Source: Thermoanaerobaculia bacterium (lineage in GTDB: Bacteria > Acidobacteriota > Thermoanaerobaculia > UBA5066 > Gp7-AA6). From it: a stretch of DNA of 64,000 nt. The notes under the pieces were generated by a model, which ran no database searches, had not been told where the DNA came from, and saw nothing but the letters and a program-made list of their open reading frames with translations. The stretch spans positions 21,434 through 85,433 of the forward strand of contig JBBSEW010000007.1 in the NCBI GenBank assembly GCA_038239305.1, read 5' to 3'. Positions 1 through 64,000 of the stretch are shown in pieces (position 1 is the stretch's first letter; each line of letters opens with the position of its first letter). The position numbers and the translations under genes were made by a program.

Positions 1-770
1 CGATACGCCTCGAAGACATCGGGATGCACGTACTCCTCGACCGGAAGGTTCTCGCGAGAGGGGCGCAGATACTGGCCGATCGTGACGATATCGACGTCCG
101 CCGAGCGGAGCTGCTCGAGCAGCGCATGCACTTCTTCGGCCCGCTCGCCAAGGCCGACCATCAGGCCGGACTTCGTCGTGATCCCGGACGACAGAATCTT
201 AGCGGCCGACAGGATACCGAGCGAGCGGTCCAGCATCGCGCCGCGGCGCACACGCGCGTAGAGCCGCGGAACCGTCTCGACGTTGTGGTTGAAGACGTCC
301 GGCGCCGCTTCGACGACGGCGGCGACGGAGGCGAATCGGCCCTGGAAATCCGGGACCAGCACCTCGACGCCGGGAGCCGGTTCGAGACGGCGGATCGCCG
401 CTATGGTTTGCGCGAAATGGCCCGCGCCGCCGTCCGGAAGATCGTCCCGGTCGACCGACGTCAGGACGACGAACTTCAACCCGAGCTCCCGCACAGCGGT
501 CGCGATGCGCTGCGGCTCCAGCGGATCGACGGGCGACGGCTTGCCCGAAGCGATATCGCAGAAGCCGCAGGTTCGCGTGCAGACGGCCCCGAGCATCAGA
601 AACGTCGCTGTGCCCCGCGAGAAACACTCGCCGCGGTTCGGGCACCGAGCCTCCTCGCAAACGGTCGAAAGGCGGTTGCGGCGCATGAGGTCCTTGACCT
701 CGTGCAGCTCGGACAGGCGAATCCGTTTCTCGCGGATCCATTCGGGCGGGCGAACCGGGAGAGAGCTCAT
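1..770 (-). CDS. lipA: lipoyl synthase (start present, C-terminus cut by window edge)
   Basis: Reverse-strand translation from the ATG at 770-768 reads MSSLPVRPPEWIREKRIRLSELHEVKDLMRRNRLSTVCEEARCPNRGECFSRGTATFLMLGAVCTRTCGFCDI... It contains the CPNxxEC and radical-SAM CxxxCxxC cysteine clusters of LipA. It is missing from the ORF track because it is open at the window edge. Confidence 0.93.
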   Translation of the reverse strand, partial: MSSLPVRPPEWIREKRIRLSELHEVKDLMRRNRLSTVCEEARCPNRGECFSRGTATFLMLGAVCTRTCGFCDIASGKPSPVDPLEPQRIATAVRELGLKFVVLTSVDRDDLPDGGAGHFAQTIAAIRRLEPAPGVEVLVPDFQGRFASVAAVVEAAPDVFNHNVETVPRLYARVRRGAMLDRSLGILSAAKILSSGITTKSGLMVGLGERAEEVHALLEQLRSADVDIVTIGQYLRPSRENLPVEEYVHPDVFEAY

Positions 771-1552
771 TTGCCGGGAGGCACGACCCACGGCTTCACC
801 TTCTCCCGCGCCTTCAGCCTCGCGGCGGCGCGATCCGCCTCCTCCCGGGTGCCGTACGGGCCGGCGCGCACCCGAAAGACCTTTTTGCCGGAGGAATCCG
901 CGCCTGGAACCACCGTGACGGTGTATCCGTGGGACTCGAGGCGCTGGCGGAGAGCCCGGGCCTCCTTCTCACTGCTGGCCGAGAGGGCCTGGACCCAGAA
1001 CGACGACGAGGCGGGTCGCGAGGACGAGCTCTTCTCGACGCGAGGAGTCCTTTCCGCGCCCGGCGTCTTCTCGCCGCGGGGCGTTTTCTCGACCCGAGGG
1101 TGCCGCGACCCCGCCCCGGAGGCCGGCGGGGTGGTCGGCTCGGGGCCACCCTCGTCGTCGAAAAGCTCGAGACCCGGGGACGGCGTCGCGAGCGGGACCC
1201 GGGTCGGGATCGGCGCCGGGAGGGTGGTCTGCGATGCGGAAACGCCCGGCCGGCGGGCTCCCGCCGGAGGAGAAACGCCGCGCACGGGGCGGGGAACCTC
1301 CAGCGCCTCGCCCGCTGGCGGCTCGGGACCCGGAGAGGGCGCGGCGGCCGCGATGGCTTCGGCGGGCGAAGGCGACGGAGGGACGCTGGCGACTTCCGCG
1401 GCGGAGGGGACGGCCTCCGTTCTCCGGCCCGAGAGCCCGGTCAGGAGGCCGAAGAAATACGCGACGGCGAGGGCGCCGAGCAGGCCAACAAACAGGAGCA
1501 GGCCCTGCCGGACCGTGAAAGAGAGCTGGTAGTGCGTGCGCGGCTCGTCCAC
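767..1552 (-). CDS. SPOR-domain membrane protein (N-terminal TM helix, Pro/Ala-rich linker, C-terminal SPOR domain)
   Basis: 261-aa ORF with TM segment LLLFVGLLGALAVAYFFGLL. The C-terminus FWVQALSASSEKEARALRQRLESHGYTVTVV...FRVRAGPYGTREEADRAAARLK looks like a SPOR repeat. Its stop overlaps the lipA ATG (ATGA). Confidence 0.8.
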   Translation of the reverse strand: MDEPRTHYQLSFTVRQGLLLFVGLLGALAVAYFFGLLTGLSGRRTEAVPSAAEVASVPPSPSPAEAIAAAAPSPGPEPPAGEALEVPRPVRGVSPPAGARRPGVSASQTTLPAPIPTRVPLATPSPGLELFDDEGGPEPTTPPASGAGSRHPRVEKTPRGEKTPGAERTPRVEKSSSSRPASSSFWVQALSASSEKEARALRQRLESHGYTVTVVPGADSSGKKVFRVRAGPYGTREEADRAAARLKAREKVKPWVVPPGK

Positions 1553-1591
1553 GCCCGGAGTGTAGCTCGGGAAGTTCCGCCCTCCCAGGGT

Positions 1592-2350
1592 TCACTTCGG
1601 CATGAAGACTTTCAGCATCTCGATCGGGAGCGGAAATACGATCGTGGTGTTTTTCTCGCTTCCGATCTCCGTCAGGGTCTGCAGGTAGCGAAGCTGCAGC
1701 GTCGCCGGATGCCGTCCCACGACTTCCGCCGCCAGCGAGAGTTGCGACGCCGCCTGGAACTCCCCTTCCGCATGGATGATCTTGGCCCTCTTCTCGCGCT
1801 CGGCTTCGGCCTGACGCGCCATCGCCCTCTGCATCTCGGGCGGAAGGTCCACCTGCTTCACCTCGACCAGGGACACCTTGATGCCCCAGGGCTGCGTATG
1901 CTGATCGATCACGCTCTGGAGCGCCAGGTTCAGCTTCTCCCGCTCCGACAGAAGCTCATCGAGCATCGCCTCGCCGAGAACGCTGCGCAGCGTCGTCTGA
2001 GCGAGCTGCGACGTGGCATAGAGATAGTTCTCCACCTGCACGACCGCCTTATCCGGCTCGATGACCCGGAAATAAACCACGGCGTTCACCTTCACCGACA
2101 CGTTGTCCCGCGTGATGATGTCCTGCGGCGGGACGTCGTGGACGATCGTGCGCAGCGAGATTCGCACCATCGTCTCGAACGGCCAGAAGATGAAGACGAG
2201 CCCGGGGCCCTTCGGCTTCGGACCGAGGCGGCCCAGCCAGAACGTGACCGCTCGCTCGTATTCCTTGAGCACGTTGACCCACTTGAAGAAGAGAACCACC
2301 GCGACGAAGAGCGCCACGATCAGTCCGGGACCCGAGATAAAAGCCGCCAT
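1592..2350 (-). CDS. SPFH/band-7 (stomatin-like) protein
   Basis: 252-aa ORF with an N-terminal TM helix, an SPFH core ([36 protein letters not shown]) and a coiled coil ([18 protein letters not shown]). It directly abuts the NfeD gene. Confidence 0.9.
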
Positions 2351-3688
2351 TCAAGACCTCCGTTCGACCTGAAGGATGAATCCGTCCACTCGCGCGATAC
2401 GAGCCCGTTCCCCGCGGACGATTCCCGCGGGTCCCCGCGCGTTCCAGTACTCGCCGTGCACGAGGACCGTGCCGGCGCCGTCGTCTCCGAATGTTCTCAC
2501 CACCTGCGCGATCTCCCCGAGGAGGCCTTCGAAACCGGTACGAACGGGCAGCCGCCGCAGCCCGGCCGTTCTCCACGCGAGGAACGCGACGACGCCGAGC
2601 GTCACGGCCACGGCCGGAACCGTGATCGACAGGTCCACCCGGTAGTCCGCCGATCCGGCGCTCCCGGAAAAGAGGAGGGCCGATCCGGCCAGGAGGGATG
2701 CGGCACCTCCCGTGGCGAGGATTCCGTGGCTGCCGACCTTCACCTCGGCGGCGAAGAGGGCGAGCGCGAACACGATCATCGCAATCCCGGCGAGCCGGAC
2801 CGGAAGGACCGAGAACGCGTACAGGGCGAGGAGCAGCGCCACGCCTCCCACGACCCCCGGCAGAACCGCTCCCGGGCTCGCGACCTCGAAATACAGCCCC
2901 AAGAGGCCGACGAGAAACAGGAGGTAGGCGACGTTCGGATGCGTGACGACTCCGAGCGTTCTCTCGACCACGCCCATTTCCCGGACGTCGATCCGGGCAC
3001 CCGCGATGTGAAGTATCTCGCTCGCGCCGCCGACGCGCGTGACGGTGCGCCCGTCGAGCTGCCGCAGGAGATCGGGGACGTCGCGCGCGACGACGTCGAT
3101 GAGGCCGCCGTCCTTCGCCTCTCCTTCCGTGAAGGAAGCACTCGCGGAGACCGCGGTCTCCGCTTTTTCGGCGTTGCGGGAGCGTTGCCGCGCGAGAGTC
3201 CGAATGAAGGCGCGCGCGTCCTGCTCGGCCTTCTCTCCCACGGTCTTGCCGAGATCGTGCCCCTCGCTTCCGACGGGGTGAGCCGCGCCCGTGTTCGTGC
3301 CGGGAGCCATCGCGTCGACGTCGCCGGCGAGGAGGAGAAAGAACCCCGCGGACGCCGCCGATGCCCCCGAAGGCGCGACGAAGGTGACCACGGGAACGGG
3401 GGACGTCAGGATCGCGGTCGCCATTTCGCGGGTCGACGAAAGCAGGCCGCCGGGGGTCGAGAGCTCGAGGACGACGAGCCGGGCGCCGCTCGCGGAGGCT
3501 TCCTTCAGCAGGCGCGTCAGGTACGCGGCCGAAGCGGGCTGGATCGGGGTGTCAATCCGCCCCCGGACGACGATCGGGACGGTGTCGGAACGCGAAGGAG
3601 GCGCGCCGGCTCCGGAGCCGGACCCTGCGGCGAGCGCGGCCGCGGTCATGAGCCCGAAAACGAGGCGGCGTGAAGTCATCGTCATCAA
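2351..3688 (-). CDS. NfeD-family membrane-bound ClpP-class serine protease
   Basis: 445-aa ORF with a signal peptide, a ClpP-like domain (VVLELSTPGGLLSSTREM), a multi-TM middle section and a C-terminal NfeD OB-fold (VLVHGEYWNARG...ARVDGFILQVE). This is the classic nfeD-stomatin gene pair. Confidence 0.88.
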   Translation of the reverse strand: MMTMTSRRLVFGLMTAAALAAGSGSGAGAPPSRSDTVPIVVRGRIDTPIQPASAAYLTRLLKEASASGARLVVLELSTPGGLLSSTREMATAILTSPVPVVTFVAPSGASAASAGFFLLLAGDVDAMAPGTNTGAAHPVGSEGHDLGKTVGEKAEQDARAFIRTLARQRSRNAEKAETAVSASASFTEGEAKDGGLIDVVARDVPDLLRQLDGRTVTRVGGASEILHIAGARIDVREMGVVERTLGVVTHPNVAYLLFLVGLLGLYFEVASPGAVLPGVVGGVALLLALYAFSVLPVRLAGIAMIVFALALFAAEVKVGSHGILATGGAASLLAGSALLFSGSAGSADYRVDLSITVPAVAVTLGVVAFLAWRTAGLRRLPVRTGFEGLLGEIAQVVRTFGDDGAGTVLVHGEYWNARGPAGIVRGERARIARVDGFILQVERRS

Positions 3689-3793
3689 GGCGAACCGAGT
3701 CTACGCCCCCGCCCGATCGACGCGACAACCGCTGTTCCAGGTCCTTCTCACGTCTCTTCTCTGACGCCGGCTCCGCCTTGATATAAGTCCGCC

Positions 3794-4786
3794 GTGCGCA
3801 CGCGGCCGTCGCCCTCCCCGTCGGTCCTGCGTCCGGTCGAGGGACTGAACGGGCTCGCCCTCGCTGTCGTCTCGCTGCTCGCGCTCATCCTTCGCGGACG
3901 CCTGGCCGACCCGGGAGGAGTCCTCCTCCGGTACGCCGTCATGACGGCAGCCCTGCTCGTCCTCGCGTTTCTCGCCCGCCGGGAGGACCGGATTCCGGGG
4001 CCGCTCCGCTTTCTGATCGACTTTTACCCCGCCGCTTTCATCCCTCTCCTCTTCGAGACCCTCGGGCCTCTCATCGCCGCCGCCAGAGGAGGACCGCGGG
4101 ACGAGATCCTGATCGCGGCAGACCGCGCGCTCCTCGGCGTCGATGCCACCGTATGGCTTCAGCGCTTCGTCCGCCCGGCACTCACCAACTTCTTCTACCT
4201 CTCCTACACGTCCTATTACTTCCTGGCCCTGTCCCTGGGTTTCGCGCTCTGGTTCCGTTCGAAGGCGGACCTGCGCCGGTTCATCTACACGATCACGTTC
4301 TGCTTCTTCGTCTCCTACGCCGGATACTTTCTGGTGCCGGCGCTCGGGCCGCGCGTCTCGCTCGCGAACCGGCACTCGGTCATCCTCGAGACGACGGCGC
4401 TCTCCGCGACGATCGAGCGAACGTTAAACGAGCTCGAGCACACCAAGTTCGACGTTTTCCCGTCGGGGCACACCATGATCGCGACGGCGGTCCTGCTCGT
4501 CGCGTTCCGCCGGTCGCGGGACGTCTTCTGGTCGCTTCTCCCGGTTTCGATCGGCCTGATTCTCGCCACGGTTTACTGCCGTTACCACTACGTCGTCGAC
4601 GTCCTCGCGGGACTCATCCTCGCCTTCGCTGCGGTTCCTCTCGGGGATGCGATTTACGACCGGCTCATGAGAAGTTCCGCGCGGGACGCACCGGTCTCGG
4701 GAGGCCGATCTCCGGATACCGGATCCGCCGTCGTCTCGATGTCTGGAAGCGTCCGGGACGGACGTCCCGGCGGAAAGGGAGACTAG
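3794..4786 (+). CDS. PAP2-superfamily polytopic membrane protein (PAP2_3 / phosphosphingolipid-synthase-like)
   Basis: 330-aa ORF with a GTG start and multiple TM helices. It has C2/C3-type motifs FDVFPSGHTMIATA and YCRYHYVVDVLAG, but I could not see a clear KxxxxxxRP C1 motif. It is convergent with the GNAT/spt operon. Confidence 0.72.
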   Translation: MRTRPSPSPSVLRPVEGLNGLALAVVSLLALILRGRLADPGGVLLRYAVMTAALLVLAFLARREDRIPGPLRFLIDFYPAAFIPLLFETLGPLIAAARGGPRDEILIAADRALLGVDATVWLQRFVRPALTNFFYLSYTSYYFLALSLGFALWFRSKADLRRFIYTITFCFFVSYAGYFLVPALGPRVSLANRHSVILETTALSATIERTLNELEHTKFDVFPSGHTMIATAVLLVAFRRSRDVFWSLLPVSIGLILATVYCRYHYVVDVLAGLILAFAAVPLGDAIYDRLMRSSARDAPVSGGRSPDTGSAVVSMSGSVRDGRPGGKGD

Positions 4787-5970
4787 CGGACGCCGGCGGC
4801 CGACGCGGGCTCGATCGGGCGGTCGTACATCCGGTAGGTTTTGTACAGGCGCCCGCCCCACAGGTCGGCGGCGCGGATGACCGCCTCGTTGTCCTCGAGC
4901 AGCCACGACATCTCGCAGCCCGTGATGCCCCGGGAGAGCGCCGCCCGGAGCCCCTTCTCGAACATGACCGACTGAATTCCTCTCTGGCGCCAGGAGAGCT
5001 TGATCCCGAGGGTGAGCACGCGGATCGCGCGGATCTTCCGGATGTTGAGCAGAAATTTGAGCCAGCCGAACGGCAGCAGAAAACCGCGAAGCGGTTTCAT
5101 TGCCACGTTGTAGTCGGGGAGAGTGAGCATGAAAGCGACCGGTTCGAGACTGCCGTCCGGCCGGCGGGCCTCCGCGACGAACAGGAAATCCTTGTCGACC
5201 AGCGGCTTCAGCCGCTTCGCCATGAACTCCATCTCGTCGGACGTCATGGGCACGAATCCCCAGTTCTTCTCCCACGCCTCGTTGTAGACCTCCCGGATCT
5301 TCGGCAGATCGGCGGCCAGGCTCTTCTTCGAGATGTTGCGGATGACGACGTCCGTTTCCCGGGTCGCCACGCGCCGGGCGAGCTTCGTCAGCCGGGCGAG
5401 CGGGTCTTCCTTGATCTCGAACCAGTAGGCGAGCAGGTCTTTCGCCTTGCGAAAACCCGCCCCCTCGACGAGGCCGACGTAGTAGCGCGGGTTGTAGGTC
5501 ATCATCAGAACGGGCGACGAGTCGAAGCCCTCGACGAGCAGGCCGGCCTCGTCGTTCAGGGTCGGATTGGCGGGCCCCCGAAGGACCGTCATGCCTCTTT
5601 CGCGCGCCCAGCCGGCGGCCGCGTCGAAAAGCGCGCCGGCAACCGCCGGATCGTTCTCGCTCTCGAAGTAGCCGAAGAACGCGGTCTTTTCCCCGTGGAA
5701 AGAATTGTGATTGTCATCGACGATCGCCGCGATCCGGCCCGCGTCGCGGTCGCCGCGGCGTGCGACGAAGAGCTGCATGGAGCCATGCGCAAAGAACGGA
5801 TTTTTGTCCGAAAACACCTTGGAGACGTCATCGCGGAGAGGCGCGACCCAGAGCGGATCCGATCGGTAGATCGCGTCCGCCACGTCGAAGAAGCGCCGCA
5901 GCTCCTTGCGGGAGCGGCCGAGCGGGACGACGGTAGCGGCGACGGCGGCGGGAACCGGGTTACCGGCCAT
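4783..5970 (-). CDS. large GNAT-fold acyltransferase-like protein; candidate bacterial ceramide synthase (bCerS-like)
   Basis: 395-aa ORF with normal amino-acid composition. The C-terminal half (IREVYNEAWEKNWGFVPMT...VLTLGIKLSWRQRGIQSVMFEKGL) looks like an acyl-CoA N-acyltransferase fold. It lies 70 bp downstream of the spt-like gene on the same strand. The functional call is an inference from context. Confidence 0.6.
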   Translation of the reverse strand: MAGNPVPAAVAATVVPLGRSRKELRRFFDVADAIYRSDPLWVAPLRDDVSKVFSDKNPFFAHGSMQLFVARRGDRDAGRIAAIVDDNHNSFHGEKTAFFGYFESENDPAVAGALFDAAAGWARERGMTVLRGPANPTLNDEAGLLVEGFDSSPVLMMTYNPRYYVGLVEGAGFRKAKDLLAYWFEIKEDPLARLTKLARRVATRETDVVIRNISKKSLAADLPKIREVYNEAWEKNWGFVPMTSDEMEFMAKRLKPLVDKDFLFVAEARRPDGSLEPVAFMLTLPDYNVAMKPLRGFLLPFGWLKFLLNIRKIRAIRVLTLGIKLSWRQRGIQSVMFEKGLRAALSRGITGCEMSWLLEDNEAVIRAADLWGGRLYKTYRMYDRPIEPASAAGVR

Positions 5971-6039
5971 GAGACCTGGGATCGTGGGCGAAGGGACTCA
6001 TGAGACTGGCAGCATCGAGCCGAGAAGGAATCGCTTCCT

Positions 6040-7272
6040 TCAAACCTCCACCGGGCGGATCAGACCGACCTCGCGGCCGACCTCCTCTATGGCCTCGAGA
6101 GCGCGCGTGAGCTGCTCCCGGGTGTGCGTCGCCATGAGGGACGTCCGGATCAGGGCGCGGCCCGGCGGAGTCGCGGGCGAGAGAACGCAGTTTACGAACA
6201 CGCCCTCTTCGTGGAGCCGCTGCACCATCTTCAGAGCGGTGAAGTCCTCGCCGACAACGACAGGGACGACGGGCGTCGAGGATTCCCCCGTGTCGAGGCC
6301 GAGCGAGCGGAGCCCCTCCGAGAAGAAGCGCGTGTTCTCCCAGAGGCGATCGCGCCGCTCGGGCTCGTTCTCCATGATCTCGATGGTCGCGAGCGCCGCC
6401 GCGACCGACGCCGGCGGAGGCGCAGCGGAAAAGATGAGGGTGCGGGCCCGATGCTTGATGTAGTCGATGACGGTCGCCTCGCCCGCGATGAACCCGCCGA
6501 CGGACGCCATGGATTTCGAGAAGGTCCCCATGATGAGGTCCACTTCCTCCTCGAGCCCGAAGTGCTCGGAGGTACCCCGACCCGTCGGACCGAGGACGCC
6601 GATCCCGTGGGCGTCATCGACCATCACGGCCGCGTCGTGCTCCCGGGCGGCGGCGACGATCTCCGGAAGTGGAGCGATGTCGCCTTCCATGGAAAAGACG
6701 CCGTCCACGACCACGAGACGACCGCGCACGTCGACGTCGTTCCGCATCTGACGCCGGAGATCCGCGGCATCGTTGTGGCGGAACTTACGCACGTCGCCGA
6801 AGGACAGGCGGGCGCCGTCGATGATGCAGGCATGGTCCTGCTTGTCGAGATAGACGGTGTCGCCCTTGCCGACCAGGCAGGAAATGGCGCCCAGGTTGAC
6901 CTGAAATCCCGTCGCGAAGACGACGGCCGCGTCCTGCCGCATGAAACGGGCGAGGCGCTCCTCAAGGATGACGTGAAGGTCGAGGGTGCCGTTCAAGAAC
7001 CGGCTGCCGGCGCAGCCCGAGCCGTACTTGCGGATCGCGTCGATTGCCGCTTCTTTCACCCGGGCGTCGTTCGTGAGGCCCAGGTAGTTGTTCGATCCCA
7101 GCATGATCATCCGGCGGCCGCCGATGACGACTTCGGGATCCTGCGCGGAGTCGACGACGCGAAAAAACGAGTACAGGCCCGCTTTCTGGATGTTGCGGGC
7201 AACGTCGTATCGAAAACACTTGTCGAAGAGAGGCGAAGTCCGGGTCGCGGCGACCGGAGCGACTTTGCTCAT
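6040..7272 (-). CDS. spt: alpha-oxoamine synthase family PLP enzyme, serine palmitoyltransferase-like
   Basis: 410-aa ORF. Motifs include LGSNNYLGLTNDARVKEAAIDAIRKYGSGCAGSRFLNGT, DDAHGIGVLG and a PLP-lysine motif GTFSKSMASVGGF. That lysine motif matches the GTFSKS form I recall for bacterial Spt, not GTLGKA of Kbl or TFGKG of BioF. Confidence 0.78.
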   Translation of the reverse strand: MSKVAPVAATRTSPLFDKCFRYDVARNIQKAGLYSFFRVVDSAQDPEVVIGGRRMIMLGSNNYLGLTNDARVKEAAIDAIRKYGSGCAGSRFLNGTLDLHVILEERLARFMRQDAAVVFATGFQVNLGAISCLVGKGDTVYLDKQDHACIIDGARLSFGDVRKFRHNDAADLRRQMRNDVDVRGRLVVVDGVFSMEGDIAPLPEIVAAAREHDAAVMVDDAHGIGVLGPTGRGTSEHFGLEEEVDLIMGTFSKSMASVGGFIAGEATVIDYIKHRARTLIFSAAPPPASVAAALATIEIMENEPERRDRLWENTRFFSEGLRSLGLDTGESSTPVVPVVVGEDFTALKMVQRLHEEGVFVNCVLSPATPPGRALIRTSLMATHTREQLTRALEAIEEVGREVGLIRPVEV

Positions 7273-7342
7273 TTTTTTCTCCCACCTCGTGGACGACCGC
7301 CCCGCGGGGCGCCCGCGAAACCCAGGGGGATCTTAGCAAATT

Positions 7343-8326
7343 TTACAAAATCAACCAGCCCTCCCGCCGGTACCAGTCCCAGGTGGCCTGGAACCCCTCC
7401 GAGACGCCCGGGGCAGGCCCCAGATCCAGGTCCCGCGAGAGCGGCTCGCCGTCGGCGATCCAGTCGCCCGCGAGGATCTCCCGCGCCTTGTCGGCGTTGA
7501 AGGGGCGGGAGCGGCGCGTCACCATTTCCACGACCGACTCTCCCCACCCCGCCGCACGGACCAGCGGCCGGGGAACCGGGAGGAGAAAGGGGCGGCGCGG
7601 CGGCAGGCGGGCGATTTCCTCGGAGAGGCGGCGGATCGACAGGTGGGCCGGATCGCTGAGGAAGGCGCGACGACCTGCCAGATCGCGGCGACCGGAGGCG
7701 CGAGCGATCGCGGCGGCGGCGCGCTCCGCCCGGATCACCTGGACGAGCGACGCGCCAGACGGCACGGGAAGGACTCCGCGCGCGGCCGCTCGAAACAGAA
7801 GGAGAAGCCCGCGATCGCCGGGGCCATAAACGACGGCGGGTCGAATCACAACCCAGGGGCCGGGCCAGCCGCGAACGACCGCCGCTTCGCCCTCCTTCTT
7901 CGACTGGCCATACCAGGAGACAGGGCGGGCATCATCCGCTTCCCGAACGGGCCGTCCTTCTCTCGCCGGCCCGGCCGCCGCCTGGCTCGAGACGAGAACG
8001 AAGAGGGCTTCGGGCGCCGATGCCGCGGCGGCGCGCACGAGGCGATCCGTTCCCCGGGCGTTTCCTTCGCGGTACTCGTCCAGGGTTCGCGCCTTGACGA
8101 CACCGGCCACGTGGACGATCGCGTCGGCTCCCCGCACGGCCGCGGCCAGGTCCGTCGCCGCCGACAGGTCTCCGGCAACGGCCTGGACTCCGAGAGCCGG
8201 GAGGTCCCCCAGCCGCTCCGCCCCGCCCCGGACGAGGGCCCGGACGGTCCAGCCGCCGGAGATCAGCGAGCGGGCGACGTGCGCTCCGAGGAATCCCGTC
8301 GCGCCGGTGAGCAGACAAAGAGGCAT
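7343..8326 (-). CDS. NAD(P)-dependent epimerase/dehydratase-family (extended SDR) protein; candidate ceramide reductase (CerR-like)
   Basis: This is the C-terminal 327 codons of the 966-aa track ORF. It starts at MPLCLLTGATGFLGAHVARSL (Rossmann GxxGxxG) and contains YGQSK (YxxxK). The upstream part of the track ORF is antisense to the M1 peptidase gene and was rejected. Confidence 0.82.
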   Translation of the reverse strand: MPLCLLTGATGFLGAHVARSLISGGWTVRALVRGGAERLGDLPALGVQAVAGDLSAATDLAAAVRGADAIVHVAGVVKARTLDEYREGNARGTDRLVRAAAASAPEALFVLVSSQAAAGPAREGRPVREADDARPVSWYGQSKKEGEAAVVRGWPGPWVVIRPAVVYGPGDRGLLLLFRAAARGVLPVPSGASLVQVIRAERAAAAIARASGRRDLAGRRAFLSDPAHLSIRRLSEEIARLPPRRPFLLPVPRPLVRAAGWGESVVEMVTRRSRPFNADKAREILAGDWIADGEPLSRDLDLGPAPGVSEGFQATWDWYRREGWLIL

Positions 8327-8371
8327 CGGAGTTGGATTCTCTCCGGTTTCCGGATAACGTGCCGCCCCACA

Positions 8372-10534
8372 ATGACAACTCGTCGCACCGCCCCGATGCT
8401 CCGCGCCGGGGGCGCCGCCCTGTTTCTGGCCTCGCTCCTGCCCGGTAATGCCTTCGCCGCCGCGCCGATCCGTCCTCCCGTCGTCGAATACCGGATCGAG
8501 GCCTCGCTCGACCCGAAGACGCATGTCGTCGAGGGAAAGGAGCGGCTTCTCTGGCGCAATCCCTCCGGGGACAGCGTCGGGGAGCTTCGGTTTCACCTCT
8601 ATCTGAACGCCTTCAAGAACGACCTTTCCACGTTCATGCGGGAATCGGGCGGCCAGCTGCGGGGCGACAAGGCGAGCACCGAGGCGGGCGACTGGGGATC
8701 GATCGACGTCACGTCGATGAAGACTTCCGGCGGGGCCGATCTCCTGCCCCGGGCCCGGAAGATTCAGCCGGATGGCAACGCCGCCACGGACGAGACCGTC
8801 CTGCTCGTGCCGCTTTCGACGCCCGTCCCTCCGCACGGCGAGATCACCCTGGACATCGCGTTTCGCTCGAAGCTGCCGAAAATCTTCGCCCGCACCGGTT
8901 TCATCCGCGACTACCACCTGGTCGGCCAGTGGTTCCCCAAGATCGGCGTCTACGAAACCGCGGGGATGCGCGGCCGGACGACCGGCGGGTGGAACTGTCA
9001 CGCCTTCCACGCCAACTCGGAGTTCTATGCCGATTACGGCGACTGGGACGTGACTCTGTCCGTTCCCACGGGCTTCGTCGTCGGTGCGACGGGCCAGCGC
9101 GTCTCGGAGGAGAAGCGCGGAGACCGGACCGTCTCCCGCTACCGCCAGGAGAACGTGCACGATTTCGCCTGGACAGCCGATCCGCGTTTCGTCGTCCGCG
9201 AGTACACGTTCGATCCCGCGAAGGACGTCCCGGCGGGCTGGTCGGCGCGCGCTGCCGGGGAGCTCGGAATGACCGAGCAGCAGATCGCCCTGAAACCGAT
9301 CGCCGTGCGCATCCTCCTCCAGCCCGATCACGTGGGGGCGCTCGATCGGTACAAGAGCGGTCTCCACGCGGGCATCGCGTACTACGGCCTGTGGTTCGGC
9401 GCGTATCCGTACGCGACCCTGACACTCGTCGATCCCCCGGAGGACGGGATGGGCTCGGGGGGCATGGAGTATCCGACGTTCATCACGGGAGGATCGGACG
9501 TGCGGCTCCTCCACTGGCCTCTCGCGAATACGTACCTGACGGAGAACGTGACGCTCCACGAGTACGGCCACCAGTACTGGTACGGGCTGGTCGGCTCGAA
9601 CGAGTTCGAGGAATCCTGGCTCGACGAGGGGCTCAATACGGACTCCGAGTATCGCGCGATGCGGCTCGCGTACGGCGCGCGGGACATGGCGCAGTTTCCG
9701 GGGGGCGTGGGCCTCTCCTACCTTTCGATCGCCCACGGCGCCTACGCGGCGATCCCGAACCTCGACCCCATCCGCCGTTTCGCCTGGGGATACGCCACGA
9801 ACGACTCCTACGGCGAGAACTCCTACATGAAGGTCGGGCTTTTTCTCGCACAACTGTCGCAGGACATTGGAATAGGAAAGTTCGCGAAGGCCCAGCGCGC
9901 CTACTACGACCAGTGGTCCTTCCGGCATCCCTCGACGGAAGACTTCTTCGCTGCTTTCGAGCGATCGACGGGCCTCGATCTTTCCGACTACCGCCGCAAC
10001 ATCGTCGAGGGCACCGCGCGGCTCGACTGGGAAGTCGTTTCGGCGCGGGGGTCTCGCGACCGGGGAGAGTCCGGCGTGTTCGACCGGCCGGGGGGACGGG
10101 TGACGCTTGATCGCGGGAAGCCCGTGGACACCGCGGCCGGAAAAAAGACCGCGTCGGGCCTCGACCGGGACAAGGATGAAGACAAAGCGCACCGCCGCTA
10201 CAGGTCTGTCGTGCTGTTCGCCAATATCGGGGACTGGCCGCACGGTGCGCCCGCGCGGCTGGCCTTCGAGGACGGCACGACGATCGAGCGCGCCCTGCCC
10301 GCCTCCGCGCGGTGGGTGCGCCTGCGTATCTGGTCGCGATCTCCCCTCGCCTGGGCCGCCGTCGATCCGGACCGGACGAATACGTGGGACGTGAATCGTC
10401 TGAACGATTCGAAGGTGCTCCAGGGGGGTCGCGGCGCCGCCGACACCCGGAGCCGCCTCGCCCCGGTGAAATATCTCGGATGGGTCGCTACCGTGGGCGG
10501 TCTCCTGACCGAGATCCTGTGGGTGCTTTCGTGA
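8372..10534 (+). CDS. secreted M1-family zinc metallopeptidase (aminopeptidase N-like)
   Basis: ATG at 8372 followed by a signal peptide (MTTRRTAPMLRAGGAALFLASLLPGNAFAA). It has HEYGHQYWYG followed by WLDEGLN, giving HExxH-x18-E. Confidence 0.88.
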   Translation: MTTRRTAPMLRAGGAALFLASLLPGNAFAAAPIRPPVVEYRIEASLDPKTHVVEGKERLLWRNPSGDSVGELRFHLYLNAFKNDLSTFMRESGGQLRGDKASTEAGDWGSIDVTSMKTSGGADLLPRARKIQPDGNAATDETVLLVPLSTPVPPHGEITLDIAFRSKLPKIFARTGFIRDYHLVGQWFPKIGVYETAGMRGRTTGGWNCHAFHANSEFYADYGDWDVTLSVPTGFVVGATGQRVSEEKRGDRTVSRYRQENVHDFAWTADPRFVVREYTFDPAKDVPAGWSARAAGELGMTEQQIALKPIAVRILLQPDHVGALDRYKSGLHAGIAYYGLWFGAYPYATLTLVDPPEDGMGSGGMEYPTFITGGSDVRLLHWPLANTYLTENVTLHEYGHQYWYGLVGSNEFEESWLDEGLNTDSEYRAMRLAYGARDMAQFPGGVGLSYLSIAHGAYAAIPNLDPIRRFAWGYATNDSYGENSYMKVGLFLAQLSQDIGIGKFAKAQRAYYDQWSFRHPSTEDFFAAFERSTGLDLSDYRRNIVEGTARLDWEVVSARGSRDRGESGVFDRPGGRVTLDRGKPVDTAAGKKTASGLDRDKDEDKAHRRYRSVVLFANIGDWPHGAPARLAFEDGTTIERALPASARWVRLRIWSRSPLAWAAVDPDRTNTWDVNRLNDSKVLQGGRGAADTRSRLAPVKYLGWVATVGGLLTEILWVLS

Positions 10535-11571
10535 GCGCGCCGGGCACTCTGCGATCCGGTTTTGCCGCGCTCCGCCGGTTCCGGCTGATCCTCCTGCTGA
10601 CTGCCTCGGCCGCGCTGCTCGGCGGCATCGCGGCGATGCCTCTGGCTCCGGCGATGCACGACGCTCTCGCGGGGACCCTCGCGGGCGATCACTTCATCCG
10701 GAATCACCCGGAGTTCGCGCCCGTCGACCTGTTCGATTTTTTCCGCGAGAAGGCCGCCGCGGTCTCGGCCGCACAGAGCGCGATCCTCTGGACGGCGATC
10801 CTGGGCCTGTTGCTTCAGATTTTCTTCGTTGGCGGGATCGTCGAAACCGTCGGCCGGGAGTCTTCGGGTTCGGAAAGACGGGTCGCGTTCTGGACGGGAG
10901 CGCGAAGGCATTTCGCCCACAACCTGAAGATCTTTCTCCTCTTCGCGGTCGCGGTTCTCATAGTTGTCGGGGGCTGGCTCGCACTGACCGGCGGCATCGG
11001 TAAGAAGATCTTCGAGAACGCTCCGCCGCACTCCGGAGGCCGGATGCCCTGGGGGATCCTGTGCGTCGCCGTCGCCCTCTTCTTCTTCGGAGTCTTGAAG
11101 CTCCTCGCCGACTTCGCGCGCGCCGCACGGCGCGTCTCGCCGTCCATCGGGGCTTTTGCGGCGATCCGGGATTCCCGGCGCTTGCTGCGCGGCCGCTGGC
11201 TCCGCGGGCTCGGGCTCCTTCTCTGCTGGGCCGTGCTCGGAGCGCTCGGGCTGGCGATCATGATGTCGCTCGCCTGGGGACAGTCGACGCCCACGGGCGT
11301 CTCGGTCTTCTTCCAGCTCGTGCTCCTCGCCGTGATCCTCGCCGTCCGTCCGGCGGCGCTCGTCGGAGCATGGGGTTCGATCCTCGCCCTATTCGACTCC
11401 AGCCCTCCTCCCCCCGAGCGGGAATGGCTGCGCGCCGCGAGCGCCTGGACGCCGGCCCCCGCGGGACCGCTGCCGGTCGTGGATCCGCCCTCCCCGCCCC
11501 CGCCCGAAACGGCCCTTCCCGCCGAGGTCCCCGCGACCCCCCTTTCGCCGCTGCCGCCCTCCGCCGACTGA
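10531..11571 (+). CDS. polytopic membrane protein of unknown function with Pro-rich C-terminus
   Basis: GTG at 10531 overlaps the peptidase stop (GTGA). It has several hydrophobic helices (LILLLTASAALLGGIAAMPLAP, ILWTAILGLLLQIFFVGGIV and others). I recognised no family. Confidence 0.6.
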   Translation: MSAPGTLRSGFAALRRFRLILLLTASAALLGGIAAMPLAPAMHDALAGTLAGDHFIRNHPEFAPVDLFDFFREKAAAVSAAQSAILWTAILGLLLQIFFVGGIVETVGRESSGSERRVAFWTGARRHFAHNLKIFLLFAVAVLIVVGGWLALTGGIGKKIFENAPPHSGGRMPWGILCVAVALFFFGVLKLLADFARAARRVSPSIGAFAAIRDSRRLLRGRWLRGLGLLLCWAVLGALGLAIMMSLAWGQSTPTGVSVFFQLVLLAVILAVRPAALVGAWGSILALFDSSPPPPEREWLRAASAWTPAPAGPLPVVDPPSPPPPETALPAEVPATPLSPLPPSAD

Positions 11572-11646
11572 ATCGGGCGGTTCGGCGAGGAGCCGGGCGG
11601 GCATTTCAACCGGACGGGCGAAACCTCCTGCGGCGTCGCTCGTATA

Positions 11647-11686
11647 GAGTGTCTGTAGGAGACGTATTCGTCTCCGGGAGACACTC
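11647..11686. promoter_or_regulatory. nested 40-bp palindrome ending 4 nt before the padR ATG; candidate PadR operator
   Basis: GAGTGTCT gta GGAGACG tatt CGTCTCC ggg AGACACTC. The outer 8-bp and inner 7-bp arms are perfectly complementary, and a TATAGA -10-like hexamer overlaps the left arm (11643-11648). Confidence 0.5.
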
Positions 11687-11689
11687 CAG

Positions 11690-12016
11690 ATGGCCTCGAC
11701 GAGCCTGCTCCAGGGAACACTCGACCTCTTGATCTTGAAGACTCTGACGCTCGAGGAGATGCACGGGCTCGGCATCGCCCGTCGCATCGAGCAGATCACC
11801 TCGGGCACGTTCGACGTGAAGCCGGGCTCTCTCTTCCCTGCCCTGCACCGTATGGAGGAGGCCGGATGGCTCGCGTCGAAGTGGGGGGAGTCCGACGCGA
11901 ACCGCCGCGCGAAGTACTACCGCCTGACGCGCGCGGGCCGCTCTCAGCTGCGCACCGAGACAGACGAGTGGAGCCGCATCGCGCTCGCAATCGGCCGCGC
12001 CCTGCAGACGAGCTGA
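11690..12016 (+). CDS. PadR-family transcriptional regulator
   Basis: 108-aa ORF containing LLQGTLDLLILKTL...HGLGIARRIEQ...GSLFPALHRMEEAGWL...RRAKYYRLTRAG, a winged-helix PadR signature. It sits directly upstream of the ADOP permease. Confidence 0.92.
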   Translation: MASTSLLQGTLDLLILKTLTLEEMHGLGIARRIEQITSGTFDVKPGSLFPALHRMEEAGWLASKWGESDANRRAKYYRLTRAGRSQLRTETDEWSRIALAIGRALQTS

Positions 12017-12026
12017 GGACTGTGCC

Positions 12027-14678
12027 ATGCGCATACCCGCCCGCCTCCGAGCGCTCGCCCGCAATCTCGTCCGCCGGCCGGGGGTCGAGTCGGATCTCGA
12101 CGACGAGCTCCGGTCGTTTCTCGAAATGCGGATCGCGGAAAACATCGCGGCGGGAGCCACCCCCGAGGACGCCCGACGATCCGCGCAGCGGGAAATGGGC
12201 GGGCTCGAGCAGCTGAAGGAGTCGGTGCGCGAGGTCCGCACGGGAGCGGCGCTCGATACTCTCGCGCGCGATCTCACCTCGGGCGTGCGCCTCCTCGTCC
12301 GTAATCCCGGATTCACCGCGGCGGCCGTGATCGCGCTGGCGCTCGGGATCGGCGCGAGCGCCGCCATCTTCACCGTCGTCAACGCGGTGCTGCTGCGCCC
12401 GCTCTCCTACGGTCATCCGGACGGTCTCGCCGTGCTGCTCCACCGCGGGCGCAACCCGGTGAGCCCCGCGAACTACATCGACTGGAGACGCGCCAACGAC
12501 GTGTTCGAGAGAATGGGGGCGGCCGAGTCCTGGGCGCCCAATCTCGCCGACCGGGGCAGCGCCGAGAGCGTGACCGCCGTGCGCGTCGATACGCGCCTGC
12601 TCGACTTCCTCGAAGTGCCTCCCCTCATGGGCCGGCTCTTTCTCGAGGGCGAAGACGCGGAGGGGCGCGATCACGAGGTCGTGCTCGGCTATCGGATCTG
12701 GCAGCGCCGATTCGGCGGAGACCGGCGCGTTCTCGGCCAGGCCATCCGGCTGAACGGTCAGCCCTACACCGTCGTCGGCGTGATGCCCCGCTCGTTCACG
12801 TTCCCTCCATTCTGGGAGGAGGGCGCGGAGCTATGGGCGCCTCTACCGCTCGAATCCCGCAAGGACAGCCGGACGGGGAACAGCCTCCGCATATTTGCTC
12901 GCCTGAAGCCCGGCGTCTCGCTGGCGAGAGCCTCATCGCAAATGGCGGCGATCACGGCGCGGCTCGAACGCGAGTATCCCGGCACCAACCGGGAGGTCAC
13001 CGTCCGCTCGCTGCAGGACACCGTCGTCCGCGGGGTACGGCCCGCTCTGCTCGTCCTGCTCGGCGCCGTCGGGTTCGTGCTCGTCATCGCCTGCGCGAAT
13101 GTCGCTCACATGCTCCTCGCGCGCGCCTCGGCGCGGCAGAAAGAGATCGCCATCCGCACCGCCCTCGGTGCGAGCCGCGGACGCGTGATCCGCCAGCTCT
13201 TGACCGAGAGCATCGTACTGTCTTCCCTGGGAGGCGCTGGAGGGCTGCTTCTCGCTTTCGCCGGCGTCCGGGCGCTCGTGGCCCTCTCTCCGGAAATACC
13301 GAGGCTCGAGTCAATATCGGTCGACGGCCCGGTGCTCCTCTTCACGCTCGCCGTGTCGATGGCCACGGGGATCGCTTTCGGGCTCGTTCCCGCGCTGCAG
13401 GTTTCGCGGCGGGAGCTCACCGAAGCTCTGCGAGAGGGAGAGCGAGGCTCGACCGAGAGCGGCGGCCGCAGCCGCCTTCGGAATCTCCTCGTCGGATCCG
13501 AGCTGTCCCTGGCGCTCATCCTGACAATCGGCGCGGGGCTGATGATCCGCACGTTCATCGCCCTGTCGGCGATCGACCCGGGGCTCGATCCGCGCAACGT
13601 GCTGACGATGCAGGTGTCCGTGGCCGGAACGTCGCAGACCGCCCCGGGCCGCCGTGCCGGCTTCTATCCGGCGGTGCTCGAAAAGGTGAGCGCGATACCC
13701 GGAGTTGTGAGCGCCTCGGCGATCAATCACCTGCCGCTCGGCGGCGACATCTGGGGCTTTCCGTTTCAGATCGAAGGACGGCCGCAGCCGAAGGCGGGCG
13801 AGAGCCAGGGAGCCACGTTCCGGGCAGCGTTTCCCGGCTACTTCCGCACGATGAGAATCTCTCTCCTCCGCGGCCGGGAGTTCACAGCCGCCGACCGGAC
13901 CGGGGCGCCCGAGGTGGTGATCATCAATCGGCGCCTCGCCGAACAGTACTGGCCCGGCGAAGATGCGATCGGGAAGCGACTGACGGTGGACGGTGCGGGA
14001 GACGAGCCCCTCTGGCGAACCGTTGTCGGAATCGCCCAGAACGCGGTTCGCGCGGACTGGACGGCGGACGCGGAGGAAGAAGTGTACGTCCCGTTCCTCC
14101 AGAGCCCGCTGTATATGGAAGGCCCGATCTGGCCGGTGCAATACGCGACCCTGGTCGTCCGAACCCACGGCGATCCCTCCCGCCTGGCGGGTCCGATCCG
14201 GGCCGCCGTCGCCTCGCTCGATCGCAACGTCGCGGTGTCGTCCGTTTCCACGATGGAGAACGTCGTCTCGCGCTCGAACTCCCGGCCCCGCTTCTATCTG
14301 CTGCTTCTCGGCTCGTTCGCCGCCGTCGCTCTCGCTCTCGCGGCGCTCGGAATCTACGGCGTCATGAGCTACTCGGTTTCGCGCCGGTCGCACGAGATCG
14401 GCATCCGCATGGCGCTCGGAGCCGAGCGCGGGGATCTCGTGCGGCTCGTCGTCGGCGAAGGAATGCGAGTCGCCGCCGCCGGCGCGGCCGTGGGCCTGGC
14501 GGGCGCATTCGCGCTCACCCGGCTGATGGCGGGCCTTCTCTACGGAGTCCGCGCTACCGACCCCGTGACATTCACCCTCGTTGCCGTACTTCTCTCGATC
14601 GTGGCGCTCGCCGCGAGCTGGATTCCCGCCCGCCGGGCGACACGGGTAGACCCGCTGACAGCGCTGCGCCACGACTGA
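12027..14678 (+). CDS. ADOP-family duplicated FtsX/MacB-type permease
   Basis: 883-aa ORF with the characteristic N-terminus (LRALARNLVRRPGVESDLDDELRSFLEMRIAENIAAG...PEDARRSAQREMGG). It carries two MacB-periplasmic-domain plus FtsX modules, and no ATPase gene is adjacent. Confidence 0.92.
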   Translation: MRIPARLRALARNLVRRPGVESDLDDELRSFLEMRIAENIAAGATPEDARRSAQREMGGLEQLKESVREVRTGAALDTLARDLTSGVRLLVRNPGFTAAAVIALALGIGASAAIFTVVNAVLLRPLSYGHPDGLAVLLHRGRNPVSPANYIDWRRANDVFERMGAAESWAPNLADRGSAESVTAVRVDTRLLDFLEVPPLMGRLFLEGEDAEGRDHEVVLGYRIWQRRFGGDRRVLGQAIRLNGQPYTVVGVMPRSFTFPPFWEEGAELWAPLPLESRKDSRTGNSLRIFARLKPGVSLARASSQMAAITARLEREYPGTNREVTVRSLQDTVVRGVRPALLVLLGAVGFVLVIACANVAHMLLARASARQKEIAIRTALGASRGRVIRQLLTESIVLSSLGGAGGLLLAFAGVRALVALSPEIPRLESISVDGPVLLFTLAVSMATGIAFGLVPALQVSRRELTEALREGERGSTESGGRSRLRNLLVGSELSLALILTIGAGLMIRTFIALSAIDPGLDPRNVLTMQVSVAGTSQTAPGRRAGFYPAVLEKVSAIPGVVSASAINHLPLGGDIWGFPFQIEGRPQPKAGESQGATFRAAFPGYFRTMRISLLRGREFTAADRTGAPEVVIINRRLAEQYWPGEDAIGKRLTVDGAGDEPLWRTVVGIAQNAVRADWTADAEEEVYVPFLQSPLYMEGPIWPVQYATLVVRTHGDPSRLAGPIRAAVASLDRNVAVSSVSTMENVVSRSNSRPRFYLLLLGSFAAVALALAALGIYGVMSYSVSRRSHEIGIRMALGAERGDLVRLVVGEGMRVAAAGAAVGLAGAFALTRLMAGLLYGVRATDPVTFTLVAVLLSIVALAASWIPARRATRVDPLTALRHD

Positions 14679-14704
14679 GGGCGGGGGGTGAGGGATCGGA
14701 AGAC

Positions 14705-14871
14705 GGGAAACGGGAAACGGGAAACGGGAAACGAGGGAGACATCGCTCTTACCGATCCTCGATCACCCGATTCCCCGGATTGATCACCCGATCACCCGAT
14801 CACCCGATTTCAGCTGATAGTTCGATCGATCGCGAGATCATGAGATCGCGAGATCGCGAGATCGCGAGATC
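14705..14871. repeat. Modular short-tandem-repeat locus L1: (GGGAAAC)x4, (GATCACCC)x~5, GTTCGATCGATC, (GCGAGATC)x5
   Basis: Read directly. GGGAAAC x4 at 14705-14732. GATCACCC-type units at 14761-14805, with three perfect copies at 14782-14805. GTTCGATC-GATC at 14820-14831. GCGAGATC x5 at 14832-14871, with one ATGAGATC variant. The locus lies between the convergent ADOP and aminotransferase genes. Confidence 0.96.
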
Positions 14872-14895
14872 GGTCCTCGCACCACCACTCCGGCT

Positions 14896-16086
14896 TTAGT
14901 CCCCCGCCCACTCCCCCAGTCTTCTCATCCCTTCCTCCACCCGCTCGATCGGTGTGGCGAATGAGAGCCGGATGCAGTCGTCCTCGCCGAAAGCGTCGCC
15001 CGGAACCGCGGCAACGCGCGCCTCGTCGAGGAGCCGCCGGCAGAACTCGGAAGAGCCCCGGATGTTCTTGCGAGCGCATATCGACCGGACGTCGGGAAAC
15101 GTGTAGAAGGCGCCCTCCGGGGCAACGACCTCGACGCCGGGAATCGCCCTCAGTCCGGCGAGCATGACGTCGCGTCGGCGCGCGTACTCCGCGAGCATAC
15201 CGGCGACGGACTTCTCGGAGCGCCCGAGGTCCGCGAGCGCACCAATGCCCGCCTCCTGCGAGATCGACGTCGCGTTCGACGTCGAATGGCTCTGGAACGA
15301 CGACATCGCCGCGACGAGATCCGCCGGCGCCAGAGCCCATCCCAGGCGCCAGCCGGTCATCGCGTAGGTCTTCGAGAGGGCTCCCGTGACGACCATGCGG
15401 TCGGGAAATCGAGCCCAGTACGAGGCGGCCGACACGTGCCTCCGGTCCCCGTAGAGAAAGCGATCGTACGTCTCGTCGAACACGAGCACGGCGTCATGCG
15501 AGGAGCACCAGTCGAGGATTCCCTCGATATCGCGATCTTCCACGACGGCGCCGGTGGGATTGTTCGGGGAGTTCAGGATGACGCCCCGCACTCGCGGGCC
15601 GGCTTCCCGCTCGAGCAGGGCGGCCGTGGGCTTCCAGCCATCCTGCCTCCGGGTCTGGAGGAAAACGGGATCCGCTCCCGAAAGACGGACCATTTCGGGA
15701 AACGACACCCAGAATGGCGAGAAGATCGCGACCTCGTCGCCGCTTTCGAACATGGCCTGGCAGGTGTTGAACACCGCCTGCTTCGCGCCGGCCGTCACGA
15801 GGACGTTCGCGGGGCCGCATGGGGTGCCATGCTCCCGGCGGTACTGTTCGGCAATCGCCACGCGCAGCTCGGGAACTCCGGCGGTGTCCGTGTATTTCGT
15901 GAACCCCTTCTCGATGGCGGAGATGCCGGCGCGAGAGACGAAGTCGGGCGTCGGGAAGTCCGGCTCCCCGATTCCGAAGTCGACCACGTCGACCCCGGCT
16001 GCCGCCAGCGCCTTGGCCGCCTTCCCGACGGCGGCGGTCGACGACGGCTGGATTTCCGTGACGCGCCGCGAAAGCCGCAGTGTCAC
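14896..16086 (-). CDS. class I/II PLP-dependent aminotransferase (aspartate aminotransferase-like)
   Basis: GTG at 16086 overlaps the stop of the upstream gene (GTGA). Motifs: NSPNNPTG, SKTYAMTGWRLGW (PLP lysine), IRLSFA. Confidence 0.9.
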   Translation of the reverse strand: MTLRLSRRVTEIQPSSTAAVGKAAKALAAAGVDVVDFGIGEPDFPTPDFVSRAGISAIEKGFTKYTDTAGVPELRVAIAEQYRREHGTPCGPANVLVTAGAKQAVFNTCQAMFESGDEVAIFSPFWVSFPEMVRLSGADPVFLQTRRQDGWKPTAALLEREAGPRVRGVILNSPNNPTGAVVEDRDIEGILDWCSSHDAVLVFDETYDRFLYGDRRHVSAASYWARFPDRMVVTGALSKTYAMTGWRLGWALAPADLVAAMSSFQSHSTSNATSISQEAGIGALADLGRSEKSVAGMLAEYARRRDVMLAGLRAIPGVEVVAPEGAFYTFPDVRSICARKNIRGSSEFCRRLLDEARVAAVPGDAFGEDDCIRLSFATPIERVEEGMRRLGEWAGD

Positions 16087-17282
16087 GCGACCGTGCCCTT
16101 CCAGGATCGTCGGAATGCGGCGAAGGCGTGCAGTTTCTTCTTCCCCGCGGCCACGAGCCCGATTTCGACCACGATCCAGGCACCATACACAAAAAGCATC
16201 TCGTGGCGAAGCGACGGAAGCGCGAATTGCACTGCCCACAGCACGAAGAGTCCCGCCGCCTCGTAGGCCGCGAAGTCCATCGACGCGAGGAAGATCCATC
16301 CGAGAAAGGACTGGAGGATCGTGAGCAGGATCTCGTGCCGCTGGAACTCGTCGAACGGCAGCGGCGCGAACGAGCCGTGGCTCCAGCAGTAGATGACGCC
16401 GAGGAGAGCCGAGAGGATCCCCCACTGGTTGATGTTCGACGAGACCATGTTCACGAGAGCGACCGGAGCGCGCGTGACGCGACGGGCCCACGCGAATGCG
16501 GAGGTTTTCTCCGGAAATTCGGAGAGAAACGGGGCGACCCACTGGATGAAGACGAACTGCGACATGCCGAAGCTCGTCGCCAGGGCGAGCATCGACGTCA
16601 GAAAGGGCTCGGCCACGAAGAAGATGACGAGACCGCCGCCGACGAGCAGCGCCCCGACGGCCAGCCATCGCCGGGCGCCCGTATACGACAGAGCCCAGCG
16701 CGAGACGGCCGGTATCTCGTCGTTTTCCTCGATGCATTCCGGCCGCGGAGGCATGCGCAGGAGGATCGCGAGATAGATGAAATACGTCGTCGCAAGCACC
16801 GCGGAGTCAAGGAGCGAGAGACTTCCCTTCGCCCAGATGACGACGAAATAGGCGAGCGGCGGAAGAAGCCCCAGCACCTCGACGGCATGGTCATCGAGCA
16901 GCTGGATGGACCCGAGCTTCTTCCCGCGGCGCCGCTTCGAGTAAAACGCCGCGACGGCGTAGATCATCGGCCAGCCGAGCCCGGTCAGGAGTCGCAGGCT
17001 CCCGGTGAAGTTCGCGATCGCGAGGTGAACCATGCTCGGGTTCTTGCCCGCTTTCCAGGCGATCACCGCTTCGACCGCGAATTCCGGAAACGTCTGGACG
17101 AGCGCGAGAACGGCGAGGGCAAGGCCCTGGGACATCAGGAACTCGGCCGCTTCGGCGCCCCAGGCGACGAGAAACGCGGACGCGATCATCGCGGGGAAGG
17201 TCCAGAATGCAGAGGCGGGATTCCCGGGTGCGGCGGATTCGAGGCCGGCGGCGAAGTCGAACTTTTCCCGCCAGGACCTCAT
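16083..17282 (-). CDS. CaCA-family (sodium/calcium exchanger-like) membrane protein
   Basis: 399-aa polytopic ORF with two internally similar halves carrying acidic alpha-repeat-like motifs (GAEAAEF..., TFPEFAVE and VAPFLSEFPEKT). The start could instead be the internal Met (MIASAFLV), because the divergent trmH start is only 17 bp away. Confidence 0.6.
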   Translation of the reverse strand: MRSWREKFDFAAGLESAAPGNPASAFWTFPAMIASAFLVAWGAEAAEFLMSQGLALAVLALVQTFPEFAVEAVIAWKAGKNPSMVHLAIANFTGSLRLLTGLGWPMIYAVAAFYSKRRRGKKLGSIQLLDDHAVEVLGLLPPLAYFVVIWAKGSLSLLDSAVLATTYFIYLAILLRMPPRPECIEENDEIPAVSRWALSYTGARRWLAVGALLVGGGLVIFFVAEPFLTSMLALATSFGMSQFVFIQWVAPFLSEFPEKTSAFAWARRVTRAPVALVNMVSSNINQWGILSALLGVIYCWSHGSFAPLPFDEFQRHEILLTILQSFLGWIFLASMDFAAYEAAGLFVLWAVQFALPSLRHEMLFVYGAWIVVEIGLVAAGKKKLHAFAAFRRSWKGTVA

Positions 17283-17299
17283 GGCGCTCGGGTTATAGC

Positions 17300-18139
17300 A
17301 TGTCGCCCGTGGCCGGAATCGAATCGCCTTCGAACCCGGTCGTTCGCGAGATCGCGCGCGCCCTGGAAGAGCGGACCCACTTCCTGCTCGAGGGGGAGAA
17401 GCCCATCCTGGAGGCCGTCGCGGCCGGTCTCGCCCTCGACCACGTTCTGCACGACGCGAGCGTGCGGCCCGGACGCCTGGCGGCGCTTGCCTCCGTCCGG
17501 CCCCGCCTCGTTTCGCGCGCCGTGATCGAACGGCTCGCGCAGTCGACGACGCCGCAGCACCTGCTCGCCGTCGTCCGGCGGCGAGACGTCCCGGTGGCGG
17601 AGATTCTCGGGCGGGACGGGCCCGTCGTGTTTCTCTTCGGTGTGCAGGATCCTGGCAACCTCGGCGCCATCGTGCGCGTCGCCGAGGCTTCCGGTGGAGC
17701 GGGCGTCGTGGCGGCCCCGGGCTCCGCGGACTTCTTTCACGCGCGAGCCGTGCGCGCGAGCGCCGGAAGCGTCCTGCGCATCCCCGTCTCGGGGCGCGTC
17801 TCGTTCGAGCCGTTCGCGGCGGACGCCCGGGCGGCCGGCCGCACGATCGCGGGCGCGGTGCCTTCCGGCGGCGATAACCCGTTCACCAGGCCGCTCGCGA
17901 GGGAGTCCGTCCTGGTCATCGGCGGCGAAGGACCCGGCCTTCCGGCGGGCGCCTACCGCTACCTCGACCGAAAGCTGACGATCCCTATGCGCTCCCCCGT
18001 CGATTCATTGAACGCGGCGGTCGCCGCGGCGCTTCTCCTTTACGCCGCCGACCTGGGGCGGTCGGAGACAACGGTTTCGCCGGTGAATCCGGCGAGCGAA
18101 CGTCAAGAGCGCTCGGAAAAGCCGACAACAAAAGACTGA
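17300..18139 (+). CDS. TrmH/SpoU-family RNA 2'-O-methyltransferase
   Basis: Internal ATG at 17300 of the track ORF. SpoU motifs: VQDPGNLGAIVRVAEASG, LVIGGEGPGL, IPMRSPVDSLNAAVAAALLLY. Confidence 0.86.
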   Translation: MSPVAGIESPSNPVVREIARALEERTHFLLEGEKPILEAVAAGLALDHVLHDASVRPGRLAALASVRPRLVSRAVIERLAQSTTPQHLLAVVRRRDVPVAEILGRDGPVVFLFGVQDPGNLGAIVRVAEASGGAGVVAAPGSADFFHARAVRASAGSVLRIPVSGRVSFEPFAADARAAGRTIAGAVPSGGDNPFTRPLARESVLVIGGEGPGLPAGAYRYLDRKLTIPMRSPVDSLNAAVAAALLLYAADLGRSETTVSPVNPASERQERSEKPTTKD

Positions 18140-18157
18140 CGGCGGAAAACTCCGATC

Positions 18158-18721
18158 TCAGTTTTCATCCTCCGCGAACACGTCAGCCTGAAACCTCCAG
18201 ATCCGCGCGGTTGGATCGCGCCAGGCGCCCGCCGGAAGCCCCGCCTTGCCGGCCACCTCGTCGAGAAACCTTTCCCGGTCGAAACCCCACTCCGTCGCGA
18301 CCTGCGGAAGCAACAGGCCGCTCGCGCCGCGGGATTCGAGGATGAGCCCGTCGCGCCCGACCTCGATTTCCGCGGGATCTGTCACGGGCTCGGGCGGAGT
18401 CAGCACGGAAATCTCGATCACGCACGTCGTGAGCCCGTCCTCGGAGAGCGGAGGAAAGCGCGGATCTTCGAAAGCCGCGCGGCGGGCGAACTCGGGGACC
18501 GTCCGGCCGATATCGCCGCGGGGGGATAACGTTCCGATGCATCCCCGAAGATCGCCGGCCTGGCGCAGGGTCACGAAGAGGGCGCGGGTCTGCCCGAACG
18601 TCTCCTGCCGGTCCGATGCGAGACGTGGAGGAGGCTCGCCGCGAAAATGGGATTCGATCGAGCGTCGCGCGAGGGCGAGAAGGTCCCGGCGGGTCTCCGG
18701 GGAGAGCGGCGCGGACGTCAT
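18158..18721 (-). CDS. AMMECR1-domain protein
   Basis: 187-aa ORF with LFVTLRQAGDLRGCIG and the LLPQV motif typical of AMMECR1. Its ATG overlaps the stop of the upstream hydrolase (ATGA). Confidence 0.9.
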   Translation of the reverse strand: MTSAPLSPETRRDLLALARRSIESHFRGEPPPRLASDRQETFGQTRALFVTLRQAGDLRGCIGTLSPRGDIGRTVPEFARRAAFEDPRFPPLSEDGLTTCVIEISVLTPPEPVTDPAEIEVGRDGLILESRGASGLLLPQVATEWGFDRERFLDEVAGKAGLPAGAWRDPTARIWRFQADVFAEDEN

Positions 18722-19437
18722 CGTCGCGAAGGTACCGCAAGATCCGCCAGGAACGTCGAGATCGCCGTTTCGAGCGCGTCGAGGTGGCCCGCGAAGAAAT
18801 GGTCAGCCCCCGGGACGATGACGACCCGGGTTTCGTTTCCGGCGCCTTCCGTCTCTTCGGCCTCGCCCGTCTCCTTGGCTTCGCCCGTCTCTTTGGCTTC
18901 GCCGGCGGCGGGGGCCGCCCTCCCAGCCCAGGCGCGCAGCATGTCCGGCGGGCCGTAGGTGTCACGCTCTCCGGTCACATAGAGCGCCGGCACCCGCGGC
19001 CTTTCGAGCCCGAAGGCCGATTCCGACGCGAGAGGCAGGCCAATGCCGAGGAAGGCCGCGATCCGGGAATCCCCCGCGCTCGCGCGCAGCGCGGCCGCCG
19101 AGCCGAAGGAAAATCCCCCCGCGACGATCGGCAATCCGCCCCTGCGCTCCGCTTCGTCGAACGCCGCCCGGACGTCGGCGGTCTCGCCGCGGCCGTCGTC
19201 GTGGGGGCCCTCGGAAAGCCCCACGCCGCGGAAATTGAATCGCAGGGTGGAGTACCCCGCCGCGACGAGCGCCCGGGCCGCACGAAAGACCACCTTGCTG
19301 TGCAGGGTTCCGCCGAAGAGGGGGTGCGGATGCGCGAATACCGCAGAACCACGGAGGGGCATGGCGCCGGGCTTCCAGAGCCCCTCCAACCGGCCGGCGG
19401 GCCCGGCAAAAAGCACCGTCTCGAGCCGCTCGGTCAC
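18718..19437 (-). CDS. alpha/beta-fold hydrolase
   Basis: Core motifs AVFAHPHPLFGG, GGFSFGS (nucleophile elbow) and VPGADHFF. I prefer the GTG at 19437 (VTERLETVLF...). The track start at 19551 would leave only 5 bp to the divergent gene at 19557. Confidence 0.75.
   Translation of the reverse strand: MTERLETVLFAGPAGRLEGLWKPGAMPLRGSAVFAHPHPLFGGTLHSKVVFRAARALVAAGYSTLRFNFRGVGLSEGPHDDGRGETADVRAAFDEAERRGGLPIVAGGFSFGSAAALRASAGDSRIAAFLGIGLPLASESAFGLERPRVPALYVTGERDTYGPPDMLRAWAGRAAPAAGEAKETGEAKETGEAEETEGAGNETRVVIVPGADHFFAGHLDALETAISTFLADLAVPSRR
18841..18903. repeat. in-frame 18-bp tandem repeat (about 3.5 copies) inside the hydrolase gene
   Basis: ggcctcgcccgtctcctt / ggcttcgcccgtctcttt / ggcttcgcc..., which encodes GEAKET-GEAKET-GEAEET on the minus strand. 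Confidence 0.9.
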
Positions 19438-19556
19438 GAGATCCCGCCGCGCCGTTGGCGAAAGGGCCGGTTCATCGTATTCTTCCGGCCTCGCGCTGTC
19501 CGGCGCGGTGCACGGCAGCACCCGCGGGCGCGGCCAGAGAGGCAGGACCAACGCGC

Positions 19557-20615
19557 ATGAGCAAGATCGTACACGTCGTCGGAACCGGAACCATCGGCGA
19601 GCCGCTCATCGGGCTCTTCGCCGACTTCAAGAAGTATCTCGGGATCGACGAGATCACGTTTCACAAGCGCACGCCGATGACGACCGAGCGCGCGAAGGTG
19701 AACCATCTCCTCCAGCGCGGCGCGAAGCTCGCCGTCGATCCCGACAAGGTCGCGGACTTCGAAGCCCTCGGCCACAAGGTCGACTACGAGACCCAGGAAG
19801 CGCTCGAGCGAGCGACGGTCGTCATCGACTGCACGCCCGCCGGCAATGAGAACAAGAAGGTCTACGAGACCCTGAGCGGCCCGCGCGGCTTCCTCGCCCA
19901 GGGCAGCGAGTTCGGATTCGGAAAGCCCTACGCTATGGGCATCAACGACGAGGCGCTCGTCGCCGGGAAGGACCGGTTCCTCCAGGTCGTCTCCTGCAAC
20001 ACGCACAACATCGCGGCCCTCGTGAAGACCCTTTCGGAGAACGAGCAGCACGGTTCGGACCTCGAGCGCGGCCGGTTCGTCTGCATGCGGCGGGCGAACG
20101 ACGTCTCCCAGGACTCGAGCTTCGCACCGGCTCCTTCCGCCGGAAAGCACGACGACCCGCAATTCGGCACCCACCACGCGCGCGACGCGTCCCGCCTCCT
20201 CGAGACCATCGGCTGGAAGGCCCAGCTCTTCTCTTCGGCGATGAAGCTGAACACGCAGTACATGCACTCATTGTGGTTCGACCTGGAGCTGGCCCATCCG
20301 ATGACGAAGGAGAAAGCGCTCGACCGCCTGCGCAACAACAAGCGCATCGCGATGACGGAGAAGCGCTCCTCGAACCAGATCTTTTCGTTCGGCCGGGACC
20401 ATGGCTACTACGGAAGAATCCTGTCCCAGGCCGTTGTCGCTTCTCCCACGGTCACGGTCAACGGAGACCGCGAGGTCGTCGGCTTCTGCTTCACGCCCCA
20501 GGATGGAAACTCGCTCGCCTCCTCGATCACCGCGGCGCTGTGGCTGATGGAGCCGGATTTCAACCGACAGGAGAGGCTGGCGGTACTCGAGAGATTCTTC
20601 TTTCGAGAAATCTGA
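19557..20615 (+). CDS. archaeal-type (class II) glyceraldehyde-3-phosphate dehydrogenase-like NAD(P) dehydrogenase
   Basis: ATG at 19557. Motifs are VHVVGTGTIGEP (Rossmann), VVSCNTHNIAAL (compare the archaeal GAPDH catalytic SCNTT), THHARD and YMHSLWFDLEL. Order and spacing match what I recall for class II GAPDH. Confidence 0.7.
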   Translation: MSKIVHVVGTGTIGEPLIGLFADFKKYLGIDEITFHKRTPMTTERAKVNHLLQRGAKLAVDPDKVADFEALGHKVDYETQEALERATVVIDCTPAGNENKKVYETLSGPRGFLAQGSEFGFGKPYAMGINDEALVAGKDRFLQVVSCNTHNIAALVKTLSENEQHGSDLERGRFVCMRRANDVSQDSSFAPAPSAGKHDDPQFGTHHARDASRLLETIGWKAQLFSSAMKLNTQYMHSLWFDLELAHPMTKEKALDRLRNNKRIAMTEKRSSNQIFSFGRDHGYYGRILSQAVVASPTVTVNGDREVVGFCFTPQDGNSLASSITAALWLMEPDFNRQERLAVLERFFFREI

Positions 20616-20648
20616 TTCCTGCTCGAACCCTCACGCCGATCATCACGA

Positions 20649-20861
20649 ATCGGGTGATCGGGTAATCGGGTGATTGGGTGATCAATCTGCGGATCGGGTG
20701 ATCGGAGGAGCGGGGATGCGAGTCGGAATCTCGCGATCAATCGAACTATCGAGCATCGGAAATCTTGACGCCGCGGCGAAATCGTCGCGTTGAAGGGTAG
20801 CTGGGTGGGGGTCCCTCTCCGCTTTCCCGTTTCCGTTTCCCGTTTCCATTTCCCGTTTCCT
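20649..20861. repeat. Modular short-tandem-repeat locus L2: (ATCGGGTG)x~6, single AATCTCGC and ATCGAAC units, (GTTTCCC)x~6
   Basis: ATCGGGTG-type octamers at 20649-20705. AATCTCGC-GATCAATCGAAC-TATCGAGC at 20727-20754. GTTTCCC-type units (reverse complement of GGGAAAC) at 20822-20861. Confidence 0.95.
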
Positions 20862-20920
20862 GCCCTCCGCCAGAGCCCAGGCGTGGATCGAGACATCTGG
20901 CTGCTACACTGCTCGATCAC

Positions 20921-22219
20921 ATGGACTGGGTAACCTGTCCCAAGTGCGGTTTCACGCAGATTCCCACGGAGAAGTGCCTTCGCTGCGGGCGGCCTTCGTC
21001 TCCGCCGGATCGCGAGACCGTGGCCGCTCCCACGACGCTTCCTCCTCGGGCGCCTGGTCCGGCGGGCGAGGCCGTTCGGACGGTCGCCGTCGACCGGCCC
21101 CCCGGATCGTCCCCCGGCGCGGCATCCCCTGTCCCGAAAGGCCCCCCTTCTCCTTCTTCTCCTGCTGCGGCGCCCGCCCTCTCGCCGCGCTCCGGCTCCA
21201 CGATCGATCCCGGGGACGCGTCCGCGGCTTCCTCCCCATCCGGGTCGCGATCCCCGGCTTTCCGCCCTGCTTCCAACCCCAACCCGCCACGGACGCCGCC
21301 GCCGGGAGCCCGGCCAACCCGCGGCCGCGGCCCCACCCTCGTCGCAATCGGCGGCCTCGCCGCTCTCCTGCTTGCCGTGGCGGTCGTCCTGACGCGCGCC
21401 CCGAGCAACTCCAGCGCCGGCCTGCCGGTCGTCACCCCCGCTCCGGACACCGGACCGGCCTCCCCCGTCCTCGACCTCTCGGGCCGGTGGGAGACGGAAT
21501 TTTCGAAGACGCTTCCGGGGCCGCCTCCCCGGCCTGCCCTGAAACAGGCGTACCTCGAGACGGACCGGGTGGGGAACATTCTCGCCGCGGGCGTTCTCCT
21601 GACCGATCCCGGAAGAGGAGGCGCCGGAGCCGGATATCGTCTGGCGACGGACGGACCGCAGCGGCTCGGCGAGGTGTCCTCGGCGCTCGCCGGCGCCCCC
21701 GCCGGAGCTTCCCTGCCGCAGGTGGACTTCATCCCGGTCCCTGCCTGGATGCCGCATCGCGACCGCGTCTGGCGCGCCCTCGAAGGCCAGAGCCGGCGCG
21801 TGCTCGACGTGCGCTACGTGTTGCTCGAATCCGTCGAGGACGACTACGTCGTCCAGGCGGGGCTCAACCGGAGCGGGTTTCTCTCCTATGCGTTCTTCTC
21901 GCGCGGGTACGCGCACGACCGTGGGCTCGACGCCCTCTCGTCCGTGATCCATCCGGACCCGGGCAGCTCGCTCGGCGGATTCAAGAATCTCGTCTGGGAC
22001 TTCTCGGGAGCCGCGGACTTCCTCAAGCTCGAGGTCTACGCGACACTCTCCGGCCCGGAAGGCACGACCGACCGGCTCACCCTGAAGAGAGCCGCGACGG
22101 ACGGGGCTCCGGGGGCGCCGGCCCCGCCGCGCGGTAATCGTCCTTCCGCGACGGTCAAGGCTCCCGGTTCACCTGCGGGCGCGGCCCACGCGGCTTCACC
22201 CGGCTCTACGCCGAAATGA
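20921..22219 (+). CDS. zinc-ribbon / Pro-rich linker / single-TM protein with C-terminal extracytoplasmic domain, unknown function
   Basis: 432-aa ORF with N-terminal CPKCG...CLRCG, a long P/S/A-rich linker and TM helix LVAIGGLAALLLAVAVVL. The C-terminal domain has normal composition (VLDVRYVLLESVEDDYVVQAG...). The overlapping antisense ORFs are Arg/Gly-rich junk. Confidence 0.65.
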   Translation: MDWVTCPKCGFTQIPTEKCLRCGRPSSPPDRETVAAPTTLPPRAPGPAGEAVRTVAVDRPPGSSPGAASPVPKGPPSPSSPAAAPALSPRSGSTIDPGDASAASSPSGSRSPAFRPASNPNPPRTPPPGARPTRGRGPTLVAIGGLAALLLAVAVVLTRAPSNSSAGLPVVTPAPDTGPASPVLDLSGRWETEFSKTLPGPPPRPALKQAYLETDRVGNILAAGVLLTDPGRGGAGAGYRLATDGPQRLGEVSSALAGAPAGASLPQVDFIPVPAWMPHRDRVWRALEGQSRRVLDVRYVLLESVEDDYVVQAGLNRSGFLSYAFFSRGYAHDRGLDALSSVIHPDPGSSLGGFKNLVWDFSGAADFLKLEVYATLSGPEGTTDRLTLKRAATDGAPGAPAPPRGNRPSATVKAPGSPAGAAHAASPGSTPK

Positions 22220-23261
22220 TGTAGCCGCCGCTCTTCGCGTCTTTCTTCATCGAAAGAAGCTTGAGCTTCTCGGCGTCCTCGAGGACCTCCGAAAACGACT
22301 TGTAGCCGTAGTAAGTTTCGTTGAAATACGGCTGCTTGCGCTGCATCGTCTGCTTGATCATCGAGCCCCAGATCACGTCGTAGTTCTCGCGCAGCAGGGC
22401 CTGCATCGACTCGAGCAGGAGCCGGAAGAGCTCTCGCTTCTTTTCGGGCAGGTTTTCGATCGAGGGCAGCTCGCGGGTTTCCCGCACGAGGTCCTCGTAG
22501 AAGATGAACTCGTCGCAGTTCGTCAGGAGGAGCTCGGACGTCGAGTTCTTCACGCCGACGCCGATGACGTTCTTGTCGTTCTCCTTGAGCTTCGAAACGA
22601 GGGGCGAGAAATCCGAGTCGCCCGAGCAGATGACGAAGGTCGTGATGTGCGTCTTCGAGTTGGCGAGGTCCATCGCGTCAACGACCATCCGGATGTCGGC
22701 CGAGTTCTTCCCGCTGTAGTTGCGCTGCGGGATCTCGATCAGCTCGATCGCCGCTTCGTGAAACTCACGCTTGTAGTCCGCGTAACGGGTCCAGTCGGCG
22801 TATGCCTTCTTGTACACGATGCGGCCCTTTTCAATGAGCCGCTGCAGGACGAGGTGGATGTCGAATTTCTTGTACTTCGCGTCCCGGGCTCCGAGAGCGA
22901 TGTTCTCGAAGTCGATGAAAAGGGAGAGCCGCTGGTCGACCGACGCGCGCGCGGGGGGAGCCGGCGCCGCGCCGAGCGACATGGATGTCATGGGCGACAT
23001 GGAACTGGAGTGTCCGCCGCTCGTACCCGACAGGGTCCCGGCGCTCGGCCCGGACGGCGTGAACAGGGCCGGTGCCGGCGCGGGGGCGAGGATGGCGGGG
23101 AGAGCAGGGGCCGGCGTCGGCGAGGGATGGTCGCCGCCATTTAAGAGGCCTTCCGCGCCGGCGGGCCGGGCCTTGTGCCTCCGCGCTCCTCCCCGGCGCC
23201 GGCGAGGTTTTTTGTCCCCTTCCTCGGCGGCGGGAAAAGGGATCGTGTCGTCGTCGTTCAT
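22206..23261 (-). CDS. NYN-domain (LabA-like) protein with C-terminal OST-HTH/LOTUS domain
   Basis: 351-aa ORF. NYN core: LFIDFENI...AYADW...SGKNSADIRMVVDAMD...FVICSGDSDFSPLVSKL...VIGVG. The C-terminal part (LRENYDVIWGSMIKQTMQRKQPYFNETYYGYKSFSEVLEDAEK) is LOTUS-like. Confidence 0.85.
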   Translation of the reverse strand: MNDDDTIPFPAAEEGDKKPRRRRGGARRHKARPAGAEGLLNGGDHPSPTPAPALPAILAPAPAPALFTPSGPSAGTLSGTSGGHSSSMSPMTSMSLGAAPAPPARASVDQRLSLFIDFENIALGARDAKYKKFDIHLVLQRLIEKGRIVYKKAYADWTRYADYKREFHEAAIELIEIPQRNYSGKNSADIRMVVDAMDLANSKTHITTFVICSGDSDFSPLVSKLKENDKNVIGVGVKNSTSELLLTNCDEFIFYEDLVRETRELPSIENLPEKKRELFRLLLESMQALLRENYDVIWGSMIKQTMQRKQPYFNETYYGYKSFSEVLEDAEKLKLLSMKKDAKSGGYIISA

Positions 23262-23740
23262 GGTTGTCCTTCCGGTGCGTAGTCGAACGAGGAGGTCGTT
23301 AGCAGAAACGACGTGAGAACGCGGGCCACGGATCGGCCCTCCGCGTCCACGACATCGACATCGCCGATATTGATCCGCCGCCCCTTTTTTACGATGCGGG
23401 CGCGGGCCCAGACGTCTCCTCGAGCGCGACGGAGAAAGTGGATGGTCAAGTCCGCGGTCGCGAACCCCATCTTTCCGTCGAAGTTGGTCGAAAGTGCGAA
23501 GGCGACCGCCGTGTCCGCCAGCATGGCGAGAATCCCCCCATGGATCGTTCCGGATCCATTGGTGACCCCATCCCGGTACGGAAGCTTGAGGACGGCCCGG
23601 TCGAGCGAAAGCTCTTCGAGCTCCGGGTGGAGCCAGCCGATCGCCGGGTTTCCCGCAAGCCGCCGCCGCAGCCGCACGAGAAGATCCGGAGCCAGGGGAT
23701 CCGAGCCGCCCCGAACGGGCGCTGTCGTCGTCGCACTCAT
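23258..23740 (-). CDS. PaaI-family hotdog-fold thioesterase
   Basis: 160-aa ORF with GTIHGGILAMLADTAVAFAL and a hotdog C-terminal sheet. Its stop overlaps the NYN gene start by 4 nt. Confidence 0.88.
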   Translation of the reverse strand: MSATTTAPVRGGSDPLAPDLLVRLRRRLAGNPAIGWLHPELEELSLDRAVLKLPYRDGVTNGSGTIHGGILAMLADTAVAFALSTNFDGKMGFATADLTIHFLRRARGDVWARARIVKKGRRINIGDVDVVDAEGRSVARVLTSFLLTTSSFDYAPEGQP

Positions 23741-23749
23741 AAACGATTG

Positions 23750-23755
23750 ATTATA
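23750..23755 (-). promoter_or_regulatory. TATAAT -10 hexamer (minus strand) 9 nt upstream of the thioesterase ATG
   Basis: Minus-strand sequence ccagTATAATcaatcgtttATG. It is a rare AT-rich patch in GC-rich DNA and would give a very short leader or a leaderless transcript. Confidence 0.3.
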
Positions 23756-23851
23756 CTGGAGAACGGGGAACTGGACGGGACCTCGCCTGCCGGCTATCGG
23801 CTCTCCGCCCCGAGAAAAGGCCGGCCGGGTCGCGTTCGACGGCGAACAGCC

Positions 23852-24133
23852 TCAGGGGCCGAGGTCTTCATCGCCTTCGGCGGGCTCGCGCTCGTAATAC
23901 GGAAGCTCTTCCGCGCGCTTGGTCGAGTTGTCCACGTCTTTGGGAACTTCCACGATCGTGCGAGTCACGTTCGGGTCGCAGGTCTCGTTCTCACACTCGT
24001 AGGTATAGACGTTCTTGTCAGGATGCTTGCGGAAGCCGACGACGGTTTGATAAGTCTCGCAGTTGCCGCACTTGATCGACATCATGAAAATGTCGACCAC
24101 GTGCTTGTCGGGGCCGTCCGGGGATGGTTCCAC
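23852..24133 (-). CDS. small acidic zinc-ribbon-like protein (CxxC...CxxxxC), unknown function
   Basis: 93-aa ORF containing MMSIKCGNCETYQ...YECENETCD. Its composition is not that of a GC-shadow ORF. The start could be the internal MMSIK. Confidence 0.55.
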   Translation of the reverse strand: MEPSPDGPDKHVVDIFMMSIKCGNCETYQTVVGFRKHPDKNVYTYECENETCDPNVTRTIVEVPKDVDNSTKRAEELPYYEREPAEGDEDLGP

Positions 24134-24146
24134 CCGGGGATAATAC

Positions 24147-24167
24147 GGGAAACGGGAAACGGGAAAC
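24147..24167. repeat. Short-tandem-repeat locus L3: (GGGAAAC)x3
   Basis: Three perfect heptamers in the 65-bp divergent spacer between the zinc-ribbon gene (minus strand) and the secreted-protein gene (plus strand). Confidence 0.95.
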
Positions 24168-24198
24168 GAAAGTCATCAACCGATCGGAGCGCAATGCC

Positions 24199-24687
24199 AT
24201 GAAGTTTTCGGGCCTGCTCAAGAATGTGGCCGCGACCCTGGTCCTGGCCTCGCCCCTCCTGCTCTCGCGAGATGCCGCGGGACAGCCGCCCGCCGGCCGG
24301 AACGGAACATTCGAAAAGACGATTCCCCTGCCCCGCACCGGCGAGGCGAGGCTTGGCTGGGCTGCCGGCGGCTGCAGCGTCCGCGCGGTGTCGCTTCGGA
24401 ACTATCCATCGAGCGAGGACATCGAAAAGGCGCGGAAGGATCCGGACGAGAAGGACTGGCTGTGGTGGGATTTTCACGTCGACAATCGCAGCTCGTCGCC
24501 ATGCCGGATCGCAATCGTCGTCGACGTGTACGACCGGTCCGGGAGTGTCGTCAAGTCGAGCGACAAGAGCGACACGGTTGACGAGCACAAGGTCGACGAC
24601 AACATCCGGATCTCCACGCGGATGCGGACCATCGACATCGTGAATGCGCCCCACGCGCGCATCCGGGTGGAAATCGGCCCGAAGTGA
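24199..24687 (+). CDS. small secreted protein, unknown function
   Basis: ATG at 24199 followed by a signal peptide (MKFSGLLKNVAATLVLASPLLLSRDAAGQ). The mature part is about 135 aa with normal composition. I recognised no family. Confidence 0.6.
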   Translation: MKFSGLLKNVAATLVLASPLLLSRDAAGQPPAGRNGTFEKTIPLPRTGEARLGWAAGGCSVRAVSLRNYPSSEDIEKARKDPDEKDWLWWDFHVDNRSSSPCRIAIVVDVYDRSGSVVKSSDKSDTVDEHKVDDNIRISTRMRTIDIVNAPHARIRVEIGPK

Positions 24688-25691
24688 CGGGGACGGGAAC
24701 GGGAACGGGAACGACGCAGGCGGAAAACGGAAAACGGGAAACGGGAAACGACACGGAGGGCCGGGCGCCCGTCCGCCTTTCGTTCGCGTTTCGCGCCTAC
24801 CCGAGCGCGGTGCTCGACGTCGAGGGGCCGGACCGTGTTGCATTCCTTCAGGGGCAGCTCGCTTCGGACGTGCGCCTCGCGGAAATTGGCCGGGCGATCC
24901 CCGCGGTCGGTCTGACACCGAAGGGAAAGATCCTCTACGCCGGACGCCTCGTCGGCGGGAGCGATCGGCTTCGCCTCCTGATCCCCGCCGGGAATGATGA
25001 GCGCGAGCGCGTGCTCGTCCACCTCCGCAAGTACGCCGCGTTTCAGAAGGTCTCGATCGTCGATCGGACGGCCGAGATTGCGCGCGTCGCCTTCTTCGGG
25101 CCCACGCCCGGCGGGAACGCCGGCGAGATCGTCCCGCCCGACGGGTCAGGCGGAGTCGATGTTCTGGAGGACACGGCAGGCGAGATCCACTCCGAGTGGC
25201 TCGTCCCGGCGTCGCGTCTCTCCTCCCTCCTCGCGGGTCTCGAGGCGTCCGGTGGGGTTCTGCTGTCGGAAGAGGAGGCAGACGTCCGACGCATCGAGGC
25301 GGGCCGCGCCGAGTGGGGCATCGACGCCGACGAGTCGAACCTCCCGGACGAGGCCGGGCTCGCCGATGCGGTTTCGATCACAAAGGGCTGCTACGTCGGC
25401 CAGGAGATCGTCGCCCGGCTTCGCACGTACGGCCGGACGAATCGGAGGCTCGTCGGATACCGCTTTCCGGAAGGCCTCCTTCCCCGGGGCTCGGTTCTTC
25501 GCCGGCCGGACGATCACGCGCCGGAGACGTCCCGGGTCGAGCTCGGCCGGATCACGAGCGCGGCTGTTTCCCCGCGTCTCGGCCCGATCGGGCTCGGATA
25601 CGCGTTCCGGGATATCGCCGCCGGCGATCGGCTGGTCTCCACGATCGACCCTTCGCGGAGCGCCGTCGTCTCGACGCTGCCGTTTTCGTGA
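24684..25691 (+). CDS. ygfZ: YgfZ/GcvT-type folate-binding protein
   Basis: Motifs VLDVEGPDRVAFLQGQLASD and the YgfZ signature KGCYVGQEIVARLRTYG. The start is ambiguous. GTG at 24684 (GTGA overlap) would translate the repeat array as TGTGTGTGT..., and the next in-frame start is GTG at 24810. Confidence 0.8.
   Translation: MTGTGTGTGTTQAENGKRETGNDTEGRAPVRLSFAFRAYPSAVLDVEGPDRVAFLQGQLASDVRLAEIGRAIPAVGLTPKGKILYAGRLVGGSDRLRLLIPAGNDERERVLVHLRKYAAFQKVSIVDRTAEIARVAFFGPTPGGNAGEIVPPDGSGGVDVLEDTAGEIHSEWLVPASRLSSLLAGLEASGGVLLSEEEADVRRIEAGRAEWGIDADESNLPDEAGLADAVSITKGCYVGQEIVARLRTYGRTNRRLVGYRFPEGLLPRGSVLRRPDDHAPETSRVELGRITSAAVSPRLGPIGLGYAFRDIAAGDRLVSTIDPSRSAVVSTLPFS
24689..24749. repeat. Short-tandem-repeat locus L4: (GGGRAC)x4 then (GGAAAAC)x2(GGGAAAC)x2
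   Basis: Hexamers GGGGAC/GGGAAC at 24689-24712. Heptamers at 24722-24749. The array begins immediately after the stop of the secreted-protein gene. Confidence 0.95.
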
Positions 25692-25750
25692 TTCCAGCGG
25701 ATACACCGAACGTCGTCCTGGTGGCGGCCGTGCCCGCCATCTCCTGAACG

Positions 25751-25910
25751 CGTCGACGCTCCGGCGAACGCCGGCGGCGAAGTCGGGTTCTCCGTCATCC
25801 TGCAGCCCCTGATCTCGTCGGCGCTCGCCGTCGGCGTCCTCCGGGAAGCGTGGAGCGGCGCGCCACTCTCGCGGCGGGGCTCATATTCGCCGGGCTCGCC
25901 TCCGGGTCGG
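25751..25910 (+). pseudogene. possible frameshifted C-terminal remnant of an EamA/DMT-family transporter
   Basis: One frame reads ...GFSVILQPLISSALAVGVLREAWSG. The next frame continues ...ATLAAGLIFAGLASG. Joined, they resemble the last TM pair of EamA proteins. No upstream part exists, because ygfZ ends at 25691. Confidence 0.3.
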
Positions 25911-26042
25911 CGCCCGGCGCGGCCCCGTCACCGCACCGGAGAAGATCGACGGAAGCCCTTCATCGGCAGCCAGCGCAACCGGGGCCTGCCATCGGTTCGA
26001 TGACGCCGGCGAGCGGACAGCGGTCGGCGGACCGTTCGGGCG

Positions 26043-26531
26043 TCAGATCTTGCAGGTCGCGAGACCGCGCTTCTCGAGATACTGCTGGTGGTAGTCCTCG
26101 GCGGGCCAGAACTTCTCCGCCGGAAGAATCTGCGTGACGATCGGCTTGCGATATCGGCCGCTCTTCCCGAGGGCTTCCACGGAAGCCCTCGCCGCCGCCT
26201 CCTGCTGCGGGTCGTGAAAGAAGATCGCCGAGCGATACTGTTCGCCGACGTCGGGGCCCTGCCGGTTCAATGTCGTCGGATCATGGTTCTCCCAGAACAC
26301 GTCGAGCAGCTTGTCGTAAGAGATCCGAGCCGGGTCGTAGGCGATCTCCACGGCCTCGGCGTGACCCGTGTCGCCGCCGCAGACGTCCCGATAGGTCGGA
26401 TTTTCGAGGTTTCCCCCCTCGTATCCCACGGCCGTCGCCGTCACACCTTCCAGCTGCCGGAAGGCGGCCTCGACTCCCCAGAAACAACCCGCCGCGAAGC
26501 TCGCTTTGGCCATCGTTTTCTCCTTGCTCAC
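26043..26531 (-). CDS. msrA: peptide-methionine (S)-S-oxide reductase
   Basis: 162-aa ORF with the GCFWGVE active-site motif, followed by GHAEAVEI and EDYHQQYL. Confidence 0.94.
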
Positions 26532-26594
26532 ATACGCTTTCGGGGCGCCGCCGGTTTCCCGATTTGGCGGCCCGGCGCCGCCGCCATTCGCGTT

Positions 26595-26765
26595 TCAGGA
26601 TCCCGGATGGAAGGCCCGCCACGCCGCGGCGATCCCGACCACGAGAGCCGCCCAGACCACGAGGTGCATGAGCCGCCGGCGACCCGGGCTCTCCCCTTTC
26701 GCCTCGTCCGGAGGGCGGCCGTGATACTGCCGGACGTATCCGGACACGAGCCAGGCGAGCCACAA
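26595..26765 (-). CDS. possible small two-TM membrane protein
   Basis: An open frame between msrA and the thioesterase reads ...LALVLYFSLWLAWLVSGYVRQYHGRPPDEAKGESPGRRRLMHLVVWAALVVGIAAAWRAFHPGS. The only canonical start is a TTG at 26765. It is below the ORF-track size cut-off. Confidence 0.25.
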   Translation of the reverse strand: MWLAWLVSGYVRQYHGRPPDEAKGESPGRRRLMHLVVWAALVVGIAAAWRAFHPGS

Positions 26766-26797
26766 CGAGAAGTAGAGGACGAGCGCGAGCCGGATCG

Positions 26798-27154
26798 TCA
26801 GGGCACTCTCCGAAACAGAGAAAATGGCCGAAGCATTTCTTCCGGCGCACGGCGCGGCCGTCCGGTTTTGTCCGCGAATACATGGCGAGTCGAGCCTTCC
26901 GAGAGGATGTGCCCCTCATCGCGGATCTCGTAACCGAACGAGCAGCCCCGTCCCGAGAGCTCCGTCATGGTCGTCCGCACCGTGATCGCGTCGTCGTAGC
27001 GTGCCGAGCGGCGATACGTCGCCTCGACGGAGGTCACGAGGATCAGGATCCCCGAGTCCTCCATCGCCCGATACGGAAGACCGGCGGCGCGACACCATTC
27101 CGTCCTTCCGATCTCGAACCAGACGACGTAATTGGCGTGGTAGACGATCCCCAT
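26798..27154 (-). CDS. YbgC/FadM-type (4HBT) acyl-CoA thioesterase; true start probably upstream of the first ATG
   Basis: The ORF begins MGIVYHANYVVWFEIGRTEW... The conserved preceding strand (ALRVRYSETDG) is encoded in-frame upstream of the ATG with no canonical start codon (see findings). Confidence 0.85.
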   Translation of the reverse strand: MGIVYHANYVVWFEIGRTEWCRAAGLPYRAMEDSGILILVTSVEATYRRSARYDDAITVRTTMTELSGRGCSFGYEIRDEGHILSEGSTRHVFADKTGRPRRAPEEMLRPFSLFRRVP

Positions 27155-27234
27155 CCCGTCCGTCTCGGAATACCGGACGCGTAGAGCGGTCTCGACGGTG
27201 CGCAGCGGCCTGTCGGCGGCCGGTTTCTCCGGGG

Positions 27235-27714
27235 TCAGAACTTTCCCTGGAGGCGTGCGCGGACGGGCTCCGGGACGAGGCCCCGGACATCGGCGCCCAG
27301 CCGGGCCACTTCCTTGACGAGCCGGCTCGACACGTAGGAATACTCCTCCTTGGCCATCAGAAAGACCGTGTCGATCCCGGGCGCCAGCCTCCGATTCATC
27401 AGGGCCATCTGCAGCTCGTACTCGTAGTCGGACACCGCGCGCAGGCCGCGCACGATCAGGGTCGCTCCCTTTTCCTGCGCGAAGTCCACGAGGAGGCCTC
27501 GAAAAGACTGGATCGGCGTGGTCGGGTCGTCGCCGACGATCTCCCGGATCATCTCGATGCGCTCCGCGATCGAGAAAAGAGGGGTTTTGGTGTCGTTCTG
27601 AAGAATTGCCACGACCACGCGATCCGCGAGCCGGCGCGCCCGGGACAGGATGTCGAGGTGGCCGTTCGTCAGCGGATCGAAGGAGCCCGGATAGAGGGCG
27701 ACGCGTTCGGTCAT
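27235..27714 (-). CDS. coaD: phosphopantetheine adenylyltransferase
   Basis: 159-aa ORF with YPGSFDPLTNGHLDI and the RGLRAVSDYEYE motif. Confidence 0.95.
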   Translation of the reverse strand: MTERVALYPGSFDPLTNGHLDILSRARRLADRVVVAILQNDTKTPLFSIAERIEMIREIVGDDPTTPIQSFRGLLVDFAQEKGATLIVRGLRAVSDYEYELQMALMNRRLAPGIDTVFLMAKEEYSYVSSRLVKEVARLGADVRGLVPEPVRARLQGKF

Positions 27715-28586
27715 CGGTTCACACTCTTCTCGGTGGTCGCTTCCCGCAAACCCGCGGCGAGCAGATTATAGGCGCTGACCGTCGCGAAGAGCGCCAGCCC
27801 TGGAAAGAGCGCGATCCACCAGGCGTCTTCGATGTAGGCGGGGGCGACGGCGAGAATCCCTCCCCATGAAGCCATCGGCGGAGGCAGCCCGACGCCCAGA
27901 AACGACAGCGCGGCCTCCGCCAGGATCGCCCAGCCCACGCCGAACGCGGCGGACACGAGAAGAGGCGGTGCGGCGACGGGCAGCAGATGGCGCACCAGGA
28001 TGCGCGGAGTCGACGCCCCCGCCGATCGGGCCGCCCGCGTGTAGTCGAGGTCCCGCGTCTTCAGGATCTCGGCCCGAGCGAAACGCGCGTCGCCCGGCCA
28101 TGTCGTCAGTCCGATCGCAAAGATCACCGTGAGAGGAGAGGGCGGAAGAAACGCCGCCAGCGCGAGGAGCAGGAAGAGCACCGGAAAACAGAGGACGACC
28201 TCCACCAGGCGCGACAGAACGAGGTCGACCATGCCGCCGAACCATCCGGCCGTCGCTCCCACCGAGAACCCGATCAGGACCGACACGGCGGCGGCCGTCG
28301 TTCCTATCGCGAGGGAGATCGGGGTGGCCGCGATCACGCGGGCGAGCAGATCGCGGCCGAGATCATCCGTCCCGAAGGGATGAGCCCGCGAGGGAGCGAG
28401 CAGCCGGTCGTTCAGGCGAATCTCCGCGGCCCGCGCAGAAAAGAGCGGCGACACCGCCGCGACGACCCACAGAAACGCCACGACTGCCAGGGCCCCGCGC
28501 GCGCTTCGCGACAGCCGACCGGGCCGGCTCCGCGCCGAAGAGCCCGCGCGCCCGGCAGGAAATCCAGCGGCCGCGGCCTCGTTCAC
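27711..28586 (-). CDS. ABC peptide/nickel-type transporter permease (DppC/OppC-like)
   Basis: GTG at 28586 overlaps the upstream stop (GTGA). It has an EAA-loop region (ARSAGASTPRILVRHLLP). Its stop overlaps the coaD ATG. Confidence 0.9.
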   Translation of the reverse strand: MNEAAAAGFPAGRAGSSARSRPGRLSRSARGALAVVAFLWVVAAVSPLFSARAAEIRLNDRLLAPSRAHPFGTDDLGRDLLARVIAATPISLAIGTTAAAVSVLIGFSVGATAGWFGGMVDLVLSRLVEVVLCFPVLFLLLALAAFLPPSPLTVIFAIGLTTWPGDARFARAEILKTRDLDYTRAARSAGASTPRILVRHLLPVAAPPLLVSAAFGVGWAILAEAALSFLGVGLPPPMASWGGILAVAPAYIEDAWWIALFPGLALFATVSAYNLLAAGLREATTEKSVNR

Positions 28587-29560
28587 GAGATCGATCCGTC
28601 CCGCACGCGCGGATCGGCGACCGCCGACGCGATGTCCGCGACGAGAGTCAGGACGAGCGTCGAGACGGCGCCGAGAAGCGACAGCGCGAGGATCACGGGG
28701 TAATCCCGCGACAGGATCGAGTCGAAATAGAGCCTCCCGAGACCCGGCCAGGCGAATATCCGTTCGATGATCACGCTGCCGGAGAGCAGTCCCGGGAGAA
28801 CGAGCCCGAGGAGCGTCACGAGCGGGATAAGAGCGTTCCGGAACGCGTGTTTCCAGAGGGCCTGTCGCCGCGAGAGCCCCCGGGCGCGAGCCGCCAGGAC
28901 GTAATCCGCGTTCCGTGTCTCGGCGACGCTCGAGCGGATCAGGCGGGCGAAGAACGCCAGAGAACCGTATGTCAGGCAGAGAACCGGAAGGACGAGGTGC
29001 GAGGCCCGGTCGAGAAAGCCGGCCGCGCCTCCTTCCGGCAGATCGGAAGCGACGCCATACAGGGGCAGCCACCGGAGCTTCACGGAGAAGAGAGTCTGCA
29101 GCAGCAGCGCCGCCCAGAAAGCCGGAAGGGAATACAGGGCGAAAAGGATGGCGGAGGACGCGCGGTCGAGAGAGCCCTCCGGCCGGCCGCCCGCGGCCAC
29201 GCCGAGGGGCACGGCGATCGCGAGAGTCAGGAGGAGGGCGAGACCGTTCAGCACGAGAGTGTAGGGTAGGGCTTCGCCGATGCGAGCAAGAACCGGGCGG
29301 TGGTCGACGAACGATTCCCCGAAATCGAGCCGCGCCACGCGGCTGATCCATCGGGCGAATCTCTCCGGCAGCGGCCGGTCGAGGCCATACAGCCGCTGCA
29401 TCTCGTGGGCCGCCTGCTGCGAGACCCGCCTGCCGGAGCCCTCCCCGAGCGCCGAGACCGGACTTCCGGGCGCCAGATGCAGGAGCGCGAAAACCAGGAC
29501 GACGATGCCCGCAAGGGTCGGAACTGCAAAGGCGAGCCGCCTCGCGATGTAGCGCGTCAT
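28583..29560 (-). CDS. ABC peptide/nickel-type transporter permease (DppB/OppB-like)
   Basis: ATG at 29560 (MTRYIARRLAFAVPTLAGIVVLVFALLHLAPGSP) overlaps the stop of the substrate-binding-protein gene (ATGA). Confidence 0.9.
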   Translation of the reverse strand: MTRYIARRLAFAVPTLAGIVVLVFALLHLAPGSPVSALGEGSGRRVSQQAAHEMQRLYGLDRPLPERFARWISRVARLDFGESFVDHRPVLARIGEALPYTLVLNGLALLLTLAIAVPLGVAAGGRPEGSLDRASSAILFALYSLPAFWAALLLQTLFSVKLRWLPLYGVASDLPEGGAAGFLDRASHLVLPVLCLTYGSLAFFARLIRSSVAETRNADYVLAARARGLSRRQALWKHAFRNALIPLVTLLGLVLPGLLSGSVIIERIFAWPGLGRLYFDSILSRDYPVILALSLLGAVSTLVLTLVADIASAVADPRVRDGSIS

Positions 29561-31308
29561 CGCAAAACGGGCGAAGGAGAAGACGGAGGGCGCGCGGCCG
29601 GCCCTCCCTCCTCGCCGGCCGGCCACCAGCCGAGCGGCCCGGGCCAGATCCCGAACATTCCGAGCGGCGACGTCACGAGCCCTCGCACGCGACGGGAGAA
29701 CCCGAATTTCTGCGATGAGGTCGCGACGAAGATGACCGGCGCGTCGTCCCGGAAGATGCGGTGCAGCCGGTGGTAGATCGCCGTGCGGCGGGACTCGTCC
29801 TGTTCCGCCCGGGCTTCCTCCATGAGTCGATCGGCGTCCGCATTTTTGTAGAATTCACTGTTCAGGCCGTGGGGAGGCCACTGCGACGAGTGCCAGAAGG
29901 GATAGGGGTCGGGGTTCGGGTCCGATGCCGACCACGCGAGCGACGCCGCCTCGAAGTCTCCGGCGTCGACCCTTTCGGAGAAGGCCGCCCACTCGACGGG
30001 CCGGATGGTCGCGCGGATCCCGGCCCGGGCCAGCTCCGCCGCGAAGGTCTCGTCGATCTGGCGGCCCGCGGTCGTGCCGGTCGATACGAGGAGGTCGAAC
30101 GCGAACTCGCGTCCGCCTCGGTCGCGCACCCCGTTCCCGTTCGAATCGCGCCAGCCCGCGGCGTCGAGCAGCGACGCCGCGCCCGCCGGGTCGAACCGAA
30201 GAGGCGAGACGGTCGCGTCATAGACCGCCGAGTCCGGCGCCCAGGGACCGGAGAGAATCCGGGCCGATCCCTGGAAGAGGTTCCGAACGATCGCCGCCCG
30301 GTCGAGGAGCATCGTCAGCGCTCGCCGGACACGGGCGTCCGCGAAGAGTGGCGAGCGGTTGTTGAGGGCGATGTAATTCCAGCCGAGATCGAAATACTCG
30401 ACGAGCCGGCAGCACGCGGCAAACTCCGGATCCTGCGCCGCTCTCCCCTTCCCGGTCGAATCGAGGCGAGTCTCCTCGAGGTTTCCCGCGAGCAGCGACC
30501 GATACGCCACGGAATCCTCGGGAAGGATCCGAAACACGATGCGATCGAAATGGCCCCTCTCGCCCCACGCGCGCGGATTACGCTCGAGCACGATCTCCTG
30601 CTGCGGCTTCCAGGAGACGAACCGGTACGGTCCATTCGAAAAGGGGGCGCGGTTGTCGGGCGCGGAGAGAAAGTGCTTCTTCGCGAACCGCCGCTCCGGA
30701 AGAAGCGGCAGCACGAACGACATCGATCGATACGCGTACGTCTCGCGGAAGCGGACGGTGAACGTCTTCTCGCCCGTCGCGTACACCGACAGGAGGCCGT
30801 CGAAAACCGACCGGAAGACCGGGGACGGGATCTTCGGATCGACGATCGAGCGGATCGTGAACACGGCATCCGCGGCCCGCACCGGGGTCCCGTCCTCCCA
30901 TACGGCGTCGTCGCGCAGCGTGAAAAGAAAAGTCCGCCCGTCCGGCGACACCGTGAATCGGGCGAGCCCCGGAACGACCTTCATCTGCGAGTCGAGGTCG
31001 AGCAGGTTTCGGGACACGTACTGGAGGACTTCCTGTTCCGGAAGGCCGGACTGCATGACCGCATTCAGCGTCGCGGGATCTCCGCTCAGCCGGCGCCGGA
31101 GCGTGCCGCCCTCCCCCGCCGGAGCCAGGCCCGACTCGTCGAGGAACCCGAGCGGAGCGGCGACGGCGGCGGGGCGGGGCGTCGCCGACCGGGTGCTCGC
31201 GGACGGCGCGCGATCCGGTTTATCCCGACAGCCGGACGAAAGGAATATCCCGGCGGCGAGCGAAGCCGCGATCGACGCGAGAAGAACGCCTTTTCGGGGG
31301 TTTGCCAC
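29557..31308 (-). CDS. ABC transporter substrate-binding lipoprotein, family 5 (peptide/nickel)
   Basis: 583-aa ORF with a GTG start, lipobox LSSGC and SBP_bac_5-like composition throughout. Confidence 0.88.
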   Translation of the reverse strand: MANPRKGVLLASIAASLAAGIFLSSGCRDKPDRAPSASTRSATPRPAAVAAPLGFLDESGLAPAGEGGTLRRRLSGDPATLNAVMQSGLPEQEVLQYVSRNLLDLDSQMKVVPGLARFTVSPDGRTFLFTLRDDAVWEDGTPVRAADAVFTIRSIVDPKIPSPVFRSVFDGLLSVYATGEKTFTVRFRETYAYRSMSFVLPLLPERRFAKKHFLSAPDNRAPFSNGPYRFVSWKPQQEIVLERNPRAWGERGHFDRIVFRILPEDSVAYRSLLAGNLEETRLDSTGKGRAAQDPEFAACCRLVEYFDLGWNYIALNNRSPLFADARVRRALTMLLDRAAIVRNLFQGSARILSGPWAPDSAVYDATVSPLRFDPAGAASLLDAAGWRDSNGNGVRDRGGREFAFDLLVSTGTTAGRQIDETFAAELARAGIRATIRPVEWAAFSERVDAGDFEAASLAWSASDPNPDPYPFWHSSQWPPHGLNSEFYKNADADRLMEEARAEQDESRRTAIYHRLHRIFRDDAPVIFVATSSQKFGFSRRVRGLVTSPLGMFGIWPGPLGWWPAGEEGGPAARPPSSPSPVLR

Positions 31309-31338
31309 CGCCGACCATTATGGAGGAACGGGAGATGA

Positions 31339-31405
31339 ATCGGGTGGTCCGGTGACCGGGGGATCGGTGACCGGATGATCGGGCGACCGGGCGATCCGAC
31401 GATCG
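31339..31405. repeat. Short-tandem-repeat locus L5: degenerate (ATCGGGTG/ACCGGGNG) octamers x~8
   Basis: ATCGGGTG GTCCGGTG ACCGGGGG ATCGGTG ACCGGATG ATCGGGCG ACCGGGCG ATCCGACG ATCG. The array lies between the propeller gene stop and the substrate-binding-protein gene start. Confidence 0.85.
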
Positions 31406-31463
31406 TTGCCCGGCAGGCGGACCGGCGCAACCCTGCCGCCGATCTCCTGCCGGAAGACGGGGG

Positions 31464-33644
31464 CTACGGAAGCGGGAAGCTTGCCGGCGCGACGTTGCGG
31501 GCGGCGTCCGTCACCCGGATGAGCAGAAAGCCTCCTCGCGATCTCGCGTCGAGCGGGATCGAGTAGCTTTCGGCGAGGGAATCCGAGAGCCCGTCCTTCG
31601 GTTCGATCCGGACCCACTCCTTTGCGTCGATGCTGTATTCCGCCTCGACGATCGGCGACGCGGCGTCCACCGCTTCGAACTCGAATGCGCCCGCGCTGAC
31701 GGCCGTCTTGCGGATGACGGGAGGCGTGTTGTCGATCCGCACCGGCGAAGATTCGCGCGCTCCGGTTTTCTTGTCGTCCGGATTGGCGTCCGCGTCCGAC
31801 GCCGTCAGCCGGAAAACGTAGTCTCCGTCCGGCAGAGACGTCGAATCGAACGAGTAGAAGTTCTCCTTGAGGCCCTTGCGCAGTGGCAGCCACCGCGAGG
31901 AGGCCACCGCGCGAAACTCGATCTCGTAGGCGAGGACGTCCTGGTCGGCATCGGTCGCGCGCCACGTGAGGGTTCGATAGCCCTTGCGGAGGAGGTGCCG
32001 GGGCGGACCCTCCGTCTTGTTCTCTTCGAGGCTCGTGAAGATTCCCTTGTCGTCCGGCGCCGTGGTCTCGAAGACGTTGGAGCCGCCGGAAGCGGAGCGC
32101 GCAAAGATCTCGTTCGGTCCGAGCGCAAGCAGGGACTCGACGACCGGGGCCGCATTGCGGTTGTGGTACGCCGCCTCGAGCCGCCGAACGATGGGAGCTG
32201 CGGATCCGTCGGTGCTCATCCGCACCTTGATCTGCAGATACCGGGCCGTGGGAGCCGGGACGACGTCCGCGTGCTGGCGCGGGCCGAAGGCGGTCCAGGC
32301 GCTCCACGTCGTATCCGGGGCGGATGATTCTCCCGAGCGGAAAGCGAACTCGACGCGTGCGCCGGAGGGCTCGTCGCCTTCCCATCGGAACGCGCCGAAC
32401 CGGCTCGTCCGCCCCGTGTCCTTCACGGCCGATACCCACTCCCCCTGGCGTTTGCCGCCCGTGAGGCGGTAAAGACCCGTCGCAGAGTTGGTCCCCACGA
32501 TCTCACCGCCGACGGCGGTCACCTGTTTCTCGTCGAAGGTCCGTTCGAGAGCCGAGCGCCCGGCGGCGATGCGGTACAGCTTCCCGTTGGGCCCCGTCGC
32601 CGCGAGGATGGAGGCCGCATCCACATCCGGCGCCAAGCCGAACACGAGCTCCTGGCTGCTCGTCCACACCGCGCGAGGCGGCTCACTGTCGTCGAACAGG
32701 ATCACCTCCGACGAGTAGCCGCCCTTGGAGCCGGTCGTGGGTGTCGGGGCGAGACGCGGCGTCGAGACGCTCACCGTGACTTCGGCCTTCTCCTTTCCCT
32801 CGTCCGGGCTGGCCGACGTGCGGGCGGGCTTGGCGGCCTGGGGAACGTCATGCAGCGCCGAGATCGGTTCGGAGGATCCGGAGGCGGTGGAGTCCGCCGA
32901 GCCGGCGGCGGCCCACACGCGGCCGTCCGCGCTCGCCGCGATCGCGGTGATCTCGGCCTTGGCGGAATCGTAGACGGTCGACACGGCGCCCGCCGGATCG
33001 ATGCGGAGGACGAGGCCGGAGCCCGACGTACCCGCCCAGATTCGCCCCCGCTTGTCCGCGAAGAGCGCTCTCACGTGCGCATCCGGCGTCGTGTGGATTT
33101 TCTCGCCGCGGCCCGAGGCCGTGACGCGGTGGATCTCGCCGGGAAGTCCGGTCCCGACGAAGAGAGTCTTGTCGGCAAAGGCGAGCGCCCAGACGTACTT
33201 CGCCTTCGAGGCGTAATAGAGCTTCGGCGCGCCGGATTCGATCCGATAGACATTTCCCCCCGGGGAACCCGCGGCGTAGACCGAGCCGTCCGGGCCGAGC
33301 GCGATCGCCGTCACTTCCTTTTCGGTGAGTGTCGCGAACGTCTCCACCTTTCCGGCAGACGAAACGCGAAGAATGCGCCCCGAGTCTCCCGTTCCGACAT
33401 AGGTCGTGCCGCTTCCATCCGAGGCGATGCCGAAGAGCGTCGCCTCGGTGATTCCGTCGATGCGGCGGGCATCGCGCGAGAGAACCAGCGAACCGTCGAT
33501 GCCGACCGCGACTCCCCGCGCCTCGCCCGCCGAAAAATCCGACGCGGAGTCAGACAGCCAGATCTTCGTCGTGGCCGCGCGAGCGGCGGATGCGACGAGA
33601 AACGCGTACACGAGCATCGTCCCGATTCGAAGGGGCTGCCTCAT
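31464..33644 (-). CDS. secreted beta-propeller-like protein with C-terminal Ig/FN3-like domains, unknown function
   Basis: 726-aa ORF with a signal peptide. The N-terminal half has repeated blades of the form G.VYA/W.GT..G.IYR. The C-terminal part (TLTWRATDADQD...YVFRLTASD...IDNTPP) is Ig-like. Confidence 0.7.
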   Translation of the reverse strand: MRQPLRIGTMLVYAFLVASAARAATTKIWLSDSASDFSAGEARGVAVGIDGSLVLSRDARRIDGITEATLFGIASDGSGTTYVGTGDSGRILRVSSAGKVETFATLTEKEVTAIALGPDGSVYAAGSPGGNVYRIESGAPKLYYASKAKYVWALAFADKTLFVGTGLPGEIHRVTASGRGEKIHTTPDAHVRALFADKRGRIWAGTSGSGLVLRIDPAGAVSTVYDSAKAEITAIAASADGRVWAAAGSADSTASGSSEPISALHDVPQAAKPARTSASPDEGKEKAEVTVSVSTPRLAPTPTTGSKGGYSSEVILFDDSEPPRAVWTSSQELVFGLAPDVDAASILAATGPNGKLYRIAAGRSALERTFDEKQVTAVGGEIVGTNSATGLYRLTGGKRQGEWVSAVKDTGRTSRFGAFRWEGDEPSGARVEFAFRSGESSAPDTTWSAWTAFGPRQHADVVPAPTARYLQIKVRMSTDGSAAPIVRRLEAAYHNRNAAPVVESLLALGPNEIFARSASGGSNVFETTAPDDKGIFTSLEENKTEGPPRHLLRKGYRTLTWRATDADQDVLAYEIEFRAVASSRWLPLRKGLKENFYSFDSTSLPDGDYVFRLTASDADANPDDKKTGARESSPVRIDNTPPVIRKTAVSAGAFEFEAVDAASPIVEAEYSIDAKEWVRIEPKDGLSDSLAESYSIPLDARSRGGFLLIRVTDAARNVAPASFPLP

Positions 33645-33651
33645 GTCGACC

Positions 33652-35757
33652 TCACCAGATTTTCGGAACCACTTCCACGTGGAGGCGGACCGATCCGGTC
33701 ACGGGGACCGGCTCCTCGATCGACTCCGACTGCAGGCGGACGAAGGTCAGATCCGGGGTAGATGCCTCTCCCGGGCCGCGGTCCCGCAGGATCGCCGAGA
33801 CGCTCGGAGGGAGAGAGGGAAGGGCGACTCCGGCGACGACCGCGCCCGGAGCCTTCCGATACGCGAGCAGGTTGAGACTGTTCGGCGGCCGGATGCGCGC
33901 GAGGAAGTCGAGGACCTGGTCGAGCGACTGCGGGTCGGGCGGAATGGCCCCGAGGTCATAGGCCGTCGCGGACGACCCGTCTCCCACGAACACGTTCAAT
34001 GTCCCGGGGGGCGTGTCGGCGGGGATCCGGAGCGGCAGCACGACGCGGCGGCTGCTTCCCCGAAAGTCGACCAGATCCACCCACACGGGAACTTCGTCTC
34101 CGGGGCGAACCCGTTCCTTCTGCGCCTCGACGTGGAGGACCCGCGCGTTCTGCAGCCGATCCGAGTGAGCGATCTCCACATCGACGCCCAGGATCGACAG
34201 GTCGTGGAATTCATTCGCCATGAGGTAATTCGTCAAGAGCGCCAGGGAGGACACGGCCTCCTCGCGCGCCGAAAGGCCCGAGAAGACGGAATCCCAGCGG
34301 ACCGTCCTATCCGTCGTGCGGATGGACGATTTCCAGACGAGCGTCCGTTCGCCCGAGCGCTTCTCGAGCGTCGTGAGGACGTTGTCGATGGCGAGAGCGG
34401 TGAGAATCGGCGTCAGCATCGGATTGTGCACGGCCTCGAACCGGTACGTCTGGGGCGGGGCGCCGTCCGAAGAGATCCGGAGGGTGATCGGCACCATCGG
34501 CGCGCGCGACCCGAAGGTTCCGAGGATGCCAGTCGAGCGATCCTGCGTGATGGAACCCAGAACCGGTCCCGTCGCCGCGAACTTGAAGGAGCGGTAGATC
34601 GACGGAAGAACCGTGAGGACTTCTGCCTCCGCCATGGGCATCGACACCGGGCCCATCGAAAGGAAAGGATGACCGAACGCGAGAAGGGAGTTGCCCTCGA
34701 CCCATGTCACGGTGCCCGTCGCCGAAAGATCCATATCGCCCGAGAGCAACTGCGTCGCGACGGCGGAGCCAGGATGGAGACGGCGCGGATCCGCGGCCAG
34801 CTCGGGCTTGCCGGCGGTACCGGCGGCCGGCGAAGCGGAAGATGCGCCCGACGGGGCCGTCATCCAGTTCGCGCTTTCGGCAATGCGCTCGAAGAGCTTG
34901 CCCGACGGAGCGATTCCCGTGAGCGAGACCGGCAGGGGCAGAGCCGCCATGCCGTCGGAACCGGCGGGGTGAAGAGGCTTCATCAGGGCGTCCATGTGGT
35001 CCGCGAATCGGCCGCTCGAAAAGGCTGCCACGAGCTCAGCTGTCGAAACAGCTCCCGGAGTCGCGAGGGCGGCAGAAACGCCCGCGGCCTGCGAGCTCGG
35101 AGAGCTCCCGCCGCCGGTCGTGCCGCCGATCGGCACGGGAGGTCTCGCCGGAGCCTGGCGGATGTCGAGCATGCTCTGGATCGGGGTGATTCCGCAGATC
35201 GGGTCCTTCGAAAACGGCCATCCGTACGCGAGCGCGCCGATCAGCTTTCCTTCGACGTAGACCGGGCTGCCGCTCATCCCGGCGATGATCCCCGAATTCT
35301 CGAGGCCGGCACCCGACACCCGTGCGAGGATCAGATCCTGGCGTGGAGCGTAGCGTTTCAGCACGCCGAGGATCTCGACCTGGAAGCGCTGAATTCCCTT
35401 GCCGTCTCCCAGATCCGAGACGCCCCAGCCCTTCATCCCGGCGGTGAGCTTGTCGGGAGACAGCGTTTCGATCGGAGCGACCTGTGCCGCCGGGGACGGC
35501 GATGCCGGCGCGGCCTTCGCGGACTGCGCCGGGTGCGCTTTCGTCACCATCGGCACCATCGGCACCGTCAGGACAGGCGGCGGTCGCGATATCGCGCCGG
35601 CGGATTCCGCCGTCGTGGCCCAGGCAACCGATGCGGTGAGAGAGAGAGCCAGAAACGCGGCGGCGCGAATGGCGCCTTCCGAGGTCTCGACGGCGAACCG
35701 CTGCGGCCGCGCGAGAGGATTCACAGCATGCACAACGCCACGGCTTCCTGCCTGCAT
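33652..35757 (-). CDS. peptidase S55 (SpoIVB-like) domain protein, secreted
   Basis: 701-aa ORF. The N-terminal region (GIQRFQVEILGVLK...ILARVSG...IIAGMSGSPVYVEGKLIGALAYGW) matches the SpoIVB-type serine protease core. The C-terminal extension is large. Confidence 0.7.
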   Translation of the reverse strand: MQAGSRGVVHAVNPLARPQRFAVETSEGAIRAAAFLALSLTASVAWATTAESAGAISRPPPVLTVPMVPMVTKAHPAQSAKAAPASPSPAAQVAPIETLSPDKLTAGMKGWGVSDLGDGKGIQRFQVEILGVLKRYAPRQDLILARVSGAGLENSGIIAGMSGSPVYVEGKLIGALAYGWPFSKDPICGITPIQSMLDIRQAPARPPVPIGGTTGGGSSPSSQAAGVSAALATPGAVSTAELVAAFSSGRFADHMDALMKPLHPAGSDGMAALPLPVSLTGIAPSGKLFERIAESANWMTAPSGASSASPAAGTAGKPELAADPRRLHPGSAVATQLLSGDMDLSATGTVTWVEGNSLLAFGHPFLSMGPVSMPMAEAEVLTVLPSIYRSFKFAATGPVLGSITQDRSTGILGTFGSRAPMVPITLRISSDGAPPQTYRFEAVHNPMLTPILTALAIDNVLTTLEKRSGERTLVWKSSIRTTDRTVRWDSVFSGLSAREEAVSSLALLTNYLMANEFHDLSILGVDVEIAHSDRLQNARVLHVEAQKERVRPGDEVPVWVDLVDFRGSSRRVVLPLRIPADTPPGTLNVFVGDGSSATAYDLGAIPPDPQSLDQVLDFLARIRPPNSLNLLAYRKAPGAVVAGVALPSLPPSVSAILRDRGPGEASTPDLTFVRLQSESIEEPVPVTGSVRLHVEVVPKIW

Positions 35758-35798
35758 TCCCTTTGACCGCTTCCGGCCCGTATGTTACGGTCAAAACA

Positions 35799-36548
35799 AT
35801 GTTGTTCGCGCTTTTGCAGCCCGTCCGCGCCGAGAATCTCCCGGCCGGCGGCGACTCCCTCCTCGTTTTCTTCCGCGAAACAGGCCCCACGGCGAAGATC
35901 GTCCTCGGGATCCTGCTCTTCTTCTCGCTCGTGTCGTGGGTGATCATTTTCGCCAAATTCATCCGGTTGCGGCGCGTCGCCGGCCAGTCCGAGAAGTTCG
36001 TCGCGTTCTTCCGGAAGTCGAAGCGGTTCTCGGAGGTCAACACGATCGCCGCCCAGCTCACGGATTCCCCGCTGACGACGCTCTTCAAAGCGGGTTACGC
36101 CGAGCTCGACGCGCAGGTGAAGGCTAACCGCCCCGAGGATCCGGCCGTCACCGCGGCCGGGACGCCCGCCGGAAAGCTCCTCATCAAGAACATCGCCGGG
36201 GTCGAGCGCGCTCTCGAGCGGGCGATCGGCGTGGAAGTCGCGCGTCTCACCCGATACATGACGTTTCTCGCCACGACGGCGTCCGCCTGTCCTTTCATCG
36301 GGCTCTTCGGAACCGTCTGGGGAATCATGCAGTCGTTTCGTGCGATCGGAAACACGGGCTCGACGTCGATCGCCGCGGTGGCTCCGGGCATTTCCGAGGC
36401 GCTCGTGAATACAGCCGCCGGACTGGCCGCGGCCATTCCCGCCCTGATTTTCTACAACTACTTCATGGGTCAGGTCCGCGCGCAGCGCGCGGGAATGGAG
36501 GATTTCTCCCTCGAGTTCATTAATCTGGCGGAAAGAAATTTCACCTGA
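35799..36548 (+). CDS. tolQ: Tol-Pal system protein TolQ (MotA/TolQ/ExbB channel)
   Basis: ATG at 35799. It has three TM helices and the conserved C-terminal motif GLFGTVWGIMQSF...APGISEALVNTAAGLAAAIPA. Confidence 0.9.
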   Translation: MLFALLQPVRAENLPAGGDSLLVFFRETGPTAKIVLGILLFFSLVSWVIIFAKFIRLRRVAGQSEKFVAFFRKSKRFSEVNTIAAQLTDSPLTTLFKAGYAELDAQVKANRPEDPAVTAAGTPAGKLLIKNIAGVERALERAIGVEVARLTRYMTFLATTASACPFIGLFGTVWGIMQSFRAIGNTGSTSIAAVAPGISEALVNTAAGLAAAIPALIFYNYFMGQVRAQRAGMEDFSLEFINLAERNFT

Positions 36549-36561
36549 GAAAAAGTCTTCC

Positions 36562-36698
36562 GTTCTCAGTTCTCAGTTCTCAGTTCTCAGCTCTCAGTTC
36601 TGATCCTTACGCCTCGCACTTTTCACCCAACCCGAGGAACGACGAGCGAAGCGGAAAACCGATAACCGAAAACTGACAACCGATGACTCACAACTGAC
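36562..36698. repeat. Short-tandem-repeat locus L6: (GTTCTCA)x6 and (GANAACY)x6-7 in the tolQ-tolR spacer
   Basis: GTTCTCA heptamers at 36562-36603. GAAAACC GATAACC GAAAACT GACAACC GATGACT CACAACT GAC(ATG) at 36654-36698, running into the tolR start codon. Confidence 0.95.
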
Positions 36699-37136
36699 AT
36701 GGCCTTTCAACGACAGAGCGGCGGCGATCCCTTCGACCACCTGGCGGATATCAACGTCACGCCGCTGGTCGACGTCATGCTCGTGCTGCTCATCATCTTC
36801 ATGGTCACGGCGCCGATGCTCCACCAGGGAGTTGCGGTCGCTCTTCCGAAGACGGCGACCACGAACCTGCCGTCGAGCGTGGAGGACCCGATCATTCTCT
36901 CCATCACCCGCGACGGCCTGTACTACATCAACGAGTCGCCTGTGGCGCGAGGATTGCTCAAGGAACGACTCGGAGCATTCCTGAAGACGAGAAAAGACCG
37001 CACTGTGTTTCTCAAGGCCGACAAGGCGCTGTCTTACGGGACCGTCGTCGAGACGCTCGACGTCTTGAACCGCATGGGAATCGAGAACCTCGGCATGATC
37101 ACCGAGACCCCCGGAAACCGGAAGAGCTCTCGCTGA
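36699..37136 (+). CDS. tolR: Tol-Pal system protein TolR (ExbD family)
   Basis: 145-aa ORF with INVTPLVDVMLVLLIIFMV and an ExbD periplasmic domain. Confidence 0.9.
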   Translation: MAFQRQSGGDPFDHLADINVTPLVDVMLVLLIIFMVTAPMLHQGVAVALPKTATTNLPSSVEDPIILSITRDGLYYINESPVARGLLKERLGAFLKTRKDRTVFLKADKALSYGTVVETLDVLNRMGIENLGMITETPGNRKSSR

Positions 37137-37909
37137 TGGACGCCGTCGGCGACGTTCTCGCGGCGCGTGACGGGGATCGGATTCCGTGGACGACGGGAAT
37201 CTCGCTCGCCGTTCTTCTGCACGCCTCGGTGGCGGCCGTTCTGCTGATCTCGACGATGTCCTCGCCCGCGCGTTTTGTACCGGGACGGACGCTCGCCGTC
37301 CGGCTGCAGTCAGCGGGCTCCCTCAAGGGCAAGGCCGTCGACCTCGCGCCCGCTCCGGCCCCCGCCCCCGCTCCGGAAGAGGCGGCGAAACCGAAGATCC
37401 TGAAGCCGCCGGATGAGGTTCCGCCGCCCCCTTCGGAGAAGGCGCGACTTCTCCCGGCGAAGGAGCTTCCGAAGAAGAGTCCTCCCCTGCCCGCTTATAC
37501 GGATCCGAAAGGGCGCGCGGCGACCTCCACGGCGAGCGCACCGCCCCGTCCCGCCGATGCGCATCCGGAGAGCGGCGCCGCCGGGACCGGGACCGGAGGC
37601 TCTGGCAATGGAGTCGGCGGCCTCACATTCGACCAGCCCGGATTCAACTACCCCTACTACTACGAGCGCGTGAAAATCGCGATCGAGACGAACTGGTTCA
37701 AGCCGGCCAGCTCCATTCCCACTGCTCCGGTCGTCCACTTCTCGATCCAGAAGGATGGGACGATCACCGATGCCGAGCTCGTGACCTCGAGCGGGCTTCC
37801 GTATGTCGATCGGGCGGCTCTCCGCGCCGTCATGGCGGCTTCGCCCCTCCCCCCGCTTCCGAGCGATTTCTCGTCCGGGCGAATCGGTCTCTCGGTGCTG
37901 TTCGAATGA
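37136..37909 (+). CDS. tolA: TolA / TonB-family energy-transducing protein
   Basis: 257-aa ORF with an N-terminal TM helix, a Pro/Ala/Lys-rich linker and a TonB_C-like C-terminus (YYERVKIAIETNW...VVHFSIQKDGTITDAELVTSSG). The call also rests on its position in the tol cluster. ATGA overlap with tolR. Confidence 0.78.
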   Translation: MDAVGDVLAARDGDRIPWTTGISLAVLLHASVAAVLLISTMSSPARFVPGRTLAVRLQSAGSLKGKAVDLAPAPAPAPAPEEAAKPKILKPPDEVPPPPSEKARLLPAKELPKKSPPLPAYTDPKGRAATSTASAPPRPADAHPESGAAGTGTGGSGNGVGGLTFDQPGFNYPYYYERVKIAIETNWFKPASSIPTAPVVHFSIQKDGTITDAELVTSSGLPYVDRAALRAVMAASPLPPLPSDFSSGRIGLSVLFE

Positions 37910-39243
37910 GGCGCATCGCGGGCCGGCTGATTTGGTCGGGGCTGGTGGCCGGCTTCGCTCTGGCCTCCCCTCTCTCGGCGCAGGCTCCCGGGCCGCCGCC
38001 GACACCGGCTGCCGCGGGCGGCGTGATCGTCATCACAGGCGGCCCCGGGCGCAAGATGCCGATGTCCGTGCCCCCGCTTCTGGCGCCGGGCGTCGCCGCC
38101 CTCCAGTCCAAGATCTCGGATCCCTTCACGGCCACGCTCCGGTCGGACCTCGACTACTCGAGCGCCTTCGTCGTCACGGACGCGAAGAACGATCCCTCGG
38201 GCTCCCGCGACGTCGCCACGACGGATACGGCGAATCGTTGGCTGTCGACCGGCGCGGAGATTCTCGTCGACAGCCGCGGCGACGTGGCCGGCGACCGGGT
38301 GTCGGTCGAAGCGCGCGTGTGGGATCTCAAGTCCCGCAAGATGATTTTCGGGCGGCGCTATTCGGGAGGCGTCGGATACGTCGAGCGGATTGCGCACACT
38401 CTCGCCAACGACATACTGAAGGAGCTGACGGGCCAGATCGGCTCGTATCTCTCGACGATCCTGTACGTCTCCGACCGGGACGGCGGCGGGAACAAAGAGC
38501 TCTACGCAATGGATTTCGACGGCCGCAACGGCCGCCGGATGACGAACCACCACGCGCTCGTTCTCAACCCGGACGCGCACGCGGGAAAAGTGGTGTTCAC
38601 GAGCTACGTGAAGCGGTATCCGCAGATCTGGATCATGAATTCCGACGGATCCAACCAGAAGGAGCTTCCAACCGGGCTCGAGCTGAACGCGTCTCCCGCG
38701 CTCTCCCCCGACGGCTCCCAGGTCGCCTTCTCCGGGTCCGCCAGAGGCAACCCCGACATCTACGTCGTGAATGCGGCCGGAGGCGGTTTGCGCCGGCTGA
38801 CGAGCACGCGAGCGCTCGAGGCGTCACCCGACTGGTCGCCGACCGGCCGCCAGATCCTTTACACGTCCGATCAGACCGGATCCCCGCAGATCTGGGTGAT
38901 GGACGTGGAAGGGACGAACCAGCGGCGGATGACGTTCGCCGGGAACTGGAACGATGAAGCGGCGTGGTCCCCGAAGGGCGACAAGATCGCCTTCGCCTGC
39001 CGCAATGAGGGCGACTTCAACATCTGCGTCATGGACTTCGCGACCGGCAACACCGTGCAGCTGACGGGCGAGGGATCGAATGACCATCCGGCGTGGTCCC
39101 CCGACGGAACGAAGATCGTCTACCAGTCCCGCCGCGGCGGAGGCGGCCCGTACCAGATCTATACGATGGACGCTCAGGACGGGAAGAACAAGCGCCAGCT
39201 GACGAGCGGCGGCTCGAACATGCAGCCCGTGTGGCTCCCCTGA
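37906..39243 (+). CDS. tolB: Tol-Pal system beta-propeller protein TolB
   Basis: 445-aa ORF with a signal peptide, a TolB N-domain and repeated blades of the form SP.WSPDG..IAF/VY.S.R.G...I. Confidence 0.92.
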   Translation: MRRIAGRLIWSGLVAGFALASPLSAQAPGPPPTPAAAGGVIVITGGPGRKMPMSVPPLLAPGVAALQSKISDPFTATLRSDLDYSSAFVVTDAKNDPSGSRDVATTDTANRWLSTGAEILVDSRGDVAGDRVSVEARVWDLKSRKMIFGRRYSGGVGYVERIAHTLANDILKELTGQIGSYLSTILYVSDRDGGGNKELYAMDFDGRNGRRMTNHHALVLNPDAHAGKVVFTSYVKRYPQIWIMNSDGSNQKELPTGLELNASPALSPDGSQVAFSGSARGNPDIYVVNAAGGGLRRLTSTRALEASPDWSPTGRQILYTSDQTGSPQIWVMDVEGTNQRRMTFAGNWNDEAAWSPKGDKIAFACRNEGDFNICVMDFATGNTVQLTGEGSNDHPAWSPDGTKIVYQSRRGGGGPYQIYTMDAQDGKNKRQLTSGGSNMQPVWLP

Positions 39244-39355
39244 ACCCGGAAGACCGCCACGAGGCGCCCGGCGGGGAGAAGAAGCGGCGCAGGCGGCGAC
39301 GGCCGCCCGCAATTCGGCACTCGCGGGCTTCCCATATCCGGGAAGTTCCTTTCTT

Positions 39356-39364
39356 TGCTATAAT
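39356..39364 (+). promoter_or_regulatory. extended -10 promoter element TGCTATAAT upstream of pal
   Basis: The AT-rich island ttcctttctttGCTATAATttctgg stands out in GC-rich DNA, 54 nt before the pal ATG. An AAGGAG ribosome-binding site follows at 39406-39411. Confidence 0.4.
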
Positions 39365-39417
39365 TTCTGGTTCGCGCGCGTTTTTGGCGCGATCCGCTTA
39401 ACGACAAGGAGACGGGA

Positions 39418-39981
39418 ATGAAGAGAACAACTATCCGGACTTTTGCGGTCCTCTTCGCACTGGCGGCGACCCTGCCGTTCGCCGCATGTGCGAAAAAGCC
39501 CCCCACCACGACGGAGTCCAACAAGCCGACCGAAGCGCCGACCACGCCGAGGAACGAGACGCAGGTCGCCCCTCCGTCCTCGTCGAACGCCACGAACGTC
39601 CAGAGCGAGGAGATCCCGGCCGATCTCACCGCACTGAACCAGAAGGGGTATCTCAAGGACGCGTTCTTCGACTACAACAAGTCGGACCTGCGCGATGACG
39701 CGCGCGCGGCTCTCTCCGCGAACGCCGAGTGGCTCAAGGCGCACGCCAGCACGCAGTTCCTGGTCGAAGGACACTGTGACGACCGCGGAACGACGGAATT
39801 CAACCTCGCGCTCGGCGACAAGCGCGCGAATGCCGCCCGCGAGTACCTCACGTCGCTCGGCATCGACGGCTCCCGGATCCGCACCGTTTCCTATGGCAAG
39901 GAGCGCCCCTTCTGCACCGCCGAGACGGAAGATTGCTGGCAGCAGAACCGCCGCGCGCACTTCCTCTTCACCGCGAGGTAG
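39418..39981 (+). CDS. pal: peptidoglycan-associated lipoprotein Pal (OmpA family)
   Basis: 187-aa ORF with lipobox LPFAAC and an OmpA-like domain (FDYNKSDL...EGHCDDRGTTEFNLALGDKRA...NRRAHF). Confidence 0.92.
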   Translation: MKRTTIRTFAVLFALAATLPFAACAKKPPTTTESNKPTEAPTTPRNETQVAPPSSSNATNVQSEEIPADLTALNQKGYLKDAFFDYNKSDLRDDARAALSANAEWLKAHASTQFLVEGHCDDRGTTEFNLALGDKRANAAREYLTSLGIDGSRIRTVSYGKERPFCTAETEDCWQQNRRAHFLFTAR

Positions 39982-39988
39982 ATCCCCG

Positions 39989-40900
39989 ATGCCCGTTTCC
40001 CGGCGATCTCCTTTTCTCACGCTCCTGCTCCTGCCGGCCGTCCTGGTGGGAGCGGGCTGCGTGTCGAACGACGACATCGAGGGTCTCCATCGCCAGATGA
40101 GCGACATCGAGACCCAGATCCAGGCCCTCGAGCGCAAGTCGTCCAGCAAGGAAGAGGTCGCGAAGCTCAACACGAACGTCGCCGCACAAACCACGCAGCT
40201 CCTGAAGAGCAACGCGGACACCGGCGTGAAACTGACCGAGCTCGCCACCAAGATGGAGCAGCTCGAAGCGAAGCTCGAGGACACGAACCGCCGCCTCTCG
40301 CAGCTGTCGCAGCAGATCGCGGAAACACAGGGCGACCTCGCCCGTATGCGCGGATCGGCATCCATTCTCGCGACACCGCCCCCGGGCTCCGCCGGGGCCA
40401 ACTCGTCGACGATCGGCGTCCCGACCTCCAGCCGGCCCGGGACGGCCTCTTCCAGCTCCGGTGCGCCCGACACCACGGTAGTGCGCGCCCCGGGCGCCCT
40501 CGGATCCGGTCATCCCTCGCCGGCCGATCTCTACGACACGGCGTACGGGGACTACGGCAAGGGCCGTTACGCGCTGGCGATCCAGGGATTCACCGAGTAC
40601 ATCGAGGCGTACCCGAACACCGATCTGACGGACAACGCGCAGTACTGGATCGGGGAGTCGCACTACGCGCAGAAGAAGTACAAGGAATCCATCGTCGACT
40701 TCGACAAGGTTCTCAAGGGATGGCCGAAGAGCGACAAGGCCTCGGCCGCCCTCCTCAAGAAGGGCTATGCACTCCTCGAGCTCAACCAGAAGGCGGAAGC
40801 CGTCGTCGAGCTCCAGTATGTGATCCACGAATTTCCCTCGGCCGAGGAAGCTCGGCTCGCCCGTTCCCGGTTGAAGACCCTCGGAATCGAAGTCCGGTAG
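39989..40900 (+). CDS. cpoB: Tol-Pal system protein CpoB/YbgF
   Basis: ATG at 39989 with a lipoprotein-type signal (LVGAGC). It has an N-terminal coiled coil and a C-terminal TPR region (YDTAYGDYGKGRYALAIQGFTEYIEAYPN...AQYWIGESHY). Confidence 0.88.
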   Translation: MPVSRRSPFLTLLLLPAVLVGAGCVSNDDIEGLHRQMSDIETQIQALERKSSSKEEVAKLNTNVAAQTTQLLKSNADTGVKLTELATKMEQLEAKLEDTNRRLSQLSQQIAETQGDLARMRGSASILATPPPGSAGANSSTIGVPTSSRPGTASSSSGAPDTTVVRAPGALGSGHPSPADLYDTAYGDYGKGRYALAIQGFTEYIEAYPNTDLTDNAQYWIGESHYAQKKYKESIVDFDKVLKGWPKSDKASAALLKKGYALLELNQKAEAVVELQYVIHEFPSAEEARLARSRLKTLGIEVR

Positions 40901-41013
40901 GAACAACCGCAATCGGAACAGGGGCCGTTGAAAGGCTCCGGCGAAACAGCGCCGCGTCCCGTATTCGCCGTCCGTTTGCGGTATCAGTAAAACAGCCGTT
41001 ATCAGCAAACAGA

Positions 41014-41069
41014 GTTCAGCAGTTCAGAAGTTCAGAAGTTGAGAAGAGCAGCAGAGAAGAGGAGAGAGG
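41014..41069. repeat. Short-tandem-repeat locus L7: (GTTCAGAA)x4 decaying into purine-only octamers, in the rpsT leader
   Basis: GTTCAGCA GTTCAGAA GTTCAGAA GTTGAGAA GAGCAGCA GAGAAGAG GAGAGAGG. The array ends 4 nt before the rpsT ATG. An imperfect TATCAG-N-AAACAG direct repeat precedes it at about 40982-41012. Confidence 0.92.
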
Positions 41070-41073
41070 CGTC

Positions 41074-41340
41074 ATGGCGAACATCAAATCCGCGGAGAAG
41101 CGGATCCGGCAGACGGCGAAGAAGCAGGCGAAGAACAAGGGCGTCCGGTCCCGGCTCAAGACCTCGCTGAAGAATCATCGCGCGAGCGAGACCTCGGCGC
41201 AGAAGGAAAAGCTTTCCGGAACCTATTCGGAGATCGACATTGCCCGCAAGAAGGGCGTGATCCACCGGAACGCCGCCGCGCGATACAAGTCGCGGCTCGC
41301 GAAAAAGGCCGCCGCGAAACCCGCTGCCGCCAAGGCCTAG
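41074..41340 (+). CDS. rpsT: 30S ribosomal protein S20
   Basis: ATG at 41074. The product begins MANIKSAEKRIRQTAKKQAKNKGVRSRLKT... and is 88 aa and very basic. Confidence 0.95.
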   Translation: MANIKSAEKRIRQTAKKQAKNKGVRSRLKTSLKNHRASETSAQKEKLSGTYSEIDIARKKGVIHRNAAARYKSRLAKKAAAKPAAAKA

Positions 41341-41406
41341 CCTAGCTCCGGGGCCGATTCGGTTCGAGGGTGCGGAACGCGACCCGGGCGTTCAGGCGCT
41401 CCCCGT

Positions 41407-41427
41407 GAGGCGAGAGGCGAGAGGCCA
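41407..41427. repeat. (GAGGCGA)x3 heptamer array
   Basis: GAGGCGA GAGGCGA GAGGCCA, in the convergent spacer between rpsT and lptE. Confidence 0.85.
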
Positions 41428-41471
41428 CGGCGGAAAGCCGACGGGCGGCGCGCTGACTTGCTCTTTTCCTT

Positions 41472-42038
41472 TCAAAAACCTTCGAGGATGCTGGAGACGA
41501 GGCTCGCCGCGAAGCGTTCGGCCACCCGGTCGATCGCTTCGTTCTCCCGGTCCACGTATGCGGCGGCGCTGGTAGCGAACGAGTAGTTGTCCTGGAAGGT
41601 GTACGACGGGTTCTCCCAGATCACCTTCTCGTCGGCTACGGTCTTCAACTGCACCCGCGCGGTGATGCGGACCTGATATTCGCGCGCCCGTCCGGCGTCG
41701 TCGAACGACACCGGATAGAGGTCGAACGCCGTGACGGCTCCGGTCAGGGAGGCGTCGGATCCGGCCGCCTGCGGCTGAACGTGAAACCGGCCCCGGCTCG
41801 AGAGCTCGCGCGAAATCTGACCGGAGAGGCGCTGTTCGACTCCGACCCGCGGCGTCTGGTTCGCCAGCGTTTCGAACTGCAGCACTTTGATCGAGGCCGG
41901 GAGGGTCGACGTCCGGCCGACGAGCCCGTAGCCGCATCCTCCGCTGGCCAGCGCCAGAGCACAGAGGAGCGTCCCGAGCGCGCCGGCGGATTTCGTTCGA
42001 AGTCGGCGTTTGATCCCGGCCATTACCCCTGTCCTCAC
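41472..42038 (-). CDS. lptE: LptE-like LPS-assembly lipoprotein
   Basis: 188-aa ORF with lipobox LASGGC. It sits immediately downstream of leuS with a 1-nt gap, which is the conserved leuS-lptE synteny. Direct sequence similarity is only weakly recognisable by eye. Confidence 0.7.
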   Translation of the reverse strand: MRTGVMAGIKRRLRTKSAGALGTLLCALALASGGCGYGLVGRTSTLPASIKVLQFETLANQTPRVGVEQRLSGQISRELSSRGRFHVQPQAAGSDASLTGAVTAFDLYPVSFDDAGRAREYQVRITARVQLKTVADEKVIWENPSYTFQDNYSFATSAAAYVDRENEAIDRVAERFAASLVSSILEGF

Positions 42039-42039
42039 T

Positions 42040-44529
42040 TCATCGCACCACGATGTTCAGAAGGCGGTCCTGTACGTATACGGCGCGGGCGATCGGCTTG
42101 TCGCCGACCCATGCCCGTACCTTCTCGTCCGCGTGCGCGAGAGCCAGCACGTCGGCTTCCGAAGCGCCCCGCTCGATGTCCAGTTTTCCCCGAACCTTGC
42201 CGTTGACCTGAACGACGAGCGTTACCCGCTCACTGGTGGCGAGCACAGGATCGAAATCCGGCCAGGCGACGTCGATCAGGAAAAATCGATTACCGAATCG
42301 CTCCCACCACTCGTCGGTCAAGTGGGGGGCGACCGGATGCAGGAGCTTCAGAAGGGTCTCGGTAGCGCGCCGCAGGGATCCCGGCGTCTCCGAACCGGCG
42401 GCGGCGGCTTCGGAGATCGCCCGCTGGAGCTCCATCAGGGCGGCGACCGCCGTGTGAAAGTGGAATCGCGCCGCATCCGCCGTCACGCGCTCGATCGTCC
42501 GGTGCTCGAGCCGGCGCAGAGGCGAGTCCGCGGGCGCCTCGGACGGCTCGGGCGCGCCGGCCGCGACGCGATCACAAAGGTCGTGAACCCGCTGCAGGAA
42601 GCGCCAGGCGCCCATGACGCCGTCCTCCGACCACTCGGATTCCTTCTCCGGAGGCCCGATGAACAGCGTGTAGACACGCACCGTGTCGGCTCCGAAGCGC
42701 TCGATCAGGTCGTCGGGAGAGATCGTGTTTCCGCGGGACTTGGACATCTTCTCGACCTTGCCGGTCGCCGGATTCAGCTTCGTGATCATCCCCTGGTTGA
42801 AGAGGCGCGCGAAGGGCTCCTCGATGTCCACGAGACCGAGATCCTTCAGGACTCGGCAGATGAATCGCGCGTAGAGCAGGTGCAGGATCGCGTGCTCGAT
42901 CCCGCCCACGTACTGGTCCACGGGCATCCATTTCGCGGCTCGCTCCGGATCCACCATTTTCGTCCCGTCCGCGGGATTCAGGAAGCGCAGGTAATACCAA
43001 GACGAGTCCACGAACGTGTCCATCGTGTCGGTCTCGCGCCGCGCCGGACCGCCGCAACCGGGGCATTCCGTCGCCACGAACGCCTCCGACTGCTCGAGCG
43101 GGTTGCCCTCGGCGCCCTGGAAGGCGACGTCTTCGGGCAGGACCACCGGAAGCTGCGAGTCGGGAACCGGGACGACGCCGCACGCCGGACAATGGATCGC
43201 CGGGATCGGCGTGCCCCAGTATCGCTGCCGCGAGATGAGCCAGTCGCGCAGGCGATATCCGACCCGGCCTTTCCCGAAGCCCTTCTCCTCGATCCACTCG
43301 ATTGCGCGGCGGATCGCCGCCGGTCCGTTCGGCGTTCCGTCCCAGTCTCCCGAATGGGCGAGCACCCCGCCGTGCGGTGCGGCCTCCGTCATCGCCTCCG
43401 GGTCGATGTCCCGATCCGCATCCGGCCCGTCGGTCATCCGATAGACCGGACGGATCTCGATTCCGTACTTCCGCGCGAACTCGAAGTCGCGCTGGTCGTG
43501 CGCTGGTACGCCCATGATCGCGCCGGTGCCGTAATCCGGCAGGACGAAGTTGGCGAGCCAGACGGGGATCGTCTCGCCGGTGACCGGATTCAAGGCCGTG
43601 CCCCCGGTGGCGACGCCTTCTTTTTCGCCGCCCTCGGACTCGCGCTCGAGGCGCGACTCCCGCCGCACACGCTCGATGAACGCCCCGATCTCGGCGCGAT
43701 TCGGCGAGCGCTCCGCGAGCGTTGCCGCCGCCGGATGCTCCGGTGCAAGCGCCAGAAATGTCGCGCCGAAGAGCGTGTCCGGACGGGTCGTGAAAACCGC
43801 GATCGGCTCGGTGAGCCCGTCGACCGGAAAGAAGACCTCCGCGCCTTCCGACCGTCCGATCCAGTTTCGCTGCATGGTCTTCACGCGGTCGGACCAGTCG
43901 AGCCCCTCGAGACCGGCGAGGAGCCGCTCGGCGTAATCCGTGATGCGGAAGAACCACTGCGTGAGGTCGCGGATCTGGACGAGATCGCCCGAGCGCTCGC
44001 AGCGCCCGTCGACGACCTGCTCGTTCGCCAGCACGGTCCGGCAGCCCGGACACCAGTTCACGGGAGCCGTCTTCCGATACGCGAGGCCGCGCTCCCACAT
44101 GCGCAGGAAGAGCCACTGGTTCCACCGGTAGTACGCCGGATCGCACGACGCGAGCTCCTTCGACCAGTCGTACAGGAGACCGAGGCTCTTCAGCTGCTCC
44201 TTCATCCGGCCGATGTTGCCGAGCGTGTACTCGCGGGGATGAACCCCGCTCGCGATCGCCGCATTCTCGGCCGGCAGGCCGAACGCGTCCCAGCCCATCG
44301 GGTTCAGTGTCCGCCGGCCGGCCATCCGTTCCCGCCGGAAGAGCGCGTCCCCCAGAATGTAGTTGCGGCCGTGCCCGACATGGAGACGGCTTCCCGAGGG
44401 ATACGGGAACATGTTGAGCATGTAGAACTTGTCTCGCCCGTCGGCGGTATCCACTTTCGCGGCACCCGCGTCTTCCCAGCGGCGTTGCCACTTCCGATCG
44501 AGCGCGACGGGATCGTATTTCTCGGCCAT
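42040..44529 (-). CDS. leuS: leucine--tRNA ligase
   Basis: ATG at 44529 (MAEKYDPVALDRKWQRRWEDAG...). Motifs: PYPSGSRLHVGH (HIGH) and KMSKSRGN (KMSKS). 829 aa. Confidence 0.97.
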   Translation of the reverse strand: MAEKYDPVALDRKWQRRWEDAGAAKVDTADGRDKFYMLNMFPYPSGSRLHVGHGRNYILGDALFRRERMAGRRTLNPMGWDAFGLPAENAAIASGVHPREYTLGNIGRMKEQLKSLGLLYDWSKELASCDPAYYRWNQWLFLRMWERGLAYRKTAPVNWCPGCRTVLANEQVVDGRCERSGDLVQIRDLTQWFFRITDYAERLLAGLEGLDWSDRVKTMQRNWIGRSEGAEVFFPVDGLTEPIAVFTTRPDTLFGATFLALAPEHPAAATLAERSPNRAEIGAFIERVRRESRLERESEGGEKEGVATGGTALNPVTGETIPVWLANFVLPDYGTGAIMGVPAHDQRDFEFARKYGIEIRPVYRMTDGPDADRDIDPEAMTEAAPHGGVLAHSGDWDGTPNGPAAIRRAIEWIEEKGFGKGRVGYRLRDWLISRQRYWGTPIPAIHCPACGVVPVPDSQLPVVLPEDVAFQGAEGNPLEQSEAFVATECPGCGGPARRETDTMDTFVDSSWYYLRFLNPADGTKMVDPERAAKWMPVDQYVGGIEHAILHLLYARFICRVLKDLGLVDIEEPFARLFNQGMITKLNPATGKVEKMSKSRGNTISPDDLIERFGADTVRVYTLFIGPPEKESEWSEDGVMGAWRFLQRVHDLCDRVAAGAPEPSEAPADSPLRRLEHRTIERVTADAARFHFHTAVAALMELQRAISEAAAAGSETPGSLRRATETLLKLLHPVAPHLTDEWWERFGNRFFLIDVAWPDFDPVLATSERVTLVVQVNGKVRGKLDIERGASEADVLALAHADEKVRAWVGDKPIARAVYVQDRLLNIVVR

Positions 44530-44596
44530 GAGAGTCCCGCAATATACCCGATGGATCCCCGAGGGCAGGACGGACAGCGGGGGCGCATGACGCTGC

Positions 44597-44722
44597 GATC
44601 TCGCGATCTCGCGATCCCATGATCTCGCGATCACTCGACCATCGAACCATCGAACCATCGAACTCGTGGGGATCGGAGAGCACTCCGGTTTGGTCCGAAT
44701 CGGGCGACCGGGCGATCGGGCC
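44597..44722. repeat. Modular short-tandem-repeat locus L8: (GATCTCGC)x5, (ACCATCGA)x3, (ATCGGGCG/ACCGGGCG)x3
   Basis: GATCTCGC-type octamers at 44597-44636. ACCATCGA at 44638-44661. ATCGGGCG ACCGGGCG ATCGGGCC at 44699-44722. The locus is upstream of leuS. Confidence 0.95.
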
Positions 44723-44762
44723 TTCGGACGATAGATCCTGCGGAATCGGAACGAGGCTTCTT

Positions 44763-44877
44763 CCCCTCTCCCCCGGACTCGGGGAAGAGGGGACGGTGAG
44801 GGGGCCATTCTTGCATCCGGGGTTTGGAGAGAAGCGAGAATCTCCCCTCAGCCCGGCCCTCGCCCGCCGGGCGAGGG
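44763..44877. other. two GC-rich hairpins (REP-like)
   Basis: Hairpin 1 is at 44763-44792: CCCCTCTCCCC cggactc GGGGAAGAGGGG, with one bulge. Hairpin 2 is at 44857-44877: CCCTCGCCCG c CGGGCGAGGG. Neither is followed by a U-tract on either strand. Confidence 0.7.
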
Positions 44878-44915
44878 GGAATACAGGTCACCCCACCTTG
44901 GTTCGCCGGGCGAGA

Positions 44916-44951
44916 GGAAGGCCCGGCGCTCCTGGAAGGCCCGGCGCTCCT
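44916..44951. repeat. perfect 18-bp tandem duplication abutting the transglutaminase stop codon
   Basis: GGAAGGCCCGGCGCTCCT occurs twice (44916-44933 and 44934-44951). The stop codon of the minus-strand gene is at 44952-44954. Confidence 0.95.
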
Positions 44952-45734
44952 TCAGCGCCGCGACGTGGATCGGACTCGGACGGTCCCGTGGCCCGTCTGG
45001 ACGGCGGCGTAGCCGAGCGATCCATCGGGCGGTTTCACTTCGACGACCGTCAGGGATTGCGGGCGGCGGAGGGACCGGCGGTCAAACGGGAGGTAGCGCG
45101 CGTCGACTCCGTTGATGGACGCCCTCGGGTCGGAGAACACGTAGCCTCGGTCCGGGTAGTGGACCTCGATCCATCGGTGGTAGGCGCCTCCGATCGCGGG
45201 CTCATAGCGGTCCGTGCCCGGATCCGTGCGCAGGATTCCCTGGACGGTACGCGCCGGGATCGCCACTCTCCGGAGGAGGTCGACAGCGAGCTCGGCGAAG
45301 CCCACGCAGTAGGCGCGCTTCGAAGAGAACACCGCCGCCGGATCCTGGTTGCGGAGGCGGTCGGGATCGTAGGCCACGTCCCGGGCGATCGCCAGGAGGA
45401 TCCGCCGGACCGCCTCGGCCTGGGTGGCGCTCCCCTTCGCGAGATCTGCCGCGAACGTGTCGCGTTCGGGCGCCGGCGGGAGCGCAGCGTCCCGTGTGTT
45501 TCCCGTCGGAAAGGGGGCGCGGCTCTCGAGCGGAGAGTCGGACACGCGGACACGAAGCTCGACGCTTCCGTCGCCCGCAGTGACGACGGCGAGAGAGTAA
45601 CCGTCGTTGTCGTACTGGTCGAAGAGGCGGGCGTCGGCGCCTCCGGCGCGATATGTGGCGATCTGCTCCGCGCCCGAGGCGCCCGCGGCCAGGGATGCCG
45701 CGAGGAGAAGCATCGCGGCGGAGCGGCGTATCAC
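44952..45734 (-). CDS. secreted transglutaminase-like (cysteine protease fold) protein
   Basis: 260-aa ORF with a signal peptide. The Cys-His-Asp core context is RAYCVGFAELAVDLLR, ...YHRWIEV and ...GYVFSDP. Confidence 0.85.
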   Translation of the reverse strand: MIRRSAAMLLLAASLAAGASGAEQIATYRAGGADARLFDQYDNDGYSLAVVTAGDGSVELRVRVSDSPLESRAPFPTGNTRDAALPPAPERDTFAADLAKGSATQAEAVRRILLAIARDVAYDPDRLRNQDPAAVFSSKRAYCVGFAELAVDLLRRVAIPARTVQGILRTDPGTDRYEPAIGGAYHRWIEVHYPDRGYVFSDPRASINGVDARYLPFDRRSLRRPQSLTVVEVKPPDGSLGYAAVQTGHGTVRVRSTSRR

Positions 45735-46153
45735 GCCGCGGGGCCTTCGTCCGGTTTCGCTTTCAGAACGCCGTCCAGGATGCCGTTGATGAATTGCGAG
45801 GAGCGCGGCGTCGAGAACCGTTTCGCGATCTCCAGTGCCTCGTCGATCACGACGGGCTGCGGCGTCGAGGGCTCGTGGAGCAGCTCGAAGAGGGCGAGGC
45901 GAAGAATATTGCGATCGACGATCGGCATCCGGGCGAGCCGCCAGTGGTCGGCCTGCCGGGAGATGATCTCGTCCAGCCGCGTGCGGTGCTCGAGGGTGCC
46001 GGAGACGAGGCGTTCCGTGAACTCGCGGATGCCTTCCGGCGCCTTCTGCAGGTCGGCGTTGCGGCGGAACATCTCGTCCGCGGCCGTGCCGGCCACGTCG
46101 TTCTCGAAGAGCATCTGCAGGGCGAGCTCGCGCGCTTTTCTCCGGGCCCCCAT
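45731..46153 (-). CDS. nusB: transcription antitermination factor NusB
   Basis: ATG at 46153 (MGARRKARELALQMLFE...DRNILRLALFEL...VVIDEALEIAKRF...FINGILD). It shares 1 nt with the ribH stop. Confidence 0.93.
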   Translation of the reverse strand: MGARRKARELALQMLFENDVAGTAADEMFRRNADLQKAPEGIREFTERLVSGTLEHRTRLDEIISRQADHWRLARMPIVDRNILRLALFELLHEPSTPQPVVIDEALEIAKRFSTPRSSQFINGILDGVLKAKPDEGPAA

Positions 46154-46599
46154 CAGCGCTTCCGGAGCCGGCGCTTGAGGTTCGCCATCTCGACCACCGC
46201 CTCGGCCGCTTCCGCTCCCTTGCTCATGCGGGCGCGCGCCTGCGCCATCGTGTCGCAGGTCAGAAGACCGAATCCGATGGGACGGCCGGTTTCCGCGGAG
46301 AGAGCCGCGAGAGCGTTGCCGACGGCCAGTCCGAGCACTTCGTGGTGCGTCGTCTCCCCTCGGACCACGGCACCGAGCGCGACAACGCCGTCGCAGGAAC
46401 GGGAGTCGAGGGCCATCCGGGCGGAGGCGGGCAGCTCGAACGCTCCCGGAACGCGGAGAATGGTGAGATGCGAGTCGCGGGCGCCCCGTTCGCGCAGCGC
46501 GCCGAGAGCCGAGGCGAGCAAACCGTCCGTGATCGTCGGATTCCAGCGGGCGCAGATTACCGTGAGGCGCAGGCGAGACGCATCGGCCTCCCCCTCCAC
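46153..46599 (-). CDS. ribH: 6,7-dimethyl-8-ribityllumazine synthase
   Basis: Motifs RLTVICARWNPTITDGLLASALGAL, ...RVPGAFELP and ...VVALGAVVRGETTHHE. I chose the GTG at 46599 because it gives the usual short N-terminus. The track start at 46815 would add about 70 atypical residues. Confidence 0.88.
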   Translation of the reverse strand: MEGEADASRLRLTVICARWNPTITDGLLASALGALRERGARDSHLTILRVPGAFELPASARMALDSRSCDGVVALGAVVRGETTHHEVLGLAVGNALAALSAETGRPIGFGLLTCDTMAQARARMSKGAEAAEAVVEMANLKRRLRKR

Positions 46600-46727
46600 T
46601 TCCCGGAGGGAGGCGGGGCCCGCAAGGCGTGCGACTCGACGGCTGCTCAAAGATCGGTCCCTTCGAAGGAGGCGGATGATAGCAGGTTGGGTCGTGCCTC
46701 GCCGGTCCAGGCTCGCGGTCGGGGTCT

Positions 46728-47747
46728 TCAGGCGCCCGTTTCGAGCGCTTTCCGCCCCGCCAACGCCGGCTCCGCCCCGAAGTTGCGCTCGTAGCGGGCC
46801 GAGAAATCGCTCCACGCGTACCGCGGCGGCTGAGGACCCGGCGACTCGAGGCCGTAGACGGCCGCGATACTGCCCATCCGGCCCGCGACTTCCCAGGAAA
46901 GGCCAGCCCGGAGGCCCCGGAGAAGGCCGGCGCGAAACGCGTCTCCGACGCCGGTGGGGTCGAGTGCCGGGCTCTCGAGCTTCGCCGCGGGGATCCGATG
47001 GCGAATCGGAGACGTCCCCGCGGACAGGACGATGGTCGACCCCGACTCGCCGTGCGTCTCGATGACCGTGGGAACGCGCCTCTCAATTTCTTCCGCGGAC
47101 CAGCCGGTCTTCGCCGTCAGGATGCCCATCTCGTAGTCGTTCGCGATGAGAATCGCAGCGCCCTGAAGGCCCGCCTTCAGGTCGTCCCCGGCCAGGCGGG
47201 CGACCTGCTGGCTCGGGTCGTAGAGGAACGGGATTTCGGCCGCCCGACACTCGTCCGCATACCGCGCCATGGCCGCCGGATCGTTCGGCGATATCAGGAC
47301 GAGCGCGCAGTCAGCGGGGTCGAGGTCGCCGATCGAGAGCTCCCGCGCCCGCGCCATGGCTCCCGTGTAAAACGACGCGAGCTGGTTCTGGTCGAGGTCC
47401 GTCGAGACGAAGAACGACGCCGTGAAGATGTCGGGGCAGATCCGAAGGTGCGTGACGTCCACGCCCTCCCCTTCCAGCCGTTCGCGGTACTGGGCCGCGT
47501 CCGGTCCCGCCGTTGCGAACAGGATCGGCTTCTCGCCCAGAAGGGCGAGGCCGTAGGCGATGTTCGCCGCGCAACCTCCCTCGACGCGCCGCATTTCGTC
47601 GACGAGAAACGAAACGGACAGGCGGGACATCTGGTCCGGTATCAGTTGCTCGACGAACCGGCCCGGAAACGTCATCAGGTAGTCGAACGCCACCGAGCCC
47701 GTGACGACGAGGCGGCCCGAGCGCCGCGAGAGGTCGAACGCGGTCAC
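46728..47747 (-). CDS. PfkB-family carbohydrate/nucleoside kinase (adenosine kinase-like)
   Basis: GTG at 47747 overlaps the mtnP stop (GTGA). It has GGCAANIAYGLALLG and the PfkB signature DPTGVGDAFRAG. Confidence 0.88.
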   Translation of the reverse strand: MTAFDLSRRSGRLVVTGSVAFDYLMTFPGRFVEQLIPDQMSRLSVSFLVDEMRRVEGGCAANIAYGLALLGEKPILFATAGPDAAQYRERLEGEGVDVTHLRICPDIFTASFFVSTDLDQNQLASFYTGAMARARELSIGDLDPADCALVLISPNDPAAMARYADECRAAEIPFLYDPSQQVARLAGDDLKAGLQGAAILIANDYEMGILTAKTGWSAEEIERRVPTVIETHGESGSTIVLSAGTSPIRHRIPAAKLESPALDPTGVGDAFRAGLLRGLRAGLSWEVAGRMGSIAAVYGLESPGPQPPRYAWSDFSARYERNFGAEPALAGRKALETGA

Positions 47748-48607
47748 AGGTACCTCCCCGCGATCGGCGTCAGGCGGCGCCGCGCCTCTTCCGAGATCAC
47801 TTTGCGGTCCGTGAGGATCCCGTAGCGCATCGCGTCCCGGCAGGAGCATCGCCGGACCGGCGAGACGCGCTCGACGGCGGCGCGCATGGACTTGCGCGCA
47901 CCCGCCGCGTTCTCGGACAGAATCGCGAGAATGGATTCGACGGAGACGGGCTCGGTCGATTCGCGCCAGCAATCGTAGTCGGTCACGAGCGCGAGCGAGG
48001 CGTAACAGATCTCCGCTTCCCGGGCGAGACGGGCCTCCGTGAGGTTGGTCATCCCGACGACGTCCGCCCCCCACGAGCGATAGAGGTTCGACTCCGCTCG
48101 AGTCGAAAATTGCGGGCCTTCCATGCAGACATATGTCCCGCCCGTGTGCACGGAGAGGCCGGCGGCCCGCGCGCTCTCGGCGAGCGCGGAGGACAGATCC
48201 GGGCAGACGGGATCCGCGAAAGAGGCGTGAGCCGTAACGCCCCGGTCGAAGAAAGTATCGGTGCGATGGCGGGTCCGGTCGATGAACTGATTCGGGATCA
48301 CCGCGTGGCGCGGCGCGTACTCTTCCTTCAGGCTGCCGACGGCGGATGCCGACAGCAGCGCGTCGCAGCCGAGCATCTTGAACCCGCAGATGTTCGCACG
48401 GTAATTGATCTCGGTCGGGGAATATCGGTGGCCGCGCGCATGGCGCGAGAAGAACACGACCGGTATGCCGCCGAGCCGCCCCGTGAAATAGGAATCCGAA
48501 GGCGCCCCGAACGGCGTCTCGAGCTTCTCTTCCTTCAGCTCGTCGATTCCCGTGAGGTCATAGACGCCGCTTCCCCCGATCAATCCGATCCGGCCCCGTT
48601 CCTTCAT
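47744..48607 (-). CDS. mtnP: S-methyl-5'-thioadenosine phosphorylase
   Basis: ATG at 48607 (MKERGRIGLIGGSGVYDL...FFSRHARGHRYSPTEINYRANI...YVCMEGPQFSTRAES...GADVVGMT). ATGA overlap with the upstream oxidoreductase. Confidence 0.92.
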   Translation of the reverse strand: MKERGRIGLIGGSGVYDLTGIDELKEEKLETPFGAPSDSYFTGRLGGIPVVFFSRHARGHRYSPTEINYRANICGFKMLGCDALLSASAVGSLKEEYAPRHAVIPNQFIDRTRHRTDTFFDRGVTAHASFADPVCPDLSSALAESARAAGLSVHTGGTYVCMEGPQFSTRAESNLYRSWGADVVGMTNLTEARLAREAEICYASLALVTDYDCWRESTEPVSVESILAILSENAAGARKSMRAAVERVSPVRRCSCRDAMRYGILTDRKVISEEARRRLTPIAGRYL

Positions 48608-49587
48608 CCGACCATCCCCTTTTCCGAAGCGTTCGCGGCCTGCCGGGCGATCGCCTCCTGAACCCGAGCCGCGAGCGCGAGGGCGTCGCGGCCGACCGTT
48701 CCGGAAACGAGCGGCGTGCCGCGCTCGCGAACACACGTCACGAAATCAGCCATCTCGCGCGCCAGCGGCTCCCCCCGCTCGACGGGAACCGGAAAAGGCA
48801 CGATTTCCGCCGCTCCTGTTTCGCGCGTGAGCCGGTATCCCTGAACGGATTGAGCCTGCATGTCCACCGAGAGGGAAAGGTCCGGCGCGAAGATCCGGCA
48901 CGTCCGGACTTTGTCGGAGGATACGCGCGACGCCGTCAGGTTCGCGACGCATCCGCCGGCGAAGACCACCCGCGCATTCGCCATGTCGATCATCGGTGTG
49001 AGGACCGGCATCCCGACGGCCTGGACGTCCAGCGCGTCTCCTCCGGCAATGGCCCGCACGATCTGCAGGTCGTGGATCATGAGGTCGAGCACGACGTCGA
49101 CGTCGAGGCTGCGCGAGGTGAAAACGCCGAGGCGATGGACCTCCACGTAGCGCACGTCCGACGCCATCGCGAGCGCCGCCTGGACGGCGGGGTTGTATCG
49201 CTCGACGTGCCCGACCTGCATCACCCGTCCGTTCGTCCGCGCGCACTCCAGGAGCGCGTCCGCCTCCGCCAGACTGGCGGCGACGGGCTTTTCGATCAGA
49301 ACATCGCATCCGCGATCCATGAGCTCGCGGGCGATCTCCGCGTGGGAGACCGTCGGCGTCGCGACGACCACGGCTTCCGCGAGCGAGGCGACCTCCTCGA
49401 GCGAGGAGAGCATGGGAATTCCGAACTCGCGGCCGACTTCCTCGGCCCGCCCGGCGTGGCGATCGAGCAGTCCGACGCATTGGACTCCGCGCATCGAAGC
49501 CGCGATGCGGGCGTGGTGACGTCCCAGATGTCCCACTCCCACAACGGCGACACGGACGTCCCGCCCCCCCGGGCTCCGGTCCGTCAC
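48604..49587 (-). CDS. Gfo/Idh/MocA-family NAD(P) oxidoreductase embedded in the lipid A operon (GnnA-like candidate)
   Basis: GTG at 49587 overlaps the lpxA stop (GTGA). It has the Rossmann motif VRVAVVGVGHLGRHH and the EKP motif (VLIEKPVA). Confidence 0.85.
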   Translation of the reverse strand: MTDRSPGGRDVRVAVVGVGHLGRHHARIAASMRGVQCVGLLDRHAGRAEEVGREFGIPMLSSLEEVASLAEAVVVATPTVSHAEIARELMDRGCDVLIEKPVAASLAEADALLECARTNGRVMQVGHVERYNPAVQAALAMASDVRYVEVHRLGVFTSRSLDVDVVLDLMIHDLQIVRAIAGGDALDVQAVGMPVLTPMIDMANARVVFAGGCVANLTASRVSSDKVRTCRIFAPDLSLSVDMQAQSVQGYRLTRETGAAEIVPFPVPVERGEPLAREMADFVTCVRERGTPLVSGTVGRDALALAARVQEAIARQAANASEKGMVG

Positions 49588-50363
49588 CGATGGAATCCGC
49601 GCTTGCTGCCCTTGATGAACTCCACGAGATCGTCGACGTCCGGCTGCCCTGTCAGCTCCGCCTCGATCCGTTCGAGTGCCTGCGTCGTATTGAGCTTGGA
49701 CCGCACCAGCAGGCGATACGCACGCGACAGCCCCTCGAGGCGCTCCTCCGAGAATCCGTTGCGTTTCAACCCGATCGAGTTCAGGCCATACGTCTTCGCC
49801 TCCATGCCGTCCGTCTTCGAGAACGGCAGTACGTCCTGGCGGATCTGGGCGTAGGCGCCCACGAACGCATACTTGCCGATCCGCGTGAACTGGTGGGCCG
49901 CTGCGAAGGCGCCGAGGATCGCATGGTCGCCCACGTCGACGTGTCCCGCGAGCGCGGCGCAATTCGCGAACACGACCCGGGAGCCGATCCGGCAGTCGTG
50001 CGCGACGTGGCTGTACGACATGAAGTAGCCCTCGTCGCCGATCACGGTTTCTCCCCGGCCGGTGACGGTCCCGCGGTGGACGGTCATGAACTCGCGGAAC
50101 ACATTGCGCGCGCCGACGACGAGCCGCGTCGGCTCGCCGTGATACTTCAGATCCTGGGGCTCGAGGCCGAGAACCGCGTGCGGAAAAATCCGGTTTCCGT
50201 CGCCGAACTCGGAGGGCCCGGAGAGGTGCGCGTGTGCGCCGACCACGGTTCCCTTCCCGAGCCGCACGTTCTCGCCGATGACCGCGTACGGACCGACCTC
50301 CACGCCCTCGGCCAGCTCGGCGCCGTCCGAAACGATCGCGGTCGGATGGACGGAAGCCGTCAC
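49584..50363 (-). CDS. lpxA: acyl-ACP--UDP-N-acetylglucosamine O-acyltransferase
   Basis: GTG at 50363 overlaps the fabZ stop (GTGA). It has hexapeptide repeats, VHPTAIV, and the C-terminal helical domain GLNSIGLKRNGFS. Confidence 0.93.
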   Translation of the reverse strand: MTASVHPTAIVSDGAELAEGVEVGPYAVIGENVRLGKGTVVGAHAHLSGPSEFGDGNRIFPHAVLGLEPQDLKYHGEPTRLVVGARNVFREFMTVHRGTVTGRGETVIGDEGYFMSYSHVAHDCRIGSRVVFANCAALAGHVDVGDHAILGAFAAAHQFTRIGKYAFVGAYAQIRQDVLPFSKTDGMEAKTYGLNSIGLKRNGFSEERLEGLSRAYRLLVRSKLNTTQALERIEAELTGQPDVDDLVEFIKGSKRGFHR

Positions 50364-50806
50364 GGCCGGTCGACCAGGGCGGACATGAGCTCCGCTTCCG
50401 CGCACAGCTTCCCCTCGACCGTAGCCCTCGCGCGGCACTTGCAGAGGCGCGTCTTCACGGAAACGATCTCCGCCTCGATGCGGAGCTGGTCCCCCGGAAC
50501 GACGGGCCGCCGGAACTTGCAGCGATCGACGCTCGTCAGGTACAGAAGCTTGCGCTCCTCCGCCGGCACGGGGCCGAGCAGGCCCACCCCCGCGACCTGC
50601 GCCATGGCCTCCACGATCAGCACTCCGGGCATTACCGGGTTTCCGGGGAAGTGTCCCTGGAAGAACTCCTCGTTGAAAGTAACGTTCTTGATTCCGACGA
50701 CGCGTTTGCCCGGCTCGAGCTCCAGGATCCGGTCCACGAGCAGGAAGGGGTAACGGTGCGGAAGGATCTTCATGATCTCTGTGATTCCGAGCTCCACGCT
50801 AGACAT
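50360..50806 (-). CDS. fabZ: 3-hydroxyacyl-ACP dehydratase FabZ
   Basis: 148-aa ORF containing [13 protein letters not shown]...[23 protein letters not shown]. Confidence 0.96.
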
Positions 50807-51896
50807 CCTTTCCGCGGCCGCCGGCCGCTCTCTCGAGTGTCGCGAGCCGTCGGAGAAGCTCCGGCAACCGGCCGATCAGCGCCGCTCGCTTGAGAAACTC
50901 CCGGTGCGGAGCGGCCGGCATGCCCGAGACGACCGCTCCGGGCGGAACGTTCCCGGCAGTCAGAACGCCGGACTGGCCCGTCAGAGTCGAGCCCTCTCCC
51001 ACCGTCGCATGATCGCCGACGCCCGCCTGGCCCGCCAGCGTCGCCCGCGATCCGATCCGGGACGATCCCGCGATCCCGGCCTGGCCGCACACGAGCGCGT
51101 GCTCGCCGACAACCACGTTATGCCCGACCTGGACGAGGTTGTCGATCTTCGTGCCCCGCCCGATCACGGTTTCGCCGAGCGTCGCGCGGTCGATCGTGGT
51201 GTTCGCACCGATATCCACGTCATCCTCGATCCGGACGATTCCGAGCTGAGGAATCTTCCGGTGGGCCGCACCGTCCCAGACGTATCCGAACCCGTCGGAT
51301 CCGATGACGGCACCCGAATGGACCGCGCAGCGCTCGCCGATACGGCATCCCGCGAGGATCGTCGCGTTCGCATGGATCCAGGTGTCGTCGCCGATCTCGA
51401 CGCTCTCCCCGACGTACGCGCCGCCGGCGATGACCACGCGCGCGCCGATGCGGGCGCCGGCCCGAACGATCGCGCCCGCGGCGACCGAGGTCCCACGCCC
51501 GATCCGGGCGGTGCGGTCGACGTGGGCCCGCGGCGACACGCCGGCCTTCGGCCGCCGGGGAGGATGCAGGACTCCGAGCCACAGGGCGAACGCGGCAGCC
51601 GGATTGGCCACCACGATGGCGGGATGGCCGGCCGCGTCGATTTCGGCACGGACGAGGAGCGCCCCGGCCGCGCTCGCCCCGGCCTCTCCGGCGCGCCGCG
51701 AGTCGGCGACCCACGAGAGGTCGGTGGATGACGCCCGGTCGAGAGATTCGACGCCCTTCAGCCGGAGGTCCGCCGGGCCCGAGACCCGGCCGCCCACGGC
51801 TGCCGCGACCTCGCCGAGCGTAAAAAAACGGCCGCCGGGCGCCGTATCCGCCCCGCGGCCGCTTTGTCCCGATCGCCGCTTCGTTGCGCGCTTCAC
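50799..51896 (-). CDS. lpxD: UDP-3-O-acylglucosamine N-acyltransferase
   Basis: 365-aa ORF with a left-handed beta-helix hexapeptide region, GSDGFGY, and a C-terminal helix. It overlaps the fabZ start by 8 nt. Confidence 0.93.
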
Positions 51897-51918
51897 CGGG
51901 GAGGGAGTGTAGCCCGGC

Positions 51919-52548
51919 TTACGGCTTTTTCGGCGCAGGCGTCGTCTTCGCGGCCGGGGCGGCGCCGCCCGGCTTGGGAGCTGCAGTTCCCGAGGCGGCG
52001 GCCGGCTTCGGGAGGGCGACCGTCGTGTTGATGCGCTTCAGCACGTCATCGGTGACGTCCGTCGCTTCGTCGGCGTAGATGATTCCGGCCCGGGAGTCGA
52101 GAACGACGGCGTAGTGCTTCTCCTTGAAGTAATCCTTCACGACCGGCCCGATGCGACCCTCGAGGGCTCCCATCTCCTTGCGCTCGGCCTCCGTCAGATC
52201 CTTCTGGGCGTCTTCCTGCATCCGCTTCCAGGCCTTCTGCTTGTCATCGGCCTGTTTTTCGAGCGCCTCGCGCTTGTCGGCCGGCATCGACTGGCCCTGA
52301 TCGTTCAGTTTCTGGACGAGATCCCGGGCTTCCTTCTCGACGCGATCCAGGTCTTCCTTTTTGGCGTCGGAGATCTTCTTGAGACGTGCGTACGCCTCCT
52401 TGCCCGGAGCGGACTCCAGGGCGAGTCGCTGGGAGTTGATGATCGCGATCGAGCCCGGAACGGCGGCGGTCGCGGAAGCCGCGCCCGTCTGCGCGGCGGC
52501 AATCGCCGTCACACCAGCCGTCAGGATCGACAAGGCAATGCGTTTCAT
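51919..52548 (-). CDS. skp: OmpH/Skp-family periplasmic chaperone
   Basis: ATG at 52548 preceded by AAGGAG. It has a signal peptide ([20 protein letters not shown]), a coiled-coil Lys/Glu-rich core and a Pro/Ala-rich tail. Confidence 0.85.
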
Positions 52549-52652
52549 TTCGATCTCCTTACGTGTTCTTGCTGCGCGAAGCGCCAAAGACTAGCAGAGT
52601 CTGGGAGGGGAAAACAGAAGGAACCTCGGGGAATTCCGCCAATAAGGACAGA

Positions 52653-52738
52653 ATCGAGTGGTCCGACAGAAGATCGGGTGATCGGGTGATCGGATGATCG
52701 GGTGATCAATCAGGTGAATCGGGCAATCAGACGATCGG
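52653..52738. repeat. Short-tandem-repeat locus L9: (ATCGGGTG)x~9 octamer array in the bamA-skp spacer
   Basis: ATCGAGTG GTCCGACA gaag ATCGGGTG ATCGGGTG ATCGGATG ATCGGGTG ATCAATCAGGTG AATCGGGC AATCAGACG ATCGG. Confidence 0.93.
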
Positions 52739-52817
52739 AGCCTTTCTGGGGGGCTCGCTGTCATGGGGGGCAGGAGATTGGTCGGGGTTTCGGAGGCGGC
52801 CAGCGGATAGACGGGGG

Positions 52818-55403
52818 CTAGAACGTCCTTCCGATCGAGAAGTCGAATCCCTTCTTTTTGTCCTTCAGGCTGGTGATCGGGAAACCGAACTGGTCGATCG
52901 GGGTCTTCGGGCTCAGGTTGAAGGAATAGATGAATCGGAGCGGTGCCTGGAAGATCGGTAGAAAAATCCGCAGCTCCATGCCGACAGAGCTCCGCAGGCC
53001 GGTGAAACCGAAGTTCTGGCTCTCGTGAAACGTGTTCCCGAAATCGCCAAACGCCAGGACCTTGGCCGGACCGACCTGCGCAAAAATGTACTCGGCGTTC
53101 AAGACGAAGTACTTGTTGCCGCCCAGGATATGGCCCTGCGTGTCGGTGAACACGCGCTGGTCCTTGTCGAGCGGCAGGATGGACCCGGCCCGGAAGCCGC
53201 GAAGGCTCTGCTCGCCGCCCAGCTGGAAGCGCTCGAAGATGGGAACGCCCTGCCCGCTGTACGGCTTCACGTAACCCGCTTCTCCGTTCAGAGCCAGGTA
53301 GGCATGGCGCGGGAACCGGATCGGGATGTAGATGGATCCGCCGACGAGCGGCTTCACGAAGTCCGTCGTGCCGCCGAGGTAGGTGCTCGCGAGCTGAGTG
53401 GTGAGGTAGAACCGGTGGCCTCCGTTCGGATCGAACGGATCGTTGCGGCTGTCGTAGCGATACCCCGGCGTTACGGACGAAGTCGTGCCCAATACGTCGG
53501 TGAATTTCGTCGGAGGCGAGGGCTGGCCCGGCGGAACGGCGGCGCCGGCGACCGGGAAATTGGATTTCACGTCCTCATACTGGTAGAGCACCGACCAGCT
53601 GTCGAAGAGGCCAAGGCCCTTGCCGTAAAAGGTCGATCCGCCGGTCCGCCGCTCATCGATGTTGAGGTACGTGATGTCGCGGCGGAAGAGGGAAACGCCG
53701 ACCGTCTGGTTTCGATCCATGAACCACGGAACCGTGTACGAAACGTCGTAATAGTTGGAGACCTTTCCGAGCTGCGCCGATGCTCCGAGGACTTCGCCGC
53801 GGCCCAGGAAGTTGCGCGTCTGGAAGGAGAACTGACCGAAGACGCCGTCGAGGGCGGAATATCCCGCGCCGAACTGGACCTCATTCTTCGACGTCTCGGT
53901 GCCCTTCAGCGTCAGGTCGACCTTCTTCTCGTCCGGCCGGACCTTGAACTCGGGCTCTTCGCCGACCTTGAAGTACCCGAGCGACTGCAGCTTCTGGAGG
54001 CTTTTCTTCACGGCCTCCATGTTCATGACGTCGCCCTCGTCGATCGCGAACTCGCGCCGGATGACCTTGTCGCGCGTCGTCGTGTTGCCCTGAACTTCGA
54101 GGCGCCCCAGGAAGAACTTGTCGCCCTCGAAGATCCGGACGTCCACGTCCACGCGGTGTTTGCCGACTTCCTTGAAGTTCGGGTCGGCGATCCAGTAGAT
54201 GAATCCGCGCGCTTTGTAGGCCGCTTCGATCCGCGAGAGCGCTTCGATCAGGAGCTCCCGGTTGAGCACGGAGCCAGGAGGCAGCTCGAAGAACTCCTTG
54301 AGGAGCCGCTCCTTCGGGACGATGAAATTCTGGGCTTCGTCGCCCTCCTCCGGTTGTCCGGCCTGGTTCATTTTCACGATGCGAATGTCGTTGGTGAAGA
54401 ACTGGTCTCCCTCGACGACCGGGATCGTGATCCGGATCCTCTTGTGCTGTTTTTTCGGCTTCGCTTTCGGATTCTTCGTGAAGACCTCGAGAATCGGGTC
54501 CTTGATGACGACGTCCTTGTAACCCTTCGCGTGGTACGCGTCCTTCAGGCTTTCGACGTCGGCGTCGTAGTTCGCCTGGCTGTATGTCGTGCTCGTCTCG
54601 GAGAGGAGGCGGAACCACGTGTTGACCTTCGTCTTCTTCATCGCCGCGCGCAGGCGCATCTCGGAAAGCACGTGATTGCCCTGGAAGTGAATGGAGGCGA
54701 TCTTGATCTTGTCGCCCTCGTCGATCGTGAAGACGACCTTTTTTTCCGTCTTCGACACGTCGTCGATCCGGAACTCGACCGTGGCTCCCCGATAGCCGTT
54801 CTCGGCGTACACGTCCGCGATCGCGGACCGCGCCTTCGCGACGTCCCGGAGGGAAAGAGGCGCGCCGACCTTGACGTCCGCCTTGAGCTCCTTCAGCTTG
54901 TCTTTGATCTGCGTCGTCGAGACCTTCTTGTTACCGGAGTACTCGACGTCCTTGATGGTGGGTCGCTCCTCGACCGAAACGACCAGGGTCACGCCGTCGG
55001 TTCCGTGCTCCGCCTCGATCGACACGTTCTCGAGGAGGCCGACGTCCCAGAGCGCCTGGAAATTGCCCCGGATCCGATCCGGGTCATATCCGTCGCCGAC
55101 CCGGATGCCGAGGTAGTGCGCGATGGTGTCGGGCGAGACGGTCTGGTACCCCACCACACGGATGCCGACGATCTTCTCGGCCTTCTCGGCCTTCACCGCG
55201 GATGCGCCGGCCGCGGGAGGAGCGGAGGGGACGCCCGGTGCGAGAGTCGAGGCCGAAGCCGGCGCCGTCGCCGGTAAAGCCACCCGGGTCGGCGAGGGGG
55301 TCGGGGGCGGTGCGCCCGCGGCGGGCGTCTGACCGGACGTCACGGCTGCGGCGGCGGCAAACACGAGCATGGCAGCCGCGCCGGAGGCGATCCGGATCTT
55401 CAA
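52818..55403 (-). CDS. bamA: outer membrane protein assembly factor BamA
   Basis: POTRA repeats followed by a 16-strand barrel ending ...GFDFSIGRTF. I prefer the TTG at 55403, which gives the signal peptide (M)KIRIASGAAAMLVFAAAAAV and has GGAGA upstream. The track ORF extends to 55478. Confidence 0.93.
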   Translation of the reverse strand: MKIRIASGAAAMLVFAAAAAVTSGQTPAAGAPPPTPSPTRVALPATAPASASTLAPGVPSAPPAAGASAVKAEKAEKIVGIRVVGYQTVSPDTIAHYLGIRVGDGYDPDRIRGNFQALWDVGLLENVSIEAEHGTDGVTLVVSVEERPTIKDVEYSGNKKVSTTQIKDKLKELKADVKVGAPLSLRDVAKARSAIADVYAENGYRGATVEFRIDDVSKTEKKVVFTIDEGDKIKIASIHFQGNHVLSEMRLRAAMKKTKVNTWFRLLSETSTTYSQANYDADVESLKDAYHAKGYKDVVIKDPILEVFTKNPKAKPKKQHKRIRITIPVVEGDQFFTNDIRIVKMNQAGQPEEGDEAQNFIVPKERLLKEFFELPPGSVLNRELLIEALSRIEAAYKARGFIYWIADPNFKEVGKHRVDVDVRIFEGDKFFLGRLEVQGNTTTRDKVIRREFAIDEGDVMNMEAVKKSLQKLQSLGYFKVGEEPEFKVRPDEKKVDLTLKGTETSKNEVQFGAGYSALDGVFGQFSFQTRNFLGRGEVLGASAQLGKVSNYYDVSYTVPWFMDRNQTVGVSLFRRDITYLNIDERRTGGSTFYGKGLGLFDSWSVLYQYEDVKSNFPVAGAAVPPGQPSPPTKFTDVLGTTSSVTPGYRYDSRNDPFDPNGGHRFYLTTQLASTYLGGTTDFVKPLVGGSIYIPIRFPRHAYLALNGEAGYVKPYSGQGVPIFERFQLGGEQSLRGFRAGSILPLDKDQRVFTDTQGHILGGNKYFVLNAEYIFAQVGPAKVLAFGDFGNTFHESQNFGFTGLRSSVGMELRIFLPIFQAPLRFIYSFNLSPKTPIDQFGFPITSLKDKKKGFDFSIGRTF

Positions 55404-55572
55404 ACCCGAACGTCTCCGCCGAGTGCGGCACGGCGGTCGCCCGCCCGATGATGAATACACATGGAGCTCTGTCTTCAAACGGGGAGGGAGCTTATCTTCT
55501 TCCGGGTTTTATCGGTACCCCGCCCGGTACGACCGTCCGGACGACCGAGGCCCCGGGCGAGGAGGAAGATTC

Positions 55573-58005
55573 TTAGGTCCCCTGGCCAATGGGCTCAGGC
55601 TCGCGCGAGATCACCGTCAATCCGTCACCGCCCACCCGCACTTCGATCGCGTCGAGCTTCTCCTCGCGCGACTGGATCAGCAGCTCCGAGACCGGATCCT
55701 CGACGAATTTCTGGATCGTCCGGCGCAGCGGCCGCGCACCCATGTTCGGGTCTTCTCCGCTCTGCTCGAGCAGCCAGCCGATCGCCGCGTCATCGACGTC
55801 GATGAACGCCCCCTTGGAGGCGATCGTCGTGTTGACGTCGTCGATCAGGAGCCGGCAGATCTTCATCAGCTCTTCCCGGCCGAGAGGATGGAAGACGATG
55901 GTTTCGTCGATTCGATTGATGAACTCCGGGGAGAAGTCGCGGCGCAGCTCGCGCAGCACCATCTCCTCGATCTCCCGCATGTTCTGAACTTCCTTGGCCA
56001 CCCCGAAACCGAGCCGGTTGCGATTGACGAGATGCTTCGTCCCGATGTTGGACGTCATGATGATCAGAGTGTTCTTGAAATCCACCACGTTCCCGTAGGC
56101 GTCCGTCAGGATGCCGTCCTCGAGTATCTGGAGAAGCAGGTTCGCGATGTCGGGATGCGCCTTCTCGATCTCGTCGAACAGGATCACGCTGTAGGGATTC
56201 CGACGAATGCGCTCCGTCAGCTGGCCGCCTTCCTCGTGGCCCACGTATCCGGGCGGCGAGCCGATCAGTTTCGACACGGCATGCTTTTCCATGTACTCCG
56301 ACATGTCGAAGCGGACGAGGGACTTCGGGTTCTCGAAGAGGAATTCGGCGAGCCGCCGGGCGACCTCGGTCTTCCCGACTCCCGAAGGTCCCAGGAAAAT
56401 GAACGACCCCATCGGCCGGTTCGGATTGTTCACGCCGAGACGAGAGCGGCGAATGGCCTTCGACACGCCGATGATCGCCGCATCCTGCCCCACGATACGG
56501 CGGCGCAGAGCATCCTCCATGTGAAGAAGCTTCTCCGCCTCTTCCATCTCGAGGGATGCCACCGGGATTCCGGTCCAGGAGGAGATGATCTCCTCGATGT
56601 CCCGGCGCGTGACCTCCTGGGTCGCGTCGCTGCGCTCCGCGGTCTGCGCCTTCGTCCGCTCGATCTCTTCTTTCAGCTCGATCTCGCGCTCGCGGAGGAA
56701 CACGGCCTTCTCGAAGTCTTTGTCCGAGATCGCCTTCTTCATCTCCTTGACGATCTGGCGCGTCTCGACCTCGAGCTTCCGAAGGTTCTGCGTGTCGGCG
56801 ACCCGCTTGAGTTTCACCTTGGCGCCGGCTTCGTCCAGAAGGTCGATGGCCTTGTCCGGGAAGAAGCGATCCGTGATGTACCGGTTCGACTGGTACACCG
56901 CGGTCTTGATCGCGTCCGGCGAGTAGTGGACCTTGTGGAACTGCTCGTACCGGTCTTTGACGCCCTCGAGGATCTCGAAAGTCTCGTCCTCCGATGGCGC
57001 CGTGACGTTGATCGCCTGGAACCGCCGCAGCAGCGAGCGGTCCTTCTCGATGTACTTGCGGTATTCCTTGAGCGTCGTGGCCCCGATGCAGGACACCTCG
57101 CCGCGGGAGAGAGCCGGCTTCAGGATGTTCGCGGCGTCGAGCGAGCCCTCGGCGGACCCGGCACCGATGAGCGAGTGGATCTCGTCGATGAAGATGATCA
57201 GGTCGGGGTTTTCCCGCAGCTCCCGGATGATGCCCTTCAGTCGCTCCTCGAACTGGCCCCGGTACTTGGTTCCGGCCACGATGAGGGACAGGTCGAGCGC
57301 GAGGATCTTCTTCTGCGCGAGAAACATGGGGACCGCGCCCTCGACGATCCGGGTCGCGAGGCCCTCGACGATCGCCGTCTTTCCGACGCCCGGCTCGCCG
57401 AGGAGAATCGGATTGTTCTTCGAGCGTCGCGAGAGGATCTGGATGATCCGCTCCACTTCCTTCTCCCGGCCGATCAGAGGATCGAACCCGCCGCCCGTCG
57501 CGAGCTGCGTGAGATCCCGCGAATACTCGGCGAGAAACGGAAGCTCCTTCTTCTGCTTCGAGACCTCGCGCTCCTTGATGAGAGAGATCGTCTCCTCCCG
57601 CACGCCGTACAGGTTGAATCCGCGGGCGGTCAGCAGACGTCCGGCCACGCAGCCGTCGACACGGAGGAGGCCGATCAGGAGATGCTCCGTTCCGACGTAG
57701 GGATGCATCATCGACTCCGCCTCGTGGGAGGCGTACGCGAGAATCTTCTTCGACTCTTCCGAGAGGGGAAGCTCCGCGGTCGAGGAGATGCGCTCGACGA
57801 AGATCCGGTCTCCCTCGATCTCGCGGCGAACCTCTTCCGGTTTCACATTGAAGCGGGAGAAGATCTCCTTGATGATGTCTTCCCCCTCGCGGAGGATGCC
57901 CAGGAGGAGGTGCTCCGACTCGATGACCTTGGAGCCGAGCTTGGAAGCCTCATAGCGCGCGAAGAAGAGAGCCCGCCGCGCCTTTTCGTTGTACTTCTCA
58001 AACAT
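55573..58005 (-). CDS. clpC: ATP-dependent Clp protease ATP-binding subunit ClpC
   Basis: ATG at 58005 (MFEKYNEKARRALFFARYEA...). It has two Clp_N repeats, two AAA+ modules (GEPGVGKTAIVEGLA and GPSGVGKTEVARRLA) and a UVR-like linker (DFEKAVFLREREIELKEEI). Confidence 0.93.
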   Translation of the reverse strand: MFEKYNEKARRALFFARYEASKLGSKVIESEHLLLGILREGEDIIKEIFSRFNVKPEEVRREIEGDRIFVERISSTAELPLSEESKKILAYASHEAESMMHPYVGTEHLLIGLLRVDGCVAGRLLTARGFNLYGVREETISLIKEREVSKQKKELPFLAEYSRDLTQLATGGGFDPLIGREKEVERIIQILSRRSKNNPILLGEPGVGKTAIVEGLATRIVEGAVPMFLAQKKILALDLSLIVAGTKYRGQFEERLKGIIRELRENPDLIIFIDEIHSLIGAGSAEGSLDAANILKPALSRGEVSCIGATTLKEYRKYIEKDRSLLRRFQAINVTAPSEDETFEILEGVKDRYEQFHKVHYSPDAIKTAVYQSNRYITDRFFPDKAIDLLDEAGAKVKLKRVADTQNLRKLEVETRQIVKEMKKAISDKDFEKAVFLREREIELKEEIERTKAQTAERSDATQEVTRRDIEEIISSWTGIPVASLEMEEAEKLLHMEDALRRRIVGQDAAIIGVSKAIRRSRLGVNNPNRPMGSFIFLGPSGVGKTEVARRLAEFLFENPKSLVRFDMSEYMEKHAVSKLIGSPPGYVGHEEGGQLTERIRRNPYSVILFDEIEKAHPDIANLLLQILEDGILTDAYGNVVDFKNTLIIMTSNIGTKHLVNRNRLGFGVAKEVQNMREIEEMVLRELRRDFSPEFINRIDETIVFHPLGREELMKICRLLIDDVNTTIASKGAFIDVDDAAIGWLLEQSGEDPNMGARPLRRTIQKFVEDPVSELLIQSREEKLDAIEVRVGGDGLTVISREPEPIGQGT

Positions 58006-58074
58006 CGGGACCCCTTGGATGCGCGTCCGCGCACGGGAAACGATTCGAGCCGCCAATCCTCGAACGGATAAACC

Positions 58075-58791
58075 TCAAGCGGGTGCGATTCCTTCCCGCG
58101 ACATCAAGTAGATTTTATCACAGCGACTTGCGAGCTCGGGGTTGTGCGTGACGAGGACGGTCGTCATCCCCCGCTCGCGGTGGAGCTCCTCCAGGAGACC
58201 GAAAACGGCGGCGGCCGAGAGGGCGTCGAGGTTTCCCGTGGGCTCGTCGGCGAGCAGAAGTCCCGGGTTCCGGGCGAGCGCCCTCGCGATCGCGACCCGC
58301 TGTTGTTCGCCTCCGGACATGGCGCGGGGCCGGTGGGCGCGGCGCTCCGACAGGCCGACGCGATCCAGAAGCGCCGCGGCGCGGGAGTTCGCCTCCCCGG
58401 CCGGCACGCCGCCGATCCGGAACGGAAACGCCACATTCTCCTCCGCGGTGAATTCCGGAAGCAGGTGATGAAACTGGAAGACGAACCCGATCCGCTCGTT
58501 GCGGAACCGTGCCCGATCGCGGGGCGGCAGCGCGTCGAGGGACGTTCCGAAGATCCGGACCCCCCCCGTGTCGGGACGGTCGATGCCTCCGAGGACGTGG
58601 AGCAGCGTCGACTTCCCGACACCGGACGGCCCCATCACGGCCGCGAAGCTTCCAGCCGGCACGTCGAACGAGAGGTTGCGGAAGACCGTTACGGGCGCGC
58701 CCTCTCCCGCATAGGTTTTGGAGAGGTCGCGCGCAGAAACGGCGAGCTCGCCCGCCGCCGGGGCAGACGCCGACCCGTTTTCGGCGCTCAT
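58075..58791 (-). CDS. lolD: lipoprotein-releasing ABC transporter ATP-binding protein LolD
   Basis: ATG at 58791 overlaps the permease stop (ATGA). Motifs: Walker A GPSGVGKST, signature MSGGEQQR and Walker B LLLADEPTG. Confidence 0.88.
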   Translation of the reverse strand: MSAENGSASAPAAGELAVSARDLSKTYAGEGAPVTVFRNLSFDVPAGSFAAVMGPSGVGKSTLLHVLGGIDRPDTGGVRIFGTSLDALPPRDRARFRNERIGFVFQFHHLLPEFTAEENVAFPFRIGGVPAGEANSRAAALLDRVGLSERRAHRPRAMSGGEQQRVAIARALARNPGLLLADEPTGNLDALSAAAVFGLLEELHRERGMTTVLVTHNPELASRCDKIYLMSREGIAPA

Positions 58792-59972
58792 CGGGACAGC
58801 CGGACGGCTTCGCCGGGAGCCAGGCGGGCCGCCGCGCGCGCCGGCAGCAGCGCGGCGAGGATCGCTGTCGCGAAGGCGAACACGGCCACCAGGAGTACCT
58901 CTCCGGGGTGAACCGTGAAGGGGACGTGTGACAGGAGATACACCCCTCCCGGCAGCGGTATGAGCCGGTAGTGATCGAGGACGACGGAAAGGCCCACCCC
59001 GACGAGCAGGCCCGCGGACGTTCCGATCGTACCGATCGCCGCGCCGAGCGTGAGATAGATCCGCGCGAGGGAGGACGGGCTCGCCCCCATCGACGTCAGC
59101 ACGCCGAGGTCGCGCTTCTTCTCGACCACGAGAAGGGCGATGTTGGACACGATGTTCAGAGCCGCCACGAGGATGACGAGCGCGACGGTCGCGAAGATGA
59201 CGGCTTTCTCCAGACGGAGAGCGAAGGCGAGCGGCGCATTCAGGTCGCGCCACGTCTGCACGCGGTAGCCGGGCCCGAGCAGCTTCCGCAGCCCGACTGC
59301 CTCCGTCTCCGCCTTCCGGGGATCGTCGAGTCGCGCTTCCCAGGCGCGCGCGCCGGTCTCGACTCCGGACAGAGTCCGAGCCGTCGCTTCCGGGAGATCC
59401 ACGTCGGCCATCTTCTCGGCGATCGTCTCGCGGTGGATGGACTCGACGCGCAGCGCGACGGCGACAGGAACGAGACCGATCGGCGAGAGTCGTGTCCGCG
59501 AGGACAGGAGCTTCAGAATCGTGCCGGGCTCCGCGCCGACCCGCGCGGCGACGGAGGAGCCGAGTCGCGCCGGAGGAAACGCGCCGTCGCCCGCCGCCGG
59601 GAGGACCCCGGGCGAGGCGTTACGGAATCGCACGGGCACGAGCGTCCGGCCCGAAGAGTCGGCCAGCCAGCCTCGGCCTTCGATCGCCGGCTCCGTGGCG
59701 GCCACGTTCGGGAGGGAGGCGAGGATGCGGCTCACGGAGTCCGCGTCCGCGAGACGGTCTCCGCGCTCCGGCGACACGACGAGATGCGGAGTCCGATCCG
59801 ACATCTGCGCGCGGATCCGATCCTGAAATCCCGAGAGCAACGCGAGCGACACCACAAGGGCGGCGACCCCGACTCCGAGCCCCACGACCGAGATCGTGGA
59901 AATGAGGGCCACGTGGGCGTTTCGCCGCGACGTCGCGAGATACCGGAGGGCGACGAAGGTCTCGAACCCCAT
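58788..59972 (-). CDS. LolC/LolE-family lipoprotein-releasing system permease (FtsX/MacB type)
   Basis: 394-aa ORF starting MGFETFVALRYLATSRRNAHVALISTISVVGLGVGVAALVVSLALLSGF, with a C-terminal FtsX domain. Confidence 0.88.
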   Translation of the reverse strand: MGFETFVALRYLATSRRNAHVALISTISVVGLGVGVAALVVSLALLSGFQDRIRAQMSDRTPHLVVSPERGDRLADADSVSRILASLPNVAATEPAIEGRGWLADSSGRTLVPVRFRNASPGVLPAAGDGAFPPARLGSSVAARVGAEPGTILKLLSSRTRLSPIGLVPVAVALRVESIHRETIAEKMADVDLPEATARTLSGVETGARAWEARLDDPRKAETEAVGLRKLLGPGYRVQTWRDLNAPLAFALRLEKAVIFATVALVILVAALNIVSNIALLVVEKKRDLGVLTSMGASPSSLARIYLTLGAAIGTIGTSAGLLVGVGLSVVLDHYRLIPLPGGVYLLSHVPFTVHPGEVLLVAVFAFATAILAALLPARAAARLAPGEAVRLSR

Positions 59973-60010
59973 CAGGTGCGGCTCACCCGGGCCCCGGAGA
60001 CGTCAACGAG

Positions 60011-60065
60011 CAGGCCTCAACGTGCCGGCCTCGACTTGCCGGCCTCATCGTGCCGGCCTCATTAA
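60011..60065. repeat. 14-nt tandem repeat (GCCGGCCTCNNNNT)x~4 spanning the lysS stop codon
   Basis: caggcctcaacgt gccggcctcgactt gccggcctcatcgt gccggcctcattaa. The lysS stop (60045-60047) and its last six codons lie inside copies 3 and 4. Confidence 0.9.
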
Positions 60066-61604
60066 GGGAAAGAGGATCACGTCCCGGATCGAAGGCTTCC
60101 CGGTCAGAAGCATCGTCAACCGGTCGATTCCGACTCCCTCTCCGGCCGTGGGGGGCATTCCGTACGACAGGGCCTCCACGTAGTCGCTGTCGAACTGCAT
60201 CGCCTCGACATCTCCGCCGGCCTTCTGGCGCGCCTGCTCGACGAACCGCGCTTCCTGTTCCAGCGGATCGTTCAGCTCGGAGAACCCGTTTGCGATCTCC
60301 ATTCCCCCGGCGTAGAGCTCGAACCGGTCGACCCACTCGGGGTCTTCGGCACTCTGTTTCGAGAGCGGCGAGATCTCCGTCGGAAATTCGTGGAGAAACG
60401 TCGGCTGCACGAAACGCGCTTCGGCCACGGCTTCGAAGAGCTCGGCCAGGAGCTTTCCCTTCTGCCCGGCGAAACGGTCGGGCTTCTCGACGCCCAATCG
60501 CCGAGCCGCGGCGAGCAGGCTCTCCGCCGAAGCGAGCTCGTCCGCCGTGACCGCGCCTCGCGCGTCGTCCCGGGTCGCTTCGAGCACGGCATCGCGCATC
60601 GTGATGCGGCGGTAGGGCCGCTTTCCCCAGTCGATCCGGTGATCCCCCCAGACCGTCTCCGTGCCGCCGACGACGTCCCGGGCCAGACCGGCGATCATCT
60701 CCTCGGTGAGATCCATCAGCTCCGAGCCCCGCGAGAACGCCTGGTAGAACTCGAGCATCGTGAATTCCGGGTTGTGGTGCGTCGAAATGCCCTCGTTTCG
60801 GAAGTTCCGGTTGATCTCGTACACGCGCTCGATCCCGCCGACGACCAGCCTCTTCAGATACAACTCCGGCGCGATCCGCAAGTACAGGTCGAGGTCGAGC
60901 GCGTTGTGATGCGTGACGAACGGGCGGGCGAGTGCGCCGCCGGCGATCGGCTGCATCATGGGCGTCTCGACCTCGAGATAGCCGCGCTCGTCGAGAAACC
61001 GGCGTATGCCGCGGACGATGGCCGCGCGCTTCTCGAAAACGTCCCGGGCCTCGGGATTGACGGCGAGATCGAGGTAGCGCTGCCGGTATCGCCGCTCGAC
61101 GTCCTTCAGCCCGTGCCACTTCTCGGGAAGCGGCTTGAGGCACTTCGCGAGGAACGTCACCGTTTCCGCTTTGACCGAGAGCTGCCCGGTCCGGGTCCGA
61201 AACATCGTTCCGCCGACTCCGATCCAGTCGCCGAGATCGAGAGCTCGAAAGAGCGCAAAGGCCGGGTCTCCGACGGCATCTTTCCGGACGTACACCTGCA
61301 GGCGTTCCCGGCCATCCGAGAGGTCCAGGAATCCGGCCTTGCCCTGAACGCGGATGGCCAAGATGCGGCCGGCGACCCGGACAGGAGGCTTCGCCGCTTC
61401 GAGGTCCTCGGCGACCCGCCCTCCGAAGAGCTCCACGACCCGGGAGACCGGACCCGTCGCATCTTCGAAGCGGTCCGGGTAGATGGGTCCCGGTACGAGC
61501 TGCTCGATCTGCTCGAGATTGTGATGCCGGTTCTGAACAAGAACGCTCTCAGTCGGAGCGTCGGCTTCCGGAAGTTCTTTCGGCTCGCCCGCGTCTTCGC
61601 TCAT
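60045..61604 (-). CDS. lysS: lysine--tRNA ligase (class II)
   Basis: ATG at 61604. It has an OB anticodon-binding domain ([21 protein letters not shown]) and class II motifs (FRNEGIS..HNPEFT and [15 protein letters not shown]). Confidence 0.96.
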
Positions 61605-61710
61605 CGCCAGCAGTATATGGAAGCGAATGGGATTTTCGCCGGACCGCAACCGAGCGGACAGGGAACGGCCGGGTGGGGCCAGCCGTCAAGCCGTCAGCTG
61701 TGCGCCCGCC

Positions 61711-63237
61711 TCAGGAATTGTCGCGCTTGCCGCCCCGGCGACCGCCCGCTGCTACCTCGGCGGCGTCCAGGTGAAGCCAGAGCTCCGCCGTGGAGCGCAG
61801 AAGCCGGAACCGCGTGCGTGTCCACCAGCGGACTTCCGGACCTCCGTGAATTTCGTCGACCAGGGATTGCAGGGCGTGATCGACCTGGGGCGCGCGAGCG
61901 AGAGTGGCGCGCGAGCTCTTGACGAGCTCCCCGGCCGGCGGCCCGCTCTCCTCGCTGCGAAGGGCCTCCGACTCCATTTCCGCCTTGATGCGGAGAGCGG
62001 CGGCGCGGAGAATCGTACGGTCCTGCGCCGACGCCGGCGCTCCCTGCGTCACTGCGCGGCGGGACGCGCCGAGCTCCCAGGCCTCGAGCTTCAGGTGCTC
62101 GAGCCCGGCGATGTTGGTCCGCAGAGGGCCGACTCCGTCGTCATAGAGCTCGACTGCCGCCAGGATCCGGTCCAGGCAGGGCCGCCAGAAGTTTTCGTCG
62201 GACCCCTCCGGCTCGACCTCTTCGACGAGCTCGAGAGCCTCGTCGATGTCTTCTGCGGCGAGCCCCGAGATGTCAAACTTCGTGAGGACGTCCCCGATCG
62301 CGAGCTTGAGCTCGACGACATGCGAGGCGCGCAGGTTGCGGTCCATGGTCTGGCGGTCGAACCGAATGCGCGAGTCGCGGAAGCGTCGGAATTCCTCGGG
62401 GGGAGCTCCCTCTCCGCCGCCGCGGGTCAGTTCGCGCTCCAGGTCCGTGATCCTTCCGGTCGCCTCGTCGAGTCGGCGCTCCTCTCTCTCGTAGAGGCGG
62501 TGGAACACGGATCGGGACGTCAGGTTGCACCAGGCCACGGCCGTCAGGATCTCGGGATTCGAGAGGCCGCTGGCGACGCGCCGCTTCATTGTGCGGACGT
62601 TTTCGAGGAGGCGCTGATTCAGCAGCTCTTCGAATTCGTGAGCGCTCGAGACGTCGGTCGCGAGCTCGTCGAATGCCCGCACGATCGCAGGCGTCATGGC
62701 GCTGTCCATGCGCGGCCAGACCGAGGCGGACGTGAGGTTCTCGAAGAACTTCCGGATCTGGGCGCGCGGTTTGCTGGCGGACGCGCCCGGGTCCGCCTGG
62801 CCGGTCGCGGCGACGGTCGCCAGGAAGTCCACCTTGTCGATCACGTCTTCGTCGACGTCGGGCTGGGAAAAGTAGAACCGCAGAAGGTAAAAGGCAATCT
62901 TCTCGTCCTGCGGACGGACCTTCTCGAAAAAGCGGCGGACGAATGAAGGCGAGACTTTCCGATCCACGTCGCGAAGCTGGCGCGCGACGCTGTCGAGCCG
63001 GAGGTTCAGCTCCCGCAGCAGCGGGTCCACGTTCTCGGGAGAGCCGGTGTTGATTTTCGCCGCGATCGCCTTGACCTCATCGTAGAGTCCCGTGAAGTCG
63101 AGGGAGTAGCCGGGATCCGCCGAGAAGAACGTCTTGTAGACGCCGCGGACGAACTGGTGGAACGTCCAAAGCGCCTTGAACCGCTCTGTCAGGCGGATGT
63201 AGTCTTCGTGAAGAAGCTGTATTTTCTCGACGGACAT
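61711..63237 (-). CDS. conserved-looking alpha-helical hypothetical protein
   Basis: This is the C-terminal 508 codons of the 729-aa track ORF, from MSVEKIQLLHEDYIRLTERFKALWTFHQFVRG... An alternative ATG lies at 63276. Upstream of it the ORF is antisense to hpt. I recognised no family. Confidence 0.62.
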   Translation of the reverse strand: MSVEKIQLLHEDYIRLTERFKALWTFHQFVRGVYKTFFSADPGYSLDFTGLYDEVKAIAAKINTGSPENVDPLLRELNLRLDSVARQLRDVDRKVSPSFVRRFFEKVRPQDEKIAFYLLRFYFSQPDVDEDVIDKVDFLATVAATGQADPGASASKPRAQIRKFFENLTSASVWPRMDSAMTPAIVRAFDELATDVSSAHEFEELLNQRLLENVRTMKRRVASGLSNPEILTAVAWCNLTSRSVFHRLYEREERRLDEATGRITDLERELTRGGGEGAPPEEFRRFRDSRIRFDRQTMDRNLRASHVVELKLAIGDVLTKFDISGLAAEDIDEALELVEEVEPEGSDENFWRPCLDRILAAVELYDDGVGPLRTNIAGLEHLKLEAWELGASRRAVTQGAPASAQDRTILRAAALRIKAEMESEALRSEESGPPAGELVKSSRATLARAPQVDHALQSLVDEIHGGPEVRWWTRTRFRLLRSTAELWLHLDAAEVAAGGRRGGKRDNS

Positions 63238-63921
63238 CTTCGTGAGGGCTCTCCCTATTCTAGTCCCGATCGACATGCACGCGGTGCATCCCGCGCCCCG
63301 TCGGGGGTACCCCTGAGGCTCGGTCGCACGCTCATCGACACGGCCACCCTGGATCGGGGCGTGGCCCGCCTGGCCGCGGAGATCGAGAGGGATCAGGCAG
63401 GCCGGCCGGCCCTCCTGGTGGGCATCCTGAAGGGCTCCATTTTCTTTCTCTGCGACCTCGCCAAGAAGCTCGAAACGACCCCCGTCTCGCTCGATTTCCT
63501 CCAGGTTTCCTCGTACGGCACGGGCACGAAGTCTTCGGGCAACGTCCGCCTGCAGCGGGACCTGACGACGGACGTGGCCGGTCGGGACGTGATCATCGTG
63601 GAGGACATCGTCGACACGGGCCGCACTCTGCAGAAGATTGTGGAGCTTCTGGCCACCCGGCATCCCCGGTCGGTCAAGATCTGCTCCCTCCTGAAGAAGA
63701 AGATCCCCGGCAACGACGGAGTCCCGGTCGACTACCTCGGCTTCACGATCGAGGACAATTTCGTCGTCGGGTACGGTCTCGACTACGGCGAGCTCTACCG
63801 AAACCTGCCCTTCATCGGCATTCTCGAGCCGGACGGCGACACACCCGCTCCGCCCCGGGACCTCGACGGATCGACCTCCGCGGACCCGAAGGTTCCGCAT
63901 TCCAGGAAAGGACTCTCATGA
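63208..63921 (+). CDS. hpt: hypoxanthine(-guanine) phosphoribosyltransferase; start unresolved
   Basis: Core motifs LVGILKGSIFFLCDLAKKL...SLDFLQVSSYG...DVIIVEDIVDTGRTL...VGYGLDYGELYRNLPFIGIL. The nearest in-frame canonical start is the GTG at 63208, which overlaps the divergent gene. See the finding on a possible 1-nt frame problem. The gene has an unusual 28-aa C-terminal tail, and its stop overlaps the ridA ATG. Confidence 0.85.
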   Translation: MKKLYFLDGHLREGSPYSSPDRHARGASRAPSGVPLRLGRTLIDTATLDRGVARLAAEIERDQAGRPALLVGILKGSIFFLCDLAKKLETTPVSLDFLQVSSYGTGTKSSGNVRLQRDLTTDVAGRDVIIVEDIVDTGRTLQKIVELLATRHPRSVKICSLLKKKIPGNDGVPVDYLGFTIEDNFVVGYGLDYGELYRNLPFIGILEPDGDTPAPPRDLDGSTSADPKVPHSRKGLS

Positions 63922-64000
63922 AATTCATCGCGACGGACGCCGCTCCCAAGGCCATCGGGCCGTACTCCCAGGCCGTCGTCGACGGCGATCTCCTCTTCGC
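63918..64000 (+). CDS. ridA: RidA/YjgF-family protein (N-terminus only, runs off window)
   Basis: MKFIATDAAPKAIGPYSQAVVDGDLLF is a typical RidA N-terminus. Confidence 0.8.
   Translation, partial: MKFIATDAAPKAIGPYSQAVVDGDLLF

What the first reader, a model, noticed from the sequence alone, without database searches (positions are those of the whole stretch)
3794..8326. Candidate bacterial ceramide/sphingolipid cluster: SDR reductase - Spt - GNAT acyltransferase operon with a convergent PAP2 head-group-type enzyme
Three consecutive minus-strand genes, separated by 70-bp gaps, match the three-enzyme bacterial ceramide pathway defined genetically in Caulobacter. That pathway uses serine palmitoyltransferase, a GNAT-type ceramide synthase (bCerS) and an NAD-dependent epimerase/NDUFA9-like reductase (CerR). 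The first gene here is an extended-SDR epimerase/dehydratase-family protein (7343-8326). The second is an alpha-oxoamine synthase with the GTFSKS lysine motif typical of Spt (6040-7272). The third is a 395-aa GNAT-fold protein (4783-5970). The convergent neighbour (3794-4786) is a PAP2 membrane protein with PSGHT and HYVVDV motifs but no obvious C1 motif. That pattern is shared with sphingomyelin and inositol-phosphorylceramide synthase-type transferases, so it could add a phospho-head group. A stomatin/NfeD pair lies immediately adjacent (1592-3688), which is only suggestive of a membrane-microdomain context. As far as I know, sphingolipid synthesis is not a commonly described trait of Acidobacteriota-like bacteria.
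Basis: partly seen in the sequence, partly recalled or inferred. Interest (0 to 1): 0.68.

Follow-up and report, generated by a model that had tools for sequence, protein, structure and literature searches.

The report
Acidobacterial ceramide gene cluster with head-group enzyme
An uncultured Acidobacteriota genome carries the known three-enzyme bacterial ceramide pathway next to a yeast-AUR1-like membrane enzyme that probably adds a phosphate head group: a solid annotation, but another example of a pathway already known to be widespread.

Summary

- **7343-8326(-):** an extended-SDR reductase of the CerR type.
- **6040-7272(-):** a serine palmitoyltransferase. It is 52% identical to the Sphingobacterium multivorum Spt, without gaps over 386 residues. 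15 of 17 active-site residues are identical, and it separates from Kbl/BioF.
- **4783-5970(-):** a tandem-GNAT protein of the YghO/bCerS family. It matches no Pfam or NCBIfam model, but aligns full-length with the N-acyltransferases encoded in the E. coli, Sphingomonas and Streptomyces sphingolipid clusters.
- **3794-4786(+):** a PAP2_3 membrane protein, convergent on the operon. A cross-phylum profile of it matches yeast AUR1 (inositol phosphorylceramide synthase) over the whole catalytic domain. AUR1 is also its best structural match, ahead of the PAP2 phosphatases and SMSr.

Among 80 related loci, 56 carry the AOS, 51 the SDR and 32 the PAP2 beside the GNAT gene. These occur in at least four different gene orders across several phyla.

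The most likely product is a ceramide, converted to a phosphosphingolipid whose head group is unknown.

This is not new in kind. The pathway has been predicted in up to 40 phyla, and ceramides were reported in the acidobacterium Solibacter usitatus in 2024. The stomatin/NfeD adjacency is synteny specific to this lineage.

The parts
7343..8326 (-). CerR-type extended-SDR reductase (327 aa). It would reduce the 3-keto group of 3-ketosphinganine or of oxidised ceramide.
   Evidence: It matches Pfam Epimerase and 3Beta_HSD. It is 38% identical to the Streptomyces cluster reductase, 30% to the Sphingomonas one and 28% to the E. coli one. Its NCBIfam hit profile is the same as theirs, with HpnA at about 90 bits and then OleD. 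It lies next to the AOS and GNAT genes in 51 of 80 related loci.
8285..8308 (-). Rossmann motif TGATGFLG of the SDR (residues 7-14). The catalytic YGQSK lies at 7898-7912.
6040..7272 (-). Serine palmitoyltransferase (Spt), 410 aa, of the Bacteroidota/Myxococcota type with no dedicated ACP
   Evidence: NF047600 SerpalmtaseCFB scores 547 bits against 404 for Kbl and 396 for BioF. The PDB best hit is S. multivorum Spt at 455 bits, with the next non-Spt at 337. It is 52% identical to that Spt, ungapped over 386 aa, and 15 of 17 active-site residues are identical. The split from Kbl/BioF is found in 84 of 100 NJ bootstraps.
6511..6528 (-). GTFSKS motif carrying the PLP-binding lysine (K253). The Spt-type loop GSRFLNGT lies at 6985-7008.
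4783..5970 (-). bCerS-type (YghO family) tandem-GNAT N-acyltransferase, 395 aa
   Evidence: tblastn and blastp give 35% identity to E. coli YghO, 34% to the Sphingomonas N-acetyltransferase and 39% to the Streptomyces GNAT, all full-length with E values from 1e-67 to 1e-82. Those genes lie in or beside spt clusters. The AF2 model has pLDDT 86, and its top Foldseek hits are tandem GNATs 2wpw, 7q3a and MshD.
3794..4786 (+). AUR1-like PAP2_3 integral membrane phosphotransferase (330 aa), the candidate ceramide phospho-head-group transferase
   Evidence: PF14378 scores 71 bits, and NF052609 (PI-DHC synthase) gives a weak hit. The Foldseek top two are AUR1 entries 9ivc and 9vj4 (TM 0.53-0.65), against 0.27-0.35 for PgpB-type phosphatases. 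The cross-phylum profile hits AUR1 at E 5.8e-10 over positions 2-216 of 225. It is linked to the GNAT gene in 32 of 80 loci, in four gene orders.
4457..4474 (+). FPSGHT (C2-type motif, catalytic His226)
   Evidence: It is invariant in cluster-linked homologues from several phyla. It aligns to AFPSLH of AUR1.
4580..4603 (+). RYHYVVDV (C3-type motif, His265 and Asp269)
   Evidence: H265, Y266 and D269 are invariant. The motif aligns to HHYFVDL of AUR1.
4337..4354 (+). PALGPR, a conserved motif in place of the phosphatase C1 motif
   Evidence: P182, G185 and P186 are invariant. The motif aligns to PAAPPW of AUR1. The protein contains no K-x6-RP.

Best explanation
This is a sphingolipid biosynthesis locus of an uncultured Acidobacteriota bacterium, whose closest relatives are labelled Thermoanaerobaculia.

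- Step 1: the minus-strand operon first makes 3-ketosphinganine from L-serine and a long-chain acyl thioester, using Spt (6040-7272). No dedicated ACP or acyl-ACP synthetase is present, so the donor is probably acyl-CoA.
- Step 2: the tandem-GNAT bCerS-type enzyme (4783-5970) N-acylates the long-chain base.
- Step 3: the CerR-type SDR (7343-8326) reduces the 3-keto group, giving dihydroceramide. The order of acylation and reduction is debated even in Caulobacter and is not settled here.
- Step 4: the convergent AUR1-like PAP2_3 membrane enzyme (3794-4786) then most likely transfers a phospho-head group from a glycerophospholipid (PE, PG or PI) to the ceramide, releasing diacylglycerol. The product would be a ceramide phosphoethanolamine, phosphoglycerol or phosphoinositol.

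What is shown is family membership, conserved catalytic residues, fold and cross-phylum gene linkage. What is inferred is the substrates, the reaction order, the head group and the membrane sidedness.
For: - Spt: NCBIfam, PDB and tree placement, plus Spt-type motifs and active site.
- GNAT: it is a full-length homologue of the N-acyltransferase gene of proteobacterial and actinobacterial sphingolipid clusters. The E. coli cluster is described as homologous to Caulobacter CC_1165-1162 plus CC_1154 in PMC9386255. Homologues also occur in Prevotella, Bacteroides, Myxococcus and Corallococcus, which are known sphingolipid producers.
- SDR: it is homologous to the cluster reductases, with the Rossmann and YxxxK motifs.
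- Linkage: of 80 related loci, 56 carry the AOS, 51 the SDR and 32 the PAP2 within 8 kb, and 27 carry all four. Bryobacterales have a co-directional SDR-PAP2-GNAT-AOS operon, and Gemmatimonadota have AOS-GNAT-SDR-PAP2.
- PAP2: it belongs to PF14378, keeps the His-His-Asp triad, and matches AUR1 by both profile and structure. The bacterial AUR1 homologue BT_1522 is a genetically proven PI-dihydroceramide synthase (PMC9246714).
- Prior report: ceramides have been reported in an acidobacterium of the Bryobacterales (taxonomy).
Against: - No enzyme activity or lipid data exist for this organism.
- The Spt score (547 bits) is below the NCBIfam equivalog cut-off of 640.
- I could not compare directly with the Caulobacter bCerS and CerR sequences. 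The link runs through their E. coli and Sphingomonas homologues and the literature.
- SDR identities are modest (28-38%), and no CerR-specific model exists.
- 19 of 80 GNAT homologues have none of the partner genes within 8 kb, so the family may not be limited to ceramide synthesis, or its genes are often dispersed.
- The PAP2 scores only 27 bits against the PI-DHC synthase equivalog (cut-off 480).
- A profile built from this lineage alone did not reach AUR1.
- No inositol or other head-group supply gene was seen in the part of the 64-kb window that was scanned.
Confidence: 0.8

Rival explanations
1. The core operon makes ceramide, but the PAP2 neighbour is an ordinary lipid phosphate phosphatase. 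Candidates are an undecaprenyl-PP, PGP, lipid A 1-phosphate or ceramide-1-phosphate phosphatase. It would not be a head-group transferase.
For: The catalytic motifs are shared with PAP2 phosphatases. There are weak NCBIfam hits to LpxE and to undecaprenyl-diphosphatases. A single-lineage profile hits only PgpB and YodM. The gene is convergent on the operon, not co-transcribed with it.
Against: Phosphatases match only the C2-C3 segment, whereas AUR1 matches the whole domain. Structural TM scores are 0.53-0.65 to AUR1 against 0.27-0.35 to PgpB. The phosphatase C1 motif is absent. The gene lies inside co-directional sphingolipid operons in Bryobacterales and Gemmatimonadota.
Confidence: 0.22
2. 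The operon makes a sphingolipid-like lipid that does not derive from serine. Examples are a sulfonolipid (capnine type), a 1-deoxy- or glycine-derived base, or another N-acyl amino-ketone lipid.
For: AOS enzymes with related sequences use cysteate; CapB/SulA score 243-263 bits. The Black Sea study proposes that other amino acids can be Spt substrates. The Spt equivalog cut-off is not reached.
Against: The residues that contact L-serine and PLP in S. multivorum Spt are conserved, 15 of 17. The Spt score exceeds the cysteate acyltransferase score by about 190 bits. No cysteate synthase gene was seen in the window.
Confidence: 0.07
3. The AOS and SDR form a Kbl plus SDR-type threonine dehydrogenase pair for threonine degradation.
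For: Kbl belongs to the same superfamily and still scores 404 bits.
Against: That Kbl score is below its cut-off of 460 and far below the Spt score. The Spt-type motifs GSRFLNGT and GTFSKS differ from Kbl. The tree separates the AOS from Kbl/BioF in 84 of 100 bootstraps. The SDR gives no threonine dehydrogenase hit. The pair is always linked to the bCerS-type GNAT.
Confidence: 0.01
4. The stomatin/NfeD pair belongs functionally to the locus, organising sphingolipid-containing membrane microdomains.
For: NfeD and stomatin follow the PAP2 gene in 18-20 related loci. This includes distant members of the clade with GNAT identity of only 45% (L057, L058).
Against: All of these loci belong to one acidobacterial clade. 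The pair is missing next to the cluster in L001/L002 (71% GNAT identity) and in every other phylum. Stomatin-NfeD operons are common in bacteria that lack sphingolipids (general knowledge).
Confidence: 0.1

Closest known systems
Bacterial ceramide pathway Spt / bCerS (CerS, CC_1154) / CerR (CC_1164) of Caulobacter crescentus, and its E. coli B and Sphingomonas counterparts
   Same: The same three enzyme families are present: an alpha-oxoamine synthase of the Spt clade, a YghO-type tandem GNAT, and an extended-SDR reductase. As there, the genes are clustered.
   Different: There is no dedicated AcpR or AasR, and no LptF2/G2 genes beside the cluster. The Spt is of the Sphingobacterium/Myxococcus subgroup, not the Rhodobacteria subgroup. 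The gene order SDR-AOS-GNAT is different. Identities to the proteobacterial proteins are only 28-42%.
Sphingobacterium multivorum serine palmitoyltransferase (PDB 3A2B, 8GUH)
   Same: It is 52% identical without gaps over 386 residues. The PLP lysine, His138, Asp210, His213, Ser81, Asn52 and other active-site residues are conserved.
   Different: Tyr27 is replaced by Phe and Met271 by Ile. The organism belongs to a different phylum. The score is below the NCBIfam CFB equivalog cut-off.
AUR1 inositol phosphorylceramide synthase (yeast; PDB 9IVC, 9VJ3/9VJ4) and Bacteroides BT_1522 PI-dihydroceramide synthase
   Same: It belongs to the same Pfam family, PAP2_3. It shares the FPS-x-H and HY-x-VD motifs and a P-A-x-x-P motif in place of C1. 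It matches over the whole domain by profile and by fold. It is encoded next to ceramide genes.
   Different: Identity is about 18%. No Kei1-like partner is known. It scores only 27 bits against the BT_1522 equivalog model. No inositol-phosphate synthase or PI synthase was seen in the window, so the head group may be ethanolamine or glycerol phosphate rather than inositol phosphate.
Sphingomyelin synthase / SMSr family
   Same: It has a PAP2_C hit just above threshold (29.8 bits against a cut-off of 27), and its SGHT and HYxxDV motifs resemble D3 and D4 (motif knowledge from the literature).
   Different: The structural match to SMSr (8IJQ) is weak, with TM 0.30 and rank 6. No sequence hit to SMS chains appeared in the PDB.
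Bacteroides BT_0972 3-ketosphinganine reductase
   Same: It carries out the same chemical step, reduction of the 3-keto group.
   Different: BT_0972 is a classical SDR of about 31 kDa, related to Tsc10 and FVT1 (PMC9278070). The window protein is an extended SDR of the epimerase/dehydratase type, like CerR.

Membership tests
Serine palmitoyltransferase (bacterial Spt clade of alpha-oxoamine synthases) | PLP-binding lysine in a GTFSKS context, and the GSRxLNGT loop | tested here: met
   Both motifs are present. They are shared with all Spt references and differ in Kbl and BioF.
Serine palmitoyltransferase (bacterial Spt clade of alpha-oxoamine synthases) | Active-site residues that hold PLP and L-serine in S. 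multivorum Spt (PMC10196870) | tested here: met
   15 of 17 residues are identical. The other two changes are conservative, Y to F and M to I.
Serine palmitoyltransferase (bacterial Spt clade of alpha-oxoamine synthases) | Groups with characterised Spt rather than Kbl, BioF, HemA or CapB | tested here: met
   HMM scores are 547 (Spt CFB), 404 (Kbl) and 396 (BioF). PDB scores are 455 for Spt against 337 for the next non-Spt. The NJ bipartition is found in 84 of 100 bootstraps. The tree is small and its backbone is poorly resolved.
Serine palmitoyltransferase (bacterial Spt clade of alpha-oxoamine synthases) | Reaches the curated NCBIfam equivalog cut-off | tested here: not met
   NF047600 scores 547 bits against a cut-off of 640. 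The model was built for the CFB group, so the shortfall is expected for another phylum. The name therefore rests on the other tests.
Serine palmitoyltransferase (bacterial Spt clade of alpha-oxoamine synthases) | Condenses L-serine with a long-chain acyl thioester | not testable with these tools
   This needs an enzyme assay.
bCerS / YghO-type bacterial ceramide synthase | Full-length homology to the N-acyltransferase of characterised sphingolipid clusters | tested here: met
   Identity is 34-39% over more than 92% of the length to E. coli YghO, the Sphingomonas N-acetyltransferase and the Streptomyces GNAT. 57 columns are invariant. The E. coli gene order matches ECD_02850-02854 as described in PMC9386255.
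bCerS / YghO-type bacterial ceramide synthase | Direct similarity to Caulobacter CCNA_01212/CC_1154 | not tested
   The sequence could not be obtained. The Stankeviciute 2022 paper is not held, and the single genome scan returned no Caulobacter locus.
bCerS / YghO-type bacterial ceramide synthase | GNAT acyltransferase fold | tested here: met
   The AF2 model has pLDDT 86 and pTM 0.85. Its top Foldseek hits are tandem GNATs (2wpw at E 3e-16, 7q3a and MshD).
bCerS / YghO-type bacterial ceramide synthase | Genomic association with Spt and CerR | tested here: met
   56 of 80 loci carry the AOS and 51 of 80 the SDR within 8 kb.
CerR-type ceramide/3-ketosphinganine reductase (extended SDR) | Rossmann GxxGxxG and catalytic YxxxK | tested here: met
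   TGATGFLG (residues 7-14) and YGQSK (residues 139-143).
CerR-type ceramide/3-ketosphinganine reductase (extended SDR) | Orthology to the reductase of sphingolipid clusters rather than to other extended SDRs | tested here: inconclusive
   Identity to the cluster reductases is 28-38%. The NCBIfam hit profile is the same as theirs, and all share a C-terminal DK..EL...DW motif. However, no CerR model or outgroup phylogeny was available, and SDRs in general share this level of identity.
AUR1/IPC-synthase-type lipid phosphotransferase (Pfam PAP2_3) | PF14378 above its gathering score | tested here: met
   The score is 71.1 bits against a cut-off of 27. All 15 cluster-linked homologues also match.
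AUR1/IPC-synthase-type lipid phosphotransferase (Pfam PAP2_3) | Catalytic His (C2) plus His and Asp (C3), without the phosphatase C1 motif | tested here: met
   H226, H265 and D269 are invariant and there is no K-x6-RP. The residues align to the corresponding AUR1 motifs.
AUR1/IPC-synthase-type lipid phosphotransferase (Pfam PAP2_3) | Whole-domain similarity to AUR1 in sequence profile and in fold | tested here: met
   The profile gives E 5.8e-10 over positions 2-216 of 225. The Foldseek top two are AUR1 entries with TM 0.53-0.65.
AUR1/IPC-synthase-type lipid phosphotransferase (Pfam PAP2_3) | Orthology to the Bacteroides PI-dihydroceramide synthase (NF052609 cut-off) | tested here: not met
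   The score is 27 bits against a cut-off of 480. It is related to BT_1522 but is not an equivalog of it.
AUR1/IPC-synthase-type lipid phosphotransferase (Pfam PAP2_3) | Transfers a phospho-head group to ceramide; identity of the donor lipid | not testable with these tools
   This needs an assay or lipidomics.
Kbl / threonine dehydrogenase pair | The AOS reaches the Kbl equivalog score and the SDR matches an L-threonine 3-dehydrogenase | tested here: not met
   Kbl scores 404 bits against a cut-off of 460, far below the Spt score. No Tdh model appears among the 22 SDR hits.

The most novel reading that the evidence does not exclude
The AUR1-like PAP2_3 enzyme is genomically tied to bCerS in Acidobacteriota, Verrucomicrobiota, Gemmatimonadota, Myxococcota and other lineages. 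It could represent the so far unassigned bacterial ceramide phosphoethanolamine (or phosphoglycerol) synthase family, a bacterial counterpart of the eukaryotic IPC and SMS transferases that uses PE or PG as donor. In this acidobacterial clade its stable adjacency to stomatin/NfeD could also reflect sphingolipid-based membrane microdomains.
Probability: 0.3. Interest if true: 0.6.

Novelty: new member of a known kind. Interest (0 to 1): 0.36.

Why it matters
Acidobacteriota are among the most abundant soil and sediment bacteria. Their membrane lipids are used as environmental and palaeoclimate markers.

A complete and well-supported ceramide cluster in a Thermoanaerobaculia-like lineage adds a likely source of environmental sphingolipids. 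It extends the single culture-based report from Solibacter.

The more useful lead is the PAP2_3 gene. Its linkage to the ceramide genes recurs in several phyla and in several gene orders. That singles out a testable candidate for the enzyme that puts phospho-head groups on bacterial ceramides, a step assigned so far only for the inositol lipid of Bacteroides.

Tried and rejected
- Pfam and NCBIfam gave nothing for the 395-aa protein. PDB sequence search gave only an insignificant GNAT hit at E 0.065. The family was identified instead by tblastn against annotated plasmid and chromosome records.
- The founding paper (Stankeviciute 2022, PMC8891067) and Halamka 2024 are not held. Their content is used only as cited by other papers.
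- The 8-sequence cross-phylum GNAT alignment was too diverse for the genome scan, so I used a 7-sequence acidobacterial alignment. No Caulobacter locus was obtained. A second plasmid search with the Sphingomonas protein also found none.
- A PAP2 profile built from this lineage alone did not detect AUR1. A profile of cluster-linked homologues from several phyla did.
- The promoter and terminator scan gave no more sites than shuffled sequence, so it was uninformative.
- The threonine-degradation reading is rejected (see the rivals).
- No MIPS, PI synthase, ceramide kinase, ACP or acyl-ACP synthetase gene turned up among the 30 other candidate ORFs that I scanned against Pfam; 11 candidate ORFs were not scanned.
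- The NJ tree backbone within the Spt clade is unresolved, with bootstraps of 1-12. I therefore make no claim about which Spt subgroup is the sister of the acidobacterial one beyond the similarity scores.

Full report
**1. What is in the sequence**

- An extended-SDR protein lies at 7343-8326(-). The mechanical ORF continues upstream to 10243, antisense to a peptidase gene, but the ATG at 8326 directly precedes the Rossmann motif.
- An alpha-oxoamine synthase lies at 6040-7272(-).
- A 395-aa protein lies at 4783-5970(-).
- A convergent PAP2 membrane protein lies at 3794-4786(+). Its 3' end overlaps that of the 395-aa gene by 4 bp.
- The minus-strand genes are separated by 70 and 69 bp.
- GC content (0.64-0.69) does not differ from the surroundings.
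- Stomatin (1592-2350) and NfeD (2351-3688) follow. A family-M1 peptidase (8372-10534, +) is the divergent neighbour.

**2. The oxoamine synthase is an Spt**

- Among NCBIfam models the best is the Bacteroidota-type serine palmitoyltransferase, at 547 bits. Glycine C-acetyltransferase scores 404 and BioF 396. The curated equivalog cut-off of 640 is not reached.
- Against all PDB chains the best match is Sphingobacterium multivorum Spt at 455 bits. The next non-Spt protein is the Thermus BioF/Kbl at 337, Kbl enzymes score about 270, and cysteate acyltransferases 243-263.
- The alignment to S. multivorum Spt has no gap over 386 residues and is 52% identical.
- Of the 17 active-site residues described for that enzyme (PMC10196870), 15 are identical. 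The other two are conservative changes.
- The loop GSRFLNGT and the lysine motif GTFSKS are shared with every Spt reference and every cluster-linked homologue. They differ in E. coli Kbl, E. coli BioF and the Thermus enzyme.
- In a small neighbour-joining tree, the split between {BioF, Kbl, Thermus BioF/Kbl} and all Spt-like sequences appears in 84 of 100 bootstraps. Relationships inside the Spt clade are unresolved.
- No ACP or acyl-ACP synthetase gene accompanies the gene. With the similarity scores, this places it with the Sphingobacterium/Myxococcus subgroup rather than the AcpR-dependent subgroup of alpha-, beta- and gamma-proteobacteria (PMC9386255).

**3. The 395-aa protein is a bCerS-type tandem GNAT**

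- It matches no Pfam or NCBIfam model, yet it belongs to a very large and well conserved family. More than 7,500 clusters scored E <= 0.001, and the best are labelled Acidobacteriota or Thermoanaerobaculia.
- tblastn against annotated records showed 34-41% identity over about 93% of its length to E. coli YghO, a Sphingomonas parapaucimobilis 'N-acetyltransferase', a Streptomyces 'GNAT family N-acetyltransferase' and others.
- In E. coli, yghO lies next to a fatty acyl-AMP ligase, an epimerase-family protein, an ACP and an aminotransferase class I/II protein. This order matches the cluster ECD_02850-02854 that PMC9386255 describes as the counterpart of Caulobacter aasR, cerR, acpR and spt plus the N-acyltransferase CC_1154 (PMC11324152).
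- In Sphingomonas the homologue lies a few genes from NAD(P)H-binding protein, ACP and Spt.
- In Streptomyces the order is AOS-GNAT-epimerase.
- Pairwise blastp confirms that all three window proteins match their counterparts in these clusters. GNAT identities are 34-39%, AOS 39-46% and SDR 28-38%.
- The full-length alignment has 57 invariant columns.
- An AlphaFold model (pLDDT 86, pTM 0.85) has two GNAT domains. Its best PDB matches are tandem-GNAT proteins: 2wpw at E 3e-16, MAB_4324 (7q3a) and mycothiol synthase.
- I could not compare directly with the Caulobacter protein, because its sequence was not obtainable.

**4. The SDR**

- It has the Rossmann motif and YGQSK.
- Its ranking of NCBIfam hits is HpnA at about 90 bits, then OleD. 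The E. coli, Sphingomonas and Streptomyces cluster reductases give the same ranking.
- It shares with them a C-terminal DK..EL...DW motif.
- No threonine dehydrogenase model is hit.
- This is consistent with a CerR-type reductase. Without a CerR model or an outgroup phylogeny, orthology is supported mainly by gene linkage.

**5. Gene linkage across phyla**

- One scan of a collection holding one genome per species, run with an acidobacterial GNAT alignment, found 585 confirmed relatives. The best 80 loci include Acidobacteriota (Thermoanaerobaculia, Holophagae, Bryobacterales, Aminicenantes), Verrucomicrobiota, Myxococcota (Corallococcus, Myxococcus), Gemmatimonadota, Elusimicrobia, Chloroflexi and others.
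- Within 8 kb of the GNAT gene, 56 loci carry a homologue of the window's AOS, 51 the SDR and 32 the PAP2. 27 carry all four.
- The window's arrangement, with the divergent M1 peptidase, recurs in about 20 acidobacterial contigs.

**6. The PAP2 protein is AUR1-like**

- Pfam assigns it to PAP2_3 (71 bits), with weaker PAP2 and PAP2_C hits.
- NCBIfam gives a weak match (27 bits, 154 residues) to the Bacteroides phosphoinositol-dihydroceramide synthase model.
- The homologous PAP2 gene sits beside the ceramide genes in four different arrangements:
  - convergent on the GNAT gene, in this clade;
  - SDR-PAP2-GNAT-AOS, co-directional, in Bryobacterales (L077, L079);
  - AOS-GNAT-SDR-PAP2, in Gemmatimonadota (L044) and in L061;
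  - AOS-SDR-PAP2 convergent on the GNAT gene, in Verrucomicrobiota (L026, L032).
- Across these lineages D103, Y138, P182, G185, P186, F222-P223-S224, H226, T259, H265, Y266 and D269 are invariant. All 15 proteins match PAP2_3.
- The protein contains no K-x6-RP (C1) motif.
- The AlphaFold model (pLDDT 86) finds as its two best PDB matches the yeast inositol phosphorylceramide synthase AUR1: 9ivc and the ceramide complex 9vj4, with TM 0.53-0.65 over 250-290 columns. PgpB-type phosphatases reach 0.27-0.35 and SMSr 0.30.
- A sequence profile of the 15 cluster-linked proteins hits AUR1 at E 5.8e-10 over positions 2-216 of 225. In that alignment PavGPr pairs with PAAPPW, FPSgH with FPSLH, and HYavDv with HYFVDL. 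Phosphatases match only the last third of the profile.
- A profile from this lineage alone had missed AUR1.
- The bacterial AUR1 homologue BT_1522 is genetically established as the PI-dihydroceramide synthase of Bacteroides. Its deletion leaves the ethanolamine-phosphate ceramide intact, so that second transferase is still unassigned there (PMC9246714).

**7. Mechanism**

- The best-supported reading is: Spt makes 3-ketosphinganine; the GNAT enzyme N-acylates; the SDR reduces. The order of the last two steps is disputed even for Caulobacter (PMC11087976; PMC11324152).
- The AUR1-like enzyme then transfers a phospho-head group from a glycerophospholipid to the ceramide.
- Which head group is transferred cannot be read from the sequence. 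No inositol-supply gene turned up among the ORFs of the window that I scanned against Pfam.
- The window also encodes LpxD, BamA and Tol-Pal components. The organism is therefore a diderm that probably makes lipid A as well.

**8. Stomatin and NfeD**

The pair follows the PAP2 gene in 18-20 of the 80 loci, all from the same acidobacterial clade. It is absent at that position in L001/L002 and in all other phyla. I read this as inherited gene order, not as evidence of a functional link.

**9. Novelty**

- The three-gene bacterial ceramide pathway is known.
- Homologues were reported in 9 phyla, and then in 38 phyla of Black Sea metagenome-assembled genomes, for a total of 40 (PMC11334938).
[quoted passage not shown] It is cited in PMC12619533 (taxonomy), but the paper itself was not available.
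- The locus is therefore a new member of a known kind, in a class (Thermoanaerobaculia-like) for which I found no specific report.
- The part with some discovery value is the recurrent linkage of an AUR1-like PAP2_3 gene to bCerS outside Bacteroidota.

Noticed in passing
window 1592-3688 (and L006-L023, L038, L057, L058): The stomatin (Band_7) and NfeD genes lie directly after the PAP2 gene in 18-20 related acidobacterial loci, including distant ones (GNAT identity 45%). They do not in L001/L002 or in other phyla. This is probably clade-specific synteny.
   Followed up: partly
window 7343-10243 (-) versus 8372-10534 (+): The mechanical minus-strand ORF that contains the SDR runs on for a further 1.9 kb, antisense to the M1 peptidase gene. 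This is a typical spurious long ORF of a genome with about 68% GC. The divergent starts of the SDR (8326) and the peptidase (8372) are only 45 bp apart.
   Followed up: partly
L003 (E. coli record NZ_MG591698.1), 4504-10101: E. coli yghO, an uncharacterised gene name, is the bCerS-type N-acyltransferase of an E. coli sphingolipid cluster (spt, ACP, epimerase, fatty acyl-AMP ligase) that sits next to extra lptF/lptG copies. NCBIfam has no model for this family.
   Followed up: partly
L024, L027-L031, L036, L039, L043 (Verrucomicrobiota MAGs, one labelled Akkermansia muciniphila): These loci carry GNAT (bCerS-type) homologues at about 50% identity with no AOS or SDR within 8 kb. In L033 and L034 the PAP2 gene still sits beside the GNAT gene without an AOS. 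Either the pathway genes are dispersed there or the pair has another role.
   Followed up: no
one search hits H5-H18 (Roseomonas plasmids): GNAT-family homologues on Roseomonas megaplasmids are annotated 'dATP pyrophosphohydrolase' and overlap an NTP-transferase annotation. This is probably a mis-annotation of the same family. I did not examine their context.
   Followed up: no
window 11690-14678: A PadR-family regulator is followed by an 883-aa MacB/FtsX-type permease with two FtsX modules, a pairing common in Acidobacteriota. A second FtsX/MacB_PCD protein lies at 58788-59972.
   Followed up: no
window 35763-40900 and 50799-55478: Outer-membrane housekeeping genes are present: TolQ/ExbB, TolR/ExbD, TolB, a YbgF-like TPR protein, LpxD and BamA. 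They show that the organism is a diderm, so any sphingolipid would coexist with lipid A rather than replace it.
   Followed up: partly
window 22206-23261 (-): This gene encodes a protein with an NYN ribonuclease-like domain and a weak OST-HTH/LOTUS domain. Its function is unknown.
   Followed up: no
L057 (Thermoanaerobaculia MAG): Here the SDR-AOS pair lies about 5.4 kb from the GNAT gene, while GNAT, PAP2, NfeD and stomatin stay together. The cluster can therefore be split without losing the GNAT-PAP2 adjacency.
   Followed up: no

What the first reader, a model, noticed from the sequence alone, without database searches (positions are those of the whole stretch)
14761..14871. Repeat loci are composite elements with a conserved module adjacency (GCGAGATC array next to GTTCGATS unit), seen in both orientations
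On the plus strand, L1 reads (GATCACCC)n, then GTTCGATC-GATC (14820-14831), then (GCGAGATC)5. The reverse complement of L8 (44597-44722) reads (GATCGCCC/GGTCGCCC)3, a spacer, (GTTCGATG)3, then (GCGAGATC)5. That is the same A-B-C order with each module expanded to a different copy number. L2 keeps single copies of C and B side by side (AATCTCGC-GATCAATCGAAC, 20727-20746), but places the A array on the other side and adds the GTTTCCC array. This is not how independent microsatellites behave. It looks like a mosaic element whose modules expand and contract separately, similar in logic to BIME-type mosaics but built from direct repeats.
Basis: seen in the sequence. Interest (0 to 1): 0.65.

Follow-up and report, generated by a model that had tools for sequence, protein, structure and literature searches.

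The report
Modular octamer-repeat element between genes
The short repeat arrays between genes in this uncultured soil acidobacterium are not separate microsatellites but pieces of one composite, high-copy element with a fixed part order, a new lineage-specific relative of the BOX, BIME and REP repeats of other bacteria, with function still unknown.

Summary
The genome is 3.8 Mb, from a Thermoanaerobaculia (Acidobacteriota) MAG.

- **C is a dispersed element, not a free array.** Its core, GATCGCGAGATC-ATGA-GATCGCGAGATCGCGAGAT, occurs 187 times, always outside called genes. 98 copies match the 27-nt anchor exactly, and about 72% carry the ATGA variant unit.
- **B is the fixed leader of C.** An exact GTTCGAT lies within 15 nt upstream on the same strand in 115 of 187 cores, against 4 inverted and 1 downstream (p about 1e-69).
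- **Order is polar.**
  - A lies upstream on the same strand of C 53 times, against 18, 6 and 0 for the other arrangements.
  - A GC-rich hairpin (P) or the GGAAACG array (G) precedes A in 60 of 70 and 21 of 24 cases.
  - Forty-nine copies give a roughly 190-nt consensus, P-A-B-C.
- **Unit numbers vary but peak at 4** for A, C and G alike.
- **Arrays are punctuated:** GATT-(GATCNNNN)n-GATTC.
- **Placement:** elements favour gene 3' ends.
- **Distribution:** each module has its own patchy distribution, confined to one family.
- **Orthologous spacers** in relatives about 82% identical show one empty site and unit-number changes.
- **Not found:** no RAYT transposase, no Dam methylase, no Rfam match, no replication-strand polarity.

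My best reading is a new BOX/REP-like mosaic repeat family, spread by an unknown route and resized by slippage.

The parts
14685..14695 (+). Degenerate remnant of the P module (GGGGTGAGGGA), just after the stop codon of the upstream permease gene (12027-14678).
   Evidence: Motif scan. P lies upstream of A on the same strand in 60 of 70 cases genome-wide.
14698..14733 (+). G module: (GGAAACG)x5, a heptamer array.
   Evidence: G lies upstream of A on the same strand in 21 of 24 cases. The modal unit number is 4.
14752..14781 (+). A leader: CCGATCCTCGATCACCCGATTCCCCGGATT, degenerate CGAT-bearing 8-mers that end in GATT.
   Evidence: Matches the 49-copy consensus CCGATcCtCCGATCACCCGATTCCCctGATT.
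14782..14809 (+). A module: (GATCACCC)x3, closed by GATT.
   Evidence: The genome holds 193 non-coding A arrays. GATT punctuation is shown.
14810..14827 (+). Short-form A-to-C junction, TCAGCTGATA plus the B unit GTTCGATC (14820-14827), which is the leader of C.
   Evidence: The 19-20-nt junction recurs at 20 loci. An exact GTTCGAT lies within 15 nt 5' of 115 of 187 cores.
14828..14871 (+). C module: GATCGCGAGATC-ATGA-GATCGCGAGATC plus two more GCGAGATC units, giving 5 units in all. It is a quasi-palindromic hairpin core and ends 24 nt from the stop codon of the convergent gene (14896-16086, minus strand).
   Evidence: The genome holds 187 copies, and ATGA is the second-unit variant in 134 of 206 arm matches.
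20649..20712 (-). L2: A module, (GATCACCC)-type units x4, with its leader, read on the minus strand.
20727..20759 (-). L2: minimal B-C element on the minus strand, CCGATGCTCGATAGTTCGATT-GATCGCGA-GATT. It has the full leader but only one C unit. The order here is C then A, the minority arrangement seen 18 times genome-wide.
   Evidence: (junction with 0 mismatches).
20818..20860 (-). L2: G module on the minus strand, (CGTTTCC)-type units, about 5.7 copies.
44595..44632 (-). L8: C module on the minus strand, with the core carrying ATGG in place of ATGA. It lies about 65 nt upstream of the start of gene 42040-44529 (minus strand).
44633..44680 (-). L8: B leader on the minus strand, (GTTCGATG)x3 at 44638-44663, preceded by CCGATCCCCAC.
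   Evidence: In-phase B-like units range from 0 to 6 with a mode of 2.
44697..44722 (-). L8: A-type module variant on the minus strand, GATCGCCC/GGTCGCCC closed by GATTCGGAC. The A-to-C junction is the long form.
52672..52707 (-). Solitary A module on the minus strand, (GATCACCC)-type units, 4.5 copies.

Best explanation
**Shown.** The arrays belong to a lineage-specific family of composite interspersed repeats, built from a few discrete sub-elements.

- Each sub-element has the same plan: a leader of CGAT-bearing 8-mers, then GATT, then (GATCNNNN)n, usually about 4 units, then GATTC.
- The C sub-element is the B leader plus GATCGCGAGATC-ATGA-GATCGCGAGATCGCGAGAT.
  - Two 12-nt arms around ATGA could form a hairpin.
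  - It is present about 187 times.
- The A sub-element is a leader plus (GATCACCC)3-4.
- A GC-rich hairpin (P) or a (CGGGAAA)4 array (G) lies 5' of A.
- The sub-elements stack head to tail in the polar order P/G-A-B-C and sit mostly at gene 3' ends.

**Inferred.** Whole sub-elements, and the fused short-form A-B-C, are copied to new spacers by a still unidentified trans-acting route, as REP, BOX and MITE repeats are. Slipped-strand mispairing then adds or removes 7-8-nt units. Selection keeps copies out of genes and promoter regions. Copies are probably co-transcribed in 3' untranslated regions, where the hairpins may affect termination or mRNA stability.
For: **Copy number and sequence conservation**
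- The core occurs 187 times, with 98 exact matches to the 27-nt anchor. None lies in a called gene.
- An invariant ATGA unit and conserved leaders rule out origin in place.

**Polar order**
- The arrangement counts give p values from 1e-7 to 1e-71.
- Forty-nine copies yield a composite consensus.
- A near-identical 19-20-nt A-B junction recurs at 20 separate loci.

**Shared grammar**
- Arrays are bounded by GATT on both sides.
- Unit numbers peak at 4 for A, C and G.

**Placement**
- 42% of copies lie between convergent genes, where 17% is expected.
- 10% lie between divergent genes, where 28% is expected.

**Distribution**
- The core occurs 184 times in this genome at up to 2 mismatches.
- It occurs 4-5 times in 2 of 14 congeners and not at all in 26 more distant relatives.
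- A, G and P each have a different patchy distribution within the family.
- The exact 35-mer occurs in only two other Thermoanaerobaculia species representatives.
- B-C elements and inverted doublets occur in other soil metagenome contigs.

**Orthologous loci at about 82% identity**
- One is empty (a 25-nt spacer) where the relative has a roughly 125-nt B-C element.
- Others keep the element with different unit numbers.

**Folding and transcription**
- The consensus folds at -21.2 kcal/mol, z = -2.8.
- Module-bearing contigs occur in two sediment RNA-Seq runs.
Against: - **No mobilising enzyme was found.** There is no Y1/RAYT transposase (PF01797) in the genome, which is 81% complete. Genes bracketed by C copies are ordinary housekeeping genes.
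- **No mobile-element termini could be defined.** I found no terminal inverted repeats or target-site duplications.
- **No covariation supports a stem.** The outer GTTCGA/TCGAAC stem shows none. The core arms vary too little to test.
- **The core is better conserved than its 3' flank.** It is also identical in species with only about 72% protein identity. That fits selection on a functional site at least as well as recent spread.
- **A 4-unit mode in three unrelated unit families** points to a length constraint that slippage alone does not explain.
- **The RNA evidence is weak.** It comes from contigs of other organisms, and DNA carry-over cannot be excluded.
Confidence: 0.6

Rival explanations
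1. The modules are selected cis-acting sites, kept at gene ends for a function rather than spread selfishly. One form of this: they are arrays of about four 7-8-nt binding units for an oligomeric DNA- or RNA-binding protein. Another: they are termination or insulation modules. In that case the C-rich A tract (or the C-rich strand of G, read from the opposite gene) acts as a Rho-loading site, and the C or P hairpins act as pause or 3'-end-protecting structures.
For: - The 35-nt core is identical across species with about 72% protein identity, including an orthologous position 6 nt upstream of glgA in two congeners.
- Unit number peaks at 4 in three different unit families.
- Copies are enriched at convergent gene ends. 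A shows a sense bias in tandem spacers, 68 against 34.
- L1 has no canonical intrinsic terminator.
- In sense orientation the A tract is roughly 45% C and 13% G, read from the consensus.
- Modules appear in RNA-Seq contigs.
Against: - The orientation bias is modest, and one third of A copies in tandem spacers are antisense.
- The core count jumps from 0-5 to 184 between congeners, which is unlike a conserved regulatory site.
- Orthologous spacers in relatives carry quite different units.
- No partner protein has been identified.
- No stem covariation was found.
Confidence: 0.3
2. The arrays are independent microsatellites (long simple sequence repeats) that arose in place by polymerase slippage. 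On this view the apparent adjacency is chance or a side effect of base composition.
For: - Periods of 7-8 nt are the classic slippage-prone class.
- Some 983 non-coding arrays with many different units exist in the genome.
- G arrays have no conserved flanks.
Against: - Leaders, the ATGA variant unit and the junctions are conserved at dozens to hundreds of unlinked loci.
- Order and orientation are strongly non-random.
- The unit-number distributions are not geometric.
Confidence: 0.04
3. The composite arrangement is an artefact of metagenome assembly or binning, produced by collapsed or chimeric joins across short repeats.
For: - Many copies lie within about 300 nt of contig ends.
- The source run's contigs break inside the arrays.
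Against: - Most copies lie inside contigs between unique genes.
- The same B-C and A-B-C arrangements occur in independent assemblies. These include other MAGs, JGI soil contigs, a sediment run and RNA-Seq contigs.
Confidence: 0.02

Closest known systems
BOX elements of Streptococcus pneumoniae (boxA-(boxB)n-boxC; Martin et al. 1992; Croucher et al. 2011, PMC3049150)
   Same: - A composite intergenic repeat with fixed polar module order.
- An internal module present in a variable number of tandem copies.
- Partial forms are common.
- Around a hundred or more copies per genome.
- Predicted stem-loops when transcribed.
- Module number varies between orthologous loci.
   Different: - BOX modules are 45-59 nt, against 7-8-nt units here.
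- BOX has terminal inverted repeats and target-site duplications and is treated as a MITE. Neither feature was found here.
- There is no sequence similarity, and the phylum is different.
- Here several modules are themselves arrays, and all peak at 4 units.
BIMEs / REP (PU) elements and REPINs of Enterobacteria and Pseudomonas
   Same: - High-copy elements placed outside genes, favouring gene 3' ends and convergent spacers.
- A mosaic of a palindromic unit plus named flanking motifs.
- The C core is a quasi-palindrome of about 35 nt.
- Sixteen head-to-head C doublets about 70-130 nt apart resemble REPINs.
   Different: - BIMEs alternate the orientation of REPs. Here modules are mainly head to tail on one strand.
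- No RAYT (Y1 transposase) is detectable.
- The modules are built from direct octamer repeats.
STRR heptamer repeats of heterocystous cyanobacteria, and long simple sequence repeats of 5-11-nt units (Mrazek, Guo and Shah 2007, as summarised in PMC4679880); also TAACTGA repeats of Beggiatoaceae (PMC4679880)
   Same: - Tandem 7-8-nt units filling intergenic spacers.
- A few units dominate the genome.
- Distribution among relatives is patchy.
- Function is unknown.
- The G module and the minor heptamer arrays fit this class well.
   Different: As far as I know and from the papers read, those repeats are described as arrays. They are not described as elements with conserved unique leaders, a fixed internal variant unit, GATT punctuation and a fixed order between different arrays.

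Membership tests
BIME / REP-RAYT system | An imperfect palindromic unit of about 35-40 nt, repeated hundreds of times outside genes. | tested here: met
   The 35-nt core has 12-nt arms around ATGA. It occurs 187 times, with none in a called gene. The consensus folds at -21.2 kcal/mol, z = -2.8.
BIME / REP-RAYT system | Units in alternating orientation within a cluster, or inverted doublets (REPINs) as the main form. | tested here: not met
   Only 32 of 187 cores lie in head-to-head doublets. Modules are otherwise co-oriented.
BIME / REP-RAYT system | A cognate RAYT (Y1 transposase, PF01797) gene in the genome, flanked by the repeats. | tested here: not met
   No PF01797 match in the window's own genome, which is 81% complete. 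Genes flanked by C copies are housekeeping genes.
BOX-type modular MITE | Fixed module order with a variable-number internal tandem module. | tested here: met
   The order is P/G-A-B-C. In-phase B-like units number 0-6, A units 2-10 and C units 3-6.
BOX-type modular MITE | Terminal inverted repeats and target-site duplications. | tested here: inconclusive
   No terminal inverted repeats appear at the composite ends. The weak GTTCGA...TCGAAC flank shows no covariation. The one filled-versus-empty comparison (L026 against C5) could not be aligned well enough to define ends.
STRR / long simple sequence repeats | Head-to-tail arrays of 5-11-nt units, longer than chance, mostly non-coding. | tested here: met
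   There are 983 non-coding arrays of period 5-8. Rows of period 7 and 8 are non-coding in 435 of 586 and 641 of 818 cases.
STRR / long simple sequence repeats | Arrays arise and vary in place by slippage, with no conserved unique flanks required. | tested here: not met
   A and C have conserved leaders, punctuation and an internal variant unit. G does fit this feature.
Dam/GATC-methylation-linked sites (SeqA- or MutH-type GATC clusters) | A Dam-family (D12 class) methyltransferase in the genome. | tested here: not met
   No PF02086 match in this genome, and matches in only 3 of 40 relatives, unrelated to module presence. Other methyltransferase families were not tested.
Replication-polar motifs (KOPS- or Chi-like) | Motif orientation follows the replication strand or GC skew. 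| tested here: not met
   No module's orientation is associated with local GC-skew sign (Fisher p 0.26-0.86).
Known RNA families (Rfam 15) | A match at or above the family's gathering score. | tested here: not met
   No match in the window at gathering scores. The only match on L1 at an E-value up to 1 is a chance miRNA hit, 16.5 bits against a 90-bit gathering score.

The most novel reading that the evidence does not exclude
Three features stand out together: a shared 4-unit (about 30-nt) length optimum in three unrelated unit families, strict GATT-(GATCNNNN)n-GATT punctuation, and a 35-nt hairpin core kept identical across deeply diverged species. These could mean that the modules are read by a dedicated, still unknown trans-acting machine in this acidobacterial family. 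That machine could be a new kind of element-copying enzyme, or an oligomeric DNA- or RNA-binding factor that uses the stacked modules as bidirectional termination or insulation units at gene ends.
Probability: 0.2. Interest if true: 0.75.

Novelty: new variant of a known kind. Interest (0 to 1): 0.5.

Why it matters
**Scale.** Short arrays occupy about 8% of spacer DNA and occur in 35% of spacers of 60 nt or more in this genome. They break its assembly and would confuse annotation of untranslated regions, small RNAs and terminators across an abundant but uncultured soil lineage.

**A tractable system.** The arrays resolve into a few discrete, ordered sub-elements with a common grammar. That turns an unexplained kind of bacterial repeat (7-8-nt long simple sequence repeats) into something that can be studied with defined consensus baits, defined junctions and a presence/absence pattern among relatives. 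Those can be used to look for the partner protein or the copying mechanism.

**Practical use.** The elements also offer strain-typing markers for Thermoanaerobaculia in metagenomes.

Tried and rejected
**Gene calling**
- My first two home-made gene callers were poor. One covered only 64.5% of the genome and the other chose antisense ORFs.
- I replaced them with a model seeded on third-position GC content. Gene-context numbers rest on those approximate calls.

**Mobilising enzymes and methylation**
- No RAYT/Y1 transposase was found.
- No Dam-type methylase was found.
- Genes bracketed by C copies are not transposases. They include 2-amino-3-ketobutyrate ligase, superoxide dismutase and enoyl-CoA hydratase, identified by eye from the sequences.

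**Known families and signals**
- Rfam gave nothing.
- The scan found no sigma-70 promoter or intrinsic terminator in L1.
- There is no replication-strand polarity.

**Structure tests**
- No covariation supports the outer stem (observed 3.38 against 3.33 in shuffles).
- The core arms have too few substitutions and no compensatory pairs.
- The idea that the whole composite is one continuous 8-nt-phased array fails. The GAT phase shifts at the A-B and B-C joints, read from the consensus.

**Searches and comparisons that led nowhere**
- IMG/VR has no copy of the core.
- The 43-nt B+C string has no exact match in JGI metagenomes.
- Congeners in GTDB are too distant, at about 72% protein identity, to align spacers.
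- Population-level unit variation could not be read from the source run, because only repeat-broken contigs are kept.

Full report
**1. Observation**

The three loci read exactly as the finding describes.

- **L1, plus strand:** (GGAAACG)x5 at 14698-14733. A 30-nt stretch of CGAT-bearing 8-mers ending in GATT at 14752-14781. (GATCACCC)x3 plus GATT at 14782-14809. A 10-nt joint, then GTTCGATC at 14820-14827. Finally GATC followed by GCGAGATC, ATGAGATC and GCGAGATC x3 at 14828-14871.
- **L8, minus strand:** the same A-type, B and C parts in the same order.
- **L2, minus strand:** one B unit and one C unit side by side, with the A array on the other side.

Tandem Repeats Finder lists all the arrays. 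The B-C joint GTTCGATNGATCGCGAGAT is present with 0, 0 and 2 mismatches at the three loci. Allowing up to 3 mismatches there are 6 matches in the window, against 0.33 expected from shuffles.

L1 lies between two convergent genes, 12027-14678 on the plus strand and 14896-16086 on the minus strand. L8 lies between two minus-strand genes, with its C end about 65 nt from a start codon.

**2. Genome-wide picture**

The window is part of a 3.8-Mb assembly of 109 contigs at 67% G+C. Sequence matches place it among Thermoanaerobaculia (Acidobacteriota) MAGs.

- Arrays of period 7 and 8 are far commoner than neighbouring periods, and most lie in the 12% of the genome that is non-coding.
- After removing overlaps there are 983 non-coding arrays of period 5-8, in 634 loci.
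- 555 of 1572 spacers of 60 nt or more hold at least one array, and arrays make up 7.7% of spacer bases.
- Three units dominate: GCGAGATC (C), GATCACCC (A) and GGAAACG (G). GTTCGATN (B) forms a smaller class.

**3. The module-order test**

| Reference module | Neighbour and window | Upstream, same strand | Upstream, inverted | Downstream, same strand | Downstream, inverted | Chi-square p |
|---|---|---|---|---|---|---|
| C core (187) | exact GTTCGAT within 15 nt | 115 (median gap 1 nt) | 4 | 1 | 0 | about 1e-69 |
| C core | nearest A within 150 nt | 53 | 6 | 18 | 0 | 7e-19 |
| A array | nearest P hairpin within 80 nt | 60 | 4 | 4 | 2 | 1e-29 |
| A array | nearest G array within 80 nt | 21 | 3 | 0 | 0 | 5e-11 |

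- P is the motif ...CCCTCTCCCGGCGGGAGAGGG..GGGGTGAGGGG.
- C-C neighbours within 200 nt are head to head for 32 cores (16 doublets) and never tail to tail.
- The commonest multi-module strings are B C (45), P A B C (14), A B C (12) and P A (12).
- L1 itself is a P remnant followed by G, A, B and C.

**4. What the modules really are**

*C is a discrete element, not a free microsatellite.*

- The 27-nt anchor GATCGCGAGATCATGAGATCGCGAGAT occurs 187 times at up to 4 mismatches, with 98 exact matches. No copy lies inside a called gene.
- The second unit is ATGA in 140 of 187 copies. Scored as 12-nt arms around a tetranucleotide, ATGA accounts for 134 of 206 matches.
- The core therefore reads as two arms, GATCGCGAGATC, around ATGA. 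That gives ten Watson-Crick pairs plus two G-A mismatches.
- The consensus with its flanks folds at -21.2 kcal/mol, z = -2.8.

*B is the leader of C.* Upstream of the core the consensus is cccGAT..tTCGATaGTTCGATt. It carries 0-6 in-phase nTTCGATn units, with a mode of 2.

*A has the same plan.* Its leader is CCGATcCtCCGATCACCCGATTCCCctGATT, followed by (GATCACCC)3-4 and then GATTCT.

*The grammar is general for GATC octamers.* About 210 arrays begin right after GATT and about 200 end with GATTC.

*Unit numbers vary but are not geometric.* All three families peak at 4.

| Family | Copies with 4 units | Copies with 3 units | Copies with 5 units |
|---|---|---|---|
| A | 57 | 48 | 12 |
| C | 116 | 28 | 26 |
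| G | 58 | 29 | 15 |

*G arrays have no conserved flanks*.

*The composite consensus.* Aligning 49 copies in which A lies within 60 nt 5' of C gives a roughly 190-nt consensus, P-A-B-C.

*The A-to-C joint comes in two discrete forms*.

- A 19-20-nt short form, TCTCCCTCGATAGTTCGATT, occurs about 20 times. L1 is one of these.
- A 50-58-nt long form occurs about 20 times, and L8 is one of these. In it A ends in GATTCTGAC, and a full B leader follows after a variable stretch.
- The near-identical short joint at unlinked loci suggests that the fused A-B-C is copied as a unit.
- The long form, and one case with a P hairpin between A and B, suggest that sub-elements can also arrive separately.

**5. 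Context**

Relative to the element's own orientation:

| Spacer type | Share of C cores | Expected from spacer length |
|---|---|---|
| Between convergent genes | 42% | 17% |
| Between divergent genes | 10% | 28% |

- The C end lies a median of 33-43 nt from the stop codon of a facing gene.
- In tandem spacers the sense orientation is preferred, clearly for A (68 against 34) and weakly for C, G and P.
- Orientation does not follow GC skew.
- L1 has no sigma-70-type promoter or intrinsic terminator by the simple scan, and no Rfam family matches.

**6. Relatives**

Counts are from 40 related genomes.

| Module | This genome | Congeners (14) | Other genera of the family | Rest of the order |
|---|---|---|---|---|
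| C core, up to 2 mismatches | 184 | 4-5 copies in 2 | none | none |
| A arrays | 193 | present in 4 | present in 4 | none |
| G arrays | 218 | present in 10 | present in 3 | none |
| P hairpins | 49 | present in 5 | present in 5 | none |

- The C copies in congeners lack B and A flanks.
- The modules are thus separate entities with independent, patchy histories. The A-B-C combination and its amplification are specific to this species group.
- The exact 35-mer is found in only two other species representatives out of 185,579, both Thermoanaerobaculia or Acidobacteriota MAGs. It is absent from IMG/VR.
- In two congeners the identical core sits at an orthologous site 6 nt upstream of the glgA start, although their proteins are only about 72% identical to those of this genome. 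That degree of conservation hints at constraint.
- The spacer orthologous to L1 in other congeners carries different heptamer arrays (CTGTCAG, CTCTCGA and related units), and in three of them these lie in the same order.
- Fifteen soil metagenome contigs carry the core, most with a B-like leader and three as inverted doublets.

Ten of those contigs align at about 81-85% identity to genes of this genome, so orthologous spacers can be compared.

- **L026 against C5:** the relative has a roughly 125-nt B-C element where this genome has a 25-nt spacer.
- **L033 against C17:** both keep the C element at the same place with different unit numbers. The relative has an extra inverted C with four B units, where this genome has only a B-plus-GAGATT stub.
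- **L027 against C69:** a doublet in the relative against a single copy here.
- **L030 against C71:** four or more C units in the relative against about 2.5 here.

Whole sub-elements come and go, and B and C unit numbers change independently.

**7. Transcription**

No RNA run of this organism exists. Two sediment RNA-Seq runs hold contigs from other organisms that carry G arrays (abundant), A arrays and B-C cores, including a doublet. This is weak evidence that such modules are transcribed, and DNA carry-over cannot be excluded. The source DNA run only shows that the modules are highly repeated and that they break contigs.

**8. Mechanism**

*Best reading (confidence 0.6).* This is a new, lineage-specific family of composite interspersed repeats.

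- Sub-elements, and the fused A-B-C, are copied to new spacers by an unknown trans-acting route.
- Slippage resizes the 7-8-nt arrays.
- Selection confines copies to gene ends.
- What is shown: the anatomy, the order, the distribution, and gain, loss and resizing at orthologous loci.
- What is inferred: mobility and any RNA-level role.

*Against a classical REP/RAYT or MITE mechanism.*

- No Y1 transposase is present.
- No transposase lies between paired copies.
- No terminal repeats or target duplications could be defined.
- No stem covariation was found.

*Main rival (0.3, not exclusive).* The modules are selected cis-sites, for example about four binding units for an oligomeric factor, or termination or insulation modules. 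In the latter case the C-rich A tract would act as a Rho-loading site and the C or P hairpins as structures. The 4-unit optimum and the cross-species identity of the core favour this. The 0-to-184 jump between congeners and the modest strand bias do not.

*Rejected.* Independent microsatellites (0.04) and assembly artefact (0.02) are effectively excluded for A, B and C.

**9. Comparison with known systems**

- **Closest in logic** is the pneumococcal BOX element, boxA-(boxB)n-boxC, a composite intergenic repeat whose internal module varies in tandem number (PMC3049150).
- **BIME/REP elements** share the palindromic unit, the preference for gene ends and the mosaicism. They fail on alternating orientation and on RAYT.
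- **STRR and long simple sequence repeats** (Mrazek et al. 2007, as summarised in PMC4679880) describe the raw arrays. They do not describe the conserved leaders, the internal variant unit, the punctuation or the order between arrays.

I therefore class the finding as a new variant of a known kind, a modular interspersed repeat built from octamer arrays, and not as a member of any of these families.

**10. Verdict**

Interest is moderate at 0.5. This is a clean, quantifiable new repeat architecture in an uncultured lineage with some odd regularities: the 4-unit optimum, the GATT punctuation and the deeply conserved core. It has no demonstrated function or mechanism.

Noticed in passing
window 44755-44800 and 44836-44870; genome-wide: A GC-rich hairpin element, CCCTCTCCCGGCGGGAGAGGG followed 2-4 nt later by GGGGTGAGGGG, is itself a dispersed repeat. 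The short GGGGTGAGGGG marker (up to 1 mismatch) has 212 non-coding hits, and there are 49 exact full copies. It occurs in 10 of 40 relatives, all within the same family. It usually sits 5' of the A module but also occurs alone or as inverted pairs.
   Followed up: partly
L001 1501-1535 (G013) and L005/L022 (G012): In two congeners the identical 35-nt C core, without B or A, lies at an orthologous site. It sits between a small Pro/Ala-rich secreted-protein gene and glgA, and in L001 it ends 6 nt before the TTG start of glgA. It may be an ancestral, single-copy functional context of the core.
   Followed up: partly
genome-wide: Three unrelated unit families (GATCACCC, GATCGCGA and CGGGAAA) all peak at exactly 4 tandem units, about 28-32 nt, instead of declining geometrically. 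The string (CGGGAAA)4CG recurs verbatim at many loci, often within 25 nt of a stop codon.
   Followed up: partly
L008, L009, L012, L013 (spacer orthologous to window 14679-14895 in congeners): Other species of the genus carry different heptamer arrays at the same spacer. In three of them a (CTGTCAG)n array is followed by (CTCTCGA/CTCTGAA)n in the same order with different copy numbers (L012 ends within the first array). Ordered array pairs are therefore not unique to this genome.
   Followed up: no
C18:5855-7400 and C18:45722-47230 of the genome (outside the window): Single housekeeping genes are tightly bracketed by C copies that point inwards, and some of the brackets are themselves inverted doublets. 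An mRNA spanning them would have complementary 35-nt ends.
   Followed up: partly
window 36562-36699 and 41013-41046: Further arrays with other units lie in short spacers of the window: GTTCTCA x5.7, AACCGAT-type x4 and AGTTCAGA x4.2. They do not belong to the A, B, C or G families and were not analysed further.
   Followed up: no
contig ends, for example C2:151, C16:145, C19:1, C48:129, C67:128: Many contigs of the assembly start or end inside these elements, so the elements are a main cause of assembly fragmentation. The copy numbers given here are therefore lower bounds.
   Followed up: no
runs X4 and X5, laid on window 14695-14738: G-type (GGAAACG) arrays reach summed contig depths of 666-1640 in two sediment RNA-Seq runs, far above the A or C modules at 3-26. 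Such arrays may be abundant in environmental transcripts, or simply common across many taxa.
   Followed up: no
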